Part shown: piece by piece, positions 1 to 64,000 of the stretch
Position numbering within the stretch: position 1 is the first letter of the stretch
Layout of the letters: each line of letters begins with the position of its first letter
From: Patescibacteria group bacterium UBA3466
Lineage (GTDB): Bacteria; Patescibacteriota; Minisyncoccia; Phycocordibacterales; UBA918
NCBI GenBank assembly: GCA_002378195.1
Contig: DFRJ01000002.1
Location: 204,816 to 268,815 of the forward strand
DNA: 64,000 nt
Direction of reading: 5' to 3'
Position numbers and translations under genes: made by a program
Notes under the pieces: generated by a model
Told to the model about the DNA's origin: nothing
Databases searched by the model: none
Seen by the model: only the letters and a program-made list of their open reading frames with translations

Positions 1-436
1 TCGTGGCGCAGCAAAATTTCTACCAGTGAGCTATCCCCATCCTTATACTCTGCTCTTATGATGGCGCCGATGGCTTCCTCCGCACTTTTAATATCTTTTT
101 CAGTTTTAGATATTTCTAAGATCAGTTTATTAATTTCTAAATCTGTAAAGGTGATCTCGGTCTCGGTTTTGGCTATTTCGGCAGTAACTTTTTTTCTTTC
201 AACTTCGAGTTTGTTAATTGCCGATTGAAGAGTCTTCTTTTCCGCCCCTACTTCTTGGAGCTCCGCATTGTAACGTGCTATTTCTGCTTCGATCTCTGAA
301 AGTCGACTGCTTCTGTCTTCTATTTGGTCGCGAAGCTCTTCAATTTCAGAGTTGGCGAAAGCGCTTGGTATAGCACTATAAAAAATACTGGGAAGAGATA
401 CTCCCACTATGAAGGCTACGAACAGTCTAGTATTCA
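1..436 (-). CDS. Partial CDS (N-terminal 145 aa; C-terminus runs off the window). It has an N-terminal signal/TM segment followed by a long coiled coil, and may be an EnvC-like or M23-peptidase-associated divisome protein.
   Basis: ATG at 434-436 (rc) reads in frame to position 1: MNTRLFVAFIVGVSLPSIFYSAIPSAFANSEIEELRDQIEDRSSRLSEIEAEIARYNAELQEV... with heptad-rich E/K/L sequence. The start abuts the gltX stop. The track does not list it because it is truncated by the window edge. Confidence 0.35.
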
Positions 437-1903
437 TTACTCCCCTATTTTATCACAAGCTTGCTTGACTCGGGAGATGGTCATTTCACGGCCTAAAATA
501 TAGGCTAAAGTGAAGGGGTCTGGTGATTGCTGGCGACCAGAAAGAGCTACTCTAAGAGGCCAAAGCAACTCCCCCTTTCCTACTTCTTCAGCAAACGGCC
601 AAAGAGCTTCTTTGATTGTGTCTGGACTTGAAAAATCAGCTGCCTCTAGAAGGTTAAGAGCTTGCTGAAGACGTGGCAGCGCAGCCGTGACATCGTCATC
701 GTTCTTCCATTGTAGTAAGTCGGTAGTATATTGTATGTCAGTATTTAGCCAGTCGTACTCCCCTGCTTCTATAGCTCCCTTAATCTCATTAAAATTACTA
801 GCCCGCTCCAGTGCTAGGTCGTGCAAAGAATTAACGCGCTGGTCAGCAAACTCACCGCTCAGCTTGAAGGTGCTAGGGGTAACGCTCGAAACGTAAGTTG
901 CTTTTTCTTCAGGGCTTAGAGTTTTGAGGTATTCTTTGTTCATCCATTTAAGTTTCTCTTCATTAAAAGCCCCACCAGATTTTTGAATCTTGTCTAAACT
1001 AAATTTCTCAATTAGTTCTTTGTCTCTGAATATTTCATCGTTACCACCAGGGTTCCAGCCAATCAGAGCCAGGAAGTTACGCATGGCTTCAGGTAGGTAG
1101 CCGTCTGAACGATACTCAAGAAGATCTTTTGCTCCATCGCGCTTACTCAGCTTCTTCTTACCGTCTGGACCCATAATTGGTGGCAGCGTCACAAATAATG
1201 GATATTCGATCTCGAGCGCATCATACAGACTGAGGAACTTCGGTGTACTAGAGATGAATTCTTCACCGCGCATTACGTGAGTAACACCCATCTCAAAGTC
1301 GTCAATGATGTGGGCGAAATTGTAGGTTGGATAGCCATCGGCTTTGATGATAATAATGTCATCCAGCATTTCCTCTCCTGCTGATAGCTTTCCTCGTACT
1401 AAGTCAGTCCACTCGTAACGCTTGATTTCCGGGACCTTAAAGCGCAGTGGCTGGGTGCCATCCCATTCACCAGGGTTGTCTGGTCGGTGTTGTCGGTATA
1501 GAAAGGGTCGATTATCTTTTTGAGCTTGTTCGCGAAAAGCTTCCAACTCCTCTTTGGTGTATGGGTCAGGGTATGCCAAGCCTTTAGCAATCAGTTTTTC
1601 AGCATATTTTTTATAGGTATCTAGTCGGTCTGACTGTAAGCAAGAGTCAAATTCACCAGGGTTGTCAGGACCATAGTCCCAGTCTAGCCCTAACCATTTT
1701 AGAGATTCTTGAATGTGCTTAATTGACCCCTCTACTTCCCTGTTCTTGTCGGTGTCTTCAATCCTGAGGATGAAAGTACCGCCTTCTTTTTTAGCTAGGA
1801 GATAGGCAAAAAGGGCGGTCCGTACTCCGCCAATATGCATAAAGCCAGTGGGTGACGGCGCAAATCGTGTCACCACCTGTTGTGTATTGTTTTTATGATC
1901 CAT
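437..1903 (-). CDS. gltX: Glutamyl-tRNA synthetase (class I).
   Basis: TRFAPSPTGFMHIGGVRTALF (HIGH motif), KLSKR (KMSKS-like). The start was moved to the internal Met (MDHKNN...) to avoid a 44-nt overlap with murG. The track ORF is 437..1936. Confidence 0.88.
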   Translation of the reverse strand: MDHKNNTQQVVTRFAPSPTGFMHIGGVRTALFAYLLAKKEGGTFILRIEDTDKNREVEGSIKHIQESLKWLGLDWDYGPDNPGEFDSCLQSDRLDTYKKYAEKLIAKGLAYPDPYTKEELEAFREQAQKDNRPFLYRQHRPDNPGEWDGTQPLRFKVPEIKRYEWTDLVRGKLSAGEEMLDDIIIIKADGYPTYNFAHIIDDFEMGVTHVMRGEEFISSTPKFLSLYDALEIEYPLFVTLPPIMGPDGKKKLSKRDGAKDLLEYRSDGYLPEAMRNFLALIGWNPGGNDEIFRDKELIEKFSLDKIQKSGGAFNEEKLKWMNKEYLKTLSPEEKATYVSSVTPSTFKLSGEFADQRVNSLHDLALERASNFNEIKGAIEAGEYDWLNTDIQYTTDLLQWKNDDDVTAALPRLQQALNLLEAADFSSPDTIKEALWPFAEEVGKGELLWPLRVALSGRQQSPDPFTLAYILGREMTISRVKQACDKIGE

Positions 1904-3005
1904 GTTCGATACCAATTGATACCAGAATATCGGCAATTTTGCTAGAGGCTCCGTCTACAAACATCCCTCTAGCAGCCTTTGACATGTTTTCATACTGGTC
2001 TGGCTTGGTGAGAATGTTGTTGATCTCGGTCTCGAGGAGAGAAGTGGTAATGTTTTGCTCTTCTAAGACAGTGGCGGCTCCGCTTCTAGCATAAGCGTAG
2101 GCGTTGGTGCGCTGGTCACGGCTAACGTCCTCGGGGATTGGAATCACAATGGCTGGTTTGCCGTGATAAGCAATCTCAAACAGCGTAGTACTGCCGGCCC
2201 GCGTGACAACCAACTTTGCAGCCGACATTAAGGCGTTTACGGTCTTGGGTCCTATCTTCCCTTCCAGATAGTAGCTATCCATCAGGTCGGTATCTTCGAG
2301 TAGGCTCTGTGCCGTCAGTCGCATTTCTTCGAGGTTTGCCTCTCCTGTTTGGTGATAGATACGATAGTGTGGCAATAGCTGCTTGAGTGATTTGATGACT
2401 AGGTTGTTTACTCGGTCTGCGCCTTGTGATCCACCGGTGATGTATATGAGAGGCTTGTCTTCAGGTATGCCGAGTTGTTCATGGGGGTTCTCAGGGGTGT
2501 CTTTCAGTTCTGGTCTTAGGGGAATGCCAGTGAGTGCCGTTTTCTCTGGTGGGAAAAACTGAGCAGCGTCATCATATGAAATAGCGATATAACGCGCTTG
2601 ACCAATTGCTAGCTTGTTGGCTCGGCCTGGCACAGCATCTGATTCATGAATCACAAGCGGAATACGAAGAAATTTTGCTGCCAATAGAATAGGTACGGCT
2701 GTATATCCACCTTTGCTAAATATTGCGTCAGGGTAAATGATGTAGAGTTTGATGATGGCGATTGGTACACCGAAAATATTGCGGAAAATATCAATAATGT
2801 TCTGAATAGAAAAATAGCGTCGCAGTTTGCCAGCTGGGCAGTGTACATACTTTATATCGTATTTAGTTAAGGAGTCTCTGTCGTATGGCGATGGTCCAAA
2901 GTAGTATAGTTCTGGCTTGGATTCATGCTTGGACAACTCACTCGCCACCCCCATCAAAGGATAGAAATGACCGCCTGTTCCGCCTCCAACAAAACCAATT
3001 TTCAT
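1893..3005 (-). CDS. murG: MurG, UDP-GlcNAc:lipid I N-acetylglucosaminyltransferase.
   Basis: MKIGFVGGGTGGHFYPLMGVASEL at the N-terminus (G-loop), and a GT28 C-terminal domain. The start was chosen at MKIG 14 nt after the ftsW stop. The track ORF extends to 3056. Confidence 0.85.
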   Translation of the reverse strand: MKIGFVGGGTGGHFYPLMGVASELSKHESKPELYYFGPSPYDRDSLTKYDIKYVHCPAGKLRRYFSIQNIIDIFRNIFGVPIAIIKLYIIYPDAIFSKGGYTAVPILLAAKFLRIPLVIHESDAVPGRANKLAIGQARYIAISYDDAAQFFPPEKTALTGIPLRPELKDTPENPHEQLGIPEDKPLIYITGGSQGADRVNNLVIKSLKQLLPHYRIYHQTGEANLEEMRLTAQSLLEDTDLMDSYYLEGKIGPKTVNALMSAAKLVVTRAGSTTLFEIAYHGKPAIVIPIPEDVSRDQRTNAYAYARSGAATVLEEQNITTSLLETEINNILTKPDQYENMSKAARGMFVDGASSKIADILVSIGIEHGS

Positions 3006-3018
3006 ATAAGTAAGTTTA

Positions 3019-4137
3019 TCACGCAGACTTTCTAAAAGTGCGGTATTTTGACACATTTAGCACAATGCCCAGTGAAGCCAGGGTTGATAATAGCGCCGTA
3101 CCACCATGGCTAATAAACGGTAGTGGCAAGCCCGACAGTGGTGCGATCGCCAGCATGGCTCCGATGTTTAAAAAGGCCTGAGCGATGATTATGGTCATAA
3201 ATCCAATTACTAGTAGTGTGCCAAAAATGTCCTTGGCTTGTGAGGCCGTACGGTAGCCTCTAAGGGTTAAAAATACCATTGAAAATATAAGTGTCACAGA
3301 ACCAATAAAACCAAACTCTTCTGCGTAAACGGCAAAAATTGAGTCGCTAGTTGGCTCGGGTAAATATTCAAATTTTTGGATACTCTGTCCAAAACCTCTT
3401 CCGGCAATTCCGCCAGATCCAACCGCAATTAAGGATTGGTGGATTTGATAGCCGCTACCTAACGGATCGGCGTCGGGATCTAAAAAAGTGAGCATGCGGT
3501 CCATGATGTATGGTCGTAGCATTGCTACAGTGGCAATCAGTAATACTCCGGCAATTATGATGAATCCAATGTCACGCCAGCGGGCGCCAGCTACCAGAAA
3601 CATCGACATACCGGCAAAGGCCATGATCATAAAGGTGTCGGTGTCTGGTTGTAGTAACATTACAAAGCCTACTATGCCAGTGATGACAGCAAAAGGAATA
3701 AGGCCGTGTCGCCAATGACTGACTTTGCCGTGCGTACCAGACAGCCAGGTGGCTAAATAAATAACAAAACCAATTTTTAATAATTCTGATGGTTGTATAG
3801 TGGTAATCCCTAAGTCTAGCCAACGAGTTGCACCAGCATGGGTCATACCGATGCCGGGTACGAAGACGGCCAGTGTAAGAAGCAACGATCCAACGAAAAT
3901 ATAAAAGGCGTACTTTCTCCAGTGACGGTAGTATACGTTCGATAGTAAAAGCAAAGCAGCTCCGCCACCGACAATACCAAACATTAATTGACTTAGAGCC
4001 TCAGCTCCAAAACTAGCTCCGTCTCTAGCCATTAATCCAAGAGAGGCTGAAGAGAAAATTAAAAAACCGCCTGCCACCATCAGCCCGATTAGAGCAAGTA
4101 GGATCCCGTCAACAGATTTTGGTTTCTGGTAACTCAT
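3019..4137 (-). CDS. ftsW: FtsW/RodA (SEDS family) peptidoglycan polymerase.
   Basis: A polytopic membrane protein of about 10 TM helices sitting between mraY and murG, as in dcw clusters. Its ATG overlaps the mraY stop (ATGA). Confidence 0.82.
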   Translation of the reverse strand: MSYQKPKSVDGILLALIGLMVAGGFLIFSSASLGLMARDGASFGAEALSQLMFGIVGGGAALLLLSNVYYRHWRKYAFYIFVGSLLLTLAVFVPGIGMTHAGATRWLDLGITTIQPSELLKIGFVIYLATWLSGTHGKVSHWRHGLIPFAVITGIVGFVMLLQPDTDTFMIMAFAGMSMFLVAGARWRDIGFIIIAGVLLIATVAMLRPYIMDRMLTFLDPDADPLGSGYQIHQSLIAVGSGGIAGRGFGQSIQKFEYLPEPTSDSIFAVYAEEFGFIGSVTLIFSMVFLTLRGYRTASQAKDIFGTLLVIGFMTIIIAQAFLNIGAMLAIAPLSGLPLPFISHGGTALLSTLASLGIVLNVSKYRTFRKSA

Positions 4138-5192
4138 GCAATGTTAGCCAAAATTACCCCGATCACGGCACAGAAGATACTGATGATCCAGTACCTCATA
4201 GTTACTTTGTGCGAAGGCCAACCGATTGCTTCAAAATGGTGATGAAGTGGTGCGATTCTAAATAGCTTACGTCCAGTCAATTTCCTATACAGTACCTGAA
4301 TGACATTTGAGGCTACAGTAGCAATGAGGGGCAGGCCGACGATGAGGAGTAAGCTGATACCGTTACCTTCGCCGAGAGAGTCAGTCATGAACACTATCGT
4401 AGCGAGGCATAAGGTGAGCGCCATCGAACCTGTTTCGGTCATCCAAAATCGCGCTGGTGGTATGTTAAACCAAAGGAACGCCATTACAGCACCTACTACA
4501 GTAGCGGTAAAGGTAGCTATTTCAAATTGTGATTGGGCGATTGCGATACCGGTGTAGGCTGTGAAAATAGCGGCAAAAACTCCGCCAGATAGGCCATCTA
4601 TGCCATCAATTACTCCACTGGCATACAAAAGTAATGTCAGTAAGACAAAGAACGGAATAATAAAGACACCGAGTTCTAGGGATCCGTCAAACGGAATGCT
4701 GATGGTGGTAACATCGAGCTTGTCATAAAACCACCAAGCCAGCGTTCCGGATAAGATGGAAATTAGCAAGAGTCGTAATTTTAGGGATAGCCCCCTGCCC
4801 TCGTGGTATACATCGTAAAAGTCATTTAGAAAACCGATGGTGGCTCCGATAAGTAGTGCAAAGGTGGGTATAAGAGTCTGTGATCTGCTGAGGTAATCTA
4901 GGTCAGCAAAGTAGCTATTTGGTAGGATGATCGATAGCAAAAAAGTACCGATGATAGTGATAAGTACACTTCCCCAAATAACGATACCGCCCATCCTCGG
5001 TGTACTAGTTTCTGCTCCAGCCTTGAGGCGGTTAAATTCTATGGCTTCGTGGCCGCCCATAGCCACTTTTCCTCCCTGTTTCTTCCAGACTTCGTGTTTG
5101 TATAGAAAATGTGTCACTAAGGGAGTGATGGCAATTCCAACAGTAAATGTTATAAGGGCGGGTAGTAGTACGCTAAGTAGAGTCGATTCCAT
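4134..5192 (-). CDS. mraY: Phospho-N-acetylmuramoyl-pentapeptide transferase MraY.
   Basis: Multi-TM protein, 352 aa, with MraY-like loops (DDxD-type region IDGIDGLSGG, HHHFE). Confidence 0.88.
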   Translation of the reverse strand: MESTLLSVLLPALITFTVGIAITPLVTHFLYKHEVWKKQGGKVAMGGHEAIEFNRLKAGAETSTPRMGGIVIWGSVLITIIGTFLLSIILPNSYFADLDYLSRSQTLIPTFALLIGATIGFLNDFYDVYHEGRGLSLKLRLLLISILSGTLAWWFYDKLDVTTISIPFDGSLELGVFIIPFFVLLTLLLYASGVIDGIDGLSGGVFAAIFTAYTGIAIAQSQFEIATFTATVVGAVMAFLWFNIPPARFWMTETGSMALTLCLATIVFMTDSLGEGNGISLLLIVGLPLIATVASNVIQVLYRKLTGRKLFRIAPLHHHFEAIGWPSHKVTMRYWIISIFCAVIGVILANIA

Positions 5193-5193
5193 A

Positions 5194-6204
5194 CTAATTG
5201 TTTCCTAATACTAATTCTGTAGCGCTGATAAGGTTGAGAACGTCAGTGAAACGCTCGCTACGGGTAGAGCCCAGTACTGTAACAATGATTGGTCGATTGT
5301 TACCGGCGTCAAAGGCGACGGTTAGGTTTCCACCAGCCAGGTCTGTGTAGCCGGTCTTTGACCCGATGAGGTTTGGTATCTCATTAACAGCCTTATTGGT
5401 GTTGTTGGCGTTATGGAAAGAGCCGGCAGTGTTGTAGATACGAGTTGCTGATTCCTGGGTCGGTTCTAATATTTCTGGATAAGCTTCAACTATGTGCTCC
5501 ATTAGGAATGATACGTCTCGAGCTGATCCTACTGCTCCTGGTTTGTTAGCTGAAATATCCAAGCCCGTAGTGTTTTTGAAGTCAAGAGTATAAAGACCAA
5601 GCTCGTCGGCCCTTATATTCATGCCAGCCACAAACTGTGCCACTGGATCTTGTTCACCAAGCAGCGCACCTACATTGGCTGCGAGTGCATAAGCTGCGTC
5701 ATTTGAGGATGAAACTAAGGCCATGTTCCTAAGGTCTTCAGAGGTAAGAATCTCACCGTCGGTGAACCCGCTGCTACCCTCTTGGAGGATGGCTGAGAGT
5801 GAGACGGTCGCCTTTTCGTTTTCTGATACTAGCTCGTGGGCCACGAGAGCCGTCATAAGTTTGGTGATTGAAGCTAGTGGTAGCACTGTCTCAGCGTTCT
5901 TTGAATACAGAGCTTTTTGCGCCTTAACATCCCAAACGTAGGCTGCTTCACCGGTAATCGAAACTTCCTCAATCTTTTGCGGTGTAATTGGGTACTGTTT
6001 GTCATCCAGGTCTAGTCTGGTTGGGGTTGGAGTCGCCTCCTGAGGGGTTGCATTTAATTGCGACACCGCCCACGAACCAAAGATAATTACAAATATACCA
6101 CCCAAAATACCCAACTGGGCTAAAATCGGAAAACTATTTTTGTTGGCAGTTTCCTCTTCCTGAATGATTGGTGGGTAGTTGTCAGTCATGTTCATTATTA
6201 TCAA
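5194..6204 (-). CDS. Serine-type D-Ala-D-Ala carboxypeptidase (PBP5/6-like, peptidase S11).
   Basis: SxxK (SITK), SxN (SSSN) and KTG (KTGYT) motifs. It has an N-terminal TM anchor. The N-terminus overlaps scpB by 23 nt in the track, and a downstream Met start is possible. Confidence 0.78.
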   Translation of the reverse strand: MIIMNMTDNYPPIIQEEETANKNSFPILAQLGILGGIFVIIFGSWAVSQLNATPQEATPTPTRLDLDDKQYPITPQKIEEVSITGEAAYVWDVKAQKALYSKNAETVLPLASITKLMTALVAHELVSENEKATVSLSAILQEGSSGFTDGEILTSEDLRNMALVSSSNDAAYALAANVGALLGEQDPVAQFVAGMNIRADELGLYTLDFKNTTGLDISANKPGAVGSARDVSFLMEHIVEAYPEILEPTQESATRIYNTAGSFHNANNTNKAVNEIPNLIGSKTGYTDLAGGNLTVAFDAGNNRPIIVTVLGSTRSERFTDVLNLISATELVLGNN

Positions 6205-6709
6205 AGGCTTCGATGGCAGTCTTGAATTCAGAAAATTCTGGCAGGTCCATCTTACGTGATACGCCCAGATGTTGGAGTAATTTTGGACTAGTCTTAAATT
6301 GATAGCCGTGACCGGTCACAGACTCACGGGTGATTAGACCGCGGATTAAGAGATTGCGAATAATGAAAGATGAATTTACACCCCTAATGCGATCTATGTC
6401 GGCGCGTGAAATTGGCTCATTGTATAAAATGATTGAAAGGGTTTCCGCGCCTGCCTTGCCGATATCGCCTGACACTTCTTGTTTTCTGATGGACTCAATA
6501 AACTCCCCCAGTTCGGAGGCGGTTGAGAGTTGCACTTCGGTGTCGGTCTCTACTACTCTGACGGCTCCAGATTGTAGTCTGTCAGACATTATCTTGAGGC
6601 TGTCTTGTAGTTCTTGTTCGGTCACGTCAAAAAGCTTGCATAGCTGCTTTTTCTTTTGGGGCGTAGCTTTATAGAAAAGTAACGCCTCAATGAAAACATC
6701 AAGACTCAT
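6182..6709 (-). CDS. scpB: Segregation and condensation protein B (ScpB).
   Basis: 175 aa with an ScpB winged-helix pattern (FIEALLF...GEFIESIRKQE...SRADIDRIRGVNSSFIIRNLLIRGLI). Confidence 0.82.
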   Translation of the reverse strand: MSLDVFIEALLFYKATPQKKKQLCKLFDVTEQELQDSLKIMSDRLQSGAVRVVETDTEVQLSTASELGEFIESIRKQEVSGDIGKAGAETLSIILYNEPISRADIDRIRGVNSSFIIRNLLIRGLITRESVTGHGYQFKTSPKLLQHLGVSRKMDLPEFSEFKTAIEAFDNNEHD

Positions 6710-6764
6710 AAGGGCATATTAACACAAAAGAGCCAATATTTTCAGGCTAGTTTTACCCCATTGT

Positions 6765-7496
6765 TTAGTAATATCGCGGAGTGTGGGTCTGTTCTAGCTC
6801 CATGTGAATATCCTCAAAGTGGCCAGCTTGAGTGATGATAACGTCACCTTGCTTGAAGAGTTCGAGGATAGCTAAAAAACTAACAATGACATTCTTGTGT
6901 TCAGTTTCTTGTGACCTGATTTCAGAAAATCTAGTCTTCATTTGAGTTTCAATGCGCTTTCTAAGTTTTGCCATCATGTCTTCAAGGGAAATTGTCGGCT
7001 TAACTTTGGCGGTAGGCTTCTTCTCAGTCCGTGGTAAATCGGTTAATACCCTTCTCATGGCTGCTTGCAGTGCGGGAATGGTACAAAAATCATCTGGTAA
7101 GAATAGCGGGTCTCGGGGTGGTGCGTATTCTGGTTCAAACATCATGGTGGTGCCAAAGCGAGTCTGGATGTGTTGAGCCGCATCTCTATAAAGCTGGTAG
7201 CGCTTCAGTCTCTCTTCTAGATTCTCGATACTTTCCTCTTCCTCTTCAGTAAGATCTAGTACTGGTAATAGTGATTTTGATTTAATCAACAGCAGCGTCG
7301 ATGCTAATGAGACAAATTGCGAAGTGTTGGGCAGCGATAGCTCCTGCATGGCGCTGACTGTTTGCATGTATTCATCAGTCACTGCTGCTAAGGCGATGTC
7401 ATTAATCAGTAGTTTTCTTTTCTCAACCAACTCAATAAGCAGCTCCAAAGGACCTTCAAAAGTATCAGTTTTGATTGAAAAGCTTGCTGTGCTCAT
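6765..7496 (-). CDS. scpA: Segregation and condensation protein A (ScpA).
   Basis: FEGPLELLIELVEKRKLLINDIALAAVTDEYM is an ScpA N-terminal signature. It lies adjacent to scpB. Confidence 0.82.
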   Translation of the reverse strand: MSTASFSIKTDTFEGPLELLIELVEKRKLLINDIALAAVTDEYMQTVSAMQELSLPNTSQFVSLASTLLLIKSKSLLPVLDLTEEEEESIENLEERLKRYQLYRDAAQHIQTRFGTTMMFEPEYAPPRDPLFLPDDFCTIPALQAAMRRVLTDLPRTEKKPTAKVKPTISLEDMMAKLRKRIETQMKTRFSEIRSQETEHKNVIVSFLAILELFKQGDVIITQAGHFEDIHMELEQTHTPRYY

Positions 7497-7511
7497 GTAA
7501 GTAGTCTAGCA

Positions 7512-8144
7512 CTACTCAGGTTGGTAAAAGCCCTCTTTGTCCATGGTTGCCTCTATTACCTCAAAGAAACGTTTGAGACACGGGTAATCACTGACATACG
7601 GAGCCTTGTGATGATGAGCCTGCTCCTTGGTGGTTTTTTGTAGGTGCATGATCTTTTTACCGTTATCATTATAGATTTGAAACACGGGTTCGATGCGGTC
7701 TAAGGCCTTAGCAAATTTTGCTTCAGGTGATTGTTGTGCATTGTATTCTTCGTTTATGGCGTGAACTTTTGGTTGTAGGTGCGCTGGGAAACTGGCCAGA
7801 ACTTTCTCTGCAGCAGTTTCTTCGGCCTCACGGTCGGCGTCGGTTTTTAGATAACCAATGATGTCTCCAGTCTCAATTTCATCAATATCATGATACTGCA
7901 GCATGTCGTGAACTTTGGTCCAGTCCATGGTGTGATTTTGGTCCTCTAGGGGTAGAAAATAATCTGCCAGCAAGTGCAGGGCGTAGACGTGCTCAGCTAC
8001 TGACTCGGTGGCGATTTCCTCATTGCGCTCGACAATGTAGCGGATCACTCGTTTGAGGCCGTATCCGTACTGGATTTTCTTGGTTTCAGATAATACAAAT
8101 TCGTCAGACTTAATGATATTTTCGATGGTTTCAGTAATGTTCAT
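7512..8144 (-). CDS. HD-domain phosphohydrolase (YfbR/5'-deoxynucleotidase-like).
   Basis: VAEHVYALHLLADYF ... YHDIDEIETGD (H...HD...D motif). The start was chosen at the internal Met (MNITETIEN). The track's 5' extension (to 8333) overlaps the small ORF 8203..8394 and the terminator hairpin at 8164-8190. Confidence 0.6.
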   Translation of the reverse strand: MNITETIENIIKSDEFVLSETKKIQYGYGLKRVIRYIVERNEEIATESVAEHVYALHLLADYFLPLEDQNHTMDWTKVHDMLQYHDIDEIETGDIIGYLKTDADREAEETAAEKVLASFPAHLQPKVHAINEEYNAQQSPEAKFAKALDRIEPVFQIYNDNGKKIMHLQKTTKEQAHHHKAPYVSDYPCLKRFFEVIEATMDKEGFYQPE

Positions 8145-8163
8145 GAGGATGATATTAGCATAA

Positions 8164-8190
8164 AAAACAGCGGCGGGTGCCGCTGTTTTG
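8164..8190 (-). terminator. Rho-independent terminator hairpin.
   Basis: AAAACAGCGGC-gggt-GCCGCTGTTTT. On the minus strand it is followed by TTTTTAT. Confidence 0.55.
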
Positions 8191-8202
8191 ACCAGAGTGA
8201 GC

Positions 8203-8394
8203 TTAGTGACCAGCTTCGTGCTGTACGCAACTGGGTGGCTTGTGCTGGTACTCTTCACTGCACCATTTGCCGCCGGCGCTGACAGAAGATCTGCCCAGCA
8301 TGATAAGCACTGCCAGCGAGGCAAAAATAGCAATGACTATGCCCATTTGCAGACCAGCTGACAAACCACCAGCATCAGTGTTGTTGGTAGACAT
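8203..8394 (-). CDS. Small (63 aa) membrane protein, hypothetical, GC-rich.
   Basis: One TM helix (MGIVIAIFASLAVLIML). It is followed by a terminator. Local GC is well above the window average. This is a weak call. Confidence 0.3.
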   Translation of the reverse strand: MSTNNTDAGGLSAGLQMGIVIAIFASLAVLIMLGRSSVSAGGKWCSEEYQHKPPSCVQHEAGH

Positions 8395-8448
8395 CCCATT
8401 CTCCTTTTGTTTGAGGGGTACTGCTTCAGGGCTAATTTAGCACTATCT

Positions 8449-9855
8449 TTAGCTAGTTTCAATATATCTGAGTAATGTTTTAACTGGTTCACCGGTGGCA
8501 CCTTTAACTAGTTTGTCGCCGGCGGCACTTTCCATTCGTGGTGCCATGTCGATATGGGCCCAAGGAGTCTTCTTCGGAGCGAAAAATGACAAGAAGGTAC
8601 CGCCTTCAATACAGCCTCCCCAGCGGGCAAAGTTGACTGCAATGTTAGCAATGTCGGCCCGAGTGCTCTTAAGCGAAGATTTATACTCATCCCATAAAGG
8701 TAGCGGCCACATTAAATCACCTGTGTCTTCACCAATTTCTACCAGTTTGTCTTGCAATGACTTACTCTTGGTGAGAACGGCTGATGTTTTTTGTCCAAGA
8801 GCAACTAAGGATGCTCCGGTTAAGGTGGCTACGTCAATCATGGCTTTGGGTTGATAGTATTTTTCGGCATAGGTCATAGCATCAGCCAGTACCAGTCTCC
8901 CTTCTGCATCAGTGTGCAAGATTTCGACAGTTTGTCCTGACATAGAGGTGGCGATATCACCAGCTCGCATACAGTCAGCTGAAATCGAATTCTCGGCAGC
9001 TGGAATAAGTGCTACCACATTTTTCTTTAGACCGAGTTTGGCAATGGCGCGCATGGTACCGATGACTGCTGCTCCTCCAGACATGTCCATATGCATGTCA
9101 TGCATGGCTCCTGTTGGTTTTACATTAAGGCCACCGCTATCGTAGGTGATCCCTTTTCCAATAAGTGCTACCGGTGCCGATTTTTTGGCAGCACCAAAGT
9201 ACTCGATAATTATGAGTCTTGGTTTGTCTTTTGCACCCTTCCCTACAGCGTCTAATAGCCCCATTTTGAGCTGTTTGATCTTTTTGTGATCCAACACCTT
9301 CACTTTGGCTTTTGTGCCTGAAACGGCCTTTTTTGCCGCTTCGGCTAGCTGACTCGGAGCCATGTCTTCGCCCGATGTGTTGGCAACATCTCGGGTGTAG
9401 TTTACGGCCTCTCCTGTAATAAGACCGGTCTTAAACGCCTGCTTGTCTGCTGCTTTTTTGATGCCGCAGATCATTATTTCTTTGAGAGCGTAGTCTGACT
9501 TTTTACTTTTGTAGGTTGTGAACTCGTAAGTGGCTAGTTGTAGTTGTTCAGCCAGCGTTCTGTAGTACCACTTACTACCTTTCTCTTCGAGTTTAGGGCA
9601 ACCCATTGGTCCAAGCTGGAGGGCGATATGCGTCAGTTTGTGTGACTTGGCAGCCATCACGATTGAGCGCACAAGCGTACGGTACTTCCGCACTGTCATA
9701 TCCTTCCGCTTTCCAGCTCCCATTCGGTACTCAAGCCTGCCGTCTTTTGTTTCTACTAATCGGTGCCAGTCTGGTTTGTCTTCGGTGAGTACAATTTTGA
9801 CACACTGCTTTGGTAGCTGATCGAACTCTTTGGTTGTTAAAGTGATTTTTGTCAT
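8449..9855 (-). CDS. pepA: Leucyl aminopeptidase (peptidase M17).
   Basis: NTDAEGRLVLADAMTYAE and GKGITYDSGGLNVKP are M17 active-site regions. Confidence 0.9.
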   Translation of the reverse strand: MTKITLTTKEFDQLPKQCVKIVLTEDKPDWHRLVETKDGRLEYRMGAGKRKDMTVRKYRTLVRSIVMAAKSHKLTHIALQLGPMGCPKLEEKGSKWYYRTLAEQLQLATYEFTTYKSKKSDYALKEIMICGIKKAADKQAFKTGLITGEAVNYTRDVANTSGEDMAPSQLAEAAKKAVSGTKAKVKVLDHKKIKQLKMGLLDAVGKGAKDKPRLIIIEYFGAAKKSAPVALIGKGITYDSGGLNVKPTGAMHDMHMDMSGGAAVIGTMRAIAKLGLKKNVVALIPAAENSISADCMRAGDIATSMSGQTVEILHTDAEGRLVLADAMTYAEKYYQPKAMIDVATLTGASLVALGQKTSAVLTKSKSLQDKLVEIGEDTGDLMWPLPLWDEYKSSLKSTRADIANIAVNFARWGGCIEGGTFLSFFAPKKTPWAHIDMAPRMESAAGDKLVKGATGEPVKTLLRYIETS

Positions 9856-9859
9856 ATTT

Positions 9860-11218
9860 TTAGATTTCAGCTGAATCTGACTGGTCTTTTGAAGTGAAGG
9901 TATCGATCCGATTGATGTCTCGCGGGAACAAGGTGGCTTCTTTCACGTTGGCTACGCCGCAGAACTTGGCGGTTAGTCGTTCTAGTCCCATACCCCAGCC
10001 ACCATGTGGTGGTACGCCGTACTTAAAGGCTTGGAAGTAGAAGTCGAACTTACTCAAATCTAATCCTTTAGCGCTAGCCTTTTCTTTAAGAGTAGCTAGG
10101 TCGTGTATACGCTGTCCTCCAGTGGTGATTTCCACTCCGCGGAATAGTAGGTCAAAGCTTTTGGTAAAACCTTCGTCTTCCTCGTCTTCGTAAGTGTAGA
10201 AAGGTCGCTTGCTTACTGGGTAGTGAGTAATGAAGATGAAGTCGCTCCCGAGCTCTTTCTTGGCATATTCACAGAGCCATCGTTCGTCTTCTGGTTCGAG
10301 GTCTGGCTCGTTGGTTTTGTCTTCGCCAGTTTCTTTTTTGATGAGTGCTTGGGCTTCTCTTAGCTTCATGTGTGGGAAAATATCACCCTCTGGGATGGCT
10401 GGCAGCTCCACTCCTAGTGTGTCGAGGTCGTTTTGGTTATGTTCCTTTAGTGAAGCGGTAATGTATTTCATCAAACCTGTCTCCATCCGCATCACGTCGG
10501 TATGGTCTTTGATAAAGCCCATTTCCATGTCCAGTGATGTGTATTCGCTAAGGTGACGACTAGTAGCGCTCTTTTCAGCGCGAAAGGCGGTGGCAAAAGT
10601 AAATACTCTTTCGAATACCCCAACCATAATTTGCTTGTACAACTGCGGACTGGTTGAGAGTGAGGCTTCGACGTCTTTGAAGTAATTTATTTTGAACACC
10701 TCCGCACCACCTTCCGCATCACCGCCAACAATCTTCGGCGCTTGAAATTCAGTAAAACCTTCTTGTCTCATGTATTCGCCGTAGGCCTTAGTGATGGTGG
10801 CTTGCACGCTGAATATAGCCTTTTGTTTCTCTCTTCTTAAAGTTAGGGGTCGGTAGTCTAGAAGTGTGTCGATGTTTAGTTCGGTCTCTAGATCAAATGG
10901 CATAGCTTCTGAAGCATTCAAGATTTGAATGTTGGTAATTTCGAGTTCGATGTTTCCGTTTTTGGCATTTTCATTAACCATTTTTTCTGGTCGTTCGTTG
11001 ACAATACCTGTCACCTTCAAGGCTGACTCTTCGCTTACTTGCTTGGCTACTTCCAATACTTCTGGCTTGCCAAAGACTACACCTTGAATAACGCTAGTGC
11101 GGTCTCTGAAGTCAAAGAAAGCCATTTTGCCCTGCTGACGAACCACATCAACAATCGCGTTAATTGCGACTTCTTTTCCGACGTGCTCTTTTAGGTCTTT
11201 AATTAATGTGCGTTCCAT
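9860..11218 (-). CDS. aspS: Class IIb aspartyl/asparaginyl-tRNA synthetase. AspS is favoured if the upstream T-box specifier is GAC.
   Basis: An N-terminal OB anticodon-binding domain, and class II motifs FRAEKSATSRHLSEYTSLDMEM, GGQRIHD and GLERL. Confidence 0.82.
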   Translation of the reverse strand: MERTLIKDLKEHVGKEVAINAIVDVVRQQGKMAFFDFRDRTSVIQGVVFGKPEVLEVAKQVSEESALKVTGIVNERPEKMVNENAKNGNIELEITNIQILNASEAMPFDLETELNIDTLLDYRPLTLRREKQKAIFSVQATITKAYGEYMRQEGFTEFQAPKIVGGDAEGGAEVFKINYFKDVEASLSTSPQLYKQIMVGVFERVFTFATAFRAEKSATSRHLSEYTSLDMEMGFIKDHTDVMRMETGLMKYITASLKEHNQNDLDTLGVELPAIPEGDIFPHMKLREAQALIKKETGEDKTNEPDLEPEDERWLCEYAKKELGSDFIFITHYPVSKRPFYTYEDEEDEGFTKSFDLLFRGVEITTGGQRIHDLATLKEKASAKGLDLSKFDFYFQAFKYGVPPHGGWGMGLERLTAKFCGVANVKEATLFPRDINRIDTFTSKDQSDSAEI

Positions 11219-11391
11219 AATCTTGTTTCTTACTATAGGAACGTAAAATCGCCCCTATAAAACTAATTAAATTAATAATTGATTTATAGGGGCGAACAGT
11301 CTTTCGACGAGTCGCGGTGCCACCCTACTTCGGCCGGAGCCCTTAATTGGTAAAAATGTGCACCTCCACAGTGTCATCTGCTTCTTAGGTA
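11219..11391 (-). promoter_or_regulatory. T-box riboswitch-like leader RNA (5'UTR of aspS).
   Basis: On the minus strand there is AGUAGGGUGGCACCGCG (11313-11329), which matches the T-box core AGGGUGGNACCGCG. It is followed by a terminator hairpin CGCCCCUAUAAA-21 nt-UUUAUAGGGGCG + AUUUU (11245-11294), whose 5' arm (CCCU) can alternatively pair with the T-box AGGG to form the antiterminator. A candidate specifier is GAUGACA (GAC, rc of 11372-11378). Confidence 0.6.
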
Positions 11392-11397
11392 CTTAAA

Positions 11398-11426
11398 ATA
11401 GTAGCTAATGTTATAGGTATAGTCAA
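11398..11426 (-). promoter_or_regulatory. Sigma70-type promoter for the T-box leader/aspS.
   Basis: Minus strand TTGACT-17 nt-TACTAT (-35 = rc of 11421-11426, -10 = rc of 11398-11403). Confidence 0.5.
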
Positions 11427-11427
11427 A

Positions 11428-11452
11428 TAAAAAGCGACCCGGTTAGGGTCGC
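11428..11452 (-). terminator. Intrinsic terminator after the 111-aa ORF.
   Basis: GCGACCC-taacc-GGGTCGC followed by TTTTTA on the minus strand. Confidence 0.6.
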
Positions 11453-11467
11453 GCGATGCATTACAGT

Positions 11468-11803
11468 TTAGTGTAGAATGCATACTTTGATGTGCGGGTA
11501 CATATCATCCGGCACTTGTATCTCATCGGGGTCATAAGCCGCCGATCGTCCGTCAGATACGGCGGTCAATTCGACTCTTGCCAACACTTCAGCTGGCAGT
11601 CGGCGCTGCATGATATCGATGAAGCTGTTGATGTGACAGTCTTCAGTGCAGCACTGAGCCGAGTCTTCCTTTGGTTGAAACCGAAAGGTTTCAAGCTTCG
11701 GGCCCTCTCGCCCAGGCTGTACAATTTCGTAGTGAGTGTCACCGCCGATTTTGTAAATCAAGGCTTTCAACTCCGCTACAAATGGAACGATTTCTCTTTG
11801 CAC
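11468..11803 (-). CDS. Hypothetical protein (111 aa).
   Basis: Protein-like composition, CCTEDCH cysteines, and its own downstream terminator. The overlapping plus-strand ORF 11492..11833 has an R/S/L-rich antisense-like composition. Confidence 0.45.
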   Translation of the reverse strand: MQREIVPFVAELKALIYKIGGDTHYEIVQPGREGPKLETFRFQPKEDSAQCCTEDCHINSFIDIMQRRLPAEVLARVELTAVSDGRSAAYDPDEIQVPDDMYPHIKVCILH

Positions 11804-11864
11804 TTTACTTCACTCCTTGGTCAAACCAGATAATTATCTAATCAGATAACCAGCATAAGTCAAT

Positions 11865-11894
11865 AAAAAAGCGGCCTGGTAGGGCCGCCGTTTT
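11865..11894. terminator. Bidirectional intrinsic terminator.
   Basis: AAAAAA-GCGGCC-tggtag-GGCCGC-CGTTTT. The minus strand has a 6-nt T run. Confidence 0.65.
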
Positions 11895-11909
11895 GCTGCT
11901 GTATTACTG

Positions 11910-12239
11910 TTACAGCACTTTAATTCGCAAGGACCGCTCGTGTTGCCTAACACTCACTCCCCCCGCCAGACCCTGACGCTCGATCAGGTCCTTCACCGAC
12001 TCGGATATATGTTTAAGGTCATGGTTTGACATGGCACTACCATCTCGATCCATCGGTAGTACGGTAAAGTGACGGTCTGTATCGCTGTGTACGATGTCCG
12101 CTGTCTTACCTTCTACTCGACAAATGTCCTTGATAGTTTGCTTCAGGTTTTGTGCCAGATTGACCGGCTTAGTTGATTCAGGGGTGGTCAGCAATCTTGG
12201 CGACCGGCGCCTTTCCTTCATGAGGTGTACAACTCCCAT
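11910..12239 (-). CDS. Hypothetical protein (about 109 aa).
   Basis: The start was chosen at the Met preceded by GGAGA. The track's longer N-terminus (to 12299) would abut trpS. No recognisable motifs were found. Confidence 0.4.
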   Translation of the reverse strand: MGVVHLMKERRRSPRLLTTPESTKPVNLAQNLKQTIKDICRVEGKTADIVHSDTDRHFTVLPMDRDGSAMSNHDLKHISESVKDLIERQGLAGGVSVRQHERSLRIKVL

Positions 12240-12301
12240 ACATTTCTCCAATGTTATTTTGGGACACTCGAATAATACTGAATATATGAAAAGTGTCAAT
12301 C

Positions 12302-13246
12302 CTAGCGTATGCCGATCGCTTTCCTCACCTTGTCTATCGTTTCAGAAGATTTTTCTTGAGCTTTTTTCTTGCCGGCGGCCAGTACGCTCTCTACTATCTC
12401 ATCTGAAATTGATTCTCGCTTTTCACGCATCGGAGCAATCAGGGTTTCGAGGTCTTCTACTAGAATGTTCTTTAAGTCACCGTATCGGCCTTTGTGCTCA
12501 TTGTAAATGGGCGCTAATTCCTCTTCTGTTCTCAATAGTTTGTGGATTGCGTAAACATTTTCTGGTATGTCACCTTCAGAATCAGTCACTATGCTCATCA
12601 CTGCTTTTTTAATCTCCTCTCTGGTACCAAACAAAGGAATGGTGTTGCCGTAGCTCTTACTCATTTTCTGACCATCGGTACCTGGAACCACCCCGACACC
12701 AGACAAAATCATTTCTTCAGGCTCCCTAAGAAGGTCATTATAAGCACGGTTAAATTTTCCGACTGCCTCGCGGGTATATTCGATGTGCTGACGTTGGTCT
12801 TCTCCGACCGGTACTACGTCGATATCGTAAAGAGCGATATCTGCCGCTTGCAGCATTGGGTATGTGAAGAGTCCGGCATTTGGTTCCAATCCTTTAGCAA
12901 CTTTATCTTTGTATGAATGAGCCTGCATCAAAAATGGCACGGTGACCAAGCAGTTAAATACCCAAGCCAGCTCCATATGGTCCTGGTTGTCTGATTGTCG
13001 GAAGATCACCACCTGTTCCGGGTCAACACCAACAGCCAAATAGTCCCTGACTACGTTATAGACATTTTTACGTAGTTCTTCCGGGTCGCGTAGGCTGGTG
13101 AGCGAGTGGTAGTCAGCCACCATCAAGTAACTATCGTAATCTTGATAGATATCAAGAAATGGCTTAAGGGCTCCGAAGTAATTTCCGATATGTAGAGTTC
13201 CAGATGATTGTAGGCCGGTAAGGAGGCGTTTTTTGGTGTTAGTCAT
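12302..13246 (-). CDS. trpS: Tryptophanyl-tRNA synthetase.
   Basis: TGLQSSGTLHIGNYFGA (HIGH motif) and KMSKS. Confidence 0.9.
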   Translation of the reverse strand: MTNTKKRLLTGLQSSGTLHIGNYFGALKPFLDIYQDYDSYLMVADYHSLTSLRDPEELRKNVYNVVRDYLAVGVDPEQVVIFRQSDNQDHMELAWVFNCLVTVPFLMQAHSYKDKVAKGLEPNAGLFTYPMLQAADIALYDIDVVPVGEDQRQHIEYTREAVGKFNRAYNDLLREPEEMILSGVGVVPGTDGQKMSKSYGNTIPLFGTREEIKKAVMSIVTDSEGDIPENVYAIHKLLRTEEELAPIYNEHKGRYGDLKNILVEDLETLIAPMREKRESISDEIVESVLAAGKKKAQEKSSETIDKVRKAIGIR

Positions 13247-13285
13247 GAGTTCTATACTAACAAATATAATTAACTCAACAATGGA

Positions 13286-14977
13286 CTACATGGCCAGCGG
13301 TAGTTCTAGTGTGAAGCGTGAGCCTTTCCCTTCTCCTTCCGAGTGTGCAGTTATTTCACCACCCATTCCGATAGCCATTTTCTGGGCTACAAATAAGCCG
13401 AGACCAGTACCGTGAATGTTGACGCTATTGGCATTGTGAGCTCGTTCAAACTTACCAAATACAGTGTCTAAGGACTGTTGGTTCATACCGATACCTGTGT
13501 CTTCAATATCTACAAAGATGCGCTTCTTAACTACGTCATCACGAACCAAGACTTTAATACTGCCAGTTGGAGTGTACTTGATCGAGTTATTAATAAGGTT
13601 TTGGATAATTTGAATCACCTTTCCAATGTCCGCACAGACTACACCAGTGCTCTTTAGGTCGGAGCGGAACATCATGCTGAGCCCCTTCTTGAGAGCCTGT
13701 GGTCGGAGGTCATCAGAAATCTTCTCTGCTTCGTCCTTGAGGTTGAAGTCAGCGTTGTTGTATTTCATGTTGCCTGACTCGATGCGGGATACGTTGAGAT
13801 AGTCTTCAATTGAGTACGCCATATTCTTTGACGATTCAGATATACGCTCAATCGCCTCCTCTGCTTTTGGCGGCATTTTTCCGTAGCTTCCGTCAGCTAG
13901 CAGTGACGCATAACCTCTGATAGCGGTTAGCGGGCTGCGCAGTTGGTGGGACGCTATCGACACAAACTCCGACTTGAGCTTGTCCAACTCCTTAAGCCGC
14001 TCGTTTGCGTTAGCTAACTGTGCAGTTAATTTTTCAAGCTCCGATCTTTGTTCTATCTCTTTTCTTACTGATCGAATTAAAAATATTCCAGCTAGAGCTG
14101 TTAGCACCAGAGTGATGGAGGTGAGCACAAGAGTTGTTAATTCCCCGTTTGTGTAGGTGAACTGAGCTGCAATTAAGAGGACCAATGTTAGGACCAGGGC
14201 TTCAGCAGCGTGGGCGCCGACATTAAAGGTCTTAAATCTAACTATTAGTACACCCATCATGACCATAAAGATTGTCATCCCGAAGAATCCATATAGCTCC
14301 AACCTTGAATCTTCTACAAAATGAATTGTTGCAAGGAAGTCTGCTAGATAGAAAATTGTGAAAAATAGCACTAAGAAAGCTTGCACACCTATGCCCATGT
14401 ACACTATTTGCTTTTTAAATACTGAATCTGCGCGAGTTTTATAGTACTTAGATAAAAGCATCCAGGTGTTCCATATAATGGCAACGAGTCCTAAAAGACT
14501 ATAGTATGCGTTGTATAAGGCACCCTCAAAGTCAAAGGCGTTGCACCAGTCTATGTCAAAGCCGCTTAGATTCAGATTTGTAGGCGCCAGCAAGAAGGTT
14601 GGCAAGAGTAGTAGTGTAAATATTACCTTCATTCTGCCCGGGATGTCTTTTTTGTGTATGAATACGTATATGAAATATATACACAAGATAGAGACTAATG
14701 CCTGTAATGGTCCGAATAATGACCATACAAAAATCATGATGTCACTACGGTTGTTTGTCCAAGTAATTAAATTAAATACGGCAATTAGTGAGAAGCTTAA
14801 TGCTATAAAAAATAGAATTCTGTTTAATAGATTACTTGGATTATTTGAAAAAACAAAAATTCCCACTAGCAGAGATAAGGCGATGGCTGGCAAGTGGGCA
14901 TAATATAAGAGATCTGGTATCCAGTCTGCTTGGATAAAAAAGAAAAAACTTGGAGTTTCGGATCCGTAACAAATCAT
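13286..14977 (-). CDS. Sensor histidine kinase with about 7 N-terminal TM helices, a HisKA H-box and a HATPase_c domain. No response regulator is nearby.
   Basis: SHQLRSPLTAIRGYASLL (H-box) and GTGLGLFVAQKMAIGMGGEI (G2 box). Confidence 0.85.
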   Translation of the reverse strand: MICYGSETPSFFFFIQADWIPDLLYYAHLPAIALSLLVGIFVFSNNPSNLLNRILFFIALSFSLIAVFNLITWTNNRSDIMIFVWSLFGPLQALVSILCIYFIYVFIHKKDIPGRMKVIFTLLLLPTFLLAPTNLNLSGFDIDWCNAFDFEGALYNAYYSLLGLVAIIWNTWMLLSKYYKTRADSVFKKQIVYMGIGVQAFLVLFFTIFYLADFLATIHFVEDSRLELYGFFGMTIFMVMMGVLIVRFKTFNVGAHAAEALVLTLVLLIAAQFTYTNGELTTLVLTSITLVLTALAGIFLIRSVRKEIEQRSELEKLTAQLANANERLKELDKLKSEFVSIASHQLRSPLTAIRGYASLLADGSYGKMPPKAEEAIERISESSKNMAYSIEDYLNVSRIESGNMKYNNADFNLKDEAEKISDDLRPQALKKGLSMMFRSDLKSTGVVCADIGKVIQIIQNLINNSIKYTPTGSIKVLVRDDVVKKRIFVDIEDTGIGMNQQSLDTVFGKFERAHNANSVNIHGTGLGLFVAQKMAIGMGGEITAHSEGEGKGSRFTLELPLAM

Positions 14978-15357
14978 GATGTTATATCGTTAGTACATTC
15001 ATCTTCTGATGATGTTGCATCGCAGTAATCAATGGTGCACGACGGGTCATCAGGTTGGCATTCAAAAGCTGCGTCGCAGCTATAAACATCACGACCACAT
15101 AAATCGTATAGATAATCAGCCTGCCTTGTAATAATTGAGTAGTAGTAAGTAGACTCGCAAGCATCAGCCTCCTCTTCATCGTCGCAGCCAATATAACAAC
15201 TTTGTACCTCGCTATCGCAGTCGCCGGCATAGGATACCTGGTAATCATGTAGTACCATAAATCGATAATAGGATGATCCAACTACTAAGAGTATAAGAAC
15301 TGAATTTATTAGTAAGAGAAAATTGCCTCTAACTAACTTTTTCAATAACGGAGCCAT
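14974..15357 (-). CDS. Small membrane-anchored, Cys-rich (10 Cys) acidic protein, translationally coupled to the histidine kinase.
   Basis: An N-terminal TM helix, then DCDSEVQSCYIGCDDEEEADACE...SCDAAFECQPDDPSCTIDYCDATSSEDEC. Its stop overlaps the HK ATG (ATGA). Confidence 0.55.
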   Translation of the reverse strand: MAPLLKKLVRGNFLLLINSVLILLVVGSSYYRFMVLHDYQVSYAGDCDSEVQSCYIGCDDEEEADACESTYYYSIITRQADYLYDLCGRDVYSCDAAFECQPDDPSCTIDYCDATSSEDECTNDITS

Positions 15358-15411
15358 GATCTTCTAATTATAGCAGCAAGCAGTCGCTTGGATGGTGCTT
15401 ACTATTAACAC

Positions 15412-16332
15412 TTATGAAAGATATAAAAGAATGTATGTTCCAATGCCGGTAATGATGATGGCTAATAGTTTTTGCACCACATTCCTTAGGCTGATGTTTT
15501 CCTTGGTTATTCGCGGAAAGAATATAGTCAAAAAGATTCCTATAGCTAACACAAAGAAAGATTGGAATGATTCCATCAGCAGGATTAAAGCAATGGGTGC
15601 CATCATGGCGGCAAAAGAAACTGCCGCGTTTCCGAACATGTATATTATTTCATTTGAAATGTTTACACCTATAATCGCCTTAGAGTTTAATTTTAATGCG
15701 GTCAAAAAATGACCTCTGTATTCCCTGATGAAAAGTAGCATTAGTATTCCTAGGATGACTAGTACGGCACTGTTCCAAAATAAGGTTTGCAGCACATTTT
15801 CCTCAAGCGCCACCATCTTAAATAAGGTGGCTTCGAGTGCCCAAAAAAAGGATGCTAGAAGCATATAATAAACAGTATCTTTTCTTAATTTTAGGTTGTT
15901 TTCGTTGTCTATCTCAAAGGCAATGATTGTGGTTCCGAGAATAATTATGGCCATTGCAATAAGTTGCATCTGTGTGAGTACTTCGTCTAGTATGAAAAAA
16001 CCAAGAAAAATTCCAAATATTGGAACTAGTTGGTAAAACACTATTGCTATCGAAGCTTCGTCATTTTCTAAAGCCTTTAAGTAACAAAAGAGTATTAATA
16101 AGTCTAGTACTCCTATGAAAATTAAGAATAGAGCATTAAAAAGACTCACATTAAGAATGTTTGGTTCAATCAGATAAATTACTGGGAGAGCGAAGACTGA
16201 GAGCAGTGAAGAAAATAGCAGAAGAGTTCCCACTCCGCCCTCTTTAAAATATTTATCCAGAAGAATTTTATCCGTGTGGTTAGTTATTGCGTACAGAAAC
16301 GGACCAATCATTGCTACTAGAAACCAGGTCAT
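15412..16332 (-). CDS. EamA/DMT-family transporter (10 TM helices).
   Basis: Two EamA-like halves of hydrophobic helices. There is a 2-nt gap to the upstream gene. Confidence 0.72.
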   Translation of the reverse strand: MTWFLVAMIGPFLYAITNHTDKILLDKYFKEGGVGTLLLFSSLLSVFALPVIYLIEPNILNVSLFNALFLIFIGVLDLLILFCYLKALENDEASIAIVFYQLVPIFGIFLGFFILDEVLTQMQLIAMAIIILGTTIIAFEIDNENNLKLRKDTVYYMLLASFFWALEATLFKMVALEENVLQTLFWNSAVLVILGILMLLFIREYRGHFLTALKLNSKAIIGVNISNEIIYMFGNAAVSFAAMMAPIALILLMESFQSFFVLAIGIFLTIFFPRITKENISLRNVVQKLLAIIITGIGTYILLYLS

Positions 16333-16333
16333 A

Positions 16334-17161
16334 CTACTTATTCGTTATTGTTTTAATAAAATCTGACACCTCCCTCGGATAAGCGTTCCAGTTTCGATCA
16401 GACTCCTCTTTAGCTGTGATATGTTCGATTATTAAGGGTCGGACACCAATAATTCTTTCGATATATTTGAAAGCTGGATATACATTTTCTCTAAAAAATT
16501 GGTATTCTTCGGGTGTGAAGCATTCATACTGCATTCCATAAACACACATTATGGCCATTGTGCACTTATATTGCTCTAAAATGTCATCTCTATGATGTCT
16601 GTTCACCCATTCTGTCTCTGGTCCTATTTCGGTATTGCTCGGCTTGAATCTGTTAAATAGTTCTCTATGAAAGGTCACCAATAATTTATTCGATTCGGTC
16701 ATTATTTCTGACAGAGGCTTACCCTGGTTCGATGAAAAATCTATAATTGTTTTATATTCTATAATATCATTACCGTTCTTATCTACGCCAACAATTAGCG
16801 GTAGTTTGCCAAGCGGTAGCTTAAGTTCGTTGTCTGGTACAAATTTGCTTTCAGTATCTTCTCCGACTATCAATTTTAGATCAAACCTTGCGCTTTCGGT
16901 ACTGACTTTCTTGAGTTCAAGATTGGGAGTAGCCAGGAATCTTGAAAGGTAGAAAACTGGTTCCTTCTTACTAAAATGATCGGGCAGGTCTGTTTTTAGA
17001 AAATTGTCAACTTTATGAAAAATTTCTGGATCTTCCCTTCTTCGCTTTATTTCCGCAACTGCTTCTTCTGCGGGTGTATAAAAATCAGCCAATAGAAAAT
17101 TTATTGGCGTTATGCGTCTCAAAAGCCCTGCTATACGTTGTTGTAGCATTTTAGTACTCAT
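16334..17161 (-). CDS. Hypothetical protein (275 aa).
   Basis: A long ORF with no recognisable motifs. It contains Cys and His residues (CTMAIMCVYGMQYEC, IIEH). Confidence 0.5.
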   Translation of the reverse strand: MSTKMLQQRIAGLLRRITPINFLLADFYTPAEEAVAEIKRRREDPEIFHKVDNFLKTDLPDHFSKKEPVFYLSRFLATPNLELKKVSTESARFDLKLIVGEDTESKFVPDNELKLPLGKLPLIVGVDKNGNDIIEYKTIIDFSSNQGKPLSEIMTESNKLLVTFHRELFNRFKPSNTEIGPETEWVNRHHRDDILEQYKCTMAIMCVYGMQYECFTPEEYQFFRENVYPAFKYIERIIGVRPLIIEHITAKEESDRNWNAYPREVSDFIKTITNK

Positions 17162-17232
17162 CTTACTGTCTCACGCTCCCTTTTTATTGTAAATAGGTTA
17201 TTTTTACTAGTTGTGGATGTTACAATTTAATA

Positions 17233-17631
17233 ATGTTAGATATTTTCATACGAACCATTTCGGATAAAGACCAAAGATATGACACTGTAGGAGATTATCA
17301 GACTGACGAATGTGGTAAGCAGGTTATTTCGGTGTCTGATTTGAATAATGATAATTTTGAGTTTCTCATAGCCCTTCATGAATTAATTGAAAGTAAATTG
17401 TGTAAAGAAAGAGGAATTACTGATTCTCAAATTGATAAGTTTGATATAGATTACGAATCTAATAGAGAGGATGGAGACCAAGAATCTGAACCGGGAGATC
17501 AGCCTGACGCGCCTTATCACAAAGAGCACGTGTTTGCTTCTAGGATTGAAAAAATGATGGCAGATGAACTAGGTGTTGATTGGGAAAAATACAGTAAGGC
17601 TTGCTCAGAACTTACAGGTTCTTCTAATTAA
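17233..17631 (+). CDS. Hypothetical acidic protein (132 aa).
   Basis: A plus-strand gene divergent from 16334..17161, with a TACAAT -10 box 10 nt upstream and no SD (leaderless-like). It has an acidic low-complexity C-terminal half. Confidence 0.5.
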   Translation: MLDIFIRTISDKDQRYDTVGDYQTDECGKQVISVSDLNNDNFEFLIALHELIESKLCKERGITDSQIDKFDIDYESNREDGDQESEPGDQPDAPYHKEHVFASRIEKMMADELGVDWEKYSKACSELTGSSN

Positions 17632-18109
17632 GATACAGCAAGACCAGTGGGGCTAATAGCCACCAGAAGAAATATTCAGCGGGGGCAAAGAGTGATTGGA
17701 TCGGGGTGCCGGGGCTTAGGAACTCGGTGACTGGTAGGACGTGAAAACTAAATGTCATCACCAGAACTGTTACACCCAGTGCTAATAGTGACTTCTTGCC
17801 AAAAGATTCAAATTTATTTTCGCTGAATTCATCGGGCATGATTCTGGAAAAAAGCTTCGTGGCGAAAAAGGCTATGAAAATAAAAAATGCCATTTTTGCC
17901 ATTGCTACCTGCCCCGAATCTGCAAGGGTACCGAAGACTTTGTCGTAGTACGGAAATTCGATTGAAATAAGCAGAGCCAGGTAAAGTCCGCAGATAATAT
18001 TGATGACCGCCTGCCTACCCTTAAAAATGGCTATGGCAAGAGTCACGCCAAAGACTAAAAGCAAATATGCGATTTCAATGAGGAAGTCCAAAATAAACGC
18101 CCAGTTCAT
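17624..18109 (-). CDS. CvpA-like (colicin V production family) 4-TM membrane protein, putative.
   Basis: Size (161 aa) and TM topology resemble CvpA. This is a weak sequence-only call. Confidence 0.45.
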   Translation of the reverse strand: MNWAFILDFLIEIAYLLLVFGVTLAIAIFKGRQAVINIICGLYLALLISIEFPYYDKVFGTLADSGQVAMAKMAFFIFIAFFATKLFSRIMPDEFSENKFESFGKKSLLALGVTVLVMTFSFHVLPVTEFLSPGTPIQSLFAPAEYFFWWLLAPLVLLYLN

Positions 18110-18241
18110 AATTACATTATAAATACGTAAATGGACAATATTTTACTTTTCCACTTTTTGTAGGATAACTTAACATGAGTGGAAAGTGTGCTATTTTGTG
18201 TTTTAATTTAGTTTGGGCCACAAAATCATAAGGAGATAGAT

Positions 18242-18415
18242 GTGGGAAATACTGAATTGGTAGTTCTTGTTTATGTAGCAGCATTGCTATTTGTGGTTGG
18301 TCTAGCTATCGCTAAGGTCAAGCAAAATGGTGTGTCACCGGTTGGTGCTTTCAGTTTCATATTTTTACCACTGGGAGTCGCTGGTTATCTCGGCTACGCC
18401 ACTTTTGTTATGTAG
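18242..18415 (+). CDS. Small hydrophobic protein (57 aa), GTG start.
   Basis: AAGGAG (18230-18235), 6 nt spacer, then GTG. It has two hydrophobic segments and a weak hairpin downstream (18444-18464). It is absent from the track because of the non-ATG start and small size. Confidence 0.45.
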   Translation: MGNTELVVLVYVAALLFVVGLAIAKVKQNGVSPVGAFSFIFLPLGVAGYLGYATFVM

Positions 18416-18466
18416 TTCTTGTGCTGTTACCCATAACCCTTCGCGAAAGCTCGTGGAGGGCTTTCT

Positions 18467-18892
18467 TTATTCTGTGTAAAAATTATGCACGGCCGATGTG
18501 GTGGCGTCCTGCACGTGTCTAAATCTATCTCCCATGAGTTTCACTCCCCCAAACCAACGAGTGACACAAATCACACAGTCAACCACTTCTTGCTTTTGCA
18601 TCACTCGCAGAATAACCATACCGGCTCCAGTTTCACCGTCATCTGCTTTAGTTTCATAAATTGCGCCGTCTCTTTCGATACGTGCTGCCCAAGTATTGTG
18701 AGTAGCTTTGGCGTATTTTTTGTCTTTCTTAAGTCGCGTCAGGAAATCCTTTATTTCCTGACGCGACTTAACGTAACCATAGCTGACTGAATATTTACTA
18801 CCTCTATCTATAATTATATTTTCTAACAGGACAAAATCTTCTCGAGGTATTTTGTTGTCTTCAAAATTAAATCTGGTTGATTGAGTGGGCAT
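18467..18892 (-). CDS. yigZ: YigZ/IMPACT-family protein.
   Basis: RGSKYSVSYGYV...ATHNTWAAR...DDGETGAGMVILRVM...TRWFGGVKLG are IMPACT N-domain signatures. Confidence 0.8.
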   Translation of the reverse strand: MPTQSTRFNFEDNKIPREDFVLLENIIIDRGSKYSVSYGYVKSRQEIKDFLTRLKKDKKYAKATHNTWAARIERDGAIYETKADDGETGAGMVILRVMQKQEVVDCVICVTRWFGGVKLMGDRFRHVQDATTSAVHNFYTE

Positions 18893-18894
18893 GA

Positions 18895-19953
18895 TTAGAT
18901 GCCCTCATCTCTTAATTCTTCAATTATTTTTTTAGCTTTGCGTGATAGTTTTTTTGGAGTTTCGATAGAAATTTTGACCATAAAGTCACCACGTGAATTG
19001 TTGTATGGTACTCCTTTACCTTTGATACGTAGAAGTTCGCCGTGAGCAATGCCAGCAGGGATTTTGATATCAACTTTTCCATCTAGTGTCTCGACGTTGT
19101 ACGTGCCACCAAGGAGCGCATCGGTTAGTTTGATAGATAGATTTGCAGTCAGAGTGGTGCCATCGCGTTTAATGTTCGCATGGTGCTCAACATGTACTTT
19201 AATGTACATGTCACCCGGTTGTCCGTGCGGTATCGCTTCCCCTCTTCCCGTCATGCGGATTACTTCCCCATTCTGGATGCCGGCAGGAACTTTGATTACG
19301 ACCTCCTCCTCAGATCTTGTGACACCATTACCTGAACACTCGCTACATTTTTCCTCTGGTACTGTACCCAGGCCATGACAGGCATCACATTCACGTACGG
19401 TTGTGAAGGCTCCCATGATGCTTTGACGTTGTTCTCGCACCTTCCCCTGTCCGCCACAAACATCACAAGACTTAGTGTTGGTCCCCAGTTTAGCGCCTTT
19501 TCCGTCGCAGGTCTTACAACTGTTGTTCTTAGTGATGAGGAGTTTTCGTTCCACTCCAAAAATCGATTCTTCAAATGATAGATTGATGTCAATAGAGACA
19601 TCACGTCCACGTTTTGTTTGCTGTCCACCACCACCAAAGCCGAAGTTAGAAAAGATATCGTTAATATCGAATTCGAATCCTTGACCGTTGAAACCTTGTG
19701 CTCCGTTAAAGTCAAAACCACCAAAGCCGCCTCCGGCCGCACCATTAAACGACTGGCCGTAGGTGTCATATTCTGCCTTCTTTTTATCATCTCCTAGAAC
19801 AGCGTAGGCTTCAGTTACTTCCTTGTATTTTTCTTCGTCACCAGTTGCTTTGTCTGGGTGGTATTTTGAAGCCATTTTTCGAAAAGCTTTTTTCACCTCG
19901 TCTTTGTTAGCTCCTTTTTCGATTCCTAGTATTTGGTAGTAGTCTTTTGACAT
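18895..19953 (-). CDS. dnaJ: Chaperone DnaJ.
   Basis: A J-domain (YYQILGI...HPDK), a G/F region, and 4x CxxCxGxG zinc fingers. Confidence 0.95.
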   Translation of the reverse strand: MSKDYYQILGIEKGANKDEVKKAFRKMASKYHPDKATGDEEKYKEVTEAYAVLGDDKKKAEYDTYGQSFNGAAGGGFGGFDFNGAQGFNGQGFEFDINDIFSNFGFGGGGQQTKRGRDVSIDINLSFEESIFGVERKLLITKNNSCKTCDGKGAKLGTNTKSCDVCGGQGKVREQRQSIMGAFTTVRECDACHGLGTVPEEKCSECSGNGVTRSEEEVVIKVPAGIQNGEVIRMTGRGEAIPHGQPGDMYIKVHVEHHANIKRDGTTLTANLSIKLTDALLGGTYNVETLDGKVDIKIPAGIAHGELLRIKGKGVPYNNSRGDFMVKISIETPKKLSRKAKKIIEELRDEGI

Positions 19954-20067
19954 ATCGTTACTTTGTTTACGAGTGGCTTGTGTTGAAAGTCAGAGAGTAG
20001 CGACTATGCACGGGAGGGTTTGGCTGGGGCGTGCAAGGAGCGTACGATTCGACTTTTAACCAAGGTA

Positions 20068-20120
20068 CTCACTATAACTCTTACGAGCTTTATAGTGAGC
20101 AGAACTTGTTCTGCTCACTA
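20068..20120. promoter_or_regulatory. Nested palindromes between dnaK and dnaJ, CIRCE-like in architecture. They may be an operator or an RNA stem.
   Basis: A perfect 13-bp inverted repeat TAGTGAGCAGAAC-tt-GTTCTGCTCACTA (20093-20120) plus CTCACTATA...TATAGTGAG (20068-20099). No T-run follows on either strand. Confidence 0.5.
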
Positions 20121-20128
20121 AAAGTTCA

Positions 20129-22048
20129 TTAGTCTTTTTTCTCTTCGTCCTTGTTCACTTCTTCAGCATCACGCACCACTGGCTCTTCAGCAGCACTTTC
20201 TCCTCCTTCTGCTGGAGTGTCACCAGCATTCTTTTGTGCTTCTTCAGCTGCCTTTTGCATAATTTCACCAATCTTCTGCAGGGATGCGGTAAGTTCTTCT
20301 ACTGCTTTAGCCAAAGCTTCCTTATCTTCTTTGTCCTTGACTTCGTTCACTGCTTTAATTTTGTCTTCGATTTCTTTCTTCACATCTTCAGGTACCTCCT
20401 TTTCGTGATCTTTGAGTGCTTTTTCTGCTGTGTACACCATTTGCTCAGCGTTGTTACGCGCGTCAATCATTTCCTTTTTCTTTTCGTCTTCAGCTGCATG
20501 TTCCTCGGCGTCCTTCTTCATCTTTTCGATATCGTCGTCAGTGAGTCCAGAGTTGGCTTCAATGCGAATTGATTGCTCTTTGCCTGTAGATTTGTCTTTG
20601 GCTGTTACGTTCAGTACACCGTTTGAGTCTACGTCAAAAGTCACTTCTACCTGTGGCACACCGCGTGGAGCTGGAGGAATTCCATCGAGTACAAAGCGAC
20701 CGAGCGACTTATTGTCTGTCGACATTGGTCGTTCACCTTGAGTGATGTGGATCTCAGTAGAGGTTTGGTTGTCAGCAGCCGTTGAGAAAACCTGCGACTT
20801 CTTGGTTGGAATGTGGGTGTTTTTCTCAATGAGTTTAGTTGCTACGCCTCCCATTGTTTCGATACCAAGAGAAAGAGGGATTACATCAACAAGAGTAATG
20901 TCTTGCACATCCCCTTGGAAGATACCAGCTTGAATTGCCGCACCGTTTGCTACCACTTCATCTGGATTGATGCTGCGGTTTGGATCCTTACCAAATAGCT
21001 CCTTCACGGCTGCTTGTACTGCTGGCATTCTGGTCTGACCACCAACTAGGATAATTTCATCAATCTCATCTTTATTGAATGATGAAGCCTCTAAAGCACG
21101 TTTTGTAATTTCGATTGATTTGTCGATATATTCGTGAGCAATTTCTTCCAGTTTGGCTCGGGTGAGCGTTACGTCCATGTGGAGCGGTCCATCGCTGCCT
21201 TGAGAAATGAACGGAATGTTTATGTTGGTTTCCGTAGTTGAAGACAGTTCCAGCTTCGCTTTTTCTGCTTCGTCATCGAGACGCTGTAGAGCCAGCTTGT
21301 CCTTACTTAGGTCGACACCATTTGAGCTCTTAAATTCATCAATTAAAAACTTAACGATGCCCCGGTCGATGTCTCGACCACCCATGTGCGAGTCGCCGTC
21401 AGTAGATTGTACTTCCACCACGTCATCTCCCACCTCAAGTACGGTTACGTCGAAGGTTCCCCCTCCGAAGTCGTATACTACGATCTTCTCGTCTTTTTTC
21501 TTATTGAATCCGTAGGCCAGAGCAGCAGCAGTTGGTTCGTTGATGATTCGTTTCACCTCCAGACCGGCAATCTTTCCAGCGTCTTGAGTAGCTTTTCGTT
21601 GTGAGTCATTGAAGTAGGCTGGCACGGTAATAACTGCTTCGGTAATGGTTTCGCCCAGCTTTGCTTCAGCGTCAGCCTTAAGCTTTGAGAGAATCATTGC
21701 TGACACTTCTTCTGGTCGATAGTCTTTGTCTCCCATAGTGACAACAGCACCACCGTCTTCTCCCTTCTTGATCTCGTAAGGGACGATGTCTTTATCTTTT
21801 TGTACTACGTCGTCTTCGTAGTTGTGACCCATAAAACGCTTAATACCGTAAATGGTATTAGTTGGATTGGTTACACTCTGTCGCTTGGCAATCTGCCCCA
21901 CAAGACGTTCATTGGTCTTTGAGATTGCAACAATAGAAGGAGTCGTTCGAGTTCCTTCGCTGTTTTCTATAATAGTAGGTTCACCCGCTTCAATTACAGC
22001 CATGGCTGAGTTGGTGGTACCTAAGTCAATTCCTAAAATTTTTCCCAT
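20129..22048 (-). CDS. dnaK: Chaperone DnaK (Hsp70).
   Basis: [21 protein letters not shown], and an acidic C-terminal tail. Confidence 0.97.
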
Positions 22049-22064
22049 ATGTACTAAATATCAA

Positions 22065-22667
22065 TTATTCCTTTACAATTCCAGTAGTTACCTTGGCCGG
22101 TCGAATCAATTCTGTCTTGTCTCCAACATTCATCTCGTATCCATTTTGTACTACAGAGATTACTACGTCTTGCTTCTTCTTATCTTCCACTTCTTCCGTA
22201 CCAACAGCTTCGTGTCGCATGGGGTCGAATGTTTCTCCCTCTGCATTGATAACTGATACCTCGTAAGAATCAATAATCCGCATCAGTTGCATATTGATAC
22301 CCTCTACTCCCTTTCGCCATGATTCCGGTGCCTGTTCCCAGGCGTCTTTGTCCTTCATAGCCATCTGGAAGCTGTCACAAAGCGGTAACAATTCTTCTAC
22401 GTGCTGTATTCTTTGGCGTACTCTGTCTCGCACCTTCTCTTCTTCTAGTCGTTTTCTGGCATTGAGAAAGTCTGCCTTAGCTCTTTGTGACTCGTCGAGA
22501 ATCTCCTTCTTCTCGTCATTACACCTTGCTAACTTTTCACGTAGTTTCTTGAGCTTATCAGAGCTCATTTCTTCTTCCTCTTCTAGTTCAGTTTCTTCAA
22601 TTTCAACATTCTCGTCGTTGGTGATTTCCATCTCCAATTCGTCATTTTCATTGTTCATATTCACCAT
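22065..22667 (-). CDS. grpE: GrpE nucleotide exchange factor. The start is revised to MVNMNNEND...
   Basis: A GrpE coiled-coil and C-terminal domain. The 24 tracked N-terminal codons contain the perfect promoter TTGACA-17-TATAAT, so the real start is the ATG 9 nt after the -10 box. Confidence 0.82.
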   Translation of the reverse strand: MVNMNNENDELEMEITNDENVEIEETELEEEEEMSSDKLKKLREKLARCNDEKKEILDESQRAKADFLNARKRLEEEKVRDRVRQRIQHVEELLPLCDSFQMAMKDKDAWEQAPESWRKGVEGINMQLMRIIDSYEVSVINAEGETFDPMRHEAVGTEEVEDKKKQDVVISVVQNGYEMNVGDKTELIRPAKVTTGIVKE

Positions 22668-22676
22668 ACGGCCCGC

Positions 22677-22705
22677 ATTATAAAGCGAATAAACTTCTGT
22701 GTCAA
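22677..22705 (-). promoter_or_regulatory. Perfect consensus sigma70 promoter for grpE-dnaK-dnaJ (near-leaderless).
   Basis: Minus strand TTGACA (rc of 22700-22705), a 17-nt spacer, then TATAAT (rc of 22677-22682). The ATG is at 22665-22667. Confidence 0.7.
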
Positions 22706-22736
22706 AAGAAAAGCCCTGAAGGGAGCCTGACAAACG

Positions 22737-22766
22737 CAAAAGCCAGTCACTGAGTGACTGGCTTTT
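22737..22766. terminator. Hairpin GCCAGTCAC-tgag-GTGACTGGC flanked by A and T runs (a terminator after rpsI and/or an operator upstream of the grpE promoter).
   Basis: A 9-bp GC-rich stem. On the minus strand it is followed by TTTTG. It lies about 30 nt upstream of the -35 box. Confidence 0.6.
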
Positions 22767-22868
22767 GTTCCACTGTGTTGCGAGTGGTAATTATTTACTT
22801 GGTTTCCACGTTGGCCTGCAAAATTTTCTAGGTAAGGAAAATTTTGATCGGCCATCGCTTCGCGAACC

Positions 22869-22898
22869 GAGTAAACGGTAAACATTTACCGTTTACTC
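22869..22898. repeat. Perfect 13-bp palindrome spanning the rpsI stop codon.
   Basis: GAGTAAACGGTAA-acat-TTACCGTTTACTC. Confidence 0.5.
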
Positions 22899-23290
22899 CA
22901 TGCTGGTCGCTTTCGTGCCTTTCGTAGACCGAATTTCTTTCGTTCAACTGATCGCGGATCTCGTTTGAGGAATCCGAGAAGCTTCAGTGGGCTTCGTCGC
23001 TCAGCCTTTTCTTTTACTAGCGCTCGGGCAATACCCAGTCGGATAGCTTCAGCTTGTGAAGAGATACCGCCTCCAACTACCTTGGCAGTAATCATGTAGT
23101 GTTCGATCCCTGCGTCGGGTGTATCTAGTACAGACTGTACATCCTTTTGGTGTGACAGGTTTCCAAAGTATTCAGCAAGTGGCTTGCCGTTTACTGTGAT
23201 TTCTGTTTTTGCTGCTGGAGTAAGTCGTACTCGAGCGGTAGAAGTTTTTCGTCGTCCGATCCCTTCTACGTAAGTGTCTTTTGCTGCCAT
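22886..23290 (-). CDS. rpsI: Ribosomal protein S9.
   Basis: C-terminal GGGISSQAEAIRLGIARAL...RDPRSVERKKFGLRKARKRPAWSKR. Confidence 0.95.
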   Translation of the reverse strand: MAAKDTYVEGIGRRKTSTARVRLTPAAKTEITVNGKPLAEYFGNLSHQKDVQSVLDTPDAGIEHYMITAKVVGGGISSQAEAIRLGIARALVKEKAERRSPLKLLGFLKRDPRSVERKKFGLRKARKRPAWSKR

Positions 23291-23294
23291 ACGC

Positions 23295-23654
23295 TTATTC
23301 TGTGATAGTTAGCTTAGCTAGTAATCGCTTCTTGTGTTTGTTGTTTGGAAGCATGCCTCCAACTGTTCGCTTTACCACTTCGCTGTAGCCAAGTCGCTCA
23401 GCCAGGTGTGAAAGAGTCTCAGTCTTTCGTCCGCCTGGATAACCAGAGTAACTTTGGTAGATTTCTTCCTGCTTCTTTTCAGGAATATCAAGCTTGCTTA
23501 CGTTTGTGATCTCAACAGCTACATCAGCCATGATGTGCTTTGCGAAGTTTGGATCATTCTTACCAAGCATTACTGATGCAGCTTCAGTAGCAACTTTGCC
23601 AAGTCGCTTGCCAGTAGCATCAATAGTGTAGGTGTTTGTAGTTTCTGTAGTCAT
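23295..23654 (-). CDS. rplM: Ribosomal protein L13.
   Basis: DATGKRLGKVATEAASVMLGK...SGYPGG...KRTVGGMLP. The ATG start is at the MTTETT Met. The track's TTG start at 23672 overlaps rplQ. Confidence 0.9.
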   Translation of the reverse strand: MTTETTNTYTIDATGKRLGKVATEAASVMLGKNDPNFAKHIMADVAVEITNVSKLDIPEKKQEEIYQSYSGYPGGRKTETLSHLAERLGYSEVVKRTVGGMLPNNKHKKRLLAKLTITE

Positions 23655-23661
23655 AATAATA

Positions 23662-24018
23662 TTATTCAACAAAAGCGATAATAGCTTCTTCTCGTCCTGG
23701 TGATGTTCGACCTAGTTTTACTACACGTGTGTAGCCACCGTTTCGTTCGGCAAATTTGGGAGCAACTTCTTTGAAAAGTTTGTTGATTACCACGTCCGCT
23801 GGTTCACCTAGTGTGCTGGCAACATGTCGTCGTGCTTGCACGGTGTCTTTCTTGGCGTGGGTAATAAGCTTTTCTATGTTTGGTTGTAACTCTTTAGCCT
23901 TTGCAACTGTAGTTTTGATTTGACCGTCTCGGATCAAAGATACAGCTAAACCGCGTACCAGAGCTGTTCGCCCTCGTCTTGTTCGGCCTAGTGTTCTTTT
24001 GTTATTTGAATGCTTCAT
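23662..24018 (-). CDS. rplQ: Ribosomal protein L17.
   Basis: MKHSNNKRTLGRTRRGRTALVRGLAVSLIRDGQIKTTVAKAKEL. Confidence 0.9.
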   Translation of the reverse strand: MKHSNNKRTLGRTRRGRTALVRGLAVSLIRDGQIKTTVAKAKELQPNIEKLITHAKKDTVQARRHVASTLGEPADVVINKLFKEVAPKFAERNGGYTRVVKLGRTSPGREEAIIAFVE

Positions 24019-24020
24019 AA

Positions 24021-24980
24021 TTATTCTTCAAGTTTGAGATTCATTTTTCCTAGAAGGTCTTGAATCTCTTCTACTCCCTTAGGGCCAATTCCTTCGAGCG
24101 CAAGAATATCATCTTTTTTCTTTCGCACAAGTCCTCCGATAGTTCGGATGCTGGCATCTTCAAGAGATTGTAGGGTTCGGCTGGTAAGGTCAAGTGTTTC
24201 AATTCGCGTCTTTAGTACTTCCTGATCTGGCTCAGCTTCTTCAGCTGGGGCTTCCTCAACTTCAGCTACCTCTGGCTCCTGATGTTGATCTTGGAATCCA
24301 ATGACTGACTTAAGTTGATGAATCATGATCTCAATAGACTTTTCAAGCGCCTCACGGGCTGAGAAAGTACCATCAGTTTCGATAATGATTCGTAGACGGT
24401 TGTAATCAGTTCGATCACCAACACGCATGTTTTCAACTTCGTAATTGGCCCGTCGGATTGGTGTAAATACTGCGTCCATGGCAATAAAACCAATGTCCAT
24501 TTTGTCCTTCTGGTGCACTTCGCGCGGAACGTAGCCAAGACCTCTCTCAATAGTCATTTCGATATTAAGTTCGGTTGTTTTGTTGGTAATTTCTGCAATG
24601 TGCTGGTCTGGACTTAGAATGTCCACTTGTGATGGAGCTTCGATGTCTTTTGCAGTTACTGCACCAGTTCCCTTTTTCTTAAGAGAAATAGTGATAGGTT
24701 CATCTGAGTGTGAGTTGAGACGAATTCGACGCAGGTTAAGAAGGATGGTTATGACGTCTTCCTTTACTCCGCTTAGAGTTGAGAATTCGTGTTCAGCTCC
24801 ATCAATCTTGACCTGTGTAATAGCTGCTCCAGGTAGTGAAGAAAGGATGATTCGACGTAGAGAGTTTCCTAGGGTGTGACCGTAGCCAGGATATAGCCCG
24901 TCAATTTCAAAAACACCTTTGTTATCTTCTTCTGATACAACGCGTGGCTTTGACGGTAGAGTTACATTTGTTTCCAACAT
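24021..24980 (-). CDS. rpoA: RNA polymerase alpha subunit.
   Basis: An NTD ([24 protein letters not shown]) and a C-terminal HhH CTD. Confidence 0.95.
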   Translation of the reverse strand: [319 protein letters not shown]

Positions 24981-25018
24981 AATTTTTTGTGCTAATTATT
25001 TTTGTAATGCTCTAAATC

Positions 25019-25630
25019 CTATCGACTGTAGTACTCAAGAACTTGCTCCGGATCAAACATTGTCTCAGCCGGATTGTACACTGGTAATGATTTCATTGTT
25101 CCTTCCATCTTCTTTACATCAAATGTGACCCATGCCGGTACAGCAGCAGCTTCGTACTTTTCCTTTAGGTCAACAAAGAGTCCAGTTTGACGACTACCCT
25201 CACGGATAGAGATAATGTCACCAGGCTTTACTTTGTGTGACGGAATAGTCATTTTCTTACCGTTTACGCAGATGTGACCGTGTGATGTGATTTGGCGTGC
25301 TAGACGTCGAGTTTTTGCTAGTCCCATACGGTAGATCACATTGTCTAGACGTGATTCCAGTCGCTCCATTAGAAGTGACACAGGTTGATTACTCTTTTCT
25401 ACCGCTTCATCCACGTATCGTCGGAACTGCTTTTCAGAAATACCGTAGATAAATCGCATCTTCTGTTTTTCGATGAGCTGACGCTTGTAGTCACTCATTT
25501 GCCCAGGACGTCGTCCTCGTCGTGCGTTTGCTCCACGTGCTTGCGACAATTCAAACTTTTGAGTTTGAGTTTTTTCAAAGATTGGCGCTCCCAATCGCTT
25601 AGCTATTTTGAATTTTGGTCCAATTTTCAT
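25019..25630 (-). CDS. rpsD: Ribosomal protein S4.
   Basis: An S4 domain RLDNVIYRMGLAKTRRLARQ. Confidence 0.95.
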   Translation of the reverse strand: MKIGPKFKIAKRLGAPIFEKTQTQKFELSQARGANARRGRRPGQMSDYKRQLIEKQKMRFIYGISEKQFRRYVDEAVEKSNQPVSLLMERLESRLDNVIYRMGLAKTRRLARQITSHGHICVNGKKMTIPSHKVKPGDIISIREGSRQTGLFVDLKEKYEAAAVPAWVTFDVKKMEGTMKSLPVYNPAETMFDPEQVLEYYSR

Positions 25631-25637
25631 ACGCTAA

Positions 25638-26069
25638 CTATACTCGTCGAGCCTTAGGAGCTCGAGGTCCATTAAAAGGTACTGGAGTTCGGTCGGTGAT
25701 ACGTGTAATACCGATTCCCTTTCCAGCAAATGCTCGTAATGCAGACTCCCGACCAGCGCCTACTCCTCTAATTGAAACTTCAGCTTCCTTCATACCCATC
25801 TGCTGAGCTTTCTCACCGATGATTTCACCTACTTTTGCAGCTGCAAAAGGGGTACTTTTTCGAGAACCCTTAAATCCAAGGGCTCCTGAAGATGCTGCCA
25901 TCACAGCGTTTCCCTTGTCATCGCAAAGAGTTACTAGTGTGTTATTGAAAGTAGCTAGTATGTTTAGCTTACCGTTGGCTAGTTTTCGCTTTGGAATTCT
26001 ATTCAGAGCTCTTGATGTACCGGCTACGTCTGAGCCGCCGCTCTTTTTTGTTATTCTTTTCTTACCCAT
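25638..26069 (-). CDS. rpsK: Ribosomal protein S11.
   Basis: C-terminal ITDRTPVPFNGPRAPKARRV. Confidence 0.95.
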   Translation of the reverse strand: MGKKRITKKSGGSDVAGTSRALNRIPKRKLANGKLNILATFNNTLVTLCDDKGNAVMAASSGALGFKGSRKSTPFAAAKVGEIIGEKAQQMGMKEAEVSIRGVGAGRESALRAFAGKGIGITRITDRTPVPFNGPRAPKARRV

Positions 26070-26087
26070 ATCTCAATACTATTAATT

Positions 26088-26465
26088 CTACGTCTTCTCT
26101 AGCTTACGCTTACCACTACCCATAGTCTTCTTAGCTCCCTTAAGAGTACGAGCGTTAGTCTTGGTTCGTTGACCACGAGCTGGTAGTCGTCGGGCGTGAC
26201 GGTCCCCTCGGTAAGAACCAATATCCTTTAGTCGCTTGATATTAGCTGTTGTCTGACGCTTTAGTTCACCTTCAATAGCAAAAGCCTCCACCTTGTCGCG
26301 GATAGCGTTCTCTTGATCAGTTGTAAGGTCAGTAGCCTTAGTTGTGTGTTCGATCGATAGCTCGTCGAGTATATCCCTTGATCGAGACAGTCCAATACCA
26401 TACACCTCAGTTAGTGCGTATGATAATTGCTTCTCATCTGGGATAGTAATACCTGAGATTCTCAT
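26088..26465 (-). CDS. rpsM: Ribosomal protein S13.
   Basis: MRISGITIPDEKQLSYALTEVYGIG. Confidence 0.95.
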   Translation of the reverse strand: MRISGITIPDEKQLSYALTEVYGIGLSRSRDILDELSIEHTTKATDLTTDQENAIRDKVEAFAIEGELKRQTTANIKRLKDIGSYRGDRHARRLPARGQRTKTNARTLKGAKKTMGSGKRKLEKT

Positions 26466-26467
26466 AA

Positions 26468-26584
26468 TTATCCTTGTCTTTGCTTATGTCGTGGTTTTTT
26501 CTTGTTGATCACGTAAACAACGCCTCGTCGCTTAACGATTTTGTCGTCAGGACTCATTTTTTTCACAGAAGATCGTACTTTCAT
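26468..26584 (-). CDS. rpmJ: Ribosomal protein L36, cysteine-free (non-zinc) variant. It is missed by the ORF track.
   Basis: The rc translation is [38 protein letters not shown], compared with the canonical MKVRASVKKICRNCK...KHKQRQG. It lies between infA and rpsM as usual, with a 2-nt gap to rpsM. Confidence 0.75.
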
Positions 26585-26597
26585 AGTGATAATTTGC

Positions 26598-26825
26598 TTA
26601 TAAACGTTTTGTTATTCTGGCTTTTCCGCCATATGGATCGGTCACCATGCCGACTTTATCGCCTACTAGTACGCGAATCCGGAATCGTCGCATTTTACCT
26701 GCAAGGTATGCGAGAACAGGCTCTTCCTCCCCTTCTACGGTGACACGAAAAAGCGCATTAGGTAGTGCTTCTTCTACTACCCCATATACTAAATCGTCCT
26801 TAACCGTTGATGTCTCTTGATCCAT
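26598..26825 (-). CDS. infA: Translation initiation factor IF-1.
   Basis: An S1-like OB fold: [39 protein letters not shown]. Confidence 0.9.
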
Positions 26826-26837
26826 TAAACGCGAGTG

Positions 26838-26866
26838 ATACTAACAAAAATAGTAAAAACCGTCAA
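26838..26866 (-). promoter_or_regulatory. Candidate promoter upstream of infA.
   Basis: Minus strand TTGACG-17-TAGTAT. Confidence 0.4.
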
Positions 26867-26894
26867 TAGACGCTATTACCAAATTGGGGATATT

Positions 26895-28262
26895 TTACTC
26901 ATTATCCTTCAATTCTTCAATAATTATGATTTCTTCCGGGTCTTCAGGGAAGTTTCTCTTCCAAAACGGCGTTATGTGGGCTCGAGCTTCTTTAATCCCA
27001 GGGTAAGCTTCTACGGCATTCCGAATGGCGGTCTTTGGTAATCCGGCCAAATCTCTAGCTAGTGCCAAACCATCATACTCCCAGATAAGCAACGGTCGTC
27101 CATTAAGGGTGAAAGATAGAGATGTTTCATTAGCAATAATGCTTGAGCTTGTGGTTGCGTTGGTATAGGTAAAGGTGATAACGCTTGGATCATCTACTCG
27201 CACGTCACCCCCGTCGTAGGTAGCCACTGCTTCATTGGCCAAGAATGAGCCAAATTCTGTCATCTGGAATAATGGAATTTGTAGAATAGCCTGCTCTCTA
27301 ATGGTGACCAGATCATCACCGTACTCTACGGCAGGTAATTCATTAAAGGTCATGGCTACAGCATTTGGGAAAGCAATGAATCCGGCTGGCTTTTCGTTGT
27401 CGATTCTTTGTAAAAGTCCGTTGCGGAGCTCTAGTTGTAGAGCTTGTCGAGCAGTGCTTAGCTCGTCAGGGTCAATTTGGAATTGCGGACCACTAAAACC
27501 ACCAGATAGCGCTTCCGGGTTTCTGGCGGAAATAGCATTGAATAACTCGGTAAATCCACCTTCCTCAAAACCAGGGATATCAAATCTAGTGCCGGCAGCC
27601 AGGTTGTATTCTTCACCAGCTTCTTCGGCAAAAACTTCAGCTTGGATTGTGCCCGGTACGCTACTTCCGTCTCCGCTTACTACAGCACCAGGGACAACCA
27701 CAGATTCTTGGATGCGGAAAATAAGACCGTCCGGACTTCTAAACCGAGTGTTCTTGATGAGTCTTTCTGCTCCGGCAGTAGTCTTTATGATTTCAATGAC
27801 ACCAGTGGCCTGCTCTTCAACTTGCACTTGTCCGCTAGCAGCGACTTGCCTTTCACCGGTTGCTTCAAGTGTTAGGACTTCGTAGCCAAGAGCATTCTCT
27901 CGCTGATCAGGATAGGCGATAAATTCAGCGCTAATGTTTGGCTGCCTGTTTTCTGGGTAAATAGTCAGCTCTGTCTTCCCCATAAGAGCACTGAGTCCAA
28001 TAGCGCCTCCAACAATGACTACAAATAAAACGACAGAGATAACCAGTCGGTTATTAGCTTTCTTTACACCATCTTCTATTATGATGTTTGGTACATGTTC
28101 TCTGCTGCCAATATCAAGCGTGCCTGAAGTCTCCTCAGGTTCGTTATCAAATTCTTCAACCGGCTCAGCAGTTCTCGGCTTACTCATTTCTGGCCTGGCT
28201 GGTCTGCGGGGACGTCTTGGTTCTGCTGGACGAATGTCCTGTAGGTTCCATTTTTTTGTCAT
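26895..28262 (-). CDS. Hypothetical single-pass membrane protein (455 aa) with a Pro/Arg-rich cytoplasmic N-terminus and a large extracytoplasmic domain.
   Basis: A TM segment (VISVVLFVVIVGGAIGLSALM). No recognisable catalytic motifs were found. Confidence 0.5.
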   Translation of the reverse strand: MTKKWNLQDIRPAEPRRPRRPARPEMSKPRTAEPVEEFDNEPEETSGTLDIGSREHVPNIIIEDGVKKANNRLVISVVLFVVIVGGAIGLSALMGKTELTIYPENRQPNISAEFIAYPDQRENALGYEVLTLEATGERQVAASGQVQVEEQATGVIEIIKTTAGAERLIKNTRFRSPDGLIFRIQESVVVPGAVVSGDGSSVPGTIQAEVFAEEAGEEYNLAAGTRFDIPGFEEGGFTELFNAISARNPEALSGGFSGPQFQIDPDELSTARQALQLELRNGLLQRIDNEKPAGFIAFPNAVAMTFNELPAVEYGDDLVTIREQAILQIPLFQMTEFGSFLANEAVATYDGGDVRVDDPSVITFTYTNATTSSSIIANETSLSFTLNGRPLLIWEYDGLALARDLAGLPKTAIRNAVEAYPGIKEARAHITPFWKRNFPEDPEEIIIIEELKDNE

Positions 28263-28290
28263 AACGTTGTCTTAATAACAGTATAGCTGT

Positions 28291-29511
28291 TTACATGTAC
28301 TCAAATGAGTCTTTAGCTGGCTTGATGTGGAAAAACTGAGCAGACAGTAAAAGGGCCGTGTCTTTCTGGCTATTCTTTTGGTCTTCCTCTTGATACCTGC
28401 CCAATATTTCTGAGGATATTGGAGTAACATGAGGATCAGTTTTGATTGCCGATTTTGCCGCATCTCGAATCATTTCTTTAAAGAAATATTCACCTGATAG
28501 GTCTGCATGCACAAAGATGTTTCCAGGTATGGAAAGTGCGTCACCTGTCTCGTGCAGTAGTGCTGACACTTTATCAGTATACTTTTTGAGCATTATTTTT
28601 ACTTCTTCTTTTTGCTTGTCAGGTAGCTTGCCAAGGAAAGACATTGGCTCATCAGTATGGAGGTAGCCAAATGCTTCCGCCAGAGGAACGTTTGTAATTT
28701 CTGAGATTTCTCTCGCAATTGTGTAGGATCCAAAGGGAATGTGAGTGCAGTAAGTCAGAGTGCCGTCCCGAACGATACCAATTTCGGTTGCCTCGTAGGT
28801 TATATCAACTAGGCAAGCCTCCTTTGTGTGTTGCGATACTTCCTTTACTATCAGATAGAGGGCGGTAATAAAGGATGATTTTGAGACTTCTGTATTTGGA
28901 AATAGTTTATCTTTTAGTTCATCAATGGCATCGATTAGATACTGTTGGATTACGGTACTGGCTTGGTAGATAGAAACTTCCTTTGACCGGTTGCCCGCAG
29001 GGTTGGCTATTTGGTAACCATTGGCTGTTATACCCATAGTGAGCTCAGACACTAAGTCGAGACCCAGTTCTGATAATTTTTTGTTCTGAGTAAGTTCTTC
29101 TCTTACTTTCTTTTCAATGGTTTCCTCAAGCTCTTCAATGAGCTCTTCGGTAATCATGAATGCTTCCTCCTGCTTATAGTTGATGCTCTTCGTAACCGTG
29201 TATGACCAAGGGGCTGAAACAGTGCATTGTAATTCAGTGAGCTTCGCTGATTTATCAAATTCAGATAGCGCCTTTCGCCCTTCTGTTTCTAGGATCATTG
29301 AGCAGTTTACTAAGGCTGTAGTTACAGCTTTGGCACTTTGTTCCAGCGAGTCTATGTTTTTTAGTGGCGCTTTCTCGCGATGAGACCAAATTATAGACGG
29401 ACTTGAGTTTTTGGGATCAGAAAAAATAATGGCTGCTAATACGCTGGCCGAGCCGATATCTAAGATCACACCATACCTTTGGTGTTCATGATTACCGCCA
29501 AATAGTGACAT
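28291..29511 (-). CDS. Actin-fold (ASKHA) ATPase, divergent FtsA/PilM-like.
   Basis: Phosphate-1-like GVILDIGSASVLAAI near the N-terminus. Phosphate-2-like CLVDITYEATEIGIVRDG at about residue 235, which is the FtsA/PilM spacing. IPFGSYTIAREISEI resembles the FtsA connect region. It is degenerate. Confidence 0.4.
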   Translation of the reverse strand: MSLFGGNHEHQRYGVILDIGSASVLAAIIFSDPKNSSPSIIWSHREKAPLKNIDSLEQSAKAVTTALVNCSMILETEGRKALSEFDKSAKLTELQCTVSAPWSYTVTKSINYKQEEAFMITEELIEELEETIEKKVREELTQNKKLSELGLDLVSELTMGITANGYQIANPAGNRSKEVSIYQASTVIQQYLIDAIDELKDKLFPNTEVSKSSFITALYLIVKEVSQHTKEACLVDITYEATEIGIVRDGTLTYCTHIPFGSYTIAREISEITNVPLAEAFGYLHTDEPMSFLGKLPDKQKEEVKIMLKKYTDKVSALLHETGDALSIPGNIFVHADLSGEYFFKEMIRDAAKSAIKTDPHVTPISSEILGRYQEEDQKNSQKDTALLLSAQFFHIKPAKDSFEYM

Positions 29512-29564
29512 ACGGTAAGTATATCATTTGGTGCCATAGAACCGTTTGCCTGAGGGGATAATTC

Positions 29565-31517
29565 TTATACTAGAACCGCCTTAATTCTCCTGATGCCAGC
29601 TGAAGATGACTCTTCTTTCTTTATTTTGAATGTACCCTTGATATCAGATAGTGTTTCTACATGTGGACCACCACATAGCTCTCGTGAGAACATAGTGCCG
29701 TCATCCCCTTTTATGTTATAGACTTTAACCTCATCCGGGTAACGATCCCAAAAACTACCCTCCACAGTTGGATCATTTTCTGCTTCAGATTTAGGCATTT
29801 GTTCCACGTAGACTTCCCCACCAGTTTTAATTGCGTCGTTTACCCACTCTTCAATTTTGTCCAAAGTATCTCGGTCTACCTTCTCTGGGTGCGTGAAGTC
29901 AAATCGTAGTCTCTCACCAGTAATATTTGACCCAGCTTGGTGAATATGGTCTCCAAGGAAGTGCCTCAAGGCAGCGAGCATTAAGTGTGTCGCAGTGTGG
30001 TACTGGACGACTTGGTCAGAATTGTCTGCCAGTCCACCTTTAAACTTTTGTTCAGCTCCGGCTCGTGATTTTGCTCGGTGTTCATCCATGAGTTTTTGAA
30101 AACCTTTGATATCTACAGTCAAACCTTTTTCCGCAGCTATTTCTTCAGTTAATTCTATTGGGAATCCGTAAGTGGTAAACAGTTCGAATGCGTTCTTCGC
30201 TCCAATAGTACGCTTTCCAACCGGTGGAACATCTTTGTCGACCACTTTCTTACCGTCAACTTCTTTAGTGGTTAGGTGTACTTCAAGTGAAATCTTACTA
30301 AATTGTTTCAAACCATTCTCAAGGGTTTTTCTAAACTGCGACTCTTCCTTTTGTATTGCTTCAAGGATGCTGTCTCGCTGCTCCGAGAGGTTGGTGTAGT
30401 GGTTTCGATACATGTCTATTACTCCATCAGCCAGATTCTTGAACTCACCGTTGGGAATTTCAAGTTTGTCAGCAAAACGCACTGCTCGCCGTAGCAGTCT
30501 CCGTACAAAGTAGCCTTGTTCTGAGTTGCTTGGCATTACATCATCACCAATCATGAAAACAGCTCCTCTAATGTGGTCAGTAATAACCCTAAAAGCTTCA
30601 GTGTTAGAGTCATATGTCTTACCTGATAATGTTTGGATTTTCTCGATAACGTTCCAAAGCAGGTCCACTTTATAGACGTCAGGTGAGTTGTTGGCAGCAG
30701 CTGCAATTCGCTCTAATCCCCCACCGAAATCAACATTTTGCTTTGGTAGCTTCTCAAAACCATTTTCAGTTTTGATGTATTCCATGAATACGGAGTTACC
30801 AACTTCCATGAAGCGTCCATTATCACTAGCCGGATGACTAAACTTACCGAATTTTTCGGGATCATGAATAGAGTCTGATGGATCAAAATCATAGAACATT
30901 TCGCTGTCGCCTCCCCCAATCTCACCGACCGGCATATTTTCTGGTACTCCGGCTCGGCTCCACCAGTTTTCTTTGGCATCATAGTAGAAAATTCGTTCAC
31001 CTTCCTTCATCCCTCTCTCGGCAGCCTCTTCAGCTGAACCCATATGAGCAATGCCGTGAGACAAACCTCGTTTCTTAAATTCCTCTTGCCAAATCATAGC
31101 TGCCTCTTCGTCTTTGGGGATACCCGCCTGCTCATCGCCGGCGAAGACAGTTACATAGAAGTTCTCAGGATTCAGACCGACTACATCAAGGTAAAAACTG
31201 GCAATCCACGGGATTTGTTCCTTCTTAAAATAGTCACCTAGCGACCAATTACCCAACATTTCAAAGAAGGTGGTATGGCTAGTGTCACCCACTTCATCAA
31301 TGTCTTCGGCTCGAAAGCACTTTTGTGAGTCGGTCAGACGGGTTCCTTTTGGATGTGGTTCTCCGAGCAAGTATGGGACTAGTGGTTGCATGCCGCTTCC
31401 AGTAAATAGGGTTGTAGGATCATTATCGGGCACTAAAGCAGCGGATGGAAGAACAGCGTGCTGGCGTTCCGCCATAAAATCTAAGTATTTTTTTCTAATA
31501 TCATTTCCGCCAACCAT
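29565..31517 (-). CDS. alaS: Alanyl-tRNA synthetase, short form (650 aa) lacking the C-terminal C-Ala/DHHA1 domain.
   Basis: A class II core (FTGSGMQ, FRAEDIDEVGDTSHTTFFEMLGNWS) and an editing domain (HTATHLMLAALR...CGGPHV). Confidence 0.9.
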   Translation of the reverse strand: MVGGNDIRKKYLDFMAERQHAVLPSAALVPDNDPTTLFTGSGMQPLVPYLLGEPHPKGTRLTDSQKCFRAEDIDEVGDTSHTTFFEMLGNWSLGDYFKKEQIPWIASFYLDVVGLNPENFYVTVFAGDEQAGIPKDEEAAMIWQEEFKKRGLSHGIAHMGSAEEAAERGMKEGERIFYYDAKENWWSRAGVPENMPVGEIGGGDSEMFYDFDPSDSIHDPEKFGKFSHPASDNGRFMEVGNSVFMEYIKTENGFEKLPKQNVDFGGGLERIAAAANNSPDVYKVDLLWNVIEKIQTLSGKTYDSNTEAFRVITDHIRGAVFMIGDDVMPSNSEQGYFVRRLLRRAVRFADKLEIPNGEFKNLADGVIDMYRNHYTNLSEQRDSILEAIQKEESQFRKTLENGLKQFSKISLEVHLTTKEVDGKKVVDKDVPPVGKRTIGAKNAFELFTTYGFPIELTEEIAAEKGLTVDIKGFQKLMDEHRAKSRAGAEQKFKGGLADNSDQVVQYHTATHLMLAALRHFLGDHIHQAGSNITGERLRFDFTHPEKVDRDTLDKIEEWVNDAIKTGGEVYVEQMPKSEAENDPTVEGSFWDRYPDEVKVYNIKGDDGTMFSRELCGGPHVETLSDIKGTFKIKKEESSSAGIRRIKAVLV

Positions 31518-31560
31518 AGTAAAAGCTTAATTTTGTAGCTTTGAATATAGCATAAAATCC

Positions 31561-31845
31561 TTACTGTGCTAGTAGTGTAGCCGCTGCCATCTGGCAATCT
31601 GACCCGAAGCAATCTAGCATCGATACGAAATCATAGAAATAGATTTCCAGCCCATAACCAAATACGATTAAAATCAAACCAATAATGGTGAGAGTGTGTT
31701 CTAGTCTAAAGCTCTTGAGAACTTTCTGATCAATCTTCTTTTCATGAGCTAGCTCTGAGTGAGCTATGAGTACACCTACGGCCAGCATCACCTTACCGAT
31801 CATGCTAATTGTGAGTCCCCAGAAGAGTAAATTCATAGTAATCAT
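31561..31845 (-). CDS. Small 2-TM membrane protein, hypothetical.
   Basis: Two hydrophobic helices in 94 aa. Confidence 0.4.
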   Translation of the reverse strand: MITMNLLFWGLTISMIGKVMLAVGVLIAHSELAHEKKIDQKVLKSFRLEHTLTIIGLILIVFGYGLEIYFYDFVSMLDCFGSDCQMAAATLLAQ

Positions 31846-31855
31846 TACTTGGCCA

Positions 31856-33139
31856 TTATACCCCTTTGATAAATTTTAACAGGTCTTTCTTAACAGTTTT
31901 GGTTGGGCCTGCTGCACTAATGACCAGCTGGCGTGGATCTAGGTGTTTCTTGATTGCTTGATTGACTTCCTTGCGAGTGAGCTTATCTATTTTATCTTTG
32001 TGCACTTTCATTTCAGCAAGACTAAAGCCGTGAACGTGGTAATTATGCAAATCTGCCAACATACCTCCAATTGAATCGTTGACCAGTGTTTGGCCAGTTT
32101 TGGTAATAGTCTTGAATCTGGATAGTTCCTCCTCAGTAATCCCGTGCTGGTAGAATTTCTTAAGCTCTCGATAAGTTGATGCTATGCCTTGCAGTGCTTT
32201 GTCTGGTGCAAAGAATGTCATGATGCGCCATAGACCCTGCTCATTATTCGAAAACCCTTGCAGTGATCCGTAAATACCGTACGTTAGGCCTTCTTTTTCG
32301 CGTACGGTACTCATCAGTCTACCTGAAAAGCCGCCCCATTTAGCTAGTACATTGATTCCTAGGGTTAGTGGCAAATAATCGGGATGATGGAGTGTAATTG
32401 GTATAGGAGCTCCAATGCTGAAGTCGATGTTGGAACGGCTAGGGATATTTGTGGTTACAAGAGCCGCCTTAGGTTGGAGTTGTTTATGGGGACCGGAGTT
32501 GTTGGTCGCATTTTTGACAATAATCTTATCAAGAAATCGTTTGGTGAAATCGATATCAGCTTGTTTACCTGCAACAGATACTATCCAGCGAGATTGCCTG
32601 ACTTTGTTGTGTAGGGCAACAAAGTTTGTCTTAGATACTGTTGGTACAGCTGCAATGATTTCGTCGATTGGCTGAGAATACTTCCTGTCGGCTGGTCCAT
32701 AAAGTTTATTTAGGAGATTGGAGTGCGCAATAGAGCGACTGTCTTCCTTGGCTTGTTCCAATTCATTGATACTGGTGTCCTTAATCCTTTTTATTTCTTT
32801 ACTATTGAATGTTGGTTCTGTGAACATTAATTCTACTAGCTTGAGTAGTTTTTTATACTGCTCTCCTCGACATTTGAGGGTCGCGATCAAATAACCATTG
32901 GCAATCTTAACGCTAACGCTAGCACCAAGTAGGTTTATAGCACCGATAAATTCATCGCGTGTCATGCTACCAGCGCCTGAAAGCAAGGAGTCAGCATACA
33001 TGTGCTCTACGGCTTGGGATTTTTGAGTTCCAGCTGCGCTATGCAGATCTATCGTAATGTTAGTGGTTACAGTTGGAACGTTAGCTTCAATAGAGGCCAA
33101 AGAGAATTTTTGCGCTGATTTATCTATATTATATTTCAT
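31856..33139 (-). CDS. M16 (pitrilysin/insulinase) family protein, non-catalytic partner (no HxxEH).
   Basis: An M16 fold-like N-terminus without the zinc motif. It pairs with the upstream catalytic M16. The start was trimmed to the MKYNID Met to avoid overlap. Confidence 0.72.
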   Translation of the reverse strand: MKYNIDKSAQKFSLASIEANVPTVTTNITIDLHSAAGTQKSQAVEHMYADSLLSGAGSMTRDEFIGAINLLGASVSVKIANGYLIATLKCRGEQYKKLLKLVELMFTEPTFNSKEIKRIKDTSINELEQAKEDSRSIAHSNLLNKLYGPADRKYSQPIDEIIAAVPTVSKTNFVALHNKVRQSRWIVSVAGKQADIDFTKRFLDKIIVKNATNNSGPHKQLQPKAALVTTNIPSRSNIDFSIGAPIPITLHHPDYLPLTLGINVLAKWGGFSGRLMSTVREKEGLTYGIYGSLQGFSNNEQGLWRIMTFFAPDKALQGIASTYRELKKFYQHGITEEELSRFKTITKTGQTLVNDSIGGMLADLHNYHVHGFSLAEMKVHKDKIDKLTRKEVNQAIKKHLDPRQLVISAAGPTKTVKKDLLKFIKGV

Positions 33140-33140
33140 A

Positions 33141-34457
33141 CTAATTATTTCCCTTAAAGTACCCAATAGTCAGATTGCTTTCTACAAAAAGTTTGCTAAG
33201 TAGTTGCAGTATTTGCTTAGTGGAGATTTGCTTGAGAATGTTCGGTGTCTCTTCGTATCTTTCCCAGTGTCCTGATGCAACGTACTCGGTTAGTTCCTGA
33301 CAAATTTTCAGTGAGTGTTGTCTTGAGAAAAGTTCTTGGGTGAGAATCTGTTCCTTACTCTTTTTTATCAAGTTATCAATGGTTGATTTATCCAGTGCTG
33401 AAATAGCATGTAATACTAAACTCTCAATCTCTTCGTGTTCTTGACCCTTAGCTAAGTTGATGGATATCATACCCAGGTTTTCTTCCGAAGTCGGCTCGAT
33501 GGCGCCTGAAACACTCGATGCCTTACCAGTATCTACTAGTAATTTGTGCAGCAGGCTTTCGGCGCCGCCGGTTAATACATCCAGCATAATAGTTGTTGCA
33601 AACCACTCTTGTGAAGGGAATCCGGAATGCTTGAAGCCAATAGCCAGCAGATTTGTGGTTGACGGTCTGGTGATTGTGACGCGTCTCAGTCCCTCTTGTT
33701 TTGGCTCTCTGATTGAGAAGCGTGGAATGGCGGTCTTTGGACTACTAATGCCACTGAAATGCTTCTTCACCGCTTTTAGCGCAGTGTCTCGATCAATGTC
33801 ACCTACGACCATCATTACGGCATTGTCTGGTCGGTAATAATCTCTATAAAATTTCTCCAGTTTAGCTGGTGTATAGTCCTCAATGTCTTCACGATAACCA
33901 ATTGTTTCGTGTCCGTATGGATGAGAGTGGTAGGCCGTACTCACCATTTGTACGCTTAGTGCAAAATCAGGGTCTCCGTTGTACATATCGAACTCACTCA
34001 AAACATTACCTCGTTCAGGATTAAGCTCTTTGTCGTTAAGGATTACGCCGGTCATCCTTTCAGCTTCAATTTGCAATGCCTCATCTAGCATATCTGTTGG
34101 GTAGCTAAAATAATATGTAGTTCGATCCTTCCAGGTATTGGCATTAAGTACGCTTCCAGTATTTCTCTCAAAATTCATGCTCCAGCTGTCAGTTAAACCC
34201 CGAGCACGGTCAAAGTTGGTGGGTTTAAAAAGCATGTGCTCAAGCATGTGAGCAACTCCAGTTTCGCCTCTCGCTTCATCGCGAGCACCAACTAAGTAGG
34301 TGATGTTTGAAGTAACCACCCCAGTTTCTGGACGATTATAAAAGAGTACTCGAAGACCGTTTCTTCTCAGTCGGTATTCTTCAATACCAGATACGGTCTT
34401 TATATATTCATAACCAGCAAGTTGGGTTTTAGCTTGGTTCGCTGTTCTTTTCTTGGA
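33141..34457 (-). CDS. M16 family zinc peptidase, catalytic subunit.
   Basis: An inverted zinc motif HMLEH(x)n E: GETGVAHMLEHMLFK. The start is the MSKKRT Met, with a 29-nt overlap with the upstream HD gene. Confidence 0.8.
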   Translation of the reverse strand, partial: SKKRTANQAKTQLAGYEYIKTVSGIEEYRLRRNGLRVLFYNRPETGVVTSNITYLVGARDEARGETGVAHMLEHMLFKPTNFDRARGLTDSWSMNFERNTGSVLNANTWKDRTTYYFSYPTDMLDEALQIEAERMTGVILNDKELNPERGNVLSEFDMYNGDPDFALSVQMVSTAYHSHPYGHETIGYREDIEDYTPAKLEKFYRDYYRPDNAVMMVVGDIDRDTALKAVKKHFSGISSPKTAIPRFSIREPKQEGLRRVTITRPSTTNLLAIGFKHSGFPSQEWFATTIMLDVLTGGAESLLHKLLVDTGKASSVSGAIEPTSEENLGMISINLAKGQEHEEIESLVLHAISALDKSTIDNLIKKSKEQILTQELFSRQHSLKICQELTEYVASGHWERYEETPNILKQISTKQILQLLSKLFVESNLTIGYFKGNN

Positions 34458-35025
34458 CATCAAAAATGAAATTCTTAAACTCTTCAAAGGTCTGATTAAA
34501 TTCGTGCACAATACCATCTGACAACCGACTATTTATTGCGTTAGCTATGTTTTGATAGGCTTCGAGTTGATTTTCTAAGCTGTTGCCAAAATCCCTGAAG
34601 AAACCGTGGTGGTCATCGAAATAATCTTCAACTATACATCTAAAATTATGTGTCTTGTCGGCAGCCGACACCAAGACAGATTCTATCGGTGCTTTCTTAA
34701 GCTTCTTGGCGTAGTTTTGTTTAACTTGAAGCCAAGGGATCCGCTCGCCATTTTTGTACTCTTCTTCAGTGACGTGCTCTACAATGTTGGCTACGTTGTC
34801 ACCGAAATCAGTTTTAAGCTCCTCCAGTGTGTAATCGGTGTCTTCAATAGTGTCGTGAAGTAGCGCCGCAACGAGAGTGTCCTCATCTTCCGTATAATCG
34901 CGTAGAATCATGGTTACAGCCATTAAGTGAGTGATATAGGGTAGCGGAATGTCACCCTTACGCACTTGATCCTGATGCAATAGTGCGGCTGCTTTTATGG
35001 CTTGCTCTACTTTATAAGAGTACAT
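34429..35025 (-). CDS. HD-domain protein resembling the SpoT/Mesh1 (p)ppGpp-hydrolase domain (small alarmone hydrolase-like).
   Basis: ITHLMAVTMIL...TLVAALLHDTIEDT (the HD...HDxxED pattern of the RelA/SpoT HD domain). 198 aa. Confidence 0.6.
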   Translation of the reverse strand: MYSYKVEQAIKAAALLHQDQVRKGDIPLPYITHLMAVTMILRDYTEDEDTLVAALLHDTIEDTDYTLEELKTDFGDNVANIVEHVTEEEYKNGERIPWLQVKQNYAKKLKKAPIESVLVSAADKTHNFRCIVEDYFDDHHGFFRDFGNSLENQLEAYQNIANAINSRLSDGIVHEFNQTFEEFKNFIFDVQEKNSEPS

Positions 35026-35028
35026 AGT

Positions 35029-35373
35029 TTATATTCTTTGTAGTTCACGATGTAAAGCCTCTACATCCTTTTTTAGGTTTCTAACGGTCTGTTTCTTGCG
35101 CTCCATTGTTCTTCGGATCTGATTCGCGTCTGCAAGTAGCTTTTGGGCTTCTTCTAGCTCGGAAGCTGCATCAGGATTATCCTTATCGCGGCGTAGTTGT
35201 GACACCCGACGCTCGTAGTTGCTAATCTCACTGATAATTCTATCCTCCTCTATTATCTGCTCTACATATTGTCGCACCTCCCCTACCAAGCTCATGATAG
35301 CAGAATTTTGAATGTGGATGTCTTTTGAAGCCAGAGCAGCTGACACTTTTGCTTGTAGTTCACGTGTACTCAT
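35029..35373 (-). CDS. Hypothetical coiled-coil protein (114 aa).
   Basis: Predicted to be all coiled coil. It is translationally coupled (ATGA) to the upstream MGMT-domain gene. Confidence 0.45.
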   Translation of the reverse strand: MSTRELQAKVSAALASKDIHIQNSAIMSLVGEVRQYVEQIIEEDRIISEISNYERRVSQLRRDKDNPDAASELEEAQKLLADANQIRRTMERKKQTVRNLKKDVEALHRELQRI

Positions 35374-35639
35374 GTCTTCATAGTATATCCTTCACTCTCT
35401 AATAGTGCACGCTTCTTATCTTCACCTCCGCGATTGTAGTCTCCTAGCTGGCCATCACTTCTGATCACGCGATGACACGGTATGTTCGGATCAAAATTAT
35501 TAGCCATAACGTTGGCAACAGCTCGGTATGCTTTTGGATTGCCGGCCAATTTAGCCACTTCTTTGTAGGAGAGTACATGGCCAACCTCTATTTGGCGCAC
35601 AACATTCTTAACTCTATGTGAAAATTTCCGGCCAGCCAT
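35370..35639 (-). CDS. Stand-alone MGMT/Ogt C-terminal DNA-binding domain protein that retains the active-site Cys (PCHRV).
   Basis: VLSYKEVAKLAGNPKAYRAVANVMANN...IPCHRVIRSDGQLGDYNRGGEDKKRALLESEG. Confidence 0.7.
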   Translation of the reverse strand: MAGRKFSHRVKNVVRQIEVGHVLSYKEVAKLAGNPKAYRAVANVMANNFDPNIPCHRVIRSDGQLGDYNRGGEDKKRALLESEGYTMKT

Positions 35640-35641
35640 TA

Positions 35642-36430
35642 TTACTTTTTGACGTTAGCAAAGTGTATCGCTTGCAACTTTTTGCCAGCCGCTTCTCTAT
35701 ATGGACAATACTCGCAATCTTCCCCACACGGCGGCAAGTCCTTTCTGTCTAGGCAGGTCTTAATTTCAATTAGAGTGTCTTCTATCCACTTGGTGTCTGC
35801 TACTACTGGCACTAGTGTCGTTTCAAACTGAAGCTGATTGTTAAACGCTTCAAGGTTCTTGTCAGCATTGGCGTAAACCAAGTAGCCAGTATCTTGAACT
35901 TTGAAACCATTTTTCTCTAAGAGCCAGCGGTACACACCAAGCTGTCGAGCGTATTGCTTTTCCCAGGGTGAGTCACCTAGCTTGTCTATCGTACCTTCCT
36001 TTGAGGTCGATTTATAGTCAACAATTATCAGCTCCCCTTCGCTATTGATCCAAATATCGTCCACTCCTCCGCTTACTACGAGCCCAGTCTCGGCGTGAGT
36101 GTGGGTTATACCAACAAACGGGTCGCGCCAGGTTTCTAGATCATGGTGAGCAAATGGTACGGCCTTGATTTCGTATTTATCCATTATCGGATGAGGAGTT
36201 TTGGTTGCTCGGTACTTATCAAATTCGTTCTTAAATAGCTCATCGACCGCAATATTCAAATTGAATGATGGGAAACCTGGTCGTTTAGTCCCTAGCACAT
36301 TGTCGAGGTAAAAACACCTTGGGCACTCAAAGAAATAGTCTATTTTTGATCGTGATAACTTCCACTTCTTGCCTTTGTAATTCCACTCGGCTGATCGATT
36401 GGGATTATATCTGTATCTATATTCTGCCAT
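35642..36430 (-). CDS. Cas4/RecB-like PD-(D/E)xK nuclease with a 4Fe-4S Cys cluster (stand-alone, no CRISPR).
   Basis: An N-terminal CPRC, motif II IVDYKS, a QxxxY (EKQYARQLGVY), and a C-terminal CGEDCEYC. Confidence 0.65.
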   Translation of the reverse strand: MAEYRYRYNPNRSAEWNYKGKKWKLSRSKIDYFFECPRCFYLDNVLGTKRPGFPSFNLNIAVDELFKNEFDKYRATKTPHPIMDKYEIKAVPFAHHDLETWRDPFVGITHTHAETGLVVSGGVDDIWINSEGELIIVDYKSTSKEGTIDKLGDSPWEKQYARQLGVYRWLLEKNGFKVQDTGYLVYANADKNLEAFNNQLQFETTLVPVVADTKWIEDTLIEIKTCLDRKDLPPCGEDCEYCPYREAAGKKLQAIHFANVKK

Positions 36431-36463
36431 TTGATGATTATATCATTGATAAAGAGTCAAAAT

Positions 36464-36492
36464 AAAAAAAGCCCGCAACTGCGGGCTTTTTT
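36464..36492. terminator. Bidirectional intrinsic terminator.
   Basis: AAAAAAA-GCCCGC-aact-GCGGGC-TTTTTT. Confidence 0.75.
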
Positions 36493-36504
36493 GCTTGAAT
36501 TCAA

Positions 36505-37050
36505 CTATTCAGCGCGGAAAGTACCAAATACTTGGTCGATCTGCACATCAGTTGCTAGGTTGAATCCACGGTCACCGTTTTCAGAGAAGATAACGATAGC
36601 GTAGTTTCGGCCTGGTGTAGTAGATCGCTGTAGAGTAATTTCAGCTGGAACTAGACCTTGTGATTCGCTAAATCGTACAACTCCCAGGATGAATCCGAGG
36701 TTGTCATTATCGTATTCGCGTACACCAATCCACCCTTCACTGATCGGGTAAGTAGCGCTTTCAAGAGCGATTGAAGCTGAGGCTGGTTGGTCGCTTACTA
36801 CCACTTCACCTTCTCCTACGGTTAGTTCTGGTGTCTCGACTGCTTCTTCAGCTGTTTCTTCGCCTTCTTCCTCGTCGCTTACTTCACCTTCTTCAGCTCC
36901 GTCTTCCATCTCAGTTGCTTCGTTCTCGACTTCGGCAACTGGGGCTGTTGCGGTTGGGCCTGAAAATGCCCAGACAAGCATTCCTCCTATAAGTAGTCCG
37001 ACGATAAAAGCGACTAAAGTCTTTTGTCCGTCTTGTGTTTCTTCTGCCAT
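36505..37050 (-). CDS. Hypothetical membrane-anchored protein with an acidic E-rich linker and a C-terminal beta-rich domain.
   Basis: An N-terminal TM helix. The EEGE repeats explain the Leu/Arg-rich antisense ORF 36771..36992. Confidence 0.5.
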   Translation of the reverse strand: MAEETQDGQKTLVAFIVGLLIGGMLVWAFSGPTATAPVAEVENEATEMEDGAEEGEVSDEEEGEETAEEAVETPELTVGEGEVVVSDQPASASIALESATYPISEGWIGVREYDNDNLGFILGVVRFSESQGLVPAEITLQRSTTPGRNYAIVIFSENGDRGFNLATDVQIDQVFGTFRAE

Positions 37051-37144
37051 ACAATAATGTTTATGATTGCTGAATTAAATAATACCGTGAGTATATCACA
37101 GCAAAAAATGGCTGAAACGTTGACAATTTAAGTAAAATGAATGC

Positions 37145-37978
37145 TTATTTCTGACCGCAGAGCAATCTGGCTTCCTGCATCAAGGCTTCATGTTTTCGTT
37201 TTGGTAAATGTAAATGTCTAAGAACAGCCTCGTGCTCAAGAATGTCACGACACAAGATAATATCGCGAGCAATCAAGGTTTCTGCTTGCGAAGCCGATAA
37301 ATTTTGTAGAACTGTAACCGGGTAGACTCCAGCTCGCTGAATTTGGTCGTGCAGGTTATTGTTTTTGGGATAATCCCAGCTTAGCATTTTGAGGCCCACG
37401 CAACGGCCATAATCTTGCGCAGTACTTGTAAATTTTGTGTTTGTAATTAACCAAAACTCGCCTATGCCGCACACATCGGCATTACAGATTTTTTTATTTT
37501 TGAGATCCAAAAGTCTTGCATATGAATACATGGCCACTTGTAGATCAGATTTTATTCCCGGTCGAGCGTGAAATTTAGCTTCTCCGATGAAGCTGTGCTC
37601 TTCGTTGTAGGCGGCCAGGTCTATTTCGTGCGGAGCGCAGTTACCCTGAAGGGTGACGCCAGTCTTAGTTGTGTAGCCTTCTGCCTCGTACAATTTTGCT
37701 AAAAACTTTTCGAAAGGAAATCCAGTTGGTCCGAGATTAAATAGGGCTCGTCTTAGTGAGTAGCGAGCAGCAGCTGGTGGTCGGCTGTTCCGCAATAGCG
37801 AAAAGGCGTGACGATATATCTCCTGCGTTTGAACTCCGTCATATAAGGTCTTGTTAACCTCGGCAACTATTTCGTTGATTTCGTGCGGATCTGCTCCGGC
37901 GCGGCGTAGTGATCGTCTGAGTTTTTCAACTTTAAAGAACTCGGCTGTGCCATCAGCCTTGGTGATAGTTACTGACAT
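37145..37978 (-). CDS. ATP-cone domain fused to an Mrr-type (PD-(D/E)xK) restriction-endonuclease catalytic domain.
   Basis: An N-terminal ATP-cone (VTITKADGTAEFFKVEKLRRSLRRAG...EIVAEVNKTL). Mrr_cat-like HEIDLAAY...FIGEAKFH...FWLITNTKFTSTAQDYG. Its ATG overlaps the mnmA stop (TAATG). Confidence 0.6.
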   Translation of the reverse strand: MSVTITKADGTAEFFKVEKLRRSLRRAGADPHEINEIVAEVNKTLYDGVQTQEIYRHAFSLLRNSRPPAAARYSLRRALFNLGPTGFPFEKFLAKLYEAEGYTTKTGVTLQGNCAPHEIDLAAYNEEHSFIGEAKFHARPGIKSDLQVAMYSYARLLDLKNKKICNADVCGIGEFWLITNTKFTSTAQDYGRCVGLKMLSWDYPKNNNLHDQIQRAGVYPVTVLQNLSASQAETLIARDIILCRDILEHEAVLRHLHLPKRKHEALMQEARLLCGQK

Positions 37979-39027
37979 TAACCAATTATACCACCTCCGA
38001 TACAGTGACTGCCTTTGTATAGTACACAGGATTGGCCGATTGCCGGCTTGTCTACTTCGTCTAGGGTATTGAGAGTTATCGCATCACTTGTCACATCAGT
38101 AATCTTGACCACGAACGGTTCTTGTCTGTAGCGAAACTGTGCTTCAAGGTTGGATCCCGACTGAACGTTTTTCCGTAATGACAGTGAGTGCAATCTTATC
38201 TGATTAGTTGAGTTGAGCTGTGGCTTGTGTGGCGATACTGTGATGGTGTTGTTGTGTAAATCACGATCAGTCACATACATGGCGCTCCGGTTATTGTCAT
38301 CAGTTTCGAGAGTAAAGCCGTGTCTTTGGCCTAGCGTGTAAACCAGTGCCCCTTTGTGACTACCTATAATCTTACCTTCATTATTCAAAACGCTGCCAGG
38401 CTCTAGGGTGGTGTAATGGGAAATGAACTCGGGGATATCTACATGGCCCAAGAAGCAGATGCCCTGACTATCTTTCTTGGTGGCCGTTGGTATGCCAGCT
38501 TGTTCTGCTTCTTGTCTGATTTTATCCTTTGCAGTATCTCCAACTGGGAGCAAGCTCATTCTTAGTTGCTCGTTTGATAGGGTCCATAGGAAATAAGTCT
38601 GGTCTTTATTCTGGTCTACCCCCCGATGCATTTCATTATTGATTTTTTGTGCGTAGTGTCCGGTGGCAATAAAGTCAGCATTATTGTCTTTTGCAAACTG
38701 CAAGAAGGCGCCAAACTTTACGTGCTGATTGCACATCACATCAGGGTTTGGGGTGCGCCCAGCCGTGTACTCGGCAATGAAGTAATCAGCGACATCAATC
38801 TTGTAGGCTTCCTCAGCGTCGCAAGTTAGGAAAGGTATATCAAGGTGAGCGGCCACTCGCATGGCATCAAGTCGCTCCTGCTCCCAATTGCAAACCATAA
38901 AATCAGGGTGCCAGACCTTGATAAATACCCCCACGACGTTATAGCCCTGTTTTTTGAGTCTAAGGGCAGCGACTGAAGAGTCTACGCCGCCTGATAGTCC
39001 TACAAATACTGTCTGGTTCTTTGTCAT
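37978..39027 (-). CDS. mnmA: tRNA 2-thiouridylase MnmA.
   Basis: PP-loop VGLSGGVDSSV, and GRTPNPDVMCN with the catalytic Cys. Confidence 0.9.
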   Translation of the reverse strand: MTKNQTVFVGLSGGVDSSVAALRLKKQGYNVVGVFIKVWHPDFMVCNWEQERLDAMRVAAHLDIPFLTCDAEEAYKIDVADYFIAEYTAGRTPNPDVMCNQHVKFGAFLQFAKDNNADFIATGHYAQKINNEMHRGVDQNKDQTYFLWTLSNEQLRMSLLPVGDTAKDKIRQEAEQAGIPTATKKDSQGICFLGHVDIPEFISHYTTLEPGSVLNNEGKIIGSHKGALVYTLGQRHGFTLETDDNNRSAMYVTDRDLHNNTITVSPHKPQLNSTNQIRLHSLSLRKNVQSGSNLEAQFRYRQEPFVVKITDVTSDAITLNTLDEVDKPAIGQSCVLYKGSHCIGGGIIG

Positions 39028-39042
39028 GGTGAAAACTTAGCA

Positions 39043-40044
39043 CTATCGTAGGTAGACATCAATATTCCGTAAGTGTTGTTGATAAGTTTCCGCATAGTGA
39101 AATTCACCGTCGTTGTCAGTTATGTAATAAAAGTAATCTGATTCAGCTGGTTGCAGTACGGCTGAAATTGCCTCTAGGCCTGGATTACCGATGGGGGTGG
39201 GCGGCAGTCCCGGATACAAGTAAGTATTGTATGGCGTATCAATTTCTAAGTCGGCGGGTGTCAATTCCGCCAGTGGCTTATCGAGAACGTATTCAATCGA
39301 GGCATCAGCTTGTAGAGCCATCCCTATTTCTAGTCGATTTTGGAGTGCGCTAGAGACATAGCGCATAGATTCTGGAGTGTCGGCTTCTCTCTCGATAATT
39401 GATGCCAGTATTAGTATCTCATCAAGGGTTAGGGTATGGTTTTTAATTGCCTCTTGGTAGGGTTTAAGTGTCTTATCAAACAGCTCTCGCATATGACGAT
39501 ACAAGTCTTCAGCCGTAAAATTCTCTGTTAAGAAATATGTTTCCGGATATAACTTGCCTTCGTCAGGTTCGGCAATTTCGACAAATTCGGCTGCGTCAAA
39601 GTTAGGGAGTACCTCCGCTGCTCTTTTCGCTATCTGAGTCACTCTTTCACCCTCAAAATGCGTGAAGCGGATAAGGTTGTTACCAAAATCTCCCTCAACG
39701 AGTCGTTCTGCTACTTCGATTGTATTAAGTTTGGCCTCAAACACGTAAGTGCTGGCCTTTATATCGGTGGGTTCGTACAGCAGCACTAGGGTGAGATAGA
39801 GCAGGTCAGCCGATCCGACCACCTGCTGCACTTCGAGACTGTTGGTGATAGTTCTGACATCCGCGCCACTTTCTATTGTGATTGGTTCGTCTACAGGAAA
39901 ATCCGCTGGTGCAACCCCAAGCCTTAAGATCTGGTAAGTGATAAAAATGCCGCCCAGAACAACGAAAGCAAACATAATAGCCGCTAGTTTTATCAGCTTT
40001 CTAAGTAGTGAAATTTTTTCAACGGGTATTTCTTGCTCGGGCAT
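39043..40044 (-). CDS. mltG: Endolytic murein transglycosylase MltG (YceG family).
   Basis: An N-terminal TM helix. YNTYLYPGLPPTPIGNPGLEAI is a YceG signature. Confidence 0.85.
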   Translation of the reverse strand: MPEQEIPVEKISLLRKLIKLAAIMFAFVVLGGIFITYQILRLGVAPADFPVDEPITIESGADVRTITNSLEVQQVVGSADLLYLTLVLLYEPTDIKASTYVFEAKLNTIEVAERLVEGDFGNNLIRFTHFEGERVTQIAKRAAEVLPNFDAAEFVEIAEPDEGKLYPETYFLTENFTAEDLYRHMRELFDKTLKPYQEAIKNHTLTLDEILILASIIEREADTPESMRYVSSALQNRLEIGMALQADASIEYVLDKPLAELTPADLEIDTPYNTYLYPGLPPTPIGNPGLEAISAVLQPAESDYFYYITDNDGEFHYAETYQQHLRNIDVYLR

Positions 40045-40045
40045 G

Positions 40046-41422
40046 CTAATTCATTTCTCCAGTCGGTAGGTTCGATGGCGCTTCCTTTCTGGTATTTTCT
40101 ACTCGACCTAAGCCTGGAGTAAGAATACTTGAACCAGGGATGTGGTATATGGTGGCTAGTTCTTCTACCGAAAATATTTTCTCCTCATCAGCTCTTGATA
40201 TTTTTTCCGCGGCTAGGTAATAGCGTGCTTTATACATTTCGAGTTCTTCTTTTTTCATGGCGGTTAGTCGATTGCCAGAAATGTCAGAAAAGAACTTATA
40301 GTTAAAGTCGGTTCGCCAACGAACTCCGATAGCGTTGCGACCAACAATGTCATACTGCCCAAAAGTACGCAACATCGGCGCGATCATATTAGGGTCAAAC
40401 TTGCCTGTTTCCACAATGTAAATAGCTCTAATCGCGGTGTAAAAAGCGTATTTTCCGTAATTTCTTTCGATGGCGGCGATGGTGTCACGTTCGCCAGCAG
40501 TAAGAAGTGGTCGATTGTCACTGTCTTCAATAGCACCAATATTCTGATCTCGTTTCATTAATTTGTCTACTTCTGCCATAGCGGCCTCGCTCCAGTCTTT
40601 CACTGGACTAGCAAATGGCCATAGCTTGCCTTCCTTAAAGCCCATAGCTGTGTGTGGTGTCATGAGAATCTGAATCCACACCCTCTCATGTGGCTTCGCC
40701 TTACCAAGATACTCAATCATGGCTGACATTGGATCATATTTCTCCTCCTCCTTAGGCATCTTGTCTAGGCCAAAATCAACGTAAGTCTTAATTGGGTAGA
40801 CCTCATCCTTTTTCTTGCCCATGTGGAAGGAGATCATTTCCCATTTATCTGGATCCCACACCACCTCCCCGGTGTAGTCCACCTCTTCTTCCACGACTTC
40901 TATACCAGGATACTGAGCGTACAGTTGCGTTTCCAGGGCATCCTTTACTTTACTGCGCGGTACATTGGCATAAAATCTTACATCACCCCCAATTGACACT
41001 AACTCGAGACTATTAACCAGCGGATGTTTTCCATCTAAATAGGTTTGCATCACGTTATCGCGGCTGTTTACCTGATGCATCTGCGTCAGTACACTTTCCA
41101 TGGCTTCAGGTGATTTAAATACTTCCTGTGGCAGCTTAATGCGCAGAGTCACTCTGCCCATGCGGTAGCGGTACTTTTCTTCGACTGACCACATCCACTG
41201 CTCAAAAGCGATGTACGCAAGCGCCATCGGTAGCCAGATTGGTGAGGTGGCGATGATAAAGGTCAGGATGGGACGAAGATCCACGTCCAGCACTGACATC
41301 ATTTTAAATAGTACAAAAAAGCACAATAACAAAAGCGCTGGTGCAGCAATGGCACCAATGTATGACTTAAGTGTTCGTGTCATGTTGGTATTGTACACCA
41401 CAAACAAAGAGCGTCTGGACAT
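40046..41422 (-). CDS. Hypothetical 2-TM membrane protein (458 aa) with a large soluble domain.
   Basis: There are no recognisable motifs. It lies directly downstream (2-nt... 24-nt gap) of the sigma-r4/HARE-HTH gene. Confidence 0.5.
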   Translation of the reverse strand: MSRRSLFVVYNTNMTRTLKSYIGAIAAPALLLLCFFVLFKMMSVLDVDLRPILTFIIATSPIWLPMALAYIAFEQWMWSVEEKYRYRMGRVTLRIKLPQEVFKSPEAMESVLTQMHQVNSRDNVMQTYLDGKHPLVNSLELVSIGGDVRFYANVPRSKVKDALETQLYAQYPGIEVVEEEVDYTGEVVWDPDKWEMISFHMGKKKDEVYPIKTYVDFGLDKMPKEEEKYDPMSAMIEYLGKAKPHERVWIQILMTPHTAMGFKEGKLWPFASPVKDWSEAAMAEVDKLMKRDQNIGAIEDSDNRPLLTAGERDTIAAIERNYGKYAFYTAIRAIYIVETGKFDPNMIAPMLRTFGQYDIVGRNAIGVRWRTDFNYKFFSDISGNRLTAMKKEELEMYKARYYLAAEKISRADEEKIFSVEELATIYHIPGSSILTPGLGRVENTRKEAPSNLPTGEMN

Positions 41423-41446
41423 TTGTCCAGACGCTCTTTGTTTGTT

Positions 41447-42472
41447 TTAGTCAGCTATAGCAAATGTTCCATTTGATAGCTTCTTGAAGAGATTGGTGTC
41501 CTGGAGGTTTACTAAGATGGTGTTGTCTTTGACGTAACGTTCCTTTCTTACCTTATCGATGATTTCTTCTCGTGAGAGAGGACCTTCGGTTTGGAGAATT
41601 TCTCGTAAAACATCTTTTACCACACCAGCTGTGTAACCCCATTCAGTTAGAGCGTACAATCCTCGGCCTACTAGTACGAATCGTTCGTCCTTGATCAGCT
41701 CGTTGTGAGTGGTGGCAACGTGGGCCTTGTGACCGAATAGCTCATTGATAGTTTCTGCTACTTCTCGGAAGTGCATTGGTGATCCGTGGCGCTTAACTGC
41801 TAGGTAAGCGTAGTCACGAATGCCCTTTACTCGGATGTTTGGGCTGTCAGCTGGGCCCCAGTCTCCTAGCGGATTTCGTCCAATTTCTTTTGAGATTGAA
41901 AGCCATCGCTTGAGTACTTCTTCGTTGTGAGCTTCTGCCATATCTGACAGCTCAGTTTTGAATCGGCTGATGATTTCACTCTCGCTGACTAGTTCGTCGC
42001 GACTTAGTCCTTTTCGTACATTTTTTAGCGCTTTTTCAACATTGTCTGCGACTCGTCGTTCAGTAAACCAACGGTGAGCATACTGCGGGTTCTCCTTGCT
42101 CTTGTAGAAAGGATCGCCGACCACTAGTAAGAAATATAGGTGGTTTCGGGTTGTTTCGTCTGTAGTAAGCTCGTCAAGTAGAACGTGCTCAGCGATGATA
42201 CCGCCGCCCAATTCATCAATAAGCTTTTGCAGCTCAATGAATAGCTCATAGTGCTTCTTGTAGACTTCAGACTTTTGGATAGATTGAATACCGTAGTTCT
42301 CAATTTGTCTTACACGCTCACGCGTAATTCCGTATGATTGCCCAATCGCTTCAAGTGTGAAAGATTCACCTTTAGCGTTTAGTCCGTAACGCTTTTCTAG
42401 TACGTCACGAGCTCGCTCTGGAAGTACATCTAACAGAGTCTTACTGATTTGTTTAGGTTTAAATGAAATCAT
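41447..42472 (-). CDS. DNA-binding protein with an N-terminal sigma-70 region-4-like HTH and a C-terminal HARE-HTH-like (RpoE-delta-like) winged helix.
   Basis: LPERARDVLEKRYGLNAKGESFTLEAIGQSYGITRERVRQIE (sigma r4 pattern). The C-terminus MHFREVAETINELF...ERFVLVGRGLYALTEWGY has the HARE-HTH pattern. Confidence 0.55.
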   Translation of the reverse strand: MISFKPKQISKTLLDVLPERARDVLEKRYGLNAKGESFTLEAIGQSYGITRERVRQIENYGIQSIQKSEVYKKHYELFIELQKLIDELGGGIIAEHVLLDELTTDETTRNHLYFLLVVGDPFYKSKENPQYAHRWFTERRVADNVEKALKNVRKGLSRDELVSESEIISRFKTELSDMAEAHNEEVLKRWLSISKEIGRNPLGDWGPADSPNIRVKGIRDYAYLAVKRHGSPMHFREVAETINELFGHKAHVATTHNELIKDERFVLVGRGLYALTEWGYTAGVVKDVLREILQTEGPLSREEIIDKVRKERYVKDNTILVNLQDTNLFKKLSNGTFAIAD

Positions 42473-42518
42473 ATTTTGTTAATTTTGTAGTTTTTTCTTG
42501 CTCAATCTCCAATGCGTG

Positions 42519-42553
42519 GCCAAATTTATAACATGTTGGGCAAATTTGGTCAA
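42519..42553 (-). promoter_or_regulatory. Near-consensus promoter with an overlapping inverted repeat (candidate autoregulatory operator).
   Basis: Minus strand TTGACC-17-TATAAA (-35 = rc 42548-42553, -10 = rc 42525-42530). CCAAATTT...AAATTTGG 8-bp inverted repeat arms overlap both boxes, and the ACATGT palindrome lies in the spacer. Confidence 0.6.
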
Positions 42554-42577
42554 TACTTTTATTACCACCCGGTTTTT

Positions 42578-44959
42578 CTACTCTTTTACTATTAAATTCA
42601 ATATTCTGCCAGGCACATATATCACTTTCATAATTTCTTTCTGATGCAAACGAGCCATTAAAACATCGACTTTCTTTACCAATTCCAGAGCTTCACCCTC
42701 GCTCGCTGTCGGAGAAAGAGTGATCTCACCACGCATTTTACCGTTAATTTGCACGCCAATTGTAACTTCTTTGTCTCTGGCCAGACTTTCGTCGTATTCT
42801 GGGTACGGGCTGGAATGTATACTACCTTCAAGGTCGTATACAGACCAAATTTCTTCTGTTAAATGAGGTGCGAATGGTGCCAGTAATTTTACTAAAGTGA
42901 GGTAGCTTTCCTTGGTCAGATTCTCCTTCTCAGCTTTGTTTACGTAGACCATCATGGCGCTAATCGCAGTATTGAATTTAAATTCAGCGATATCGTAGCG
43001 TACTTTTTTGATTGTCTTGTGGAGCAAAGATGTCATCTCCTCGCTTTCTTCTTGCGCTATATGCTCTCCTAGTCCATACACTCGCTCCAGGAAGCGCCTG
43101 AGACCCACCACACCATTTGGATCCCAGGGGTAGCTATTGTCTTCATAAGGCCCCATAAAAGCTAAGTAAAGCTTTACTGTGTCGGCCCCAACACTCTTCA
43201 CTTGTTCGTCAGGATCGACCACATTACCCTTACTTTTACTCATCTTGTTACCATCCGGGCCCAGAATCATGCCGTGGTTCGCTCGCTTCAAGTATGGTTC
43301 ATTGTGCGTCACAAGCCCAAGCCTATGAAGCGCCTTTTGCCAGAAGCGAGAATACAAAAGGTGCATGGTAGTGTGCTCAGCCCCACCAAAATACATGTCT
43401 ACCTGCATCCAGCTTTTTTGAGCCTCCGGACTAACCAAGTTGTCTTTATTTTGATTATCTAGATAACGCAGGAAATACCACGAAGAATCTACGAAGGTAT
43501 CCATTGTCTCCACTTCTGGCGTCCAGCCTTCGCCAAATATTTCTTCGGTTCGGGCTTTCAGCTCAGCAGATTTAGCGAGCGGCGCTTCACCGGTTGGCTT
43601 GAAATCTACATCTTCTGGCAGGGTCCATGGCAGGTGTTCCTCTGGTACTGGATGTGCCTTTCCTTCCGGGTCATAGACAATTGGGATTGGTACTCCCCAG
43701 TAACGTTGTCTACCAATTGACCAGTCACGAAGGCGGTATGTGTTAGTCATTCGCCCACCAACTTCTTTCACAATATTCTCTTTTGCCTCTTCTGACGAAA
43801 GTCCGTCAAATTTTCCTGAGCTGATTAATGTGCCCATTCCAGCGTAAGGAAGTTCCTCGCCACCCGCCACTACCTGCTTTACTTCAATTCCAAACTTCTG
43901 CGCAAAGGCGAAGTCTCGCTCATCATGAGCTGGTACTGCCATAATCGCACCGGTTCCATAGCCTGCTAGTACGTAGTCTGCAATATACACTGGGATTTCT
44001 TCTCCGCTTGCTGGGTTGGTTGCGGAAACACCTTCAAGTTTCACCCCGGTTTTTTCCTTGGTGTTGTCCTGTCGGTCTCGCTCGTCCTTCTGTCTGCTAG
44101 CCTCAATATACGCCTCTACCTCCGACCAGTTTGCAATATCATCTTTATATTTTTGCACCAACTCGTGCTCAGGCGCGAGTACCATGTATGTCGCCCCAAA
44201 TAGTGTGTCGGGACGCGTCGTGAAAACTGTTACCTTCTGGCCGAAAGACAGCTCAAAATCAATCTCGGCTCCTTCGCTACGGCCGATCCAATTGCGCTGG
44301 GCATCCTTAATGTGTTCTGGCCAGTTGAGATCTTCAAGATCATCGATCAAATCGTCTGCGAAGTCAGTGATTTTTAGCATCCACTGTGGCATTTTCTTTT
44401 TCTCTACTATTGCGCCTGAACGTTCTGAAGTACCATCTGGAAGTACCTGTTCGTTTGCAATAACAGTATTATCAATTGGATCCCAGTTAACGATTGCTTC
44501 ACCACGGTACGCTAAGTCGTTTTTGAAAAACTCAGTGAACATCCATTGTGTCCATTTGTAGTATTCAGGATCGGTTGAGGAAGTGGTTTTATCCCATGAA
44601 AAAGCATTGCCCATGCTGTCTAATTGGGAGCGCATGTACTCGATGTTCTTTTCCGTCCATTCTCTTGGGTTGAGGTTGTGCTTAATGGCTGCGTTTTCTG
44701 CTGGTAGTCCAAAAGCATCAAAACCCATTGGATACAGCACCTGATTACCTAGCATTCGTTTATAGCGCACATAGATATCTGGCACAGCGAAGGCGTACCA
44801 GTGTCCAATATGCAGGTTCCCAGATGGATAGGGCCACTCTACGAGCACGTATTCCTTTTCCTTATTGTCGTCGCGCTCACCAGCGTCATAGAGACCGTTC
44901 TCCTTCCATTTCTCTTGCCACTTACTTTCAATTGCCTGGTGATCAAAACGTTTATGCAT
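42578..44959 (-). CDS. leuS: Leucyl-tRNA synthetase.
   Basis: PYPSGNLHIGHWY (HIGH), KMSKSKGN, and a CP1 editing domain. Confidence 0.95.
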   Translation of the reverse strand: MHKRFDHQAIESKWQEKWKENGLYDAGERDDNKEKEYVLVEWPYPSGNLHIGHWYAFAVPDIYVRYKRMLGNQVLYPMGFDAFGLPAENAAIKHNLNPREWTEKNIEYMRSQLDSMGNAFSWDKTTSSTDPEYYKWTQWMFTEFFKNDLAYRGEAIVNWDPIDNTVIANEQVLPDGTSERSGAIVEKKKMPQWMLKITDFADDLIDDLEDLNWPEHIKDAQRNWIGRSEGAEIDFELSFGQKVTVFTTRPDTLFGATYMVLAPEHELVQKYKDDIANWSEVEAYIEASRQKDERDRQDNTKEKTGVKLEGVSATNPASGEEIPVYIADYVLAGYGTGAIMAVPAHDERDFAFAQKFGIEVKQVVAGGEELPYAGMGTLISSGKFDGLSSEEAKENIVKEVGGRMTNTYRLRDWSIGRQRYWGVPIPIVYDPEGKAHPVPEEHLPWTLPEDVDFKPTGEAPLAKSAELKARTEEIFGEGWTPEVETMDTFVDSSWYFLRYLDNQNKDNLVSPEAQKSWMQVDMYFGGAEHTTMHLLYSRFWQKALHRLGLVTHNEPYLKRANHGMILGPDGNKMSKSKGNVVDPDEQVKSVGADTVKLYLAFMGPYEDNSYPWDPNGVVGLRRFLERVYGLGEHIAQEESEEMTSLLHKTIKKVRYDIAEFKFNTAISAMMVYVNKAEKENLTKESYLTLVKLLAPFAPHLTEEIWSVYDLEGSIHSSPYPEYDESLARDKEVTIGVQINGKMRGEITLSPTASEGEALELVKKVDVLMARLHQKEIMKVIYVPGRILNLIVKE

Positions 44960-45016
44960 AACAAATTAAATACTTTATGAAGTTTCCATTCTGCCATCGA
45001 TTATTGGATATGTAAA

Positions 45017-45046
45017 ATAAAAACCGCCTCAAGGGCGGTTTTTATT
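45017..45046. terminator. Bidirectional intrinsic terminator.
   Basis: AAAA-ACCGCC-tcaag-GGCGGT-TTTTA. Confidence 0.6.
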
Positions 45047-45967
45047 TTATTCGATGGTCAACTTTGCTTCTACCGCTCTCTCAAAGCACCAGTAACCTGA
45101 CGGATGATCCCAGTTGTAATTCTTTTCGTAGGCAGTATAGGGATATCGGCTGGCAGCGTTTTGCAAACTCTCTTCAACGAAGGTGGCACAAAGAGCATAG
45201 CTGGTTTCATCACCAACTAAGTACTCATAGTCCGCTCTTCCTTCAGGCGCTGCAGGGATTGGTAGACCGCCGTATAATTCGTTAAGTGTACTCGGCAGTG
45301 CGTTATTAACCCGGTAGTAATCTTCAATGTAGAATTGAATGTCTTGCAAGTCGCTTATCTGTTGATCGTCAAGCTTACGTTCTCTTACCTCAGATGGCTT
45401 TTCAGTGTAAATGAAACCAATAACTAATGAGGCAGCCACGACTAGACTGGCAATCATCCCAAAAACCGTAGATTTTTTCTCATTCTCCACCCAATAGCCT
45501 TTAGCATCTTTTAAATAATAAACAAAGGCGCAGCCAATAATAACGAGTACGACCAGGGTTTTAAGGATAAATCTGGTGGTTATTTCACCTTCTAGAAAGG
45601 TAATAATTACTGCTACCAAATCACCCAATAGTACTGCTCCACCCACTAGCAGTGATAGATAAATAAGCCACTTGGTAAGCGACAGATATTGTCCCCCCGT
45701 CTCTTGGCGTCGATTATTATTGACCAAACGAGTCAAAGTCAGATAAGTGGGAAAAAAGACGATCACCATAGCAAAAGCCACTCTAATGCCTGAGCTAGCA
45801 CGTTCTATATCCCAAGGACCATCAGTTGCATCCGGAAAAGCGAGATTGATCACGCCAAATAGGAGTACTAATAAAAAACTTAATGATAAGTATAGGCTGG
45901 CTAATGAGCCTAGCTGTAAAGCAAAATGCTTAGCGGTGTTATTTTCCATAATGTTAGTATCTAACAA
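45047..45967 (-). CDS. Hypothetical polytopic membrane protein (TTG start in the track).
   Basis: About 6 TM helices, then a soluble C-terminal domain containing Cys residues. No recognisable motifs. Confidence 0.5.
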   Translation of the reverse strand: MLDTNIMENNTAKHFALQLGSLASLYLSLSFLLVLLFGVINLAFPDATDGPWDIERASSGIRVAFAMVIVFFPTYLTLTRLVNNNRRQETGGQYLSLTKWLIYLSLLVGGAVLLGDLVAVIITFLEGEITTRFILKTLVVLVIIGCAFVYYLKDAKGYWVENEKKSTVFGMIASLVVAASLVIGFIYTEKPSEVRERKLDDQQISDLQDIQFYIEDYYRVNNALPSTLNELYGGLPIPAAPEGRADYEYLVGDETSYALCATFVEESLQNAASRYPYTAYEKNYNWDHPSGYWCFERAVEAKLTIE

Positions 45968-46033
45968 ATGCGCACAATGTAAAGTTATGAGTATCTAGTA
46001 CTATTCTTGTTATCTGAGCTATAATGGCTATCT

Positions 46034-46303
46034 ATGAAAAAAGAAGACCTTAAAAACTCACCAAAACTATTTTGTGAAAGCGTTAGCTTAGCCTTTACAC
46101 CAGAGTATTTCATTATGGGCCTCACTTCTGGCAATCAAGGTACGCTGTATAGTCTAACGCCCCAACATGCCAAACGACTCAAAGAATATCTAGAACATCA
46201 GATTAAGGAGTACGAAGATAAGCACGGAGAAATCGCTGCCAAGTGGGACCCAAATATAGTTAGTCCGGTACAAAGAGCTAATCCTCCACAAGAAGGTTCA
46301 TAA
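46034..46303 (+). CDS. DUF3467-like small protein (89 aa).
   Basis: SLAFTPEYFIMGL...LYSLTPQHAKRLKEYLEHQIKEYEDKHGEI matches the DUF3467 pattern as recalled. A perfect TATAAT lies 9 nt upstream (46019-46024). A terminator follows. Confidence 0.5.
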   Translation: MKKEDLKNSPKLFCESVSLAFTPEYFIMGLTSGNQGTLYSLTPQHAKRLKEYLEHQIKEYEDKHGEIAAKWDPNIVSPVQRANPPQEGS

Positions 46304-46307
46304 AGTT

Positions 46308-46335
46308 GAAAGCCACCGACAGGTGGCTTTTGTTT
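46308..46335 (+). terminator. Intrinsic terminator.
   Basis: AAGCCACC-gaca-GGTGGCTT-TTGTTT. Confidence 0.65.
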
Positions 46336-46345
46336 AAACGCTATT

Positions 46346-46570
46346 TTAGCGGTGTCGTCCGGCTCGCTGTGGCCGCTTGGCGTCTATTGACTCCAGGCGC
46401 TGGCGTAAGCGACTGTTCTGAATGTCTTTGCCCTGATTCCAGTTCTTCTTGGAATTGGTTTCGCGATTCGGCTCAATGTAGCCTTTGGGAGCTTTGGTGT
46501 CATCTCGAAAGTAATACAAGATTGTGTGTGCGATCTGCAATAAGCCAACCGGCCTGAATTTACTTTTCAC
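46346..46570 (-). CDS. Small basic protein (74 aa, GTG start), hypothetical.
   Basis: AGGAGA 5 nt upstream of the GTG. A promoter-like TTGCAT-16-TATAAAT lies at 46603-46630 on the minus strand. The competing plus ORF 46306..46557 starts inside the terminator. Confidence 0.4.
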   Translation of the reverse strand: MKSKFRPVGLLQIAHTILYYFRDDTKAPKGYIEPNRETNSKKNWNQGKDIQNSRLRQRLESIDAKRPQRAGRHR

Positions 46571-46648
46571 TTGTTTCTCCTAATGTACTCTACCTGCCCA
46601 TATTTATACGCGAGCATAGAGAATATGCAATGATGACTAGTTGGTAAA

Positions 46649-47749
46649 CTAAGAGTGCATGAATTCAATAACGTCTCCGTCTTGTACCACATACTCCTTC
46701 CCTTCTGTTCTCAACTTACCAGCATCACGAGCCGCCGCTTGCGAACCTGCTTCGACTAGGTCATTAAAAGCAACCACCTGAGCCCGGATGTACTTATCTT
46801 TAAAATCTGTATGAATAGCCGCGCCAGCTTCTGGCCCAGTGCTGCCGATTTTGACTGTCCAAGCGCGTGTCTCCTTTTCACCAGTAGTAAAGTAGCTCAT
46901 TAAGCCGAGTCTGGTATAGCAGGCTCTAATCAAGGCACTGACTCCGCTGTCCTGCGCCCCGTACTCCCTTCTAAATTCATTCTTTTCGTCCTCGTTTAGA
47001 TCCTTCAATTCGTGCTCCATTCCAGCATCGACAATGACGTACTCAGAACCAGTGTCCTTGAAGAATTGCAACAATTCTTGCCACCGTTCATCATTGTGTT
47101 CGTCTAGATTGAAGGAATTTTGCTTTTTGTTACAGACATACAGGAACTGCTTCATGGTCAAAAGGTGTAGGTGCTTTATCACCTTCTCTTCTTCCTCTGT
47201 CATACCTAGCTTGTTGGCTAGATGTCCAGCCTGCAGATGTTCTAGGAGTCTCGTCAGCAATTCTTTTTCCGCCACGGCACCCTTGTCGCCCCGTTTTATA
47301 TCCTTTTCTATGTTTGAAACTCGCTTACTAACAGTCTCAGCGTCGGCCATGATTAGCTCTAGGTTGATGGTTTCAATATCACCCATCGGATCAACTCCAC
47401 CAGACACATGGTGAATGTCGCTGTCCTCGAAGATGCGCACCACTTCAGCGATCATGTCGGTCTCTCTAATATTGGCGAGAAACTTATTTCCTAAGCCTTC
47501 ACCAGCCGAAGCTCCTTTCACCAACCCGGCAATATCTACAAATTCAATTGCAGCCGGAATAATCTCTGAAGAACCAGAGATGTCACTTAATGTTTGAAGA
47601 CGTGAGTCAGGCACTGGCACCACACCCACCGCTGGATCGATTGTCGCAAATGGGTAATTAGCAATCAGCACTTCGTTATTAGTAAGGGCTGTAAAGAGGG
47701 TTGATTTTCCAACGTTGGGCAACCCAACAATTCCGACAGATAATGACAT
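46649..47749 (-). CDS. ychF: Ribosome-binding ATPase YchF (Obg-like ATPase).
   Basis: A G1 motif [14 protein letters not shown] and a C-terminal TGS domain. Confidence 0.9.
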
Positions 47750-47806
47750 ATGGCTGGTAGGTTAGCAGATTGTAATCAATATTAAAAGCAAGTTACGACC
47801 AAAAGA

Positions 47807-48646
47807 CTAAAATGGAAGTAAATTACGCTCGTACTCACAGAATACAACGTCACCATTTGCTATTTCTAGCTTTCGCGCGATGACGTCTCGCACCTCTTCG
47901 CGACCACCAAGGGTGTCAATCAGTTTATTCTCTAGGGCACGTGTGCCAGGCATGGTTGATCCGTCGGCCAGAGCCACTACAGCTTCTCTGTCTAGCTCAC
48001 GGTACTCCGACACCATATCGATAAAGCGGTCGTTTACAATATTTAAGTCAGACATTAAAAGCTCCCTTTCTTCATCAGTAATAGGTCGATTGGGTGTACC
48101 AGTGTCTTTGAATTTACCCGTGGTCAACTGCACGTAGGTCAAACCTTCTTCCTCGTTCTTTTCCGATTCTTCTAAGTATGACATGTTAACTCCGATACTG
48201 CCCACGTCAGACATAGGTGAGGCCACTAGATGATCGGTGGCCGCTGCGATCATATATCCGCCAGAAGCCCCCTGATCACCAATCATTCCGATAATTGGCA
48301 ACTCGGACTGGCGAATCCTTTCGGCAATCCGCTCAGAAGCGACTGGTGTACCACCTGGTGAATTTACCTCTATCAACATAGCTTCTATGCCAGGCTGCTC
48401 CTCAGCAGAAGCAATAAATGATTCAAAGCTCTCCGGGGTAGTTACTAAATCAAAATCTGCCAAGCCGTTGTATGGGAGGATGACGCCCTCAATCGGGAAA
48501 ACGGCAACATTACAAATACCATCTCCGATATAGCTCTCACTTTCAAGAATAAAATTTACTGATATAACTGAAATGACAATGGTCAATACGACCACCACGG
48601 CTCGCATTAGAGTGCCAGCCGTTTCGCGTAAAAAGGATTTTTGCAT
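47807..48646 (-). CDS. sppA: Signal peptide peptidase SppA (S49).
   Basis: An N-terminal TM helix. NSPGGTPVASE...GDQGASGGYMIA has the catalytic Ser region. Confidence 0.85.
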   Translation of the reverse strand: MQKSFLRETAGTLMRAVVVVLTIVISVISVNFILESESYIGDGICNVAVFPIEGVILPYNGLADFDLVTTPESFESFIASAEEQPGIEAMLIEVNSPGGTPVASERIAERIRQSELPIIGMIGDQGASGGYMIAAATDHLVASPMSDVGSIGVNMSYLEESEKNEEEGLTYVQLTTGKFKDTGTPNRPITDEERELLMSDLNIVNDRFIDMVSEYRELDREAVVALADGSTMPGTRALENKLIDTLGGREEVRDVIARKLEIANGDVVFCEYERNLLPF

Positions 48647-48709
48647 GTTGAAATAATAGCACGATTAATACCGCAAAAAGAAAGAGCCGCCTAATGTTAC
48701 TTAGACGAC

Positions 48710-49018
48710 TCATAGCGTGTCGACACAGGTTCTTTCGTGATTCATCTCAATACTGTGCGCATTTTGATAATCACTAATCGTACCTCGCTGAACTGCACTA
48801 GCATTTGCAACTAGTATCTGCTCAGGGTCACACTTTGGACCAACAAGCTTGAGACTCATCTCTTGTACCTTACGACAAAAGCTGTCGAGGACATTAGCTC
48901 CACCAATAGAGGAACTTGCATAGCAGTAGCCGGTCTCTGACTGGATTTGCATCCAGCCAGAGTTTGAACAACCGGCCAACCACAATGACGAGAGGAGTAA
49001 GATAACCCTTACGGTCAT
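48710..49018 (-). CDS. Small lipoprotein (lipobox LAGC), hypothetical, GC-rich.
   Basis: A signal peptide plus Cys lipobox, and 5 further Cys residues. Confidence 0.55.
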   Translation of the reverse strand: MTVRVILLLSSLWLAGCSNSGWMQIQSETGYCYASSSIGGANVLDSFCRKVQEMSLKLVGPKCDPEQILVANASAVQRGTISDYQNAHSIEMNHERTCVDTL

Positions 49019-49020
49019 TA

Positions 49021-49467
49021 CTATTGAGGGTCAATGCCGCGTGATGTGCGGTATGCCTCAGAGATAGCTCGCTCACGCTCGGTGAACCCACGTTTCTCGT
49101 TACCTGTAGCGCAATCAGCGACGCTGGTGGATTCGATCTCACCAACGTAGTCTACTCGACCGTTACGGTCTTCGACTGAAGCGCTACTGATTACTTTCGG
49201 GGTGTCCTGGATGAAGGGAACGGTAGACGTCCCACATCCAGCCGGAGCCGCATCTGCAACTTTTTTAGTATAACCAGCAGCATTGACCTTAAACGACTCG
49301 CCACGTGCCTGAAGTTGGCTCAACTGAACGTAACCGGCGTCGCCAGGGTTCGGGTTCCACTCATCGCGACCAGCACGATCTCCTGTTACCGTACAACCGG
49401 TAACGAGAGGAAGAGTAATAACGCCAGAAATAGCAACCATTCTCAAGATTTTAAAGGACTTCTTCAT
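49021..49467 (-). CDS. Lipoprotein (lipobox VTGC), hypothetical, GC-rich. The start is revised to MKKSFKIL.
   Basis: AAGGAGG, then 5 nt, then ATG (49465-49467). The track's TTG-initiated N-terminus MPKEAI is the SD region read as protein. Confidence 0.55.
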   Translation of the reverse strand: MKKSFKILRMVAISGVITLPLVTGCTVTGDRAGRDEWNPNPGDAGYVQLSQLQARGESFKVNAAGYTKKVADAAPAGCGTSTVPFIQDTPKVISSASVEDRNGRVDYVGEIESTSVADCATGNEKRGFTERERAISEAYRTSRGIDPQ

Positions 49468-49536
49468 AATCGCCTCCTTCGGCAATTGTTGATTGTGAAC
49501 TATGGACTTGACTTAGTGTCCAGATCTTCATTTTCT

Positions 49537-49564
49537 ATTATACATAAAACAGCGCATTTGTCAA
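49537..49564 (-). promoter_or_regulatory. Perfect consensus sigma70 promoter driving the lipoprotein pair.
   Basis: Minus strand TTGACA-16 nt-TATAAT. The -35 box sits in the loop of the upstream terminator. Confidence 0.7.
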
Positions 49565-49583
49565 GTACAAATGCGCTGTTTTT
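49546..49583. terminator. Bidirectional intrinsic terminator with a 14-bp stem.
   Basis: AAAACAGCGCATTTGT-caag-TACAAATGCGCTGTTTTT. Confidence 0.7.
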
Positions 49584-49599
49584 GGCTTTAAAAACAAGG

Positions 49600-50181
49600 T
49601 TATTTTGCCTCTCTACCGTAACATTCTACCTGCTTCATCCACTTAGCGCGGACTTTGTCGTCCACCCTTTCACATGGTCCATAACTACTTACACTAGTCT
49701 TTAAACCGGCAAATTCAAGGATACCGTACTGAATTTCGTTGGTGTAGTCACCAAACTGCCACCAAGTCTTAAATGGACTGTGTGAGCCAGACAAAATGAA
49801 TACTCGAGCAGTTCGGCCTGCTAGGTGCTTCTCGATCTTCTTAGTCTCCTTGTTGAAGTTGAAGGCAAAGCCCGGCAACCAGAAGCGGTCAAAAAGGCCT
49901 TTGAGTAAGGCTGGCATAGTGCACCACCAGTTTGGGTAACCGATGACCAAGTGGTCACTTTCTGTAATTGCCTCCTGCAAAGCAATCAGGTCTGGCTCAA
50001 GGTGCTGAATTTCTTTGTATCCCTTATGCAAAATGGGATCAAACTGCAGTTCACCAAGATTAAAGCGCTTTACCTCATGCCCAGCATCCTCGGCTGCTGC
50101 TTGATAGCGATCCAGTATGCCCCCGGTGAAAGAATCAGCGTCTGGATGGCCACATAAGACCACTATTTTTTTAGTTTTCAT
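49600..50181 (-). CDS. Flavodoxin-like fold NAD(P)H:quinone oxidoreductase (MdaB/KefF-like).
   Basis: KIVVLCGHPDADSFTGGI... matches the Flavodoxin_2 pattern. Confidence 0.72.
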   Translation of the reverse strand: MKTKKIVVLCGHPDADSFTGGILDRYQAAAEDAGHEVKRFNLGELQFDPILHKGYKEIQHLEPDLIALQEAITESDHLVIGYPNWWCTMPALLKGLFDRFWLPGFAFNFNKETKKIEKHLAGRTARVFILSGSHSPFKTWWQFGDYTNEIQYGILEFAGLKTSVSSYGPCERVDDKVRAKWMKQVECYGREAK

Positions 50182-50200
50182 ACGTATTCATTGTATACGA

Positions 50201-50229
50201 AACAGGCGCGCCCTTCGGGCGCGCCTGTT
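50201..50229 (-). terminator. GC-rich hairpin terminator.
   Basis: AACAGGCGCGCCC-ttcg-GGGCGCGCCTGTT, 13-bp stem. Confidence 0.65.
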
Positions 50230-50245
50230 GATTAGTCTAGATTAG

Positions 50246-50581
50246 CTACTTTCTTATTGACCCATTAGGGTTGAATTGACCTTGGTGGCCCATCTGCATT
50301 TGCATCAGCTTTTGCTTCATTTCTGGACTCATAGCAGCCATAATTTCCTTCTGGTACTTTGGTAACACCTTAGTTGCAGCTGCCATTTGATTATTACCAT
50401 TAGTTTTAAGTTCTGCTTGCATTTCCTTAGCAATTTTCTCAAACAATTCTGGATCCTTCTCCAGCATCTCCATCACCATTTGCTTCTGATCCTCAGGCGC
50501 GTCTTTCATCTGCTTCTCGAGCAGCTTCTTCATCGCAAAGTTTTTTACTTTTCCAAACATATGCGCAAGATTGTAGCACAT
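50246..50581 (-). CDS. Hypothetical Met/Lys/Gln-rich helical protein (about 105 aa).
   Basis: Low-complexity repeats (MKQKLMQMQMG). The real start is probably MFGKV. Confidence 0.4.
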   Translation of the reverse strand: MCYNLAHMFGKVKNFAMKKLLEKQMKDAPEDQKQMVMEMLEKDPELFEKIAKEMQAELKTNGNNQMAAATKVLPKYQKEIMAAMSPEMKQKLMQMQMGHQGQFNPNGSIRK

Positions 50582-50695
50582 TGTGCGTACTAATTCATAA
50601 GGACAATATACCTAGACAATAAGGTGGTTTAATGGTATTTTCCAACAATATTTTATTTACTTGGTAGGTAAAAATATTACTAATTAATTCTTTAT

Positions 50696-52234
50696 ATGAG
50701 CACACTTGAAAGTTTGAAGCCTTGGCTGGGGCGAAAATCAGTTAGAGGATTGCTGTTATTAGCGGTAATTATCGTTGCAGCTATGCTTTTATCTGGGCAG
50801 GATGATGTTGCACTTGACGCAAAGCCTGACACCAAAACTATAGTAACCACCACTACCGCCACTGAGTATGTTGGCGGCAAATCTATTTCACTGATCGGCA
50901 ACGTAAGAGCCTTCACCGAAGCTGTAGTTACTGCCGAACAAGCTGGACGAGTGGTGGGTGTAAATGTGAGTCTAGGTCAGTCAGTGTCGGCCGGCACAGT
51001 CATTGCTACTCTAGAGAATGCGTCTGAGCGAGCAGCCGTGCTGCAGGCCGAAGGCGTGTATGACGCCGCTGTAGCCGCCGCTGCCCAAAGTACAGTTGGT
51101 GTTGATGAAGCACAAAATGGTGTCAAAAATGCTCAAAACAACGCCGTGTCAGCCTTTAAATCAGCTTTTAATGTGACTAACGGTGTAGTCTTGAACAACA
51201 TTGACACTTTTTTCTCCAGTCCCAACACTTCAGTGCCTGGTCTTAAAATTGACGGTCGCGGTTTTACCAATCAGCTAAATCAAGATCGAGTGTCGTTCCA
51301 AACCCTGCTGTCTACCTGGCAAATTAAAACTAATACTATCTCATCTGATTCGGACTTAGGTGCTGAATTACAGTATGCGTCAGAAAGTGTACAAAACGTG
51401 ATTAACACCATCGATACCTTCATTGCGGTATTCAACCAGCAAGAGAATTCAGATAGATACTCAGATGCAGAACTACAATCTTTCAGTACTACTTTCACGA
51501 GTTTGCGAGCCAATCTGATCAGTACTCAGTCATCACTTGATGCAGCTCTGACCGGCCTTGATGCTGCTGCAGACACTCTTGAAAGAGCTCAACTGTCTTC
51601 AGTTGGCAGCGTAAATTCTGCAGCTGACGCGCAGGTTAAGCAGGCCCTAGGCTCTCTAAGATCTGCTCAAGCAAATCTAGCCAAAACAATTCTACGTACT
51701 CCAATTAGCGGAACCATAAACTCTCTTTCAGTTAGAACTGGAGACTTCATCAACAACTTTGACACAGTAGCCATTGTTGCAAACAACGAAGCGCTTGAAG
51801 TGGTAACCTACATCAGCGACACTGAGCGCAGCATGATTTCTGAGGGTGACACTGTGCTGATTGAGGGTCAGTACGAAGGAGTGGTAACCAGTATTGCTCC
51901 AGCTGTTGACCCAGTAATAAAGAAAACTCAGGTGCGAATTGCCACTGAAGGAGCAAATATTCAGAACGGAGATACTGTTCGTATTAGCAAGGAGGCCTCA
52001 GATCAAGCGACAGTCCTTGAAACTGTAAGAGTGCCACTAACAGCAGTTAAGTTTGATCTCGAAGACGGTTATATGTTCACTATCAGCGATGGTCGTTTGG
52101 TGTCTGTTCCGGTGGAGATCGGCAATGTCTTTGGTAGCTCGGTCGAAATCCTGTCCGGCATCACTAGTTCTGACGAGTTCGTGGTAGATGCCCGAGGACT
52201 ACAAGTCGATGAAGAGGTTGAAATAGCAAACTAG
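50696..52234 (+). CDS. Efflux periplasmic adaptor (HlyD/MFP family).
   Basis: An N-terminal TM helix, a long coiled-coil hairpin, and beta-barrel/lipoyl-like motifs. Its stop is 1 nt before the RND pump. Confidence 0.8.
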   Translation: MSTLESLKPWLGRKSVRGLLLLAVIIVAAMLLSGQDDVALDAKPDTKTIVTTTTATEYVGGKSISLIGNVRAFTEAVVTAEQAGRVVGVNVSLGQSVSAGTVIATLENASERAAVLQAEGVYDAAVAAAAQSTVGVDEAQNGVKNAQNNAVSAFKSAFNVTNGVVLNNIDTFFSSPNTSVPGLKIDGRGFTNQLNQDRVSFQTLLSTWQIKTNTISSDSDLGAELQYASESVQNVINTIDTFIAVFNQQENSDRYSDAELQSFSTTFTSLRANLISTQSSLDAALTGLDAAADTLERAQLSSVGSVNSAADAQVKQALGSLRSAQANLAKTILRTPISGTINSLSVRTGDFINNFDTVAIVANNEALEVVTYISDTERSMISEGDTVLIEGQYEGVVTSIAPAVDPVIKKTQVRIATEGANIQNGDTVRISKEASDQATVLETVRVPLTAVKFDLEDGYMFTISDGRLVSVPVEIGNVFGSSVEILSGITSSDEFVVDARGLQVDEEVEIAN

Positions 52235-52235
52235 T

Positions 52236-55200
52236 ATGTGGGAATTCTTCATCAGAAATAACCGGTTCGCCTATTTGTTCATAGTAGCGTTGATCGGACT
52301 AGGTCTATATAGCCTTATCTCAATCCCACGCGAATCGTCACCAGAAGTGGTGGTGCCAGTTGGGGTGGTTTCTACTATTCTGCCTGGTGCGCCAGCTGCC
52401 GACGTTGAGTCGTTGGTTACTAATGAAATAGAAAGAGGCTTATCAAGCTTGGAAAATGTAAAAGAAATTACCTCAACCTCAAGAGAGGGTGTGTCTAGTG
52501 TTGTAGTTGAATTTGAAGCCAATGCAGATTTGGATGAATCAATTTTGGATCTCAAGGACGAAATAGATCAGATAAAGAATGACCTCCCTGACGATGCCGA
52601 GGATCCACTAGTTTCTGAAGTAAATTTTGTTGATCAGCCCATCATGACCTTGTCAGTTTCAGCCGATCTGACTGACTTTGAATTTACTGATCTGGCCGAT
52701 GATTTAGAGAGAGAAATCGAGAAGGTGGCTGGTGTCTCTAGAGTAGAAGTGTCAGGTGCTCGCAGTCGTGAAGTAACTGTGATAGTACGCCAAGAATCAC
52801 TGGAGCGTTTTGATATTTCTTTGAATGAGGTTACCAGTGCCATCCGTAATGCCAACCTTACTCTACCTATCGGTCAAATTGTCAGCGATGGAGTTTCCTA
52901 CAACGTCGCCTTTGAAGGTGATATTACTAACACTGATCAAATCGCCAATATCGGCGTCACCAGTCGCGGCGGACAGCCAATCTTCATAAAAGATATTGCC
53001 AACGTTGAGGATGGTCTTTCACCAGCTAGCAGCTTGTCACGTCTCAGTGTAGCCGGCGCTCCCTCGTTGAAATCGATTTCGATTAACGTCTACAAGCAAT
53101 CAGGTGGCGATATCACCAGAATTGCTGCAGACGTAAATAATCGAGTGGAAGAGCTCAAGTCTGCTGGACAACTTCTGGACGGCATCACCACAGTCACTGT
53201 GCTGGACGCCGGAGCTGATATTAAGTCTGATCTTGTTCAGCTTTCAAGTTCTGGGCTACAGACAGTCATTCTGGTAGTACTGTTGCTCGTGGTAGCGATC
53301 GGTTGGCGTGAAGGTTTGTTGGCCGGAACATCCATTCCTTTCTCATTCCTGTTTGGCTTCATCGGCCTTTATCTTTCTGGTAATACTATCAATTTCCTTA
53401 GCCTGTTTTCCTTGATTCTTGGTATCGGTATCCTGGTTGACTCAGCGATTGTGATGGTTGAAGGCATTAACCGCAAGATGAAAGACGACCTAAACATCGA
53501 CAAGCGCGAAGCGGCAATTCAGACTATTCGTGAGTTCTCTGCCCCACTTATCTCGGGCACCCTGACCACAGTTTCAATGTTTGTTGGACTTTTTATCGTC
53601 AGTGGTGTAATCGGTCAGTTTATTGCCAGTATTCCATTTACTTTAATCTTTTTGCTATTTGCTTCCCTGTTTGTGTCACTGGCTATAATCCCATTGATTG
53701 CTTCGACCTTCTTGCATCGACATAACCGCAGCGAATTGCAGGAGAAGCAGGTAGCCTATGCGCGTAAACTTGAGAACTGGTACCGCGCTAGAATGTCTAG
53801 AATTGTCGGGAATACAGCTCGAGAGAATAAGTTTTTGTCTGCTATTTTTGCTTTGCTAGTTTTCTCGCTATTTCTACCTATCAATGTATTTGCCGGCCTG
53901 ATCGCTGCTCCCTTGGTGTATGTGGTGTCGTTAAAGTTTTACACTCTACAAATCAAGAAGGGCTGGAGTAACTTCAAGCGTAAGCTACTTTCGGTACCAT
54001 CAGTTATTGCAACGATAGTCGTTGCAACAATGATTGTTGGTACTATTCTGCCTTCAGTTAACCTCGTAAAAGTCATCTTTTTTGAACAGAGCGATGTCGA
54101 CTTTATTATCGTAGAAGTTGAGAATCCAGAGGGTACTATAAAGGAGTTAACCGATATAGACATTCGAAGAGTCGAAGAGTATCTGTACGATGAGAATGAG
54201 ATTGAATCCTTCACTGTTACTGTCGGTAGCGGTAGTCAGTTCGGATCAGGTGGAACTGGTGAAAAGTTTGCCAACATTTTCATTAACCTAACTGATGATC
54301 GTTCACGTAATAGTACTGAGATTGTGGCAGACCTAAGACAGCAGATGTCAGAACTGCGTGACATAAAGGTGACTGTCAATCAGCCAAGTGACGGGCCTCC
54401 AACCGGTGCAGCAATTATTGTGAAGTTCTTGGGAGATGATTTGAAGGAAATCACTGACCTGGCCAATAAATCAGCTCAAATATTTAAGCAAACTGATGGT
54501 GCCATCAACGTTGAAACCAGTACCAACAGTAACAATACAGAGTTTGTGATTGAGCTTGATAGAGACAAGGCTGCAGCTCTAGGTTTAAGTCCGTTTACCA
54601 TTTCACAAGTAGCTAGAACTGCTTTATTTGGTACCGACGCTACATCCCTCACAACTATCGATGAAGATATAGATGTGGTAGTAAAACTGAACGTAGAGAA
54701 CAAAGACGGCATAAATACAGACAACTCTAATGTCACGTCTATCAACGCCCTTACCGACATCACCATCCCTTCAAACTCTGGCCCAATTCCACTTTCAAGC
54801 CTGGTAACAGTTTCATTGCGTGAATCTAGTTCAGTTATTAATCATGAGGACAACAAGCGAGTGGTTACTGTCACAGCTGATGTGGCAGACGGGGCCAATG
54901 CTCGTGAAGTGCAAATGGCTGCCGTTGCCAATATTGAAGCCGAACTAGACATCCCAGCTGATGTCACCCTAAGTACTGGTGGTGGAGAGACTGATGAGTC
55001 AAACAAAGCCTTCATTGAGATGGGGCTAGCGTTAATTGTTGGTATCGGCTTGATGATCGGTATTTTGACCCTGCAATTTAATTCATACCGTCACATGAGA
55101 TACGTGCTTTCAATCCTGCCGTACTCTCTCATCGGTATTATGTGTGGTTTAGCAATTACGCAAAGCTCACTCTCCTTCCCTTCAATGATGGGCTTCATTG

Positions 55201-55502
55201 CTCTGTCAGGCATCGTGGTGAACAACTCGATTCTACTGATAGACATGATGAATCAAATGCGGCGCTCTCGGCCCTATGCTGAGGTGCGTGAAGTTGTACT
55301 CGATGCTGCATCAAACCGCCTACGTCCGATTCTCCTCACTACCATTACCACCATATTTGGTATGGTTCCTCTCACCTACGCTGGTGATTTATGGGCTCCC
55401 CTAGCCTATGCTGTGATGTTTGGACTAGTGTTCTCGGTAGTCATTACCTTGGTACTGATACCAATCACCTACAGTCGAAATCCTGGCCGGTTGCCAAAAT
55501 AA
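52236..55502 (+). CDS. RND-family efflux transporter (AcrB-like), 1088 aa.
   Basis: 12-TM architecture with two large periplasmic loops (ACR_tran pattern). Confidence 0.9.
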   Translation: MWEFFIRNNRFAYLFIVALIGLGLYSLISIPRESSPEVVVPVGVVSTILPGAPAADVESLVTNEIERGLSSLENVKEITSTSREGVSSVVVEFEANADLDESILDLKDEIDQIKNDLPDDAEDPLVSEVNFVDQPIMTLSVSADLTDFEFTDLADDLEREIEKVAGVSRVEVSGARSREVTVIVRQESLERFDISLNEVTSAIRNANLTLPIGQIVSDGVSYNVAFEGDITNTDQIANIGVTSRGGQPIFIKDIANVEDGLSPASSLSRLSVAGAPSLKSISINVYKQSGGDITRIAADVNNRVEELKSAGQLLDGITTVTVLDAGADIKSDLVQLSSSGLQTVILVVLLLVVAIGWREGLLAGTSIPFSFLFGFIGLYLSGNTINFLSLFSLILGIGILVDSAIVMVEGINRKMKDDLNIDKREAAIQTIREFSAPLISGTLTTVSMFVGLFIVSGVIGQFIASIPFTLIFLLFASLFVSLAIIPLIASTFLHRHNRSELQEKQVAYARKLENWYRARMSRIVGNTARENKFLSAIFALLVFSLFLPINVFAGLIAAPLVYVVSLKFYTLQIKKGWSNFKRKLLSVPSVIATIVVATMIVGTILPSVNLVKVIFFEQSDVDFIIVEVENPEGTIKELTDIDIRRVEEYLYDENEIESFTVTVGSGSQFGSGGTGEKFANIFINLTDDRSRNSTEIVADLRQQMSELRDIKVTVNQPSDGPPTGAAIIVKFLGDDLKEITDLANKSAQIFKQTDGAINVETSTNSNNTEFVIELDRDKAAALGLSPFTISQVARTALFGTDATSLTTIDEDIDVVVKLNVENKDGINTDNSNVTSINALTDITIPSNSGPIPLSSLVTVSLRESSSVINHEDNKRVVTVTADVADGANAREVQMAAVANIEAELDIPADVTLSTGGGETDESNKAFIEMGLALIVGIGLMIGILTLQFNSYRHMRYVLSILPYSLIGIMCGLAITQSSLSFPSMMGFIALSGIVVNNSILLIDMMNQMRRSRPYAEVREVVLDAASNRLRPILLTTITTIFGMVPLTYAGDLWAPLAYAVMFGLVFSVVITLVLIPITYSRNPGRLPK

Positions 55503-55533
55503 TAAAATACCCCTCATGCAAAGGGGTATTTTA
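55503..55533. terminator. Bidirectional intrinsic terminator.
   Basis: AAAAT-ACCCCT-catgcaa-AGGGGTAT-TTTATT. Confidence 0.7.
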
Positions 55534-55545
55534 TTATTCTGTACT

Positions 55546-56067
55546 TTAGGCTGTCTCCTGATCCTTTCTGATAGATTTAAGGATGGCCATAATACCATTT
55601 ACGATTCCAATCGCTAGGATAATCCAGGTAACGTACGCCAGCAAAAATACTGTGAGCGAAAAGCCAGTGTAACCCAATACCTGCAAAGCCAGCAGAGTTC
55701 CGAGAGTATACCAACTACCGGCCTGAATAGCCGGACCAAATGTGCTTGGTACTAGATGGTAGGTCATAAGGAGCGCATTTGTGTAGAGGACAAGCAAGGC
55801 AATTATTTGACCGATTGTTAGACCTGTTGCAACAAACAAGCCATAACTATACTGATACGCCAATAAAATTACAGTGGTAATAAGAATGGCAACCATAGCC
55901 ACACGTAGAACAACGTACACCACACCCATCATGCGGCGTTCGGTATCGTCAATTTTTCCATCGGCGATAGCAACAAAGAAATTAGTAATGGCTAGGGTTG
56001 AAGAACCAACTCCCAGTGAGATGGCAAACGATTGTAAAATCGTTACTAAGGTGATTAAAAATGTCAT
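55546..56067 (-). CDS. Hypothetical 5-TM membrane protein.
   Basis: Hydrophobic throughout, with no motifs. Confidence 0.45.
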   Translation of the reverse strand: MTFLITLVTILQSFAISLGVGSSTLAITNFFVAIADGKIDDTERRMMGVVYVVLRVAMVAILITTVILLAYQYSYGLFVATGLTIGQIIALLVLYTNALLMTYHLVPSTFGPAIQAGSWYTLGTLLALQVLGYTGFSLTVFLLAYVTWIILAIGIVNGIMAILKSIRKDQETA

Positions 56068-56150
56068 ATCCTAATGATAGCAACAAAATGCTCTAAAGTT
56101 ATTCAAGTGTGTGAATTTACATAACAACGTCAAGGATTTATGCTAACTGC

Positions 56151-56864
56151 ATGAGTAAATACAAACACCTTTTTTTTGACCTGGATAAAACTATTGCACC
56201 AGCTCGTCAGCCGATACTAGCTGATATGTATGAACTGCTGGCAAATGCTGAACAAGATATCATTATAGTCTCTGGACAGAGTGTAGAAAAAATTAAATGG
56301 CAGAGTAATGAGCTGAGCGCCTACAGACTAGGGCAAAATGGTAACGAAGCGTTTACCACTGACGGTGAAGAGCTGTGGAACACTCCCCTAACCGAGTCTG
56401 AGAATGCCGAAGTGAAAGCTCACATCCTGATGCTAGTGCATAAGTATGAGATCGCACTTAATGAAGAATGGAACCCGATAGAAGACCGCGGTGGCCAAAT
56501 CACCTTTAGTCCGATTGGTAACACTGCCCCGATAGAGCTTAAGCAGGAATACGACCCGACAGCTGAACGACGACTTAGAATGATGGAAGAGACGCCCTTA
56601 GTATCCAAAAGCTTGGTGGTGAAAATTGGCGGAACAACTAGCTTCGATTACATCAACAAAGACAGGCATAAGGGCACAAATGTACAAAAATTAATTGACC
56701 TTAAAAATTGGAATAAGGATCAGTGTATTTACTTCGGTGATGGCCTGTATCCGGGCGGCAATGACGAAGCAGTGATTGGGGTGATTGAGACGGTTGCTGT
56801 CGATGATCATTTAGACTGCTACCGTAAACTACAGAAATTGCTACAAGCCCAACAGGAAGGCTGA
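56151..56864 (+). CDS. Eukaryote-type phosphomannomutase (HAD-IIB, PMM family).
   Basis: LFFDLDKTIAPARQPI compared with the PMM2 consensus FDVDGTLTPARQKI, FSPIGNTAPIE compared with VSPIGRSC, and IYFGDGLYPGGNDEAV compared with YFFGDKTMPGGNDHEI. Confidence 0.7.
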   Translation: MSKYKHLFFDLDKTIAPARQPILADMYELLANAEQDIIIVSGQSVEKIKWQSNELSAYRLGQNGNEAFTTDGEELWNTPLTESENAEVKAHILMLVHKYEIALNEEWNPIEDRGGQITFSPIGNTAPIELKQEYDPTAERRLRMMEETPLVSKSLVVKIGGTTSFDYINKDRHKGTNVQKLIDLKNWNKDQCIYFGDGLYPGGNDEAVIGVIETVAVDDHLDCYRKLQKLLQAQQEG

Positions 56865-56875
56865 CACGAGGACGA

Positions 56876-56910
56876 TAAAAATCCCAATGGATATGCACCA
56901 TTGGGATTTA
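56876..56910 (+). terminator. Hairpin terminator after the PMM gene.
   Basis: AAAA-ATCCCAATGG-atatgca-CCATTGGGAT-TTA. Confidence 0.5.
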
Positions 56911-56917
56911 TGCGTTG

Positions 56918-56990
56918 TGGACCGTACTGGACTTGAACCAGCGACCTCTTCCATGCCATGGAAGCACTCTACCAGCTGAGCTAACGGCCC
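56918..56990 (-). tRNA. tRNA-Ala (anticodon GGC). CCA is not encoded.
   Basis: The rc is GGGCCGT-TA-GCTC-AGCTGGTA-GAGT-G-CTTCC-ATGGCAT-GGAAG-AGGTC-GCTGG-TTCAAGT-CCAGT-ACGGTCC-A. A G3:U70 pair is present. Confidence 0.85.
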
Positions 56991-57071
56991 TACCGGCGCA
57001 GATTTTAGCACAGACCAAGGAATAATTAAAAGCCATCTATTAAACAGGCTTGAATGGTCACACCAGTAGTT

Positions 57072-57108
57072 GCTCATGAATTAATTCATGAATAAGTTCA
57101 TGAGCAAT
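57072..57108. repeat. Nested TCATGA palindromes between the two tRNA genes.
   Basis: TTGCTCATGAA-ttaattcatgaataag-TTCATGAGCAA (11-bp arms), with an inner perfect palindrome TCATGAATTAATTCATGA. Another TTTTCATGAATGAAAA palindrome lies near 57228. Confidence 0.5.
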
Positions 57109-57193
57109 TATGCTTACCACTGACTAACCTTTTCGAGTCCTCTTGCACCAATTTACAAAATGCCACCCTAGTGGGTGACATTTCATAAATTAG

Positions 57194-57211
57194 TGGACCA
57201 GAGAGGACTCG
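57194..57211 (-). repeat. An 18-nt exact copy of the 3' end of tRNA-Ala(TGC) (att-site-like direct repeat).
   Basis: TGGACCAGAGAGGACTCG at 57194-57211 is identical to 57357-57374. It also forms a 12-bp inverted repeat with TTCGAGTCCTCT at 57133-57144. Confidence 0.5.
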
Positions 57212-57321
57212 GTCAGGAGTCACTTATTTTCATGAATGAAAATATAGTGCTCACGACCCTGCCTCCTTCGCAAGCTCAGTCCGACCTTCGAGTTTGCTCC
57301 CAGCAATCCAAACCGTCTATA

Positions 57322-57342
57322 CAAAAACCGCCATAAAGGCGG
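57322..57342 (-). terminator. Terminator immediately after tRNA-Ala(TGC).
   Basis: The minus strand reads CCGCC-tttat-GGCGG-TTTTTG. Confidence 0.55.
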
Positions 57343-57356
57343 AGTTGTATAAACGG

Positions 57357-57430
57357 TGGACCAGAGAGGACTCGAACCCCCGGCCTCCTCAGTGCAAATG
57401 AGGCGCTCTAGCCAACTGAGCTACTGGCCC
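57357..57430 (-). tRNA. tRNA-Ala (anticodon TGC). CCA is not encoded.
   Basis: The rc is GGGCCAG-TA-GCTC-AGTTGGCTA-GAGC-G-CCTCA-TTTGCAC-TGAGG-AGGCC-GGGGG-TTCGAGT-CCTCT-CTGGTCC-A, with a G3:U70 pair. Confidence 0.85.
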
Positions 57431-57495
57431 AAGCGAGTAATTAAATGGAAGCTAGCTTACATTTAAGTTACGAGTGCAGGGCCAGGAAACTCGTT

Positions 57496-57508
57496 TACTG
57501 GCCCAAGC
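57496..57508 (-). repeat. A 13-nt copy of the 5' end/upstream junction of tRNA-Ala(TGC).
   Basis: TACTGGCCCAAGC at 57496-57508 is identical to 57422-57434. It is embedded in the hairpin GGGCCAG...CTGGCCC. Confidence 0.4.
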
Positions 57509-57583
57509 AGCTATGCTCGGAATTGAGAAAATTTCTCAAGTGCGCACAATAATACTGTTCTCAAACCCTAAAGTCAAGGAATT

Positions 57584-58546
57584 TTACACAGAAGCTGTGT
57601 CAATCAAATGCTTAACAAGCTGGCTAAAATCTAAGCCAATGGCACCGGCTGACCGCGGGAAAAGAGAGTGCGCTGTCAGGCCGGGCAGAGTATTCACCTC
57701 AAGGAAGTAAATCTCACCATCCTTAACAATAAAGTCGCTCCGAGAGTATTGATTCAAACCAATCACCTTATGAACAAGGCTGGCTGTCTCTGCCAGTCTA
57801 GCTTTTTCATGATACGAAAATCTCCCTGGACAAACGAGCTCGGTTGAGCCATCGTACTTGTTGCTGTTTGAATAAAAAGTGTCACTGCGTGGGGGTAGAA
57901 TTTCTACTACTGGTAGAGCATAAAATTCTTCGTCCCTGAAGTTGTTTAGAACTCCAACCGTAGCCTCTTTACCCCTAACAAACTCCTCAATCATTAATTC
58001 ATCATAAAGTTCTGCAAGATTAATGATCTCGTGCTTAAGATTGGCACTGTTAGGTACGTGTTTAGCTCCTAAAGAAGACCCACTTGCCAGAGGTTTAATG
58101 AACACCTCATGCCCAATCTCACTAACAATGTTATCGATTTCCTCTTCTAAGGTTTCTAGTTCGTGTTTAGAGAAGCGTCTATGTCGCGGCATTTTAACAC
58201 CATACTTTTTCAGAGTCTGTTTGGTAAGATCTTTATTGAAGGCTATTGCTGATGGCAGCGCATTACTGCCGGTAAACGGTAAATTCAGGCGTTGCATGAT
58301 GCGCTGCACCCTGCCATCCTCTCCAAACTCACCGTGTAATGCCAAAAACACTACATCGATACCTTCTAGCGCCCGATCTGGGGTCTGTGCAAAGCCACCA
58401 GTAAGCCATTCACCCTGCTTAGTGATTACGATATCCTTAAATTTATAATCAAGTGTCCCAAGCGCCTCAAGAACAGCTTGTCCAGTTTTCATCGAAACAG
58501 AATACTCACCACTCGGGCCACCTCTTAAAACCGCTACGCGTTTCAT
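57584..58546 (-). CDS. ddl: D-alanine--D-alanine ligase.
   Basis: ATP-grasp motifs, EVNTLPGLTAHSLFPRSAGAIG. The start is at MKRVAVLRGG. The track start (58594) overlaps the upstream gene. Confidence 0.85.
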   Translation of the reverse strand: MKRVAVLRGGPSGEYSVSMKTGQAVLEALGTLDYKFKDIVITKQGEWLTGGFAQTPDRALEGIDVVFLALHGEFGEDGRVQRIMQRLNLPFTGSNALPSAIAFNKDLTKQTLKKYGVKMPRHRRFSKHELETLEEEIDNIVSEIGHEVFIKPLASGSSLGAKHVPNSANLKHEIINLAELYDELMIEEFVRGKEATVGVLNNFRDEEFYALPVVEILPPRSDTFYSNSNKYDGSTELVCPGRFSYHEKARLAETASLVHKVIGLNQYSRSDFIVKDGEIYFLEVNTLPGLTAHSLFPRSAGAIGLDFSQLVKHLIDTASV

Positions 58547-58562
58547 ACCTACGATTATATCA

Positions 58563-59519
58563 TTAAGTATCACTGTTATTGATAGTACCCGCACCGAAGA
58601 CTTCAGAAAGTAGATCTAAATCCTTTTTTGAGTTAATAAGTAGATTGTTGTTGTAGTCGGTCATGGCAGTTAGCATTTGATACCCTTCGGCTTCACCCAT
58701 AATGCTCTGATAAAAATTACGGTAGGCTTCAAAATCCTTTATGAAGCAGTGGCCTCCCGCCCCTCTTTTTGGTTGATCATCATCGTTTACGTGACCACTC
58801 TTATGAACAGGTTCGGTGTGACTCTCGCCAATACGTGGATCATTAATAAGTGCCTCACGCACGACCCTAAAATCGCCCCCGCTGTTTTGCACTAAATCAT
58901 AGAGCGTGTTCATAAAAAGCACTTTTGTATACAAGAAACAATTCCCGGCGTATTTCACCAGTTCAGATTCTAGGGATGACATAGTGGTCTGATATGGGGC
59001 TTCCGGTAAGACCTTTAGCACCTGCTGAGCCGCCTCTTGATGCTCTTTGGTGTCGAGTGGATAACCTACGATGTTGCGATTGGGATTGCGGGCGTCATAG
59101 GCGGCTGTTCTTTCGGTCAGAAACTCTGGGCTGTGCAGCAGGATTATGTTCGGATGATCTTGTTGCAGCTTTGTCGTCACTCCAGGTAAAGTAGTTGATT
59201 TTATGACTGCAATTTTACCGGCCCCGATATTTTGTAGGGCACTCCTTAGGTACGAATCATCAAATCCGGCCGGTGTGGTCGGCGTCGGTACAGCAATAAA
59301 TGTGATATCGCACTTCTCTATTTCTGACTTATTCTGGATAAATGGTTCCTCGAGTGAGTACCGAACCGTTATAAATCCACGCTCCTCAAAATCATCAGCA
59401 TAGTTTTTTCCAATCCACCCCTGACCAATAAAACCGATTTTCATATTCTTGTCTGTCATAATTTTAAACTGAAGATGCTTAACTAATGTTTCGTTGACAC
59501 AAGCCTCTTCCTTAGGCAT
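58563..59519 (-). CDS. UDP-glucose/GDP-mannose dehydrogenase-family protein (short, 318 aa).
   Basis: A Rossmann motif MKIGFIGQGWIGKNYA and a catalytic-Cys region GGHCFIKD (compare GGSCFPKD). The N-terminus is uncertain (MKIG Met at about 59444). Confidence 0.68.
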   Translation of the reverse strand: MPKEEACVNETLVKHLQFKIMTDKNMKIGFIGQGWIGKNYADDFEERGFITVRYSLEEPFIQNKSEIEKCDITFIAVPTPTTPAGFDDSYLRSALQNIGAGKIAVIKSTTLPGVTTKLQQDHPNIILLHSPEFLTERTAAYDARNPNRNIVGYPLDTKEHQEAAQQVLKVLPEAPYQTTMSSLESELVKYAGNCFLYTKVLFMNTLYDLVQNSGGDFRVVREALINDPRIGESHTEPVHKSGHVNDDDQPKRGAGGHCFIKDFEAYRNFYQSIMGEAEGYQMLTAMTDYNNNLLINSKKDLDLLSEVFGAGTINNSDT

Positions 59520-59587
59520 CGCTGCATTTTACCAGATAATTGATCTATAATTTTATTATTACATTTATTAGTTAAGTGTATTTAGTT

Positions 59588-61054
59588 ATGAATAAAACAT
59601 ATTGGCCGAATCAGTGGGTGTTTATTCTAGCAGCGGTTGGTTCTGCTGCTGGTCTGGGCAATCTGTGGAGATTTCCGGCTTTAGCTTATGAAAATGGTGG
59701 CGGCGCTTTTATGGTCGCTTTTATTATTGCCAATATTCTAGTAGGTATTCCCCTACTAATGCTAGAGATTGGTCTGGGTCAAAAAACCCAAAAGGGATCT
59801 GCGGATGCACTTGGTTCCATCAAAAAAGGTTTTAAGTATCTAGGTTGGACAGCGATGTGCATGAGTTTCTTGGTACTTACTTACTACATGGCGGTAGTGG
59901 CCTACGGAATTAATTTCTTTGCCGGTGCTTTCACCCTAGGTTGGATGCCGAGTGCAGAAAGTTTCTTCTTTAATGAGGTTCTTCAGATCTCTAGTGGGCC
60001 TGGTGAGATGGGTGGTATTGCCTGGCCAGTGTTCGCAGCTCTTCTGCTAGGTTGGGCGATGGTGTATTTCTCTGCTTGGAAGGGCGTAAAAAGCATTAGT
60101 TCAGTCGTGAAATGGACTGCGACTTTACCATTTGTGATTCTATTACTTCTCATCTTTAGAGCAGTAACACTGGATGGAGCGAGTGATGGATTGGCACTAT
60201 TCTTCATTCCTGAGTGGAGTCAATTATTCACAACTGACATTTGGCTGGCGGCCTTTTCGCAAGTCTTCTTTAGCCTTTCACTAGCCTTTGGAATTATGAT
60301 GGCCTACGGCAGCTTGCGGCACCGAAATTCAGAGATTACCAAGAGCGTAATCTATATCACCGTCGGAAACTTCCTAGTAAGTTTTATGTCGGGAATTGTT
60401 GTGTTCGGAACCCTTGGTTATATGGCAGCGCAGCAAGGAGTCGATGTAGCCAGTGTTGTAGCCGGTGGCCCGGGATTGGTGTTTGTGGTATTCCCAGAAG
60501 TCATCAATATGCTACCAGCCCTCAATTCACTCATTGGAGTACTGTTCTTCGGCATGTTATTGATGCTAGCCATAGACAGCGCTTTCTCACTACTGGAGGC
60601 TCTGTCAGTCTCAATTCGAGACCGTATGCCGCATGTGCCGACTGAGAAAATATCTCTAATCATCACGATTGTCGGAGTATTTGGTGGACTTCTGTATTCA
60701 ACCAAAGCAGGTTTGTACTACCTAGATATCACCGACCACTTTGTAGTGTCTTATGGTTTGGTGATAATTGGTATCCTACAATCAATTATTGTTGGCTGGT
60801 TATGGAAAGGTAATGATATGGTGGCGTACATCAAGGATCATTCTGATATTCACATTGAAAAATTGTGGCTATTCTCTATCAGATACTTTGTACCGATCTT
60901 CCTAACCATTCTGCTGGTACTCAATCTCCGAACTGAACTCGCTGAGAATTATGAGGGGTACTCAACCGCAGCGTTGATTTACGTAGGATTGTTACCAATC
61001 TTACTAGCGCCGGCTGTTGGATACTTCTTGGACAAATTAACTTCTAAAAACTAG
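59588..61054 (+). CDS. Neurotransmitter:sodium symporter (NSS/SNF) family transporter.
   Basis: GLGNLWRFPALAYENGGGAFMVAFII is the NSS TM1 signature. The start is at MNKTYW. The track begins 12 nt earlier at a GTG. Confidence 0.85.
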   Translation: MNKTYWPNQWVFILAAVGSAAGLGNLWRFPALAYENGGGAFMVAFIIANILVGIPLLMLEIGLGQKTQKGSADALGSIKKGFKYLGWTAMCMSFLVLTYYMAVVAYGINFFAGAFTLGWMPSAESFFFNEVLQISSGPGEMGGIAWPVFAALLLGWAMVYFSAWKGVKSISSVVKWTATLPFVILLLLIFRAVTLDGASDGLALFFIPEWSQLFTTDIWLAAFSQVFFSLSLAFGIMMAYGSLRHRNSEITKSVIYITVGNFLVSFMSGIVVFGTLGYMAAQQGVDVASVVAGGPGLVFVVFPEVINMLPALNSLIGVLFFGMLLMLAIDSAFSLLEALSVSIRDRMPHVPTEKISLIITIVGVFGGLLYSTKAGLYYLDITDHFVVSYGLVIIGILQSIIVGWLWKGNDMVAYIKDHSDIHIEKLWLFSIRYFVPIFLTILLVLNLRTELAENYEGYSTAALIYVGLLPILLAPAVGYFLDKLTSKN

Positions 61055-61065
61055 ATTAAACACTG

Positions 61066-61096
61066 AAAAGGCCGGCGCGAAAGCGCCGGCCTTTTA
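61066..61096. terminator. Bidirectional terminator shared by the convergent NSS and uvrC genes.
   Basis: AAAAG-GCCGGCGC-gaaa-GCGCCGGC-CTTTTATTT. It overlaps the uvrC stop codon. Confidence 0.75.
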
Positions 61097-62329
61097 TTTA
61101 AACTGCTTTTTTCTTTGTAGACTACGGTGGTAGCTTATAGCAAAGCGGTGAGATTCAGCATTCGCCAAAAGGACTGAGTCTTTATGTTTGTTTAACAGAT
61201 CTTTCTGTCCTACCAATCGGATCGGTTTGTGTTTATCATCCTTGACCACTGCCACTACCGGGATAACCAGGCTATTTTGCCGTAAAATGGCCTGCGCTGC
61301 GTTCTTTTGTGCAGTGCTACCATCTACCACTAAAACATCTGGAAAACGCCACTCCTTATGCTTGAAGCGCCTTTCGAGTATTTCTTTAAGTGCACCCACA
61401 TCATTTGAACTTGTATAACCGTTAACCTTGAACTTTCGGTACTCACTTTTCTGTGGCTCTACGCCATCAACCACTGTCATCACTCCAACCATACTGTCTC
61501 CTTGTAGGTGCGCCACATCGAACGCCTCGATACGAAGTGATTTATCATCACGGTAATGCCTGCGATCGTCACTGATGAGTGAAATGTCTTGAATGTGCTG
61601 TAAGGCAAATATACGTTTTTTGATATGGTTCGCTTCTTCAAACTTTTCCTTCTTTGCTAATAGCATCATCTCTTTCTCTAGCTCCTTGATGATTTGTTGT
61701 TTTTTGCCTTCAAAAAACAATTTGATGTGGTTGATAGTGCGCTTATACTCTTGTTGATTCTCTTCGCTCGGGAACAAACCAATTTGCTTATTAAAATCGA
61801 TCTTCCCTCTTTCCAATCGACTTTTCTGCTCGCCGACAGGTTTTTTGGTGTCATAAAATTTGAACAATTTTCGAACAATCTTTAGTGCTTCACGAAACAA
61901 GACACCGCTCGGAAAGGGGCCAAACTCATACTTAATATCCTGTTCGGCAAACTTTTCTGTTACATCTTTACCTCGCACAACTAGCACCCTAGGAAACTCT
62001 TCATTAGTAATGACTAAATGGTTATAGCTCTTGTCGTCCTTACTCCGTGTGTTGTAGGTTGGCTTATGTGTCCGGATCATGTTTGTTTCGAGGATAAGCG
62101 CCTCAAGCGTACTGTCAGTCGGAGTGAATTCGACTGTTTTTGCTTCTGATACCATCTTTTCTATGAGGAGAGAGCGTTTTTCCTCTAAATCACTGCCAAA
62201 ATAGCTTCGCACACGACTGCGTAGTGAAGTGGCCTTGCCAATATAGAGAATCTTCTTATTGGTACCAAGAAAAAAATAGACTCCGGGAGAGTCTGGTAGT
62301 TTTACCTTAGCTAAATCACTCTTGGTCAT
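61094..62329 (-). CDS. uvrC: UvrC lacking the C-terminal (HhH)2 domain (about 411 aa).
   Basis: A GIY-YIG domain (PGVYFF...ILYIGKATSLRSRVRSYF), a UVR domain, and an RNase H-like endonuclease domain. It ends without an HhH domain. The start is at MTKSDL. Confidence 0.85.
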   Translation of the reverse strand: MTKSDLAKVKLPDSPGVYFFLGTNKKILYIGKATSLRSRVRSYFGSDLEEKRSLLIEKMVSEAKTVEFTPTDSTLEALILETNMIRTHKPTYNTRSKDDKSYNHLVITNEEFPRVLVVRGKDVTEKFAEQDIKYEFGPFPSGVLFREALKIVRKLFKFYDTKKPVGEQKSRLERGKIDFNKQIGLFPSEENQQEYKRTINHIKLFFEGKKQQIIKELEKEMMLLAKKEKFEEANHIKKRIFALQHIQDISLISDDRRHYRDDKSLRIEAFDVAHLQGDSMVGVMTVVDGVEPQKSEYRKFKVNGYTSSNDVGALKEILERRFKHKEWRFPDVLVVDGSTAQKNAAQAILRQNSLVIPVVAVVKDDKHKPIRLVGQKDLLNKHKDSVLLANAESHRFAISYHRSLQRKKQFK

Positions 62330-62389
62330 GGCGATACTATATATAAAATAAACTGAACCGCCAACAGTGTGGCGGTTCAATCAGATGAG

Positions 62390-62575
62390 TCAACAGCGTA
62401 TTTTGAGGACCACGTCTTTTAAACGCTGCTCGTCAGCTGAGGACAGTTGGTCAATAGCAGGTTTGGCAATACCTTCACGGAGTGATTCCCAGGTTTCTCC
62501 TCCTTCCCGCACTCTCGACACAACTTCTTGCACCAATGCTGGATTGTCATCCAGCGGGTAAACCTTAGCTTCCAT
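62390..62575 (-). CDS. Small hypothetical protein (61 aa) between uvrA and uvrC.
   Basis: A strong SD AAGGGGGTG, then 4 nt, then ATG (62573-62575). MEAKVYPLDDNPALVQEVV... The track lists a longer version, 62390..62662. Confidence 0.4.
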   Translation of the reverse strand: MEAKVYPLDDNPALVQEVVSRVREGGETWESLREGIAKPAIDQLSSADEQRLKDVVLKIRC

Positions 62576-62680
62576 ATTACACCCCCTTGTAGTGGTAAGA
62601 TATGGAATACATTCAAATGTACTCCTAAAAACTAATTGTACTCCGATTTGAGTGGCCTGCACAAAAGTTTTCCACTTCGG

Positions 62681-64000
62681 TTAGAGTATCTTTTTGAGAT
62701 AACGGCCAGTGTGCGACTTTTCATTATCAGCTACCTGCTCTGGCGTACCCTTGGCTACGATGTTGCCGCCTTTTTCTCCTCCTTCTGGTCCAATATCAAT
62801 TATGTAATCAGCATTCTTTACCAGGTCCAGATTGTGCTCAATCACCATTACGGTATTACCCTTATCTACCAGCCTTTGCAGAATTTCAATCAGCTTTGTG
62901 ACATCCTCATAATGCAATCCAATAGTTGGCTCATCCAGTAAATAGATGGTTTTTTGTGTGTGTTGTCGGTAGAGTTCTGACGCCACCTTAACTCTCTGTG
63001 CCTCTCCACCAGAGAGAGTCGTGGCACTTTGGCCAAGCTCCAAGTAGCCTAGACCAACTTCAATCAATGAACGTAGCCTTTCTTCTATGGCTGGTACGTC
63101 TTTATAAAATTCGTGTGCCTCTTCAATATTCATGTGCAGTACCTCATGAATATTTTTACCCTTATAACGCACCTCGAGAGTCTCCTTGGTGAAGCGAGTA
63201 CCATCACAAACATCACAGGTCACGTAGACTGTTGGTAAGAAATGCATCTCAACCGCGATTACCCCATTTCCCTGACAAGCTTCGCAACGTCCTCCTTTTA
63301 CGTTGAAGCTAAACCTACCAGGTTTCCAGCCGCGGGCTCGTGCTTCTGAAGTCGCTGCAAACAGGTCGCGGATATGGGTAAAGGCTCCGGTGTAGGTCGC
63401 CGGGTTACTTCTTGGAGTTCGACCAATTGGTGACTGATCGATAAGAACCGAACGGCCTAAGTATTCAGTACCAGTAAAGGATTTGCAGTTGTGAGTCTTG
63501 GCGCTACGGTGCTTCCTCTCAAGTCTTGCCTTCAAATTTCTGTCTACAATCTCATACATGAAGGTTGATTTACCAGAACCAGACACACCAGTTACACAAA
63601 CTAATTTACCTAGCGGGATGTCGACATTAAGGTTTTTAATATTAAACGCTTTGCCTCCCTTAATATTTATCTTCCCTTTCTCAGCAGTGCGTCGTTCCGG
63701 TACCGGAACTTTCTTGTCACCCCGGAGATAGTCTAGTGTCACTGATCCAGATTCATTGGTTTTGTCATCCAGTAATTTTTCCAGATAATCAGCCACAATC
63801 ACATTGCCACCATGCACTCCAGCTCCTGGGCCGATGTCGACCAAATAATCAGCCGCGTAAATGGTATCTTCATCATGCTCAACAACAATAATTGTATTAC
63901 CCAAATCTCTCAGTTCCTTGAGCGTTTTTATTAACTTATCGTTATCACGCTGGTGTAAGCCAATAGTTGGCTCGTCTAGTACATACAATGCCCCCACCAA
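62681..64000 (-). CDS. uvrA: UvrA, C-terminal portion (partial; it continues beyond the window).
   Basis: An ABC signature LSGGEAQR, a Walker [10 protein letters not shown], and a zinc finger CEACQGNGV...CDVCDG. Confidence 0.9.

Follow-up and report, generated by a model that had tools for sequence, protein, structure and literature searches.

T-box leaders are a textbook case of RNA-RNA recognition by shape plus sequence. In current models, the contact between codon and anticodon has to be reinforced, and the reinforcement comes from a Stem I platform on the tRNA elbow in classes I and II and from an S-turn clamp of Stem II in classes III and IV. A first-pass annotation of the window (i.e., the whole 64,000-nt stretch of DNA analyzed here) had proposed that a T-box leader with a truncated Stem I was located upstream of a gene for a class IIb aminoacyl-tRNA synthetase. 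The question raised by this locus was whether a leader with neither type of reinforcement could be a genuine and conserved tRNA sensor and, if so, which gene it was likely to control and by what means.

Results

Leader location, operon, and host

All of the elements listed in the first-pass annotation were found on the minus strand upstream of the synthetase gene, as shown in Table 1. The span from 11426 to 11219 contained a promoter, a 29-nt Stem I, a 20-nt linker, a 3-bp Stem III, the T-box sequence, and the antiterminator/terminator region, followed by the synthetase gene. In an NCBIfam search, the product of this gene matched NF003483, the model for non-discriminating aspartyl-tRNA synthetase (AspRS), with 483 bits (cutoff, 353). 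This match and the Asp specifier described below agreed with the earlier suggestion that the gene was aspS rather than asnS.

The second gene, pepA, was probably in one operon with aspS and under the same leader because its start was located only 4 nt past the aspS stop. The aspS-pepA order was kept in 54 related loci, regardless of whether a T-box was present; the other neighbors of aspS varied across the related loci. The same AspRS, with an identical sequence, was encoded on TARA and JGI marine contigs (up to 638 kb), and the closest named homologues were those of Candidatus Kaiserbacteria, Paceibacteria, and Nomurabacteria. Since the nearest named relatives were Patescibacteria, we concluded that the host was a marine Patescibacteria/CPR bacterium, a possibility that had been raised on the first pass.

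Table 1. Features of the leader region and of the genes downstream (window coordinates)
Feature	Coordinates	Strand	Basis
Intrinsic terminator of upstream 111-aa ORF, GCGACCC-UAACC-GGGUCGC then UUUUU	11434..11452	-	Terminator scan
Sigma-70-type promoter, TTGACT-17-TACTAT	11398..11426	-	Promoter scan
Ultrashort Stem I, 29 nt	11362..11390	-	RNAfold, Rfam alignment, covariation
Specifier GAC (Asp, 11375-11373) and conserved 3' purine A11372	11372..11375	-	46 Stem I modules
Single-stranded linker GCACAUUUUUACCAAUUAAG where Stem II and IIA/B would be	11342..11361	-	Unpaired in both RNAfold folds
Stem III, GGC-UCCG-GCC, 3 bp, then GAA	11332..11341	-	RNAfold; shortest in set
T-box sequence AGUAGGGUGGCACCGCG (17-mer)	11313..11329	-	Sequence match
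Antiterminator	11286..11328	-	MFE of truncated leader; covariation
Terminator hairpin UCGCCCCUAUAAAU...GUUUUAUAGGGGCGA and UUUU (11248-11245)	11245..11295	-	RNAfold, covariation
Segment 4, CGUUCCUAUA, G-U-rich copy of terminator 5' arm	11234..11243	-	Pairing, covariation
Start-codon region AUUAUGGAACG (AUG 11218-11216)	11211..11221	-	Predicted pairing with segment 4
aspS, regulated gene, non-discriminating aspartyl-tRNA synthetase (aspartate--tRNA(Asn) ligase), 452 aa	9860..11218	-	NCBIfam NF003483
pepA, M17 leucyl aminopeptidase	8449..9855	-	Start 4 nt past aspS stop

The promoter that had been assigned to the leader was recovered in a promoter scan. Because it came after the intrinsic terminator of the upstream gene, the leader appeared to be its own transcription unit. 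Stem I began 7 nt past the -10 hexamer, and the transcription start was probably near 11391-11392, 1 to 2 nt ahead of Stem I. The TTGACT -35 hexamer was located at an equal distance from Stem I in four related leaders (L005, L014, L092, and L148). Since the promoter was placed directly ahead of Stem I in several lineages, we concluded that no long Stem I was hidden upstream.

T-box sequence and competing hairpins

The 14-nt T-box consensus AGGGUGGNACCGCG, which was taken from previous work (PMC11297988), matched the window at 14 of 14 positions (11326..11313). It occurred once in the 64 kb and was absent from all 100 dinucleotide-preserving shuffles. The longer, 17-nt match to the T-box core noted on the first pass was found at the same site. 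Within this sequence, UGGC (11322-11319) was the predicted pairing site for the tRNA 3' end GCCA. We found a T-box sequence ahead of aspS in 47 fetched relatives (three copies of the window locus were excluded), and the UGGC bulge was present in every related leader except L149, which had UGGU.

When the 152-nt leader was folded with RNAfold, the Stem I, Stem III, and terminator hairpins were formed in the MFE structure (-50.1 kcal/mol, z = -4.1). When the terminator 3' arm was left out, the MFE structure was the antiterminator with a UGGCACC bulge. In helix A1 of the antiterminator, GUAGGG (11328-11323) was paired with CCCUAU (11291-11286), with UGGCACC as a 7-nt bulge; in helix A2, which was lengthened by a small GAAA-loop hairpin, GCGA (11315-11312) was paired with UCGC (11295-11292). 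The terminator stem extended from U11295 to A11249, and its 5' arm was shared with the 3' strands of the antiterminator. Thus, the competition that had been proposed, in which CCCU of the terminator pairs alternatively with AGGG of the T-box, was reproduced in the predictions: both folds were obtained, they were mutually exclusive, and both helices covaried. The predicted stabilities were -23.5 kcal/mol for the terminator and -13.4 kcal/mol for the antiterminator. Since the terminator was the more stable of the two, the antiterminator (ON) state would need outside stabilization, as in every T-box.

Both helices were well conserved as pairs. In 48 leaders, the antiterminator was 96% paired and had 9 compensatory pairs (slid controls, 36 to 49% paired), and the terminator was 91% paired and had 11 compensatory pairs (slid controls, 34 to 46%). 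The strand common to the two helices (11295-11286) covaried with both of its partners. None of 500 shuffles reached the observed percentage of pairing or the observed covariation score for Stem I, the antiterminator, or the terminator. A U-rich tail was located directly after a strong hairpin of 40 to 47 nt in 41 of 47 leaders; the U-tract contained only four U nucleotides in the window and read UUAU in one subclade.

An ultrashort Stem I with an Asp specifier

As had been claimed, Stem I was truncated and carried the specifier in its terminal loop. Its C-stem consisted of ACC (11390-11388) paired with GGU (11364-11362), the K-turn strands were UAAGAA (11387-11382) and GGA (11367-11365), and a 4-bp helix of GCAG (11381-11378) and CUGU (11371-11368) closed an apical hexaloop, AUGACA (11377-11372). 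This hexaloop corresponded to the candidate specifier loop GAUGACA, in which GAC followed by A had been pointed out previously. A nearly invariant U (11376 in the window) was located directly 5' of the specifier.

The specifier was GAC in 43 of the 46 Stem I modules and GAU in three (L027, L029, and L101), and an Asn codon was found in none of the 46 apical loops. The loop read N-U-GAC-A in 43 leaders and GAUGAUAA in the other three. An AAC at the border between loop and stem of the GAU-type leaders was considered as a possible Asn specifier and was rejected; its C formed the first stem pair, and UGAUA aligned with UGACA.

The 4-bp helix was 96% paired in 46 leaders, with compensatory changes at three of the four pairs (slid controls, 26 to 53%). 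Its variants were GCAG/CUGU, ACAG/CUGU, GCAG/CUGC, GUGG/CCAC, CCGG/CCGG, GAGG/CUUC, and GCGG/CCGC. Taken together, the helix and the C-stem were 92% paired and had five compensatory pairs. In the related leaders, the C-stem had 2 to 3 bp, and the K-turn strands were xUGAA (5') and GGA or UGA (3'). The predicted K-turn kept its GA/GA signature in at least 90% of the leaders, its C-stem pairs covaried, and Rfam aligned the K-turn of its model to it.

A single-stranded linker in place of Stem II

A likeness to the actinobacterial ileS leaders had also been suggested. It held for Stem I but not beyond, where the window had a 20-nt single-stranded linker and a terminator instead. The S-turn motif (AGUA/GAA) was sought in this linker and was absent. 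The linker ended with a RAG motif (AAG) immediately 5' of Stem III, and the distance between the K-turn and the T-box, 31 nt, was the second shortest of 46. A hairpin at the position of Stem III, 3 to 27 bp in length and varying in sequence, was found in 43 of 48 relatives, and an automated search did not find it in the other five. Among the 43 leaders in which Stem III was delimited automatically, 25 had RAG 5' of it, and AA was located 3' of Stem III in every aligned leader. The same two flanking motifs are present in solved discriminator domains (PMC7778990, PMC11297988).

Two groups of leaders in the relatives

The sample consisted of 67 genomic and 80 metagenomic loci that encoded relatives of the window AspRS. 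Of the 143 related aspS loci whose upstream sequence reached 150 nt or more, 59 (nearly all from Patescibacteria) had a leader, and 52 of the leaders were distinct. Two upstream sequences were cut by contig ends, and the Anaerolineales leader (L047/L150) was of a different type. Every complete Patescibacteria leader had the tiny Stem I.

Two groups could be distinguished by what followed. In the Stem-II group (about 22 leaders), the K-turn and the T-box were separated by 70 to 177 nt that contained S-turn strands (GAA ... AGUAGA) and a IIA/B-type pseudoknot, which Rfam aligned at 38 to 55 bits; L023, L028, and L013 were among the leaders with a Rfam-aligned Stem II domain. In the minimal group (about 25 leaders, including that of the window), the separation was 30 to 65 nt, taken up by a single strand rich in A and by Stem III after it. 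The minimal leaders lacked both Stem II and a long Stem I, yet kept the terminator. In the genomes that carried them, AspRS was 42 to 89% identical to the window protein.

A collapsed Stem II remnant, GAAUAGUAAC, was found in the minimal leaders L005 and L071, and L054 retained the pseudoknot part alone, which suggested that minimal leaders arose by deletion. When AspRS sequences were clustered (UPGMA on identities), the minimal and Stem-II groups were interspersed; for example, L073 (minimal) adjoined L074 (Stem II). Hence, the Stem II domain had been lost more than once. The leader itself was absent in some close relatives (L069, L008, and L079-L091).

Covariance-model searches

At the gathering score, the Rfam search of the window returned just two tRNA-Ala genes and no match to RF00230, the T-box leader model, to which the first-pass annotation had looked for confirmation. 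In a local search, the window leader scored 22.8 bits (E = 0.0033) versus a gathering score of 93. The RF00230 alignment placed the K-turn, the base of Stem I, Stem III, the T-box, and the antiterminator; 72 Stem I positions were deleted, and Stem II and IIA/B were skipped. The low score was due to these missing Stem I positions and the missing Stem II domain. All of the related leaders tested were also below the gathering score, at 24 to 55 bits. Thus, the gathering score was not a valid standard for rejecting leaders of this type, because the model was built on T-boxes with a long Stem I and real leaders scored 24 to 55 bits.

When 18 minimal leaders were used to build a covariance model, the model matched one site in the window with 87.3 bits (E = 6e-21), and the next best score was 11.6 bits. 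Across the related loci, the same model matched only leaders ahead of aspS. No other T-box of the minimal type was found in the window (with all filters off) or in the approximately 20-kb extensions, and the GluRS gene (437-1936) and the tRNA-synt_1b gene (12302-13246) were without such a leader. The T-box database TBDB draws on Rfam-type hits and on a class II model that was applied to Actinobacteria (PMC7778990). Leaders like those described here would be missed by TBDB, since the relatives tested scored at most 55 bits versus the gathering score of 93.

Discussion

Predicted response to tRNA-Asp

Bacterial tRNA-Asp has the discriminator G73 and the anticodon GUC. The UGGC bulge of the window leader fits tRNA-Asp because of this G73. 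Since the specifier is an Asp codon, tRNA-Asp rather than tRNA-Asn is the expected ligand, although the AspRS charges both. No tRNA-Asp gene was found in the window, in about 20 kb past both window ends, or in 116 related loci.

We consider it very likely, based on the sequence and its conservation, that this leader is a tRNA-Asp-sensing T-box riboswitch and that it regulates aspS, probably together with the aminopeptidase gene next to it, chiefly through transcription attenuation; the transcription start, tRNA binding, and termination in vivo are parts of this model that we infer. According to the model, transcription would start 1 to 2 nt ahead of the 29-nt Stem I, and the Stem I loop would present GAC, with the A that follows it, to the tRNA-Asp anticodon (GUC). 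The UGGC bulge, about 50 nt downstream, would form pairs with GCCA, the free 3' end of tRNA-Asp in its uncharged state. The bound uncharged tRNA would stabilize the antiterminator, CGCCCCUAU would be kept from its stronger partner, and read-through into aspS would follow. Charged tRNA would be unable to stabilize the antiterminator; the terminator would form, and the transcript would end near 11245.

Segment 4 and possible control of translation

Segment 4 lies between the terminator and aspS, immediately past the U-tract. Once the antiterminator holds the terminator 5' arm, segment 4 is able to form a helix (3:4) with the 3' arm of the terminator, UAUAGGGGCG (11259-11250), with -12.4 kcal/mol. 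After read-through, the freed 3' arm would probably form this helix. In the 28 leaders located directly ahead of aspS, helix 3:4 was 87% paired (slid controls, 43 to 63%) and had four compensatory pairs, and the duplex had z < -2 in 23 of 46 leaders. A promoter-like sequence inside the terminator, TTTATA-18-TATAGT (11261-11232), was considered as the cause of segment 4 conservation and was rejected; segments 3 and 4 covaried as RNA pairs.

The window sequence also offered segment 4 a second partner. The aspS AUG lies 27 nt past the end of the terminator U-tract, and when the terminator is formed, segment 4 and the AUAGU that follows it can pair with the start-codon region with -9.0 kcal/mol (helix 4:5). 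When the leader and start were folded without constraints (-60.9 kcal/mol), the terminator was formed and the AUG was buried in helix 4:5; when the antiterminator was enforced (-49.6 kcal/mol), helix 3:4 was formed and the AUG was open. In the window, 3:4 pairing could thus also keep segment 4 off the start codon, as a second, translational layer. This helix relay suggests additional translational control of aspS, which we treat as a lead and not as a finding. Helix 4:5 was better than shuffles (z < -2) in just 6 of the 28 leaders (mean z = -0.7), and the 4:5 pairing might result incidentally from the fixed Met-Glu-Arg start.

The same data bear on an alternative in which translation is controlled mainly or equally and the terminator is the first link of the relay. 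Specifically, charged tRNA would leave helix 2:3 formed and helix 4:5 covering the AUG, and uncharged tRNA would favor helices 1:2 and 3:4 and an open AUG. Since a switch at the level of translation is not bound to a short co-transcriptional window, the fast-docking Stem I platform would be dispensable, as in classes III and IV. T-boxes of these two classes act mostly on translation, whereas transcription is the usual target in classes I and II (PMC10482949). The compensatory changes in helix 3:4 and the window folds that bury or open the AUG are what this alternative predicts, and aspS has no obvious Shine-Dalgarno sequence; the UUAU tract of one subclade is also in its favor. However, it sits poorly with the rarity of 4:5 helices that beat shuffles, with the U-rich tails that follow strong hairpins in most leaders, and with the canonical intrinsic terminator used 180 nt upstream in the same genome. 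In addition, segment 4 is absent from leaders in which another ORF or RNA element is next downstream. We judged this alternative to be unlikely, and transcription attenuation remained our preferred reading.

Possible compensation for the missing domains

The binding of tRNA by a leader with neither the platform nor Stem II might lack the strength or the speed that a co-transcriptional decision demands. According to a 2020 review, transcriptional T-boxes generally require a long Stem I, and the tRNA affinity of a truncated Stem I alone is barely detectable (PMC7583486). For the ileS T-box from Mycobacterium tuberculosis, shortening of Stem II abolished tRNA binding (PMC11297988). Candidates for compensation are a fourth pair that joins U11376 to A37, a protein bound at the K-turn, or, provided that translation is controlled as well, relaxed kinetics.

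The second of these candidates leads to a further alternative, in which the leader alone binds too weakly and a helper replaces the missing domains (i.e., an L7Ae-family K-turn binder or another CPR-specific protein or RNA). The binding studies cited above speak for such a helper, and so does the retention of the GA/GA signature in leaders with no Stem II for the K-turn to position. However, no candidate gene was linked to the leader in 150 loci, and we know of no T-box that requires a protein. Our view is that a helper of this type is unlikely.

It is far less probable still that the leader is a decaying relic of a Stem-II T-box that has lost tRNA sensing and whose hairpin now attenuates constitutively and leakily. 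In favor of a relic are the 3-bp Stem III of the window (the shortest in the set), a linker that is among the shortest, and the loss of the leader in some close relatives. However, in about 25 minimal leaders the loop with the specifier, the K-turn, the T-box, the bulge, and both helices are intact and show compensatory changes, and neither a T-box that matches at 14 of 14 positions nor a GAC loop is expected in a relic.

Our preferred reading, a tRNA-Asp-sensing attenuator, can be extended to a fifth T-box class that arose in Patescibacteria through repeated loss of Stem II. Leaders of this class would make two short Watson-Crick contacts with the tRNA, one between the hexaloop codon and the anticodon (possibly with the U11376-A37 pair as a fourth) and one between the bulge and the NCCA end. 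They would have neither elbow docking nor a Stem II clamp, and they would pass one decision to the terminator and also, by way of the 3:4/4:5 relay, to the start codon. We put this extension forward tentatively, as having a little less than an even chance of being correct. If it were true, a T-box could function with about 105 nt, counted up to where the antiterminator ends, and would thus be far smaller than current structural models imply.

Implications

A conserved family with neither reinforcement, apparently deciding co-transcriptionally, would test which tRNA contacts a T-box needs, and the close relatives with and without Stem II provide ready-made paired controls. The family also places T-box regulation in the CPR, where regulatory RNAs have barely been charted, and ties amino-acid sensing to an operon for AspRS and an aminopeptidase in a genome-reduced organism. 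To our knowledge, the T-box family has not previously been described in Patescibacteria; a literature search with incomplete coverage, which is weak evidence, returned no paper on T-boxes in CPR/Patescibacteria or on T-boxes that lack both domains. Standard annotation, which relies on the Rfam gathering score and on databases built on it, overlooks the whole group.

Comparison with known T-box classes

Four classes of T-boxes have been defined by their Stem I and Stem II architectures in a 2023 paper (PMC10482949). With the class III leaders (Nocardia farcinica and Mycobacterium tuberculosis ileS), the window shares a short Stem I without the distal platform (IDTM), a 5- to 6-nt apical specifier loop followed by a purine, a basal K-turn, and a discriminator domain composed of RAG, Stem III, AA, and the T-box bulge (PMC10482949, PMC7583486). 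Class III leaders, however, require Stem II, with its S-turn and IIA/B pseudoknot, and mostly sequester the Shine-Dalgarno sequence. In contrast, the window has a 20-nt single strand and an intrinsic terminator, is specific for Asp rather than Ile, and belongs to Patescibacteria rather than Actinobacteria. The approximately 22 Stem-II relatives have the class III decoding module but are Asp specific and have terminators, which is an uncommon combination. Class IV, with a Stem I of intermediate length, completes the pair of classes that use Stem II as a clamp (PMC10482949).

The class II leaders (Bacillus subtilis glyQS; glycine only) resemble the window in having a single-stranded linker in place of Stem II, in the order of Stem I, linker, Stem III, and antiterminator (PMC10482949), and in being controlled by a terminator versus an antiterminator. 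They differ in their long Stem I, whose interdigitated T-loops contact the tRNA elbow, and in their glycine specificity (GGC). The lack of Stem II in glyQS has been explained by the strong GGC:GCC duplex (PMC7583486), whereas the GAC of the window provides only two G-C pairs.

Class I leaders, such as B. subtilis tyrS, have a long Stem I with an elbow-docking platform and also have Stem II (PMC10482949). The window shares with them, and with RF00230, the T-box sequence, the 7-nt bulge, helices A1 and A2, terminator competition, the K-turn, and a matching specifier, but it is without the 72 Stem I positions, Stem II, and IIA/B.

Overlapping alternative helices that relay a decision are also found in the trp leader, with its 1:2, 2:3, and 3:4 helices, although this likeness is an analogy only. 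The input in the window would be tRNA binding and not ribosome stalling, and helix 3:4 of the window comes after the terminator and is not itself the terminator.

Judged from its sequence and from the covariation of its helices, the T-box leader is real and conserved, and it adds a new architecture to a riboswitch family that is already known. It combines a class III Stem I with a class II linker and a terminator, and it fits none of the four classes.

Alternative pairings around the terminator

In the leader upstream of aspS, the terminator 3' arm (UAUAGGGGCG) was complementary to CGUUCCUAUA, a copy of the terminator 5' arm located beyond the terminator. Across an alignment of 28 related leaders (alignment A5), this pairing was 87% paired, compared to 43-63% when it was slid, and the helix showed compensatory changes across genomes. 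The pairing forms a third alternative helix, which was absent from the first-pass annotation, where competition between an antiterminator and a terminator was described.

When the terminator was formed, the aspS start codon was predicted to be buried by pairing of CGUUCC and AUAGU with AUUAUGGAACG (-9.0 kcal/mol). This pairing was kept in only 6 of the 28 leaders. No obvious Shine-Dalgarno sequence was found at aspS in the window.

Features in the window and in related aspS loci
Feature	Location	Strand	Details
Start-codon pairing region	window 11211-11243	minus	complementarity of CGUUCC + AUAGU to AUUAUGGAACG
Terminator 3' arm and post-terminator copy of 5' arm	window 11234-11259	minus	complementarity, alignment A5
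M17 leucyl aminopeptidase gene	window 8449-9855	minus	start 4 nt past aspS stop
GluRS-type gene	window 437-1936	minus	overlaps murG
tRNA-synt_1b gene	window 12302-13246	minus	314 aa
tRNA-Ala genes (GGC and UGC)	window 56917-56990 and 57355-57430	minus	365 nt apart
Two-hairpin RNA element	L017:1388-1490; L032:1398-1495; L064:1381-1490; L071:606-715; L096:126-240; L004:1262-1365		outside window

Genes predicted to be under the leader

The aspS-pepA gene order was found in 54 of the fetched loci, with and without a T-box. Because this adjacency is recurrent, a signal of amino acid starvation may also raise peptide breakdown via the aspS-linked M17 leucyl aminopeptidase. In 10 relatives (L010, L011, L036, L071, L073, L074, L076, L078, L125, and L147), a small ORF of 85-130 aa, lacking a functional assignment, was inserted between the T-box terminator and aspS, and the predicted control by the leader therefore covers a two-gene unit in these loci. 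Several of the small-ORF products appeared rich in acidic residues, as judged by eye.

The window contained two other aminoacyl-tRNA synthetase genes, the GluRS-type gene and the tRNA-synt_1b gene. No T-box-like leader was found at either gene; thus, aspS was the only such target in the 64 kb together with 20 kb of flanking sequence. Apart from the two tRNA-Ala genes, the window contained no tRNA genes.

A two-hairpin RNA element in relatives

Some relatives shared a conserved RNA element with two hairpins, which spans about 85 nt and has 26 predicted pairs (10 of which showed compensatory changes). In five loci, this element separates the T-box terminator from aspS; in L004, it is located within the leader itself, between Stem I and Stem III. 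The element was overlapped by a tiny ORF (MSKGA.ATIANL.P), whose differences between loci look synonymous. An Rfam search of three element-bearing loci (L004, L032, and L064) left the element unmatched, and its core sequence was not found in the window.

Distribution and detection of the leaders

When AspRS relatives were clustered, Stem II leaders, minimal leaders, and leaderless loci were interspersed among close relatives (e.g., L073 and L074, and the leaderless L069). This interspersion implies that both the Stem II domain and the entire leader have been lost repeatedly.

With the Rfam T-box model RF00230, the 17 related aspS T-box leaders tested scored 24-55 bits, all below the gathering score of 93, so the group would be missed by standard annotation. 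The covariance model built from minimal leaders gave no match to a differing T-box-like core, AAAGGUGGCACCACGG, that precedes aspS by about 195 nt in a Chloroflexi MAG (Anaerolineales; L047/L150), and this core is presumably a conventional T-box.

Follow-up and report, generated by a model that had tools for sequence, protein, structure and literature searches.

A full-consensus promoter adjoining the grpE start codon and a conserved start-codon RNA helix as a candidate control element in Paceibacteria

Introduction

The hrcA-grpE-dnaK-dnaJ operons of Firmicutes and many other phyla, which belong to the HrcA-CIRCE system, place the genes in the order grpE-dnaK-dnaJ behind a housekeeping-sigma promoter. 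Other described systems act on the message. The E. coli rpoH mRNA is reportedly a thermosensor, in which the start region of a heat-shock gene is paired with a segment inside the coding sequence of that gene; synthesis of the message is constant, and heat releases its translation. The 5'-UTR thermometers of heat-shock genes (ROSE, fourU, and Synechocystis hsp17) cover the initiation site with a short helix that is imperfect, having a bulge and G.U pairs. The stabilising stem-loops of E. coli ompA and B. subtilis aprE begin at the 5' end of the message or 1-2 nt from it. The rrnB P1-type promoters of E. coli have a GC-rich discriminator; a GCGCC-like sequence follows TATAAT, and transcription begins 8-9 nt downstream of that box. 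The leaderless units of Actinobacteria and Deinococcus, the "group C" genomes of GeneMarkS-2 (Lomsadze et al., 2018; PMC6028130), have no Shine-Dalgarno sequence, and in the first genes of their operons a Pribnow box lies 6-8 nt from the start codon.

CPR bacteria (Patescibacteria) account for a large part of bacterial diversity; their regulatory repertoires are minimal, and nearly all of them are uncultured. The grpE locus described here, from a tiny CPR/Paceibacteria genome, bears on their translation initiation in the absence of a Shine-Dalgarno sequence and on the control of their stress genes. It offers a concrete, class-wide case in which a start codon has a consensus promoter fused to it, as well as evidence for a -10 box beside the ATG as a common arrangement in such a genome, and its 8-bp RNA helix is a specific, mutable candidate regulator of leaderless-type initiation. 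The window is the whole stretch of DNA that was analyzed (64 kb), and it was compared with relatives of the class Paceibacteria in a set of 128 sequences, namely 57 genome sequences (the window and 56 loci) and 71 distinct metagenome loci.

Results

Operon Layout and Promoter of grpE

The operon lies on the minus strand, downstream of the rpoA-rplQ-rplM-rpsI run.

22886..23290, minus strand: rpsI (ribosomal protein S9), which closes this run 5' of grpE (ORF; synteny)
22065..22667, minus strand: grpE coding sequence, 200 aa, opening MVNMNNEND (100% identical to P0001, 200 aa; alignment of homologues)
20129..22048, minus strand: dnaK, which begins 16 nt past the grpE stop and has no Shine-Dalgarno sequence (ORF)
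18895..19953, minus strand: dnaJ (ORF; tblastn synteny)

The synteny rpoA-rplQ-rplM-rpsI-(0-3 kb)-grpE-dnaK-dnaJ was retained in most relatives, as determined by tblastn. Directly upstream of the grpE ATG, the following promoter elements were identified.

22700..22705, minus strand: -35 hexamer TTGACA (TTGACA or TTTACA/TTGACT in 52 of 57 genome sequences and in 71 of 71 metagenome loci)
22683..22699, minus strand: 17-nt spacer (17 nt in all 52 conserved sequences of the genome set, window included, and in 69 of 71 metagenome loci)
22677..22682, minus strand: -10 hexamer TATAAT (exact in 50 of 57 genome sequences)
22670..22676, minus strand: GC-rich discriminator GCGGGCC (GC content of the -10-to-ATG stretch compared with other starts)
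22669, minus strand: predicted transcription start, G of CGT, 8 nt past the -10 box; alternative A22667

The arrangement TTGACA-17 nt-TATAAT (22705..22677) matched the consensus at 12 of 12 positions, as the initial annotation had reported, and was the sole match in the window even at ≤1 mismatch, for which 0.54 matches are expected by chance; for the exact match, the chance expectation in the window is ~0.01 by our own estimate. The -10 box ends at 22677 and is followed by 9 nt (gcgggccgt, 22676-22668) and then by the ATG (22667-22665) that opens MVNMNNEND, which agrees with the spacing given earlier. The same promoter was detected in 123 of the 128 sequences, with a spacer that was nearly always 17 nt, at 6-10 nt from the grpE ATG. 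At least 10 of 12 positions were matched in 52 of the 57 genome sequences (34 perfectly), all 52 with a 17-nt spacer and a -10-to-ATG gap of 6-10 nt, and at least 11 of 12 in all 71 distinct metagenome loci. Near-consensus promoters numbered 70 in 646 kb, of which 51 were those of grpE. Judged by this comparison, the grpE promoter match is not due to chance, the promoter is of the full-consensus sigma70/sigmaA type, and its arrangement is conserved across the class Paceibacteria.

The grpE spacers of relatives have in common a T-tract at about -22 to -18 and an ATT immediately 5' of the -10 box, as seen in a position matrix, and the T-tract was absent from other promoters of the same genomes. 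The dinucleotide TT directly 5' of the -35 hexamer was kept in ~80% of relatives; in the window, the T-run TTTTCTTTT of a hairpin described below adjoins the -35 hexamer and forms a T-rich, UP-like upstream flank. The -10-to-ATG stretch had a mean GC of 0.60 in 52 grpE promoters vs. 0.34 in 146 other -10-proximal starts (Mann-Whitney p = 2e-11). In its discriminator and start distance the promoter resembles those of the rrnB P1 type; however, no sign of ppGpp or initiating-NTP control was found at grpE, and the window shows only an HD_4 hydrolase-like gene. One relative (L003) harbored a second promoter with a copy of ATGGTGAATATGAAA at about 3965-4020, which precedes no long ORF and is apparently a relic.

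Predicted Transcript Start and Leaderless Arrangement

The start-element rule (pyrimidine-purine-pyrimidine) and the start window of 4-10 nt (Kuo et al., 2025; PMC12641261) place the predicted transcription start at G22669 or A22667, and therefore the leader of the grpE-dnaK(-dnaJ) message would be 2 or 0 nt long. The cGT before the ATG was conserved where the -10-to-ATG gap (d) was 8-9 nt, and at loci with d = 6-7 the pyrimidine-A-T triplet fell on the A of the ATG. The conserved geometry of relatives thus upholds the earlier suggestion of an essentially leaderless transcript, in the sense that the grpE message is probably leaderless or nearly so, with a leader of 0-2 nt. The space between the -10 box and the ATG (9 nt in the window and 6-10 nt in relatives) is too small for a ribosome-binding site, and no Shine-Dalgarno-like motif was found upstream, so translation of this message would have to use 5'-end-dependent (leaderless-type) initiation. 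The sequence GGUGA was also considered as a Shine-Dalgarno-like site for an ATG at codon 4, but Met is not conserved at this codon, and the site was rejected for that reason. Ribosomes continuing from grpE probably translate dnaK, given its distance of 16 nt and its lack of a Shine-Dalgarno sequence.

Leaderlessness as a distinguishing mark of grpE was not supported, -10-proximal ATGs being common in this genome. In many window genes a -10 box lies 6-9 nt from their own ATG, and -10-like hexamers peaked 6-9 nt 5' of the ATGs of long ORFs (58 at d = 6 vs. a background of 13 ± 5). The Shine-Dalgarno sequence was nearly absent from the window (an SD-like 4-mer at 10 of 56 genes vs. 5.1 expected by chance). 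A short or absent leader therefore does not appear to be peculiar to grpE and seems to be the norm here; what is special to grpE is the perfect promoter, the GC-rich discriminator, and the conserved RNA helix. Loss of the anti-SD and SD-scarce genomes have been reported for Parcubacteria (PMC9297842; PMC10783764), and a literature search on leaderless mRNA in CPR or Parcubacteria returned nothing specific.

The window-wide geometry is the same as that of the leaderless units of Actinobacteria and Deinococcus. In contrast to those units, the present case belongs to the CPR/Paceibacteria lineage, and the internal operon genes of this genome likewise lack a Shine-Dalgarno sequence. Furthermore, grpE has a full -35 hexamer and a 17-nt spacer, whereas the other promoters here have mainly a -10 or a TGn-extended -10 box, and the gap of 8-9 nt in most relatives predicts a 2-nt leader instead of none.

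Search for Known Heat-Shock Operators and Repressors

The CIRCE element (TTAGCACTC-N9-GAGTGCTAA) had no match at ≤3 mismatches in the 64-kb window. Within 646 kb, including 57 dnaK operons, a single match with 4 mismatches was found, distant from grpE, and there was none at the 57 grpE promoters. Neither HAIR (CTTGAGT-N7-ACTCAAG) nor a CtsR box was present at any grpE promoter, and loose matches occurred only inside coding sequence; the HAIR-like ones were dismissed as conserved rpsI coding sequence. Pfam scans of the ~56 window ORFs detected no HrcA, HspR, or CtsR, and no hrcA adjoined the grpE operon in relatives, where rpsI or variable genes lay upstream. These searches confirmed the initial observation that CIRCE and HAIR are missing from the promoter and hrcA from its vicinity, and they set the locus apart from the HrcA-CIRCE operons, although it shares their gene order and a housekeeping-sigma promoter. 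A hrcA gene or another regulator could sit elsewhere in the genome, the scope of the search being 64 kb. The literature on HrcA in CPR yielded nothing specific. At gathering score, Rfam reported only two tRNAs in the window, and a permissive Rfam scan of 19900-22950 gave only chance miRNA-hairpin matches, which fell on terminator hairpins.

Reading Frame of grpE and the Upstream Hairpin

Several hairpins flank the promoter on its upstream side.

22869..22898, minus strand: 14-bp perfect hairpin across the rpsI stop codon, GAGTAAACGGTAAA/TTTACCGTTTACTC (inverted-repeat search and fold)
22730..22767, minus strand: intrinsic terminator of the rplM-rpsI transcript, AAAAGCCAGTCAC-TCA-GTGACTGGCTTTT followed by TTTTGCGTTTG (15-nt arms, 100% complementary)
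22706..22728, minus strand: second, weaker terminator-like hairpin (stem 22728..22711, tail TTCTTTTGAC)

The longest ORF through the promoter (22065..22739) has a TTG start and 224 aa, and had been treated as the annotated gene, although the identical public protein P0001 has 200 aa, which is the length that the same annotation argued for and that the comparison bears out. That GrpE is a 224-aa TTG-initiated protein, made from a transcript reading through from rpsI, with the promoter-like sequence serving as coding sequence, is hardly conceivable. The ORF is open from 22739, and a few database entries have an N-terminal extension that carries an "FDT...YNAxRMV" motif; this motif, however, is TTGACA and TATAAT translated as codons. 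The promoter is kept whatever its frame relative to the ATG, its hexamers being conserved at 6, 7, 8, 9, and 10 nt from the ATG, i.e., in all three frames, and d = 8 brings the TAA of TATAAT in frame. An in-frame stop occurs ≤75 nt upstream of the ATG in 41 of 51 relatives, most homologues have 197-204 aa, the N-terminal MVN also favors this start, and a terminator separates rpsI from the ORF. On this evidence GrpE is a protein of 200 aa, and the 224-aa reading is merely the longest ORF. Longest-ORF gene calls in such genomes can thus swallow promoters, and "conserved" N-terminal extensions may be promoter hexamers translated as codons. A similar comparison bears on the GC hairpin, which the initial annotation proposed as a non-canonical operator for a heat-shock repressor, akin to a palindrome between dnaK and dnaJ. 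The hairpin does exist, 36 nt upstream of the grpE -35 hexamer and 119 nt past the rpsI stop; its core, GCCAGTCAC-TGA-GTGACTGGC, lies at 22742-22762, and its full arms at 22737-22751 and 22753-22767 (15-nt arms with a 1-nt gap, also written as a 13-bp stem with a 3-nt loop). The operator role, on the other hand, is very improbable, and the comparison with relatives has largely refuted it. In keeping with the proposal, there is a perfect inverted repeat of 15 nt and no canonical operator, but the hairpin stands directly 3' of the last ribosomal protein gene, with a T-run after it and an A-tract on its other side. Of 50 relatives, about half carry a hairpin of ΔG ≤ -10 kcal/mol with A/T-tract arms just 5' of the -35 hexamer, and their stems are unrelated in sequence, whereas an operator would conserve sequence and not structure alone. 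Because of the T-run after rpsI and the equally strong hairpins of relatives, which also have a T-run but unrelated stems, the upstream GC hairpin is read as the intrinsic terminator of the rplM-rpsI operon and not as an operator. The fold of the rpsI-grpE intergenic region had a z of -6.8. GCCAGTCAC was found nowhere else in the window, and the arms GTAAACGGTAA and AGTGAGCAGAAC likewise gave no meaningful repeats elsewhere in it. The AGTGA/TCACT core by which the two palindromes had been linked is a shared 5-mer at chance level, and the hairpin between dnaK and dnaJ is of a different positional class. In place of the upstream hairpin, the candidate for control is an RNA helix that joins the 5' end to codons 15-17.

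A Conserved RNA Helix at the 5' End of the grpE Message

The predicted helix has two arms.

22661..22669, minus strand: helix 5' arm, G U (A bulged) U G G U G A, which includes the start codon and the GTG second codon (synonymous conservation, folds)
22617..22624, minus strand: helix 3' arm UCACCAAC, codons Ile-Thr-Asn (ATC ACC AAC), nt +44..+51, codons 15-17 (conservation, covariation)

The first 9 nt of the predicted message, GU(A)UGGUGA (22669-22661), can pair with UCACCAAC (22624-22617) in 8 bp, with the A of the AUG bulged. Conservation of the two arms exceeded that required by the protein. Codon 2 was GTG in 39 of 39 Val cases among the genome sequences, which made it the top synonymous outlier of 96 columns (p = 1e-26), and in 94 of 95 cases in the pooled set; none of 145 other -10-proximal genes started with ATGGTG. 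Thr16 (residue 40 of the 224-aa ORF) was the second strongest outlier of the 96 (ACC in 33 of 41; p = 1e-10), and the Ile/Val/Leu codon of the 3' arm always ended in TC. The 3' motif co-occurred with GTG, at 88 of 94 GTG loci vs. 2 of 20 others (Fisher 6e-14), where 17% is expected from synonymous resampling; six GTG loci, such as L024, were without it.

Changes in one arm were matched in the other. Compensatory double changes from G-C to A-U were found in L132, L134, and L118, and from G-C to U.G in L122; L132 and L134 are not mutual closest relatives. An N7Y/I15T co-change in the MVY clade is not compensatory. In the His-His clade the 3' arm was relocated as CACCAT, in another reading frame, and the old site had relaxed codons; the helix of this clade covers all three bases of the AUG, and elsewhere it covers the U and G. 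G(-2) and U(-1) pair with a 3' extension at 22 of 23 loci with d ≥ 8 vs. 4 of 10 with d ≤ 7. For these two positions a register without a bulge was rejected (0 of 26), and the register with A1 bulged, proposed by RNAfold, fits. When 114 sequences were aligned with MAFFT, blind to structure, 84.8% of cells paired and 22 cells were double changes, each reached in 0 of 500 shuffles, although such controls overstate the significance because the sequences are related; slid registers on this alignment gave 22-61% pairing.

Folding of single sequences gave a marginal helix (-8.3 kcal/mol, z = -1.5; 13 of 200 shuffles folded equally well). RNAalifold on 18 5' regions returned no consensus structure, and this small set contained no double changes, the signal appearing only with 114 sequences. 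A longest-helix test against synonymous resampling with G.U allowed was not significant (P about 0.5), and it was replaced by the per-column synonymous-conservation and motif tests. The predicted 5' end was far less open in grpE than in other -10-proximal genes (median P(unpaired) 0.32 vs. 0.64; p = 4e-14), with 0.55 for grpE without GTG. Most of the support for the helix is sequence conservation; most core positions do not vary, and there is little classical covariation. Overall, conservation together with covariation supports the predicted pairing of the 5' end with codons 15-17. The spacing of the arms varied (33-48 nt), terminal G.U pairs were frequent, and G.U pairs were tolerated on the sense strand only. 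Because of this spacing and this strand-specific tolerance, a DNA inverted-repeat operator was rejected for the two arms.

Discussion

Proposed Function of the Helix

Taken as a whole, the locus is probably best explained by a consensus promoter, a near-leaderless grpE message, and a start-codon helix through which expression is controlled post-transcriptionally. A very strong, essentially constitutive promoter would supply ample message, and a marginally stable 5' helix would limit the access of ribosomes and of 5'-end-dependent RNase to the 5'-terminal start codon. The yield of protein would then be determined post-transcriptionally, most plausibly rising when heat melts the helix, which would replace the missing repressor and operator. 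The helix hides the start codon and may act as a thermosensor or as a 5'-end stabiliser, two roles that are not mutually exclusive. A more specific proposal is tentative and rather doubtful at present: the grpE-dnaK operon of Paceibacteria would use no transcription factor, and would rely on a constitutive promoter of maximal strength and a 5'-helix RNA thermometer for leaderless-type initiation, with dnaK gated by translational coupling. If true, this would be the first thermometer on a leaderless message, as far as literature searches show, and a class-wide heat-shock switch of CPR bacteria.

The described thermosensors differ from the grpE helix in several ways. The rpoH message has a normal leader and a structure of >200 nt, whereas here an 8-bp helix with a loop of ~36 nt lies at the extreme 5' end, behind a leader of 0-2 nt; rpoH encodes a sigma factor, whereas the present locus is a chaperone operon for which thermosensing is a candidate role. 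The ROSE, fourU, and hsp17 elements mask a Shine-Dalgarno sequence within a UTR, whereas the predicted grpE message lacks both, the 3' arm of its helix is coding, and no Rfam match was obtained. The ompA and aprE stabilisers are found in long leaders, where the ribosome site stays accessible, whereas here the start codon is inside the helix.

In a nearest-neighbour model, P(unpaired) of the AUG bases rose only from ~0.2 to 0.3-0.45 from 10 to 50 C while the helix stayed formed. This small modelled effect is compatible with a possible, though less probable, alternative in which the helix is real but is a 5'-end stabiliser that blocks the 5'-3' exonuclease RNase J or pyrophosphate removal, with expression constitutive and high. 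The helix begins right at the predicted 5' end, with G(-2) paired at nearly all loci with d ≥ 8, as in known 5' stabilisers, and the perfect match of the promoter to the consensus points to constitutive expression at a maximal level. CPR bacteria also keep RNase J (PMC12641178). Nevertheless, a leaderless-type message whose 5'-terminal start codon is concealed should be translated less well, the other -10-proximal genes of the same genomes keep open 5' ends, and the bulged A and frequent terminal G.U pairs are typical of helices tuned to be labile. It is improbable that ATGGTGA and TCACCA owe their conservation to something other than pairing, either as an initial-transcribed sequence for promoter escape together with a separate constraint on the Ile-Thr codons, or as protein sites on DNA. 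Consensus promoters are escape-limited, and the early transcribed bases could be under selection for this; the mostly invariant core, the sparse covariation, and the non-significant single-sequence fold would also be compatible with it. However, it leaves unexplained the complementarity of the arms, their joint gain and loss, the matched G to A and C to U changes in three lineages, and the re-emergence of the complement CACCAT in another frame, and the arm spacing and sense-strand G.U pairs speak against a DNA inverted-repeat operator. Post-transcriptional control through a start-codon helix remains the preferred reading.

Hairpin Between dnaK and dnaJ

The palindrome between dnaK and dnaJ is a separate element.

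20090..20123, minus strand: strong hairpin 2 nt past the dnaK stop, TAGTGAGCAGAAC/GTTCTGCTCACTA, with no U-run (inverted repeat; fold z = -5.1)

Its 3' arm can alternatively pair with TTATAGTGAG at 20068-20077. A hairpin of ΔG ≤ -10 kcal/mol was found ≤90 nt from the dnaK stop in 31 of 48 relatives.

Promoter and Start Codon of grpE

The genes rpoA, rplQ, rplM, rpsI, grpE, dnaK, and dnaJ lie in this order on the - strand, with 146 nt between rpsI and the longest grpE ORF and 175 nt between dnaK and dnaJ.

Features of the locus (coordinates, strand, description)
22886-23290, -, rpsI
22737-22751 and 22753-22767, -, arms of the GC hairpin upstream of the grpE -35 element
22624-22617, -, 3' arm of the helix at the grpE 5' end (codons ATC ACC AAC)
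20129-22048, -, dnaK
20090-20123, -, dnaK-dnaJ palindrome, 2 nt past the dnaK stop and lacking a U-run (region with alternative pairing, 20068-20123)
18895-19953, -, dnaJ

A promoter scan found a sole 12/12 match, TTGACA-17-TATAAT at 22705..22677, and a pattern search that tolerated one mismatch still revealed no other in the 64 kb. Both searches confirmed the initial annotation, which had placed this promoter within the first codons of the longest grpE ORF (224 aa from a TTG at 22739). A gap of 9 nt (gcgggccgt) separates the -10 element from the grpE ATG at 22667 (protein MVNMNNEND...). Homologues of GrpE, found in the CPR bacteria Candidatus Kaiserbacteria, Nomurabacteria, and Paceibacteria, are mostly 197-204 aa long, and a public protein (P0001) that is identical to the window GrpE has 200 aa. 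An in-frame stop lies at most 75 nt upstream of the ATG in 41/51 relatives. Because the hexamers persist while the gap varies between 6 and 10 nt, they are conserved in all reading frames, and a gap of 8 nt brings the TAA of TATAAT into frame. Given this conservation and the upstream stops, the extension is non-coding and GrpE is 200 aa, not 224, as originally proposed. The N-terminal extensions of some database entries have 'FDT...(I/L)YNAxRMV' in common, which is simply the translation of TTGACA and TATAAT.

Loci encoding GrpE relatives at 37-71% identity were fetched from genomes (57) and metagenomes (80); the sets counted were the window plus 56 genome loci (57 sequences) and 71 distinct metagenome loci. 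The promoter matched at 10 or more of 12 positions in 52/57 genome-set sequences (perfectly in 34 of the 57) and at 11 or more in 71/71 metagenome loci. All 52 conserved genome-set promoters had a 17-nt spacer, and their gap was 9 nt (n = 21), 8 nt (n = 19), 6 nt (n = 7), 7 nt (n = 3), or 10 nt (n = 2). Within 646 kb of relatives' genomes, grpE promoters accounted for 51 of the 70 near-consensus promoters (at least 11/12), and the -35 elements of other promoters were poor. A spacer T-tract and a 'GC' directly 3' of the -10 are common to grpE promoters, and their discriminator GC is 0.60 vs. 0.34 in others (p = 2e-11). By this comparison, the grpE promoter is real. In a Nomurabacteria relative, a second grpE-type promoter (TTGATA-17-TATAAT with gtagaaagtATGGTGAATATGAAA; L003:3965-4025, +) lies some 2 kb ahead of the true grpE; no long ORF begins from it, and it resembles a rearrangement relic.

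RNA polymerase starts at a purine between pyrimidines, 4-10 nt (usually 7-8) past the -10 (Kuo et al. 2025, PMC12641261). Relatives with a gap of 6-7 nt have a pyrimidine-A-T triplet centred on the A of the ATG, and those with a gap of 8-9 nt have a conserved CGT whose G, at position 7-8, precedes the ATG by two bases. From this rule and the conserved CGT, the window transcript is predicted to begin at G22669 (5'-GUAUGGUG), with A22667 as the alternative. Either start would give a leader of 0-2 nt, which agrees with the essentially leaderless message that had been suggested.

A Conserved Helix at the grpE 5' End

The N-terminus MVN is near-invariant in relatives, and Val2 is encoded by GTG, the Val codon used least in the rest of grpE, in 39/39 genome sequences; an ATGGTG opening was found in 0/145 other -10-proximal genes. 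RNAfold predicted a helix between UGGUGA (nt 2-7) and UCACCA near +44..+52 in most loci. A synonymous-site test of 96 conserved GrpE columns ranked V2 (p = 1e-26) and the 3'-arm Thr (ACC in 33/41, p = 1e-10) as top outliers, the third reaching only 1e-6, and the codon before this Thr (Ile/Val/Thr/Leu) was C-ending in all cases. Of the sequences with GTG, 88/94 carried TCACC/CACCA at nt 31-70, vs. 2/20 of those without (Fisher 6e-14), with only 17% expected given the protein sequences. Close relatives without GTG kept Ile-Thr but with relaxed codons, namely ATT ACT (loci L008 and L011) and ACG (L131). The median folding-predicted P(unpaired, nt 1-6) was 0.32 for grpE vs. 0.64 for other -10-proximal genes (p = 4e-14), and grpE genes without GTG resembled the latter (0.55). 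By this prediction, the 5' end is far more occluded in grpE than in other -10-proximal genes. In the single window sequence, the helix was marginal (-8.3 kcal/mol, z = -1.5), and no Rfam family matched it.

Loci L132 (5' UGAUGA with 3' UCAUCG) and L134 (UGAUGA with UCAUCA) share a double change in which Val2 becomes Met and Thr becomes Ile. With 66% identity between the two, each has a closer relative elsewhere (L132 81% to L040, L134 73% to L121). In the distant L118, UGAUGG faces UCAUCG, and in L122, UGGUUA faces UGACCA; the changes in these four loci are compensatory double changes. One clade lost the old 3' site (codons relaxed) and carries, 12-15 nt downstream, CACCAT as two His codons, the full complement of AUGGUG in a different reading frame. 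If the A of AUG is bulged, pairing of G(-2) and U(-1) with the two bases that follow UCACCA is possible in 22/23 loci whose gap is at least 8 nt vs. 4/10 loci whose gap is 6-7 nt (p = 0.001), as would be expected if bases -1 and -2 are untranscribed in the latter.

Distinct sequences (n = 114), which are akin to one another and simply conserved at most helix positions, were aligned with MAFFT blind to structure; in this alignment, paired cells amounted to 84.8% (81.5 +/- 0.4 in shuffles, 0/500) and double-change cells to 22 (9.4 +/- 2.9, 0/500), and slid registers gave 22-61% pairing. The common U.G and G.U pairs in this alignment are sensible only for sense-strand RNA. Arm-to-arm spacing varies from 33 to 48 nt. 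A non-compensatory co-change was observed in an MVY clade (Asn3 to Tyr with Ile to Thr), and two early tests, longest helix vs. synonymous resampling and RNAalifold on 18 5' regions, were negative. Overall, the comparison supports a start codon held in an 8-bp helix. The grpE of a distant Kaiserbacteria relative (L053:6040-6080, +) begins AUGGAGGAA, followed by CCCUCC (~+27) and a second GGAGG (~+35), and may represent a differing, alternative-pairing form of 5'-end occlusion.

Operators and Hairpins

CIRCE was absent from the window at up to 3 mismatches, and no CIRCE, HAIR, or CtsR box was found at any of the 57 grpE promoters. Pfam detected no HrcA, HspR, or CtsR among ~56 window ORFs, and hrcA never adjoins grpE upstream in relatives, where rpsI or variable inserts are found instead. 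The initial annotation, which had reported neither CIRCE nor an upstream hrcA, therefore holds on these points. It had also proposed the GC hairpin as a non-canonical operator. This hairpin, in a strongly structured rpsI-grpE intergenic region (z = -6.8), is flanked by an A-tract before and TTTTGCGTTTG after, and a hairpin of equal strength, with a T-run but an unrelated stem, lies just ahead of the -35 in about half of the relatives. The operator proposal does not hold: the T-run and unrelated stems mark the hairpin as the terminator of the r-protein transcript. The AGTGA core said to link it to the dnaK-dnaJ palindrome is a 5-mer without weight; the palindrome falls into a class of post-dnaK hairpins. 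In 31/48 relatives, a strong hairpin without a U-run lies directly 3' of the dnaK stop, and its base is often formed by GTGAG...CTCAC. A TGn-extended -10 for dnaJ often comes next in relatives, in several of them near the dnaJ ATG. The 3' arm of the window palindrome (CTCACTATAA) can pair instead with TTATAGTGAG 12 nt downstream, and sharing this arm makes the two pairings mutually exclusive.

Two further perfect inverted repeats in the rpsI-grpE spacer, a 14-bp hairpin (GAGTAAACGGTAAA/TTTACCGTTTACTC) containing the rpsI stop codon at 22869-22898 (-) and CAAAATTTTC-N8-GAAAATTTTG at 22819-22846 (-), do not recur as pairs elsewhere in the window.

Leaderless-Type Starts in the Genome

The 60 nt upstream of each long ORF in the window were read, and Shine-Dalgarno motifs were nearly absent, also ahead of r-protein genes, rpoA, dnaK, and dnaJ; an SD-like 4-mer at -20..-4 occurred in 10/56 genes vs. 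5.1 by chance. Hexamers resembling a -10 cluster 6-9 nt ahead of long-ORF ATGs, as do 6/31 exact TATAAT hexamers in the window, and pooled loci minus grpE had 58 at gap 6 vs. a background of 13 +/- 5. In many operon-first genes of the window, a -10, frequently TGnTAnnnT, ends 6-9 nt ahead of the ATG.

Example genes with -10-proximal starts (coordinates, strand)
14974-15357, -
17233-17631, +
17624-18109, -
35642-36430, -
37145-37978, -
47807-48646, -
55546-56067, -
58563-59519, -

By the -10/ATG spacing and SD counts, the default start in this genome appears to be leaderless-type, a trait of the genome as a whole and not of grpE alone. These features agree with the absence of the anti-SD motif in about half of Parcubacteria (Tsurumaki et al. 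2022, PMC9297842), the 'SD-scarce' Campbellbacteria and Wolfebacteria (PMC10783764), and the leaderless 'group C' pattern of GeneMarkS-2 (PMC6028130). A literature search found no paper on leaderless initiation in CPR.

The exception (49467-49564, -) is a putative lipoprotein gene (true start ATG ~49467, MKKSFKILRM...LVTGC), with a consensus promoter (TTGACA-16-TGTATAAT), a leader of some 60 nt, and a perfect AAGGAGG that lies 5 nt upstream of its ATG. Four relatives (L003, L004, L014, and L026, - strand) have comparable combinations of promoter and GGAGG, and from such cases Shine-Dalgarno-dependent initiation may persist in part. A 129-aa ORF at 11910-12299 (-), which opens with a near-consensus promoter (TTGACA-16-TATTAT) and has no Pfam match, may be spurious, and the promoter could belong to the downstream gene 11468-11803, with AAGGAG ahead of it. 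A YchF GTPase gene (46649-47749, -) and a small HD_4 (RelA/SpoT-hydrolase-like) protein (34429-35025, -) may be relevant to leaderless translation and the GC-rich discriminator; PMC12641178 cites a report that YchF regulates leaderless-mRNA translation in E. coli.

Possible Control of the Chaperone Operon

The locus combines a terminator, a consensus promoter abutting the ATG, no Shine-Dalgarno, no CIRCE, and a 200-aa GrpE. Initiation at grpE would be leaderless-type on a 0-2 nt leader, and dnaK (16 nt downstream, without a Shine-Dalgarno) is probably translated by ribosomes arriving from grpE. A maximal constitutive promoter with a labile 5' helix would place control of the operon after transcription, through thermosensing, 5'-end protection from RNase J, or both. 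The start region of E. coli rpoH likewise pairs with its own coding sequence. The folding model predicted no helix melting between 10 and 50 C, so that thermosensing stays a candidate role; we hypothesize that the helix may act as a thermosensor and/or 5'-end protector. The conserved helix occluding the grpE start codon is new and testable, and we rate it as a combination of known kinds, a leaderless mRNA and a thermometer/stabiliser hairpin.

Other Features

A 341-aa protein (41447-42472, -), in which Pfam did not detect sigma region 2, has an unusual architecture of N-terminal sigma-70 region 4 and a HARE-HTH domain. A UPF0029 (YigZ/IMPACT-like) ORF at 18467-18892 contains a perfect inverted repeat of 19 nt (TTAAGTCGCGTCAGGAAAT/ATTTCCTGACGCGACTTAA, 18729-18771) with 5 nt between its arms.

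Follow-up and report, generated by a model that had tools for sequence, protein, structure and literature searches.

A stand-alone PD-(D/E)XK nuclease heads a probable core operon of marine Paceibacteria, with a single-domain MGMT protein among its optional passengers

The 64,000-nucleotide stretch of DNA analysed here (the window) comes from marine Paceibacteria (CPR/Patescibacteria; Tara Oceans contigs), and its content is core housekeeping, including gltX, dnaK, leuS, uvrA, alaS, aspS and mnmA. Within it we find that a stand-alone nuclease of the RecB/Cas4 superfamily, which we call NUC, is inherited vertically within a core-genome syntenic block, and that an MGMT-domain-only protein and a fast-evolving helical protein encoded behind it are optional passengers of the operon that NUC heads. 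A sequence-only reading of this DNA had joined the three genes in one tightly coupled unit and had proposed for it either DNA repair or end processing, or a minimal defence or anti-defence cassette. We think it rather probable that this is an ordinary Paceibacteria core operon, with NUC as a housekeeping DNA-end-processing exonuclease and MGMT and UDG as facultative repair neighbours.

The three minus-strand open reading frames are real: NUC (262 aa) occupies 36430..35642, the MGMT-domain protein (89 aa) 35639..35370 and the helical protein, CC114 (114 aa), 35373..35029. The gap from the NUC stop to the MGMT start is 2 nt, as had been read; the second junction, given as a 4-nt spacing, is really a 4-nt overlap (ATGA) of the MGMT stop with the CC114 start. 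Nor is the packed run limited to three genes. A gene for an HD_4 (RelA/SpoT-hydrolase-type) small-alarmone-hydrolase-like protein of 198 aa (34429..35025, minus strand) begins 3 nt past CC114, and its end is overlapped by the first of two M16 (insulinase-type) peptidase genes (31856..34460, minus strand; PF00675/PF05193), which overlap or abut in turn; gene calls in identical contigs give them lengths of 439 and 427 aa. The co-directional order is NUC, MGMT-C, CC114, HD_4, M16, M16. Such close packing is typical of the whole streamlined window and is therefore not evidence of functional coupling. Upstream of NUC, at 37145..37978 on the minus strand, ATP-cone and AF1548-like_C profiles identify a 277-aa fusion of an ATP-cone domain with an AF1548-type restriction-endonuclease-like domain (PDB 1Y88, E 1.2e-31), which in the window is a separate transcription unit from NUC. 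Regional GC is 43-44%, like most of the window, and shows no dip of the kind seen at 14-18 kb (38%).

The run starts right after a strong bidirectional terminator, as the earlier reading had it. This intrinsic hairpin (36465..36492, minus strand) ends the upstream TM181 gene; it reads AAAAAAGCCCGC-AGTT-GCGGGCTTTTTT, has 12 pairs of which 6 are GC, and is symmetric through its A- and U-tracts, with U-tracts on both strands. Folding energies are -18.4 kcal/mol (z -4.5, for the hairpin 36492..36465) and -18.9 kcal/mol (z -5.8), and 0 of 200 shuffles were equally stable. A putative extended -10 promoter element, TGATATAAT (36437..36445, minus strand), lies 6 nt upstream of the NUC ATG with no Shine-Dalgarno sequence, and at least 14 relatives carry the same TGnTATA(A/C)T element 6-7 nt ahead of their ATG. 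This placement predicts a leaderless operon transcript; both the promoter function and the leaderless translation are read from the element's sequence and recurrence. We rejected a -35-like TTGACT (36460-36455) as functional, since it sits just 12 nt from the -10 element, and propose only the extended -10 as the promoter.

Profiles, invariant residues, an AF2 model and fold neighbours all place NUC among the PD-(D/E)XK nucleases. It scores above threshold with PF12705 PDDEXK_1 (54.2 bits, E 2.6e-14, cutoff 22) and weakly with PF01930 Cas_Cas4 (26.7 bits, cutoff 22.7, C-terminal half only), matches the PADLOC Cas4 profiles (E 4e-13), and at 40 bits falls below the cutoff of 65 for TIGR00372 cas4. 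The motifs CPRC (C36, C39), DYK (138-140), QxxxY (163-167) and CGEDCEYC (235-242) are all present, and the earlier assignment to the RecB/Cas4 family holds. The catalytic residues are D124/D125, D138-x-K140 and Q163xxxY167; D124/D125, D138, K140, Q163 and Y167, like the cysteines C36, C39, C239 and C242, are each kept by 74-76 members of a diverse set of 76 family representatives. The AF2 model has a pLDDT of 93.7. A single-sequence search of the PDB gave no match and the family profile matched only SSO0001 there (E 0.003), so that a close solved structure for the family was not found (fold TM <= 0.5; best sequence E 0.003). The family comprises more than 7,700 90%-identity clusters, the top 120 of which are all at least 72% identical, and its orthologues are named "PD-(D/E)XK nuclease family protein" by their sources.

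CGEDCEYC had been read as part of an Fe-S motif. The motif itself is there, but only 5 of the 76 representatives keep its first cysteine, C235, which leaves an Fe-S site built on three C-terminal cysteines unsupported as stated. The invariant set is instead C36 and C39 with C239 and C242, a 2+2 CxxC...CxxC arrangement that, judged from its ligands, could hold Fe-S or equally Zn. In the structural neighbour 3L0A the corresponding position is occupied by Zn (PMC3466216). The "iron staple" of Cas4 consists of four cysteines, one N-terminal and three C-terminal (PMC3466216).

A stand-alone Cas4-like nuclease is not in itself novel: solo Cas4-like nucleases are over-represented in CPR, including Nomurabacteria, and a role in "defence or repair" has been suggested for them (PMC5704561). 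NUC shares with the solo-Cas4/PF12705 proteins that Hudaiberdiev et al. 2017 (PMC5704561) describe from CPR bacteria and DPANN archaea a cysteine metal site, a location outside CRISPR-cas, small-genome environmental hosts, mainly vertical inheritance and purifying selection. It differs in matching PF12705 best while staying under the TIGR00372 cutoff, in its 2+2 rather than 1+3 cysteines, and in being fixed in a core block by the ATP-cone/AF1548 nuclease, where it is conserved above a neighbouring tRNA synthetase. Our literature search turned up no description of these profile scores, the 2+2 cysteines, the core-block placement or this degree of conservation. With CRISPR Cas4 (SSO0001, Pcal_0546, type I-C Cas4 and the Cas4-Cas1 fusion; PDB 4IC1, 4R5Q, 8D3L, 7MI4) NUC has in common the fold, the D, D/ExK and QxxxY residues and a cysteine cluster joining the N- and C-terminal helices, but it is about 50 residues longer, only 12-24% identical (TM <= 0.5), and has no cas1, cas2 or array nearby. 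It is equally close to Dna2, RecE, MGME1, AdnA and Exo5. Unlike the end-resecting and flap-processing AddB/AdnA nuclease domains, Dna2, Exo5 and MGME1, to which it has no sequence-level similarity, NUC is a single domain of 262 aa with no fused or adjacent helicase. The DUF3799 exonuclease EUBREC_2131 (PDB 3L0A) belongs to a different family (18% identity) and has a phage-related context.

The 89-aa protein is, on the evidence of PF01035, TIGR00589 and an alignment to human AGT, the C-terminal domain of an O6-alkylguanine-DNA alkyltransferase and nothing more. PF01035 spans it end to end (98.6 bits, cutoff 27; profile 2-80 of 81), and the match, residues 6-84, leaves no space for an N-terminal AGT domain, in agreement with the earlier description of an MGMT-domain-only protein retaining PCHRV. 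It scores 79 bits with TIGR00589 (cutoff 46.4), stays far under cutoff with AGT equivalog models (for example, NF007626, 49 versus 192 bits) and matches PDB 3GVA (E 9e-7). Against residues 101-175 of human AGT, PCHRV and the equivalents of Y114, R128, N137, Y158 and E172 are kept. There are hundreds of single-domain orthologues; its 120 best homologues, 76-122 aa long with a median of 86 aa, all keep PCHRV. Proteins of about 86 aa are already known from Paceibacteria as "MGMT family proteins", and with these and the Ogt, Ada-C and MGMT AGTs the 89-aa protein shares PF01035, PCHRV, the arginine finger, the Asn hinge and the Tyr/Glu residues. It does not have the N-terminal domain (PF02870), which every stand-alone AGT with characterised biochemistry carries. 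The C-domain of human AGT is inactive in isolation, which makes the alkyltransferase activity suggested by the retained residues not certain for this protein. According to the literature, the N-terminal domain is not strictly required, and the AGT C-domain also occurs fused to EndoV (PMC10779285).

ATL proteins such as S. pombe Atl1 and E. coli YbaZ likewise consist of one domain, the AGT C-domain, but in them the active-site Cys is replaced (Trp/Ala), whereas the 89-aa protein and all 120 homologues keep it. We therefore rejected an ATL identity. The window encodes UvrA, so one can conceive of a hand-off to nucleotide excision repair.

CC114 is a different kind of protein. It contains one Pro and one Gly, and a single-sequence AF2 model (pLDDT 86) gives helices at 3-16, 19-61 and 68-113, an all-helical hairpin, in line with its earlier description as all coiled coil. 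A homologue search in 5.8e9 clusters returned only CC114 itself; compared with coiled-coil ORFs at the same position in relatives, it gave no blastp match and an hhalign probability of 1.2%. We thus rejected membership in a conserved family and, with no homology detected to these ORFs, keep CC114 as their positional analogue only. The analogues are small charged helical ORFs ahead of HD_4, of at least two families. By its position this fast-evolving helical protein goes with HD_4 rather than with NUC or MGMT. The HD_4 protein itself matches PF13328 (76.8 bits) and PDB 7qoc (Mesh1; SAH) at E 9.7e-23. We considered a toxSAS-type toxin-antitoxin pairing of CC114 with HD_4 and dropped it for want of a RelA/SpoT synthetase partner.

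The coupling of the three genes does not survive comparison with 64 species-level relatives' loci. MGMT adjoins NUC in 18 of them; the small helical ORF occurs in about 10, always just 5' of HD_4, which it tracks; and both are found together in only two. HD_4 follows NUC in 17 loci, and the ATP-cone/AF1548 gene lies immediately upstream of NUC in 33. What is kept is the block itself, DUF8128-yceG-mnmA-ATPcone/AF1548-NUC-...-alaS, whose order persists even in relatives with a NUC identity of about 47%; in the clades with an adjacent MGMT, NUC is 50-80% identical to that of the window. In three clade groups no other protein of the block is as well conserved as NUC: its median identities are 71, 55 and 50%, those of AlaRS 66, 49 and 43%. 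The ATP-cone/AF1548 protein is second. The conservation of NUC is equal in loci with and without MGMT. High conservation would also be expected for an essential role other than repair, such as nucleotide salvage. Repair-type genes beside NUC include UDG in locus L079, DinB in L031 and, in four distant loci, RmuC. Among five sampled MGMT-only homologues, three directly follow NUC; such genes also occur away from it, beside PolX/NUDIX or unrelated genes.

These data, with MGMT (18/64) and UDG (L079) as NUC neighbours, are in keeping with the earlier suggestion of repair or end processing. In the model we prefer, the extended -10 right behind the preceding gene's terminator would drive the operon and yield a leaderless mRNA. 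NUC is a vertically inherited, very strongly constrained member of the RecB/Cas4/Exo5/Dna2 superfamily of metal-staple exonucleases, its four-Cys CxxC...CxxC site stapling the N- and C-terminal helices together through what may be Fe-S or Zn. By analogy with its distant relatives it may act as a Mg2+-dependent nuclease on DNA 5' ends or flaps, in recombinational repair or the processing of replication intermediates. The 89-aa protein would be a single-domain suicide O6-alkylguanine alkyltransferase of a type common in Paceibacteria. The slot downstream of NUC is variable: MGMT is a facultative passenger there, and UDG can take the place as well.

Among twenty over-long members of the NUC family, the fusion partners found were HD_4, NUDIX, TIR and DUF2779. 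The HD_4, NUDIX and TIR fusions and the conserved ATP-cone gene next door hint that NUC is tied to nucleotide metabolism or signalling, and a plain repair model leaves them unexplained.

An alternative that we regard as possible, if unlikely, is a nucleotide-salvage or DNA-recycling module in which NUC breaks imported or damaged DNA down as far as mononucleotides. Its partners in the pathway would be the ATP-cone/AF1548 nuclease encoded upstream, as a (d)ATP sensor, and the nucleotide pyrophosphohydrolases HD_4 and NUDIX encoded downstream. CPR bacteria are not known to make nucleotides de novo. The frequency and conservation of the ATP-cone gene upstream and the frequency of HD_4 downstream favour salvage, as do the independent NUC+HD_4 and NUC+NUDIX fusions, and such a role would explain the extreme purifying selection that holds NUC above a tRNA synthetase. 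But CPR synteny is broadly conserved and the block also holds the unrelated yceG, mnmA and alaS, which makes adjacency weak evidence; here, moreover, a terminator and a promoter lie between the ATP-cone gene and NUC. The fusions are single representatives and possible gene-call artefacts, and in the NUC+HD_4 protein P0135 the HD motif reads YD. The facultative MGMT and UDG neighbours indicate repair, not catabolism, and metal-staple nucleases of known role (AddB, Dna2, Exo5, Cas4) process DNA ends instead of degrading DNA in bulk.

More speculatively, NUC and the ATP-cone/AF1548 nuclease might together make up a system, specific to Paceibacteria, that senses (d)ATP and processes DNA ends, with HD_4/NUDIX hydrolases and MGMT as members in some lineages. 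It would replace machinery of the RecBCD/AddAB type or couple repair to nucleotide recycling in bacteria that live on scavenged nucleotides; the unusual CxxC...CxxC staple would then mark a distinct essential nuclease family. We searched the literature on Patescibacteria for RecBCD/AddAB, and for ATP-cone fusions to AF1548, and found nothing relevant.

It is improbable, in our judgement, that MGMT docks on NUC in a two-component alkylation-repair system, a non-covalent analogue of AGT-EndoV in which lesion recognition is coupled to incision or resection. The 2-nt junction, an NUC-MGMT adjacency that recurs across clades and in three of the five sampled homologues, and the documented fusion of an AGT C-domain to an endonuclease (PMC10779285) speak for it. 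Set against these are the 46 of 64 NUC genes without an adjacent MGMT, the absence of any NUC-MGMT fusion among the 20 over-long family members, the MGMT-only genes found elsewhere, and a conservation of NUC that is the same with or without MGMT.

The searches for defence and mobile elements agree with the preferred reading of a housekeeping core operon. No tandem or CRISPR-like repeats were found in the window and no CRISPR-like arrays in it or in 77 related loci; PADLOC Cas1/Cas2 profiles matched nothing in the window or among 110 neighbours of distant NUC homologues, confirming the earlier statement that the window holds neither cas1/cas2 nor a repeat array. In PADLOC-DB v2 only Cas4 profiles matched NUC, the matches of CC114 and HD_4 were weak and at chance level, the MGMT protein had none, and no complete defence system was found, the partner genes being absent from the window. 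A tblastn search of NUC against 50,697 phage records gave no match, and BFVD fold matches were distant only (TM <= 0.5, 11-17% identity). Vertical inheritance in a core block, top conservation and no phage homologues are the opposite of what is expected of a defence gene. A cassette of NUC, MGMT-C and CC114 directed against foreign DNA, for example modified phage DNA, is therefore very improbable, and the distribution of the genes already goes most of the way to refuting it: the Cas4 profile matches, the defence functions of some Cas4-family enzymes outside CRISPR (such as ACE1 with pAgo, PMC12094033), one TIR+NUC fusion (P0163), SspH and AbiU sporadically near distant NUC homologues and the fast evolution of CC114 stand against a trio complete in 2 of 64 loci, a NUC vertical in a housekeeping block and conserved beyond AlaRS, no phage or MGE homologues found, an unremarkable regional GC, no cas1/cas2 or arrays in the loci searched, and MGMT-only proteins that also occur away from NUC.

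We conclude that the finding is mostly ordinary, a solo Cas4-like nuclease and a short MGMT protein, both of kinds already catalogued, in a cassette that dissolves on comparison. Its remaining value lies in a defined 260-aa nuclease family with a 2+2 Cys staple and a Paceibacteria-wide conservation above alanyl-tRNA synthetase, persistently beside an ATP-cone-fused restriction-endonuclease-like protein. The DNA repair and nucleotide economy of CPR bacteria are poorly understood, which makes NUC a reasonable candidate for biochemistry, and the Cys-retaining MGMT proteins of about 86 aa offer a natural test of the AGT C-domain alone as a functional alkyltransferase.

NUC, a stand-alone RecB/Cas4-superfamily nuclease, lies in a part of the window where every gene is on the minus strand. 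The ORF listing places NUC (262 aa) at 36430..35642, MGMT, an 89-aa O6-alkylguanine transferase (AGT) C-domain protein, at 35639..35370, the 114-aa helical protein CC114 at 35373..35029 and the 198-aa protein HD at 35025..34429, with two M16 peptidase genes downstream. Gaps are 2 nt between NUC and MGMT and 3 nt between CC114 and HD, and the end of HD is overlapped by the first M16 gene; what the sequence-only reading took for a 4-nt spacing between MGMT and CC114 is a 4-nt ATGA overlap. The strong bidirectional terminator that it placed before NUC was borne out: a 12-bp hairpin with A6 and U7 flanks (36492..36465), 12 nt past the stop of the upstream membrane-protein gene, folds at -18.4 kcal/mol (z = -4.5, with none of 200 shuffles equally stable), and the other strand forms as good a hairpin, again with a U-tract at its end.

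TGATATAAT, 6 nt before the NUC ATG (36431-36445, minus strand), is not accompanied by a Shine-Dalgarno sequence. With an extended -10 element so close to the ATG and no Shine-Dalgarno, NUC probably heads a leaderless mRNA. TGnTATA(A/C)T occurs 6-7 nt before the NUC ATG, again without a Shine-Dalgarno sequence, in at least 14 relatives (range L007-L025), most of which also have an upstream hairpin, suggesting that the leaderless mRNA is conserved across these and the window. We found no convincing terminator between NUC and the M16 genes, and the operon therefore most likely reaches well past NUC, MGMT and CC114. The membrane-protein gene (36505-37050, minus) encodes 181 aa, with a TM helix at the N terminus, then a strongly acidic low-complexity linker and then a C-terminal domain; neither Pfam nor NCBIfam gave a match. 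In closer relatives (38-66% identity) it is syntenic between NUC and the ATP-cone gene upstream. The window is core housekeeping DNA (gltX, dnaK/dnaJ, leuS, uvrA, alaS, aspS, mnmA and ychF). A segment at 14001-18000 has a GC content of ~38%, versus ~44-46% elsewhere in the window, and could have been acquired horizontally or be atypical for another reason; it has no connection with the NUC locus.

We mapped the window proteins onto 71 species-level loci from GTDB genomes, counting the 64 that extend 1.5 kb or more beyond NUC on its downstream side. The ATP-cone gene was upstream of NUC in 33 of the 64 and alaS downstream in 28, MGMT was directly downstream of NUC in 18, HD_4, the domain type of HD, was downstream in 17, and a small charged helical ORF was present in about 10. 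The sequence-only reading had treated NUC, MGMT and CC114 as one tightly coupled unit; MGMT and a helical ORF occurred together in just two loci (L011, L018). Other loci had NUC-MGMT-HD with no space for a helical ORF (e.g. L007), NUC-CC-HD without MGMT (L019-L025), NUC directly followed by HD (L008) or, in distant Paceibacteria, ATPcone-NUC-alaS with nothing intervening (L042, L048, L051, L077). Reciprocally, we checked five MGMT-only homologs on long contigs. Three directly followed NUC and preceded an unannotated small ORF, charged or Q-rich and coiled-coil-like in sequence, and then HD_4, one of them with UDG inserted between helical ORF and HD_4 (L079, 4189-4854). The other two were elsewhere, one beside PolX and NUDIX and one amid unrelated genes; at L081 (1197-3511), PolX(PHP) and NUDIX are upstream of MGMT. 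We count these, with UDG at L079 and DinB/IMS at L031, among the DNA-repair genes that border NUC or an MGMT-only gene in relatives. We conclude that NUC, MGMT and CC114 do not form a conserved module. What is conserved is NUC and its position in a DUF8128-yceG-mnmA-ATPcone-NUC-...-alaS block, and the NUC-to-alaS stretch is a variable slot holding MGMT, UDG, helical ORF plus HD_4, and peptidases in varying combinations. The proteins of the proposed unit are of kinds already known. At L012, 328 nt separate NUC from HD_4 (6786-7114), with stops in all frames; this stretch may be what is left of an MGMT or helical-ORF gene, and such decay would suit the variable-slot idea.

The domain readings made from sequence were correct for both NUC and MGMT. 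NUC matches PF12705 (PDDEXK_1, 54.2 bits) and, more weakly, PF01930 (Cas_Cas4, 26.7 bits; cutoff 22.7), but falls below the NCBIfam cas4 equivalog threshold (40 bits versus 65). An identical protein is present on Tara Oceans contigs (up to 638 kb), and relatives carry names including Candidatus Nomurabacteria, Kaiserbacteria and Paceibacteria. A word-index search returned 7,769 90%-identity clusters, the best 120 all 72-100% identical; when 50%-identity representatives were searched exhaustively, 1,768 clusters reached E <= 1e-3 and 241 reached E <= 1e-30. We aligned 35 locus-derived sequences and 76 database representatives to gauge conservation. D124/D125, D138-x-K140 and Q163xxxY167 are kept in 74-76 of the 76 representatives, and C36, C39, C239 and C242 in 75-76. 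The proposed CGEDCEYC motif thus held for its last two cysteines, whereas its first, C235, is kept in just five of 76, so the family signature is CxxC...CxxC. This 2+2 pattern differs from the one N-terminal and three C-terminal cysteines of the canonical "iron staple" in Cas4, Csa1 and AddB, and the related nuclease 3L0A has Zn at the equivalent site (PMC3466216); the metal in NUC may therefore be Fe-S or Zn. A comparison list, whose values carry no label, gives a Cas4-Cas1 fusion (12.3), Dna2 and RecE (11.5 each), MGME1 (11.4), AdnA and 3L0A (11.2 each), type I-C Cas4 (11.1), SSO0001 (11.0) and Exo5 (10.4).

MGMT corresponds to a full PF01035 domain (98.6 bits, positions 2-80 of 81 in the profile), and its 89 aa leave no room for an N-terminal AGT domain. 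Aligned to residues 101-175 of human AGT, it keeps PCHRV, the arginine finger, the Asn hinge, Tyr and Glu. Its best 120 homologs are all 76-122 aa long (median 86), consist of PF01035 alone and keep PCHRV; the source annotation is "MGMT family protein" in Kaiserbacteria, Liptonbacteria and Minisyncoccia. The N-domain is missing from ATL proteins too, but they have lost the Cys that MGMT retains, so we read MGMT as a Cys-retaining single-domain AGT, a catalogued form that we did not find characterized biochemically in the literature. C-domain-only versions are known fused to an endonuclease or histone-like domain (PMC10779285). Public gene calls on identical DNA differ in the start, giving 76 aa (L001, 6831-7061) or 89 aa (L002, 3388-3657); the homolog alignment (MxxF..V...V..I..G.V.SY.EVA) supports the 89-aa start at 35639.

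CC114, which belongs to no family and has one Pro and one Gly, was predicted by AF2 without an alignment to form a helical hairpin (pLDDT 86; helices 3-16, 19-61 and 68-113). A search of 5.8 billion clusters matched only CC114 itself, and profile comparison showed no resemblance between it and the remaining helical ORFs. These fast-evolving ORFs (78-169 aa; 35029-35373 on the minus strand of the window, and L010, L011, L018-L025 and L078-L080) lie between NUC/MGMT and HD_4 and fall into two or more sequence families, with orphans besides. Wherever present they are directly 5' of HD_4, at 14 of 21 HD_4-bearing loci, and their products may partner or regulate the HD_4 protein. HD itself is of the RelA/SpoT-hydrolase type; its closest solved relatives (7qoc, E 1e-22) are stand-alone HD-domain proteins of ~200 aa deposited as "guanosine polyphosphate pyrophosphohydrolases", and it also matches Mesh1 and one deposited small alarmone hydrolase.

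Within the syntenic block, NUC ranks first in conservation in all three clade groups. Median identities to the window protein in groups A, B and C are 71, 55 and 50% for NUC, 66, 49 and 43% for AlaRS, 60, 44 and 45% for MnmA, and 64, 41 and 42% for the ATP-cone protein. Conservation of this kind marks a core cellular enzyme rather than a gene caught in an arms race, and it fits the conclusion already published that solo-cas4 genes, over-represented in CPR genomes without CRISPR, evolve vertically under ordinary purifying selection (PMC5704561). We judge it somewhat better than an even bet that NUC is a housekeeping nuclease, which would process DNA ends or flaps, that MGMT is an independent direct-reversal repair protein and occasional companion, and that CC114 serves HD_4 as an accessory.

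Second only to NUC in conservation within the block is the gene for a 277-aa protein (37145-37978, minus) in which an N-terminal ATP-cone is joined to a restriction-endonuclease-like domain of AF1548 type (PDB 1Y88, E 1.2e-31), a fusion for which we found no paper in the literature. ATP-cones are allosteric (d)ATP sensors of ribonucleotide reductases and NrdR. Fusions of NUC to HD_4 (P0135, where the HD motif is YD) and to NUDIX (P0124) parallel the gene neighborhood in the window; NUC is also fused to DUF2779 (P0212). The fusions to HD_4 and NUDIX and the conserved ATP-cone neighbor lend support to a nucleotide-salvage pathway joining NUC, the ATP-cone nuclease and HD_4/NUDIX hydrolases, which we regard as possible, if rather unlikely. 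A non-covalent repair complex of NUC with MGMT seems to us improbable. A fusion of NUC to TIR+GYF (P0163) looks defense-like, and tblastn found no phage homolog of NUC (viral fold matches were distant); we give a defense cassette very little credence. That the window lacks a CRISPR array and cas1/cas2 was upheld: we found no tandem or CRISPR-like repeats in its 64 kb, and a PADLOC scan of all 69 ORFs hit Cas4 profiles alone, on NUC, with no Cas1/Cas2. Cas1 and Cas2 were also absent among ten NUC neighbors in syntenic loci and 110 in non-syntenic loci, the latter including RmuC (four loci) and a DinB/IMS polymerase upstream of NUC (L031, 4192-5277).

What gives the locus its remaining value is a nuclease family that is well defined, highly conserved and uncharacterized; its Cys staple is atypical, and its ATP-cone nuclease neighbor is intriguing.
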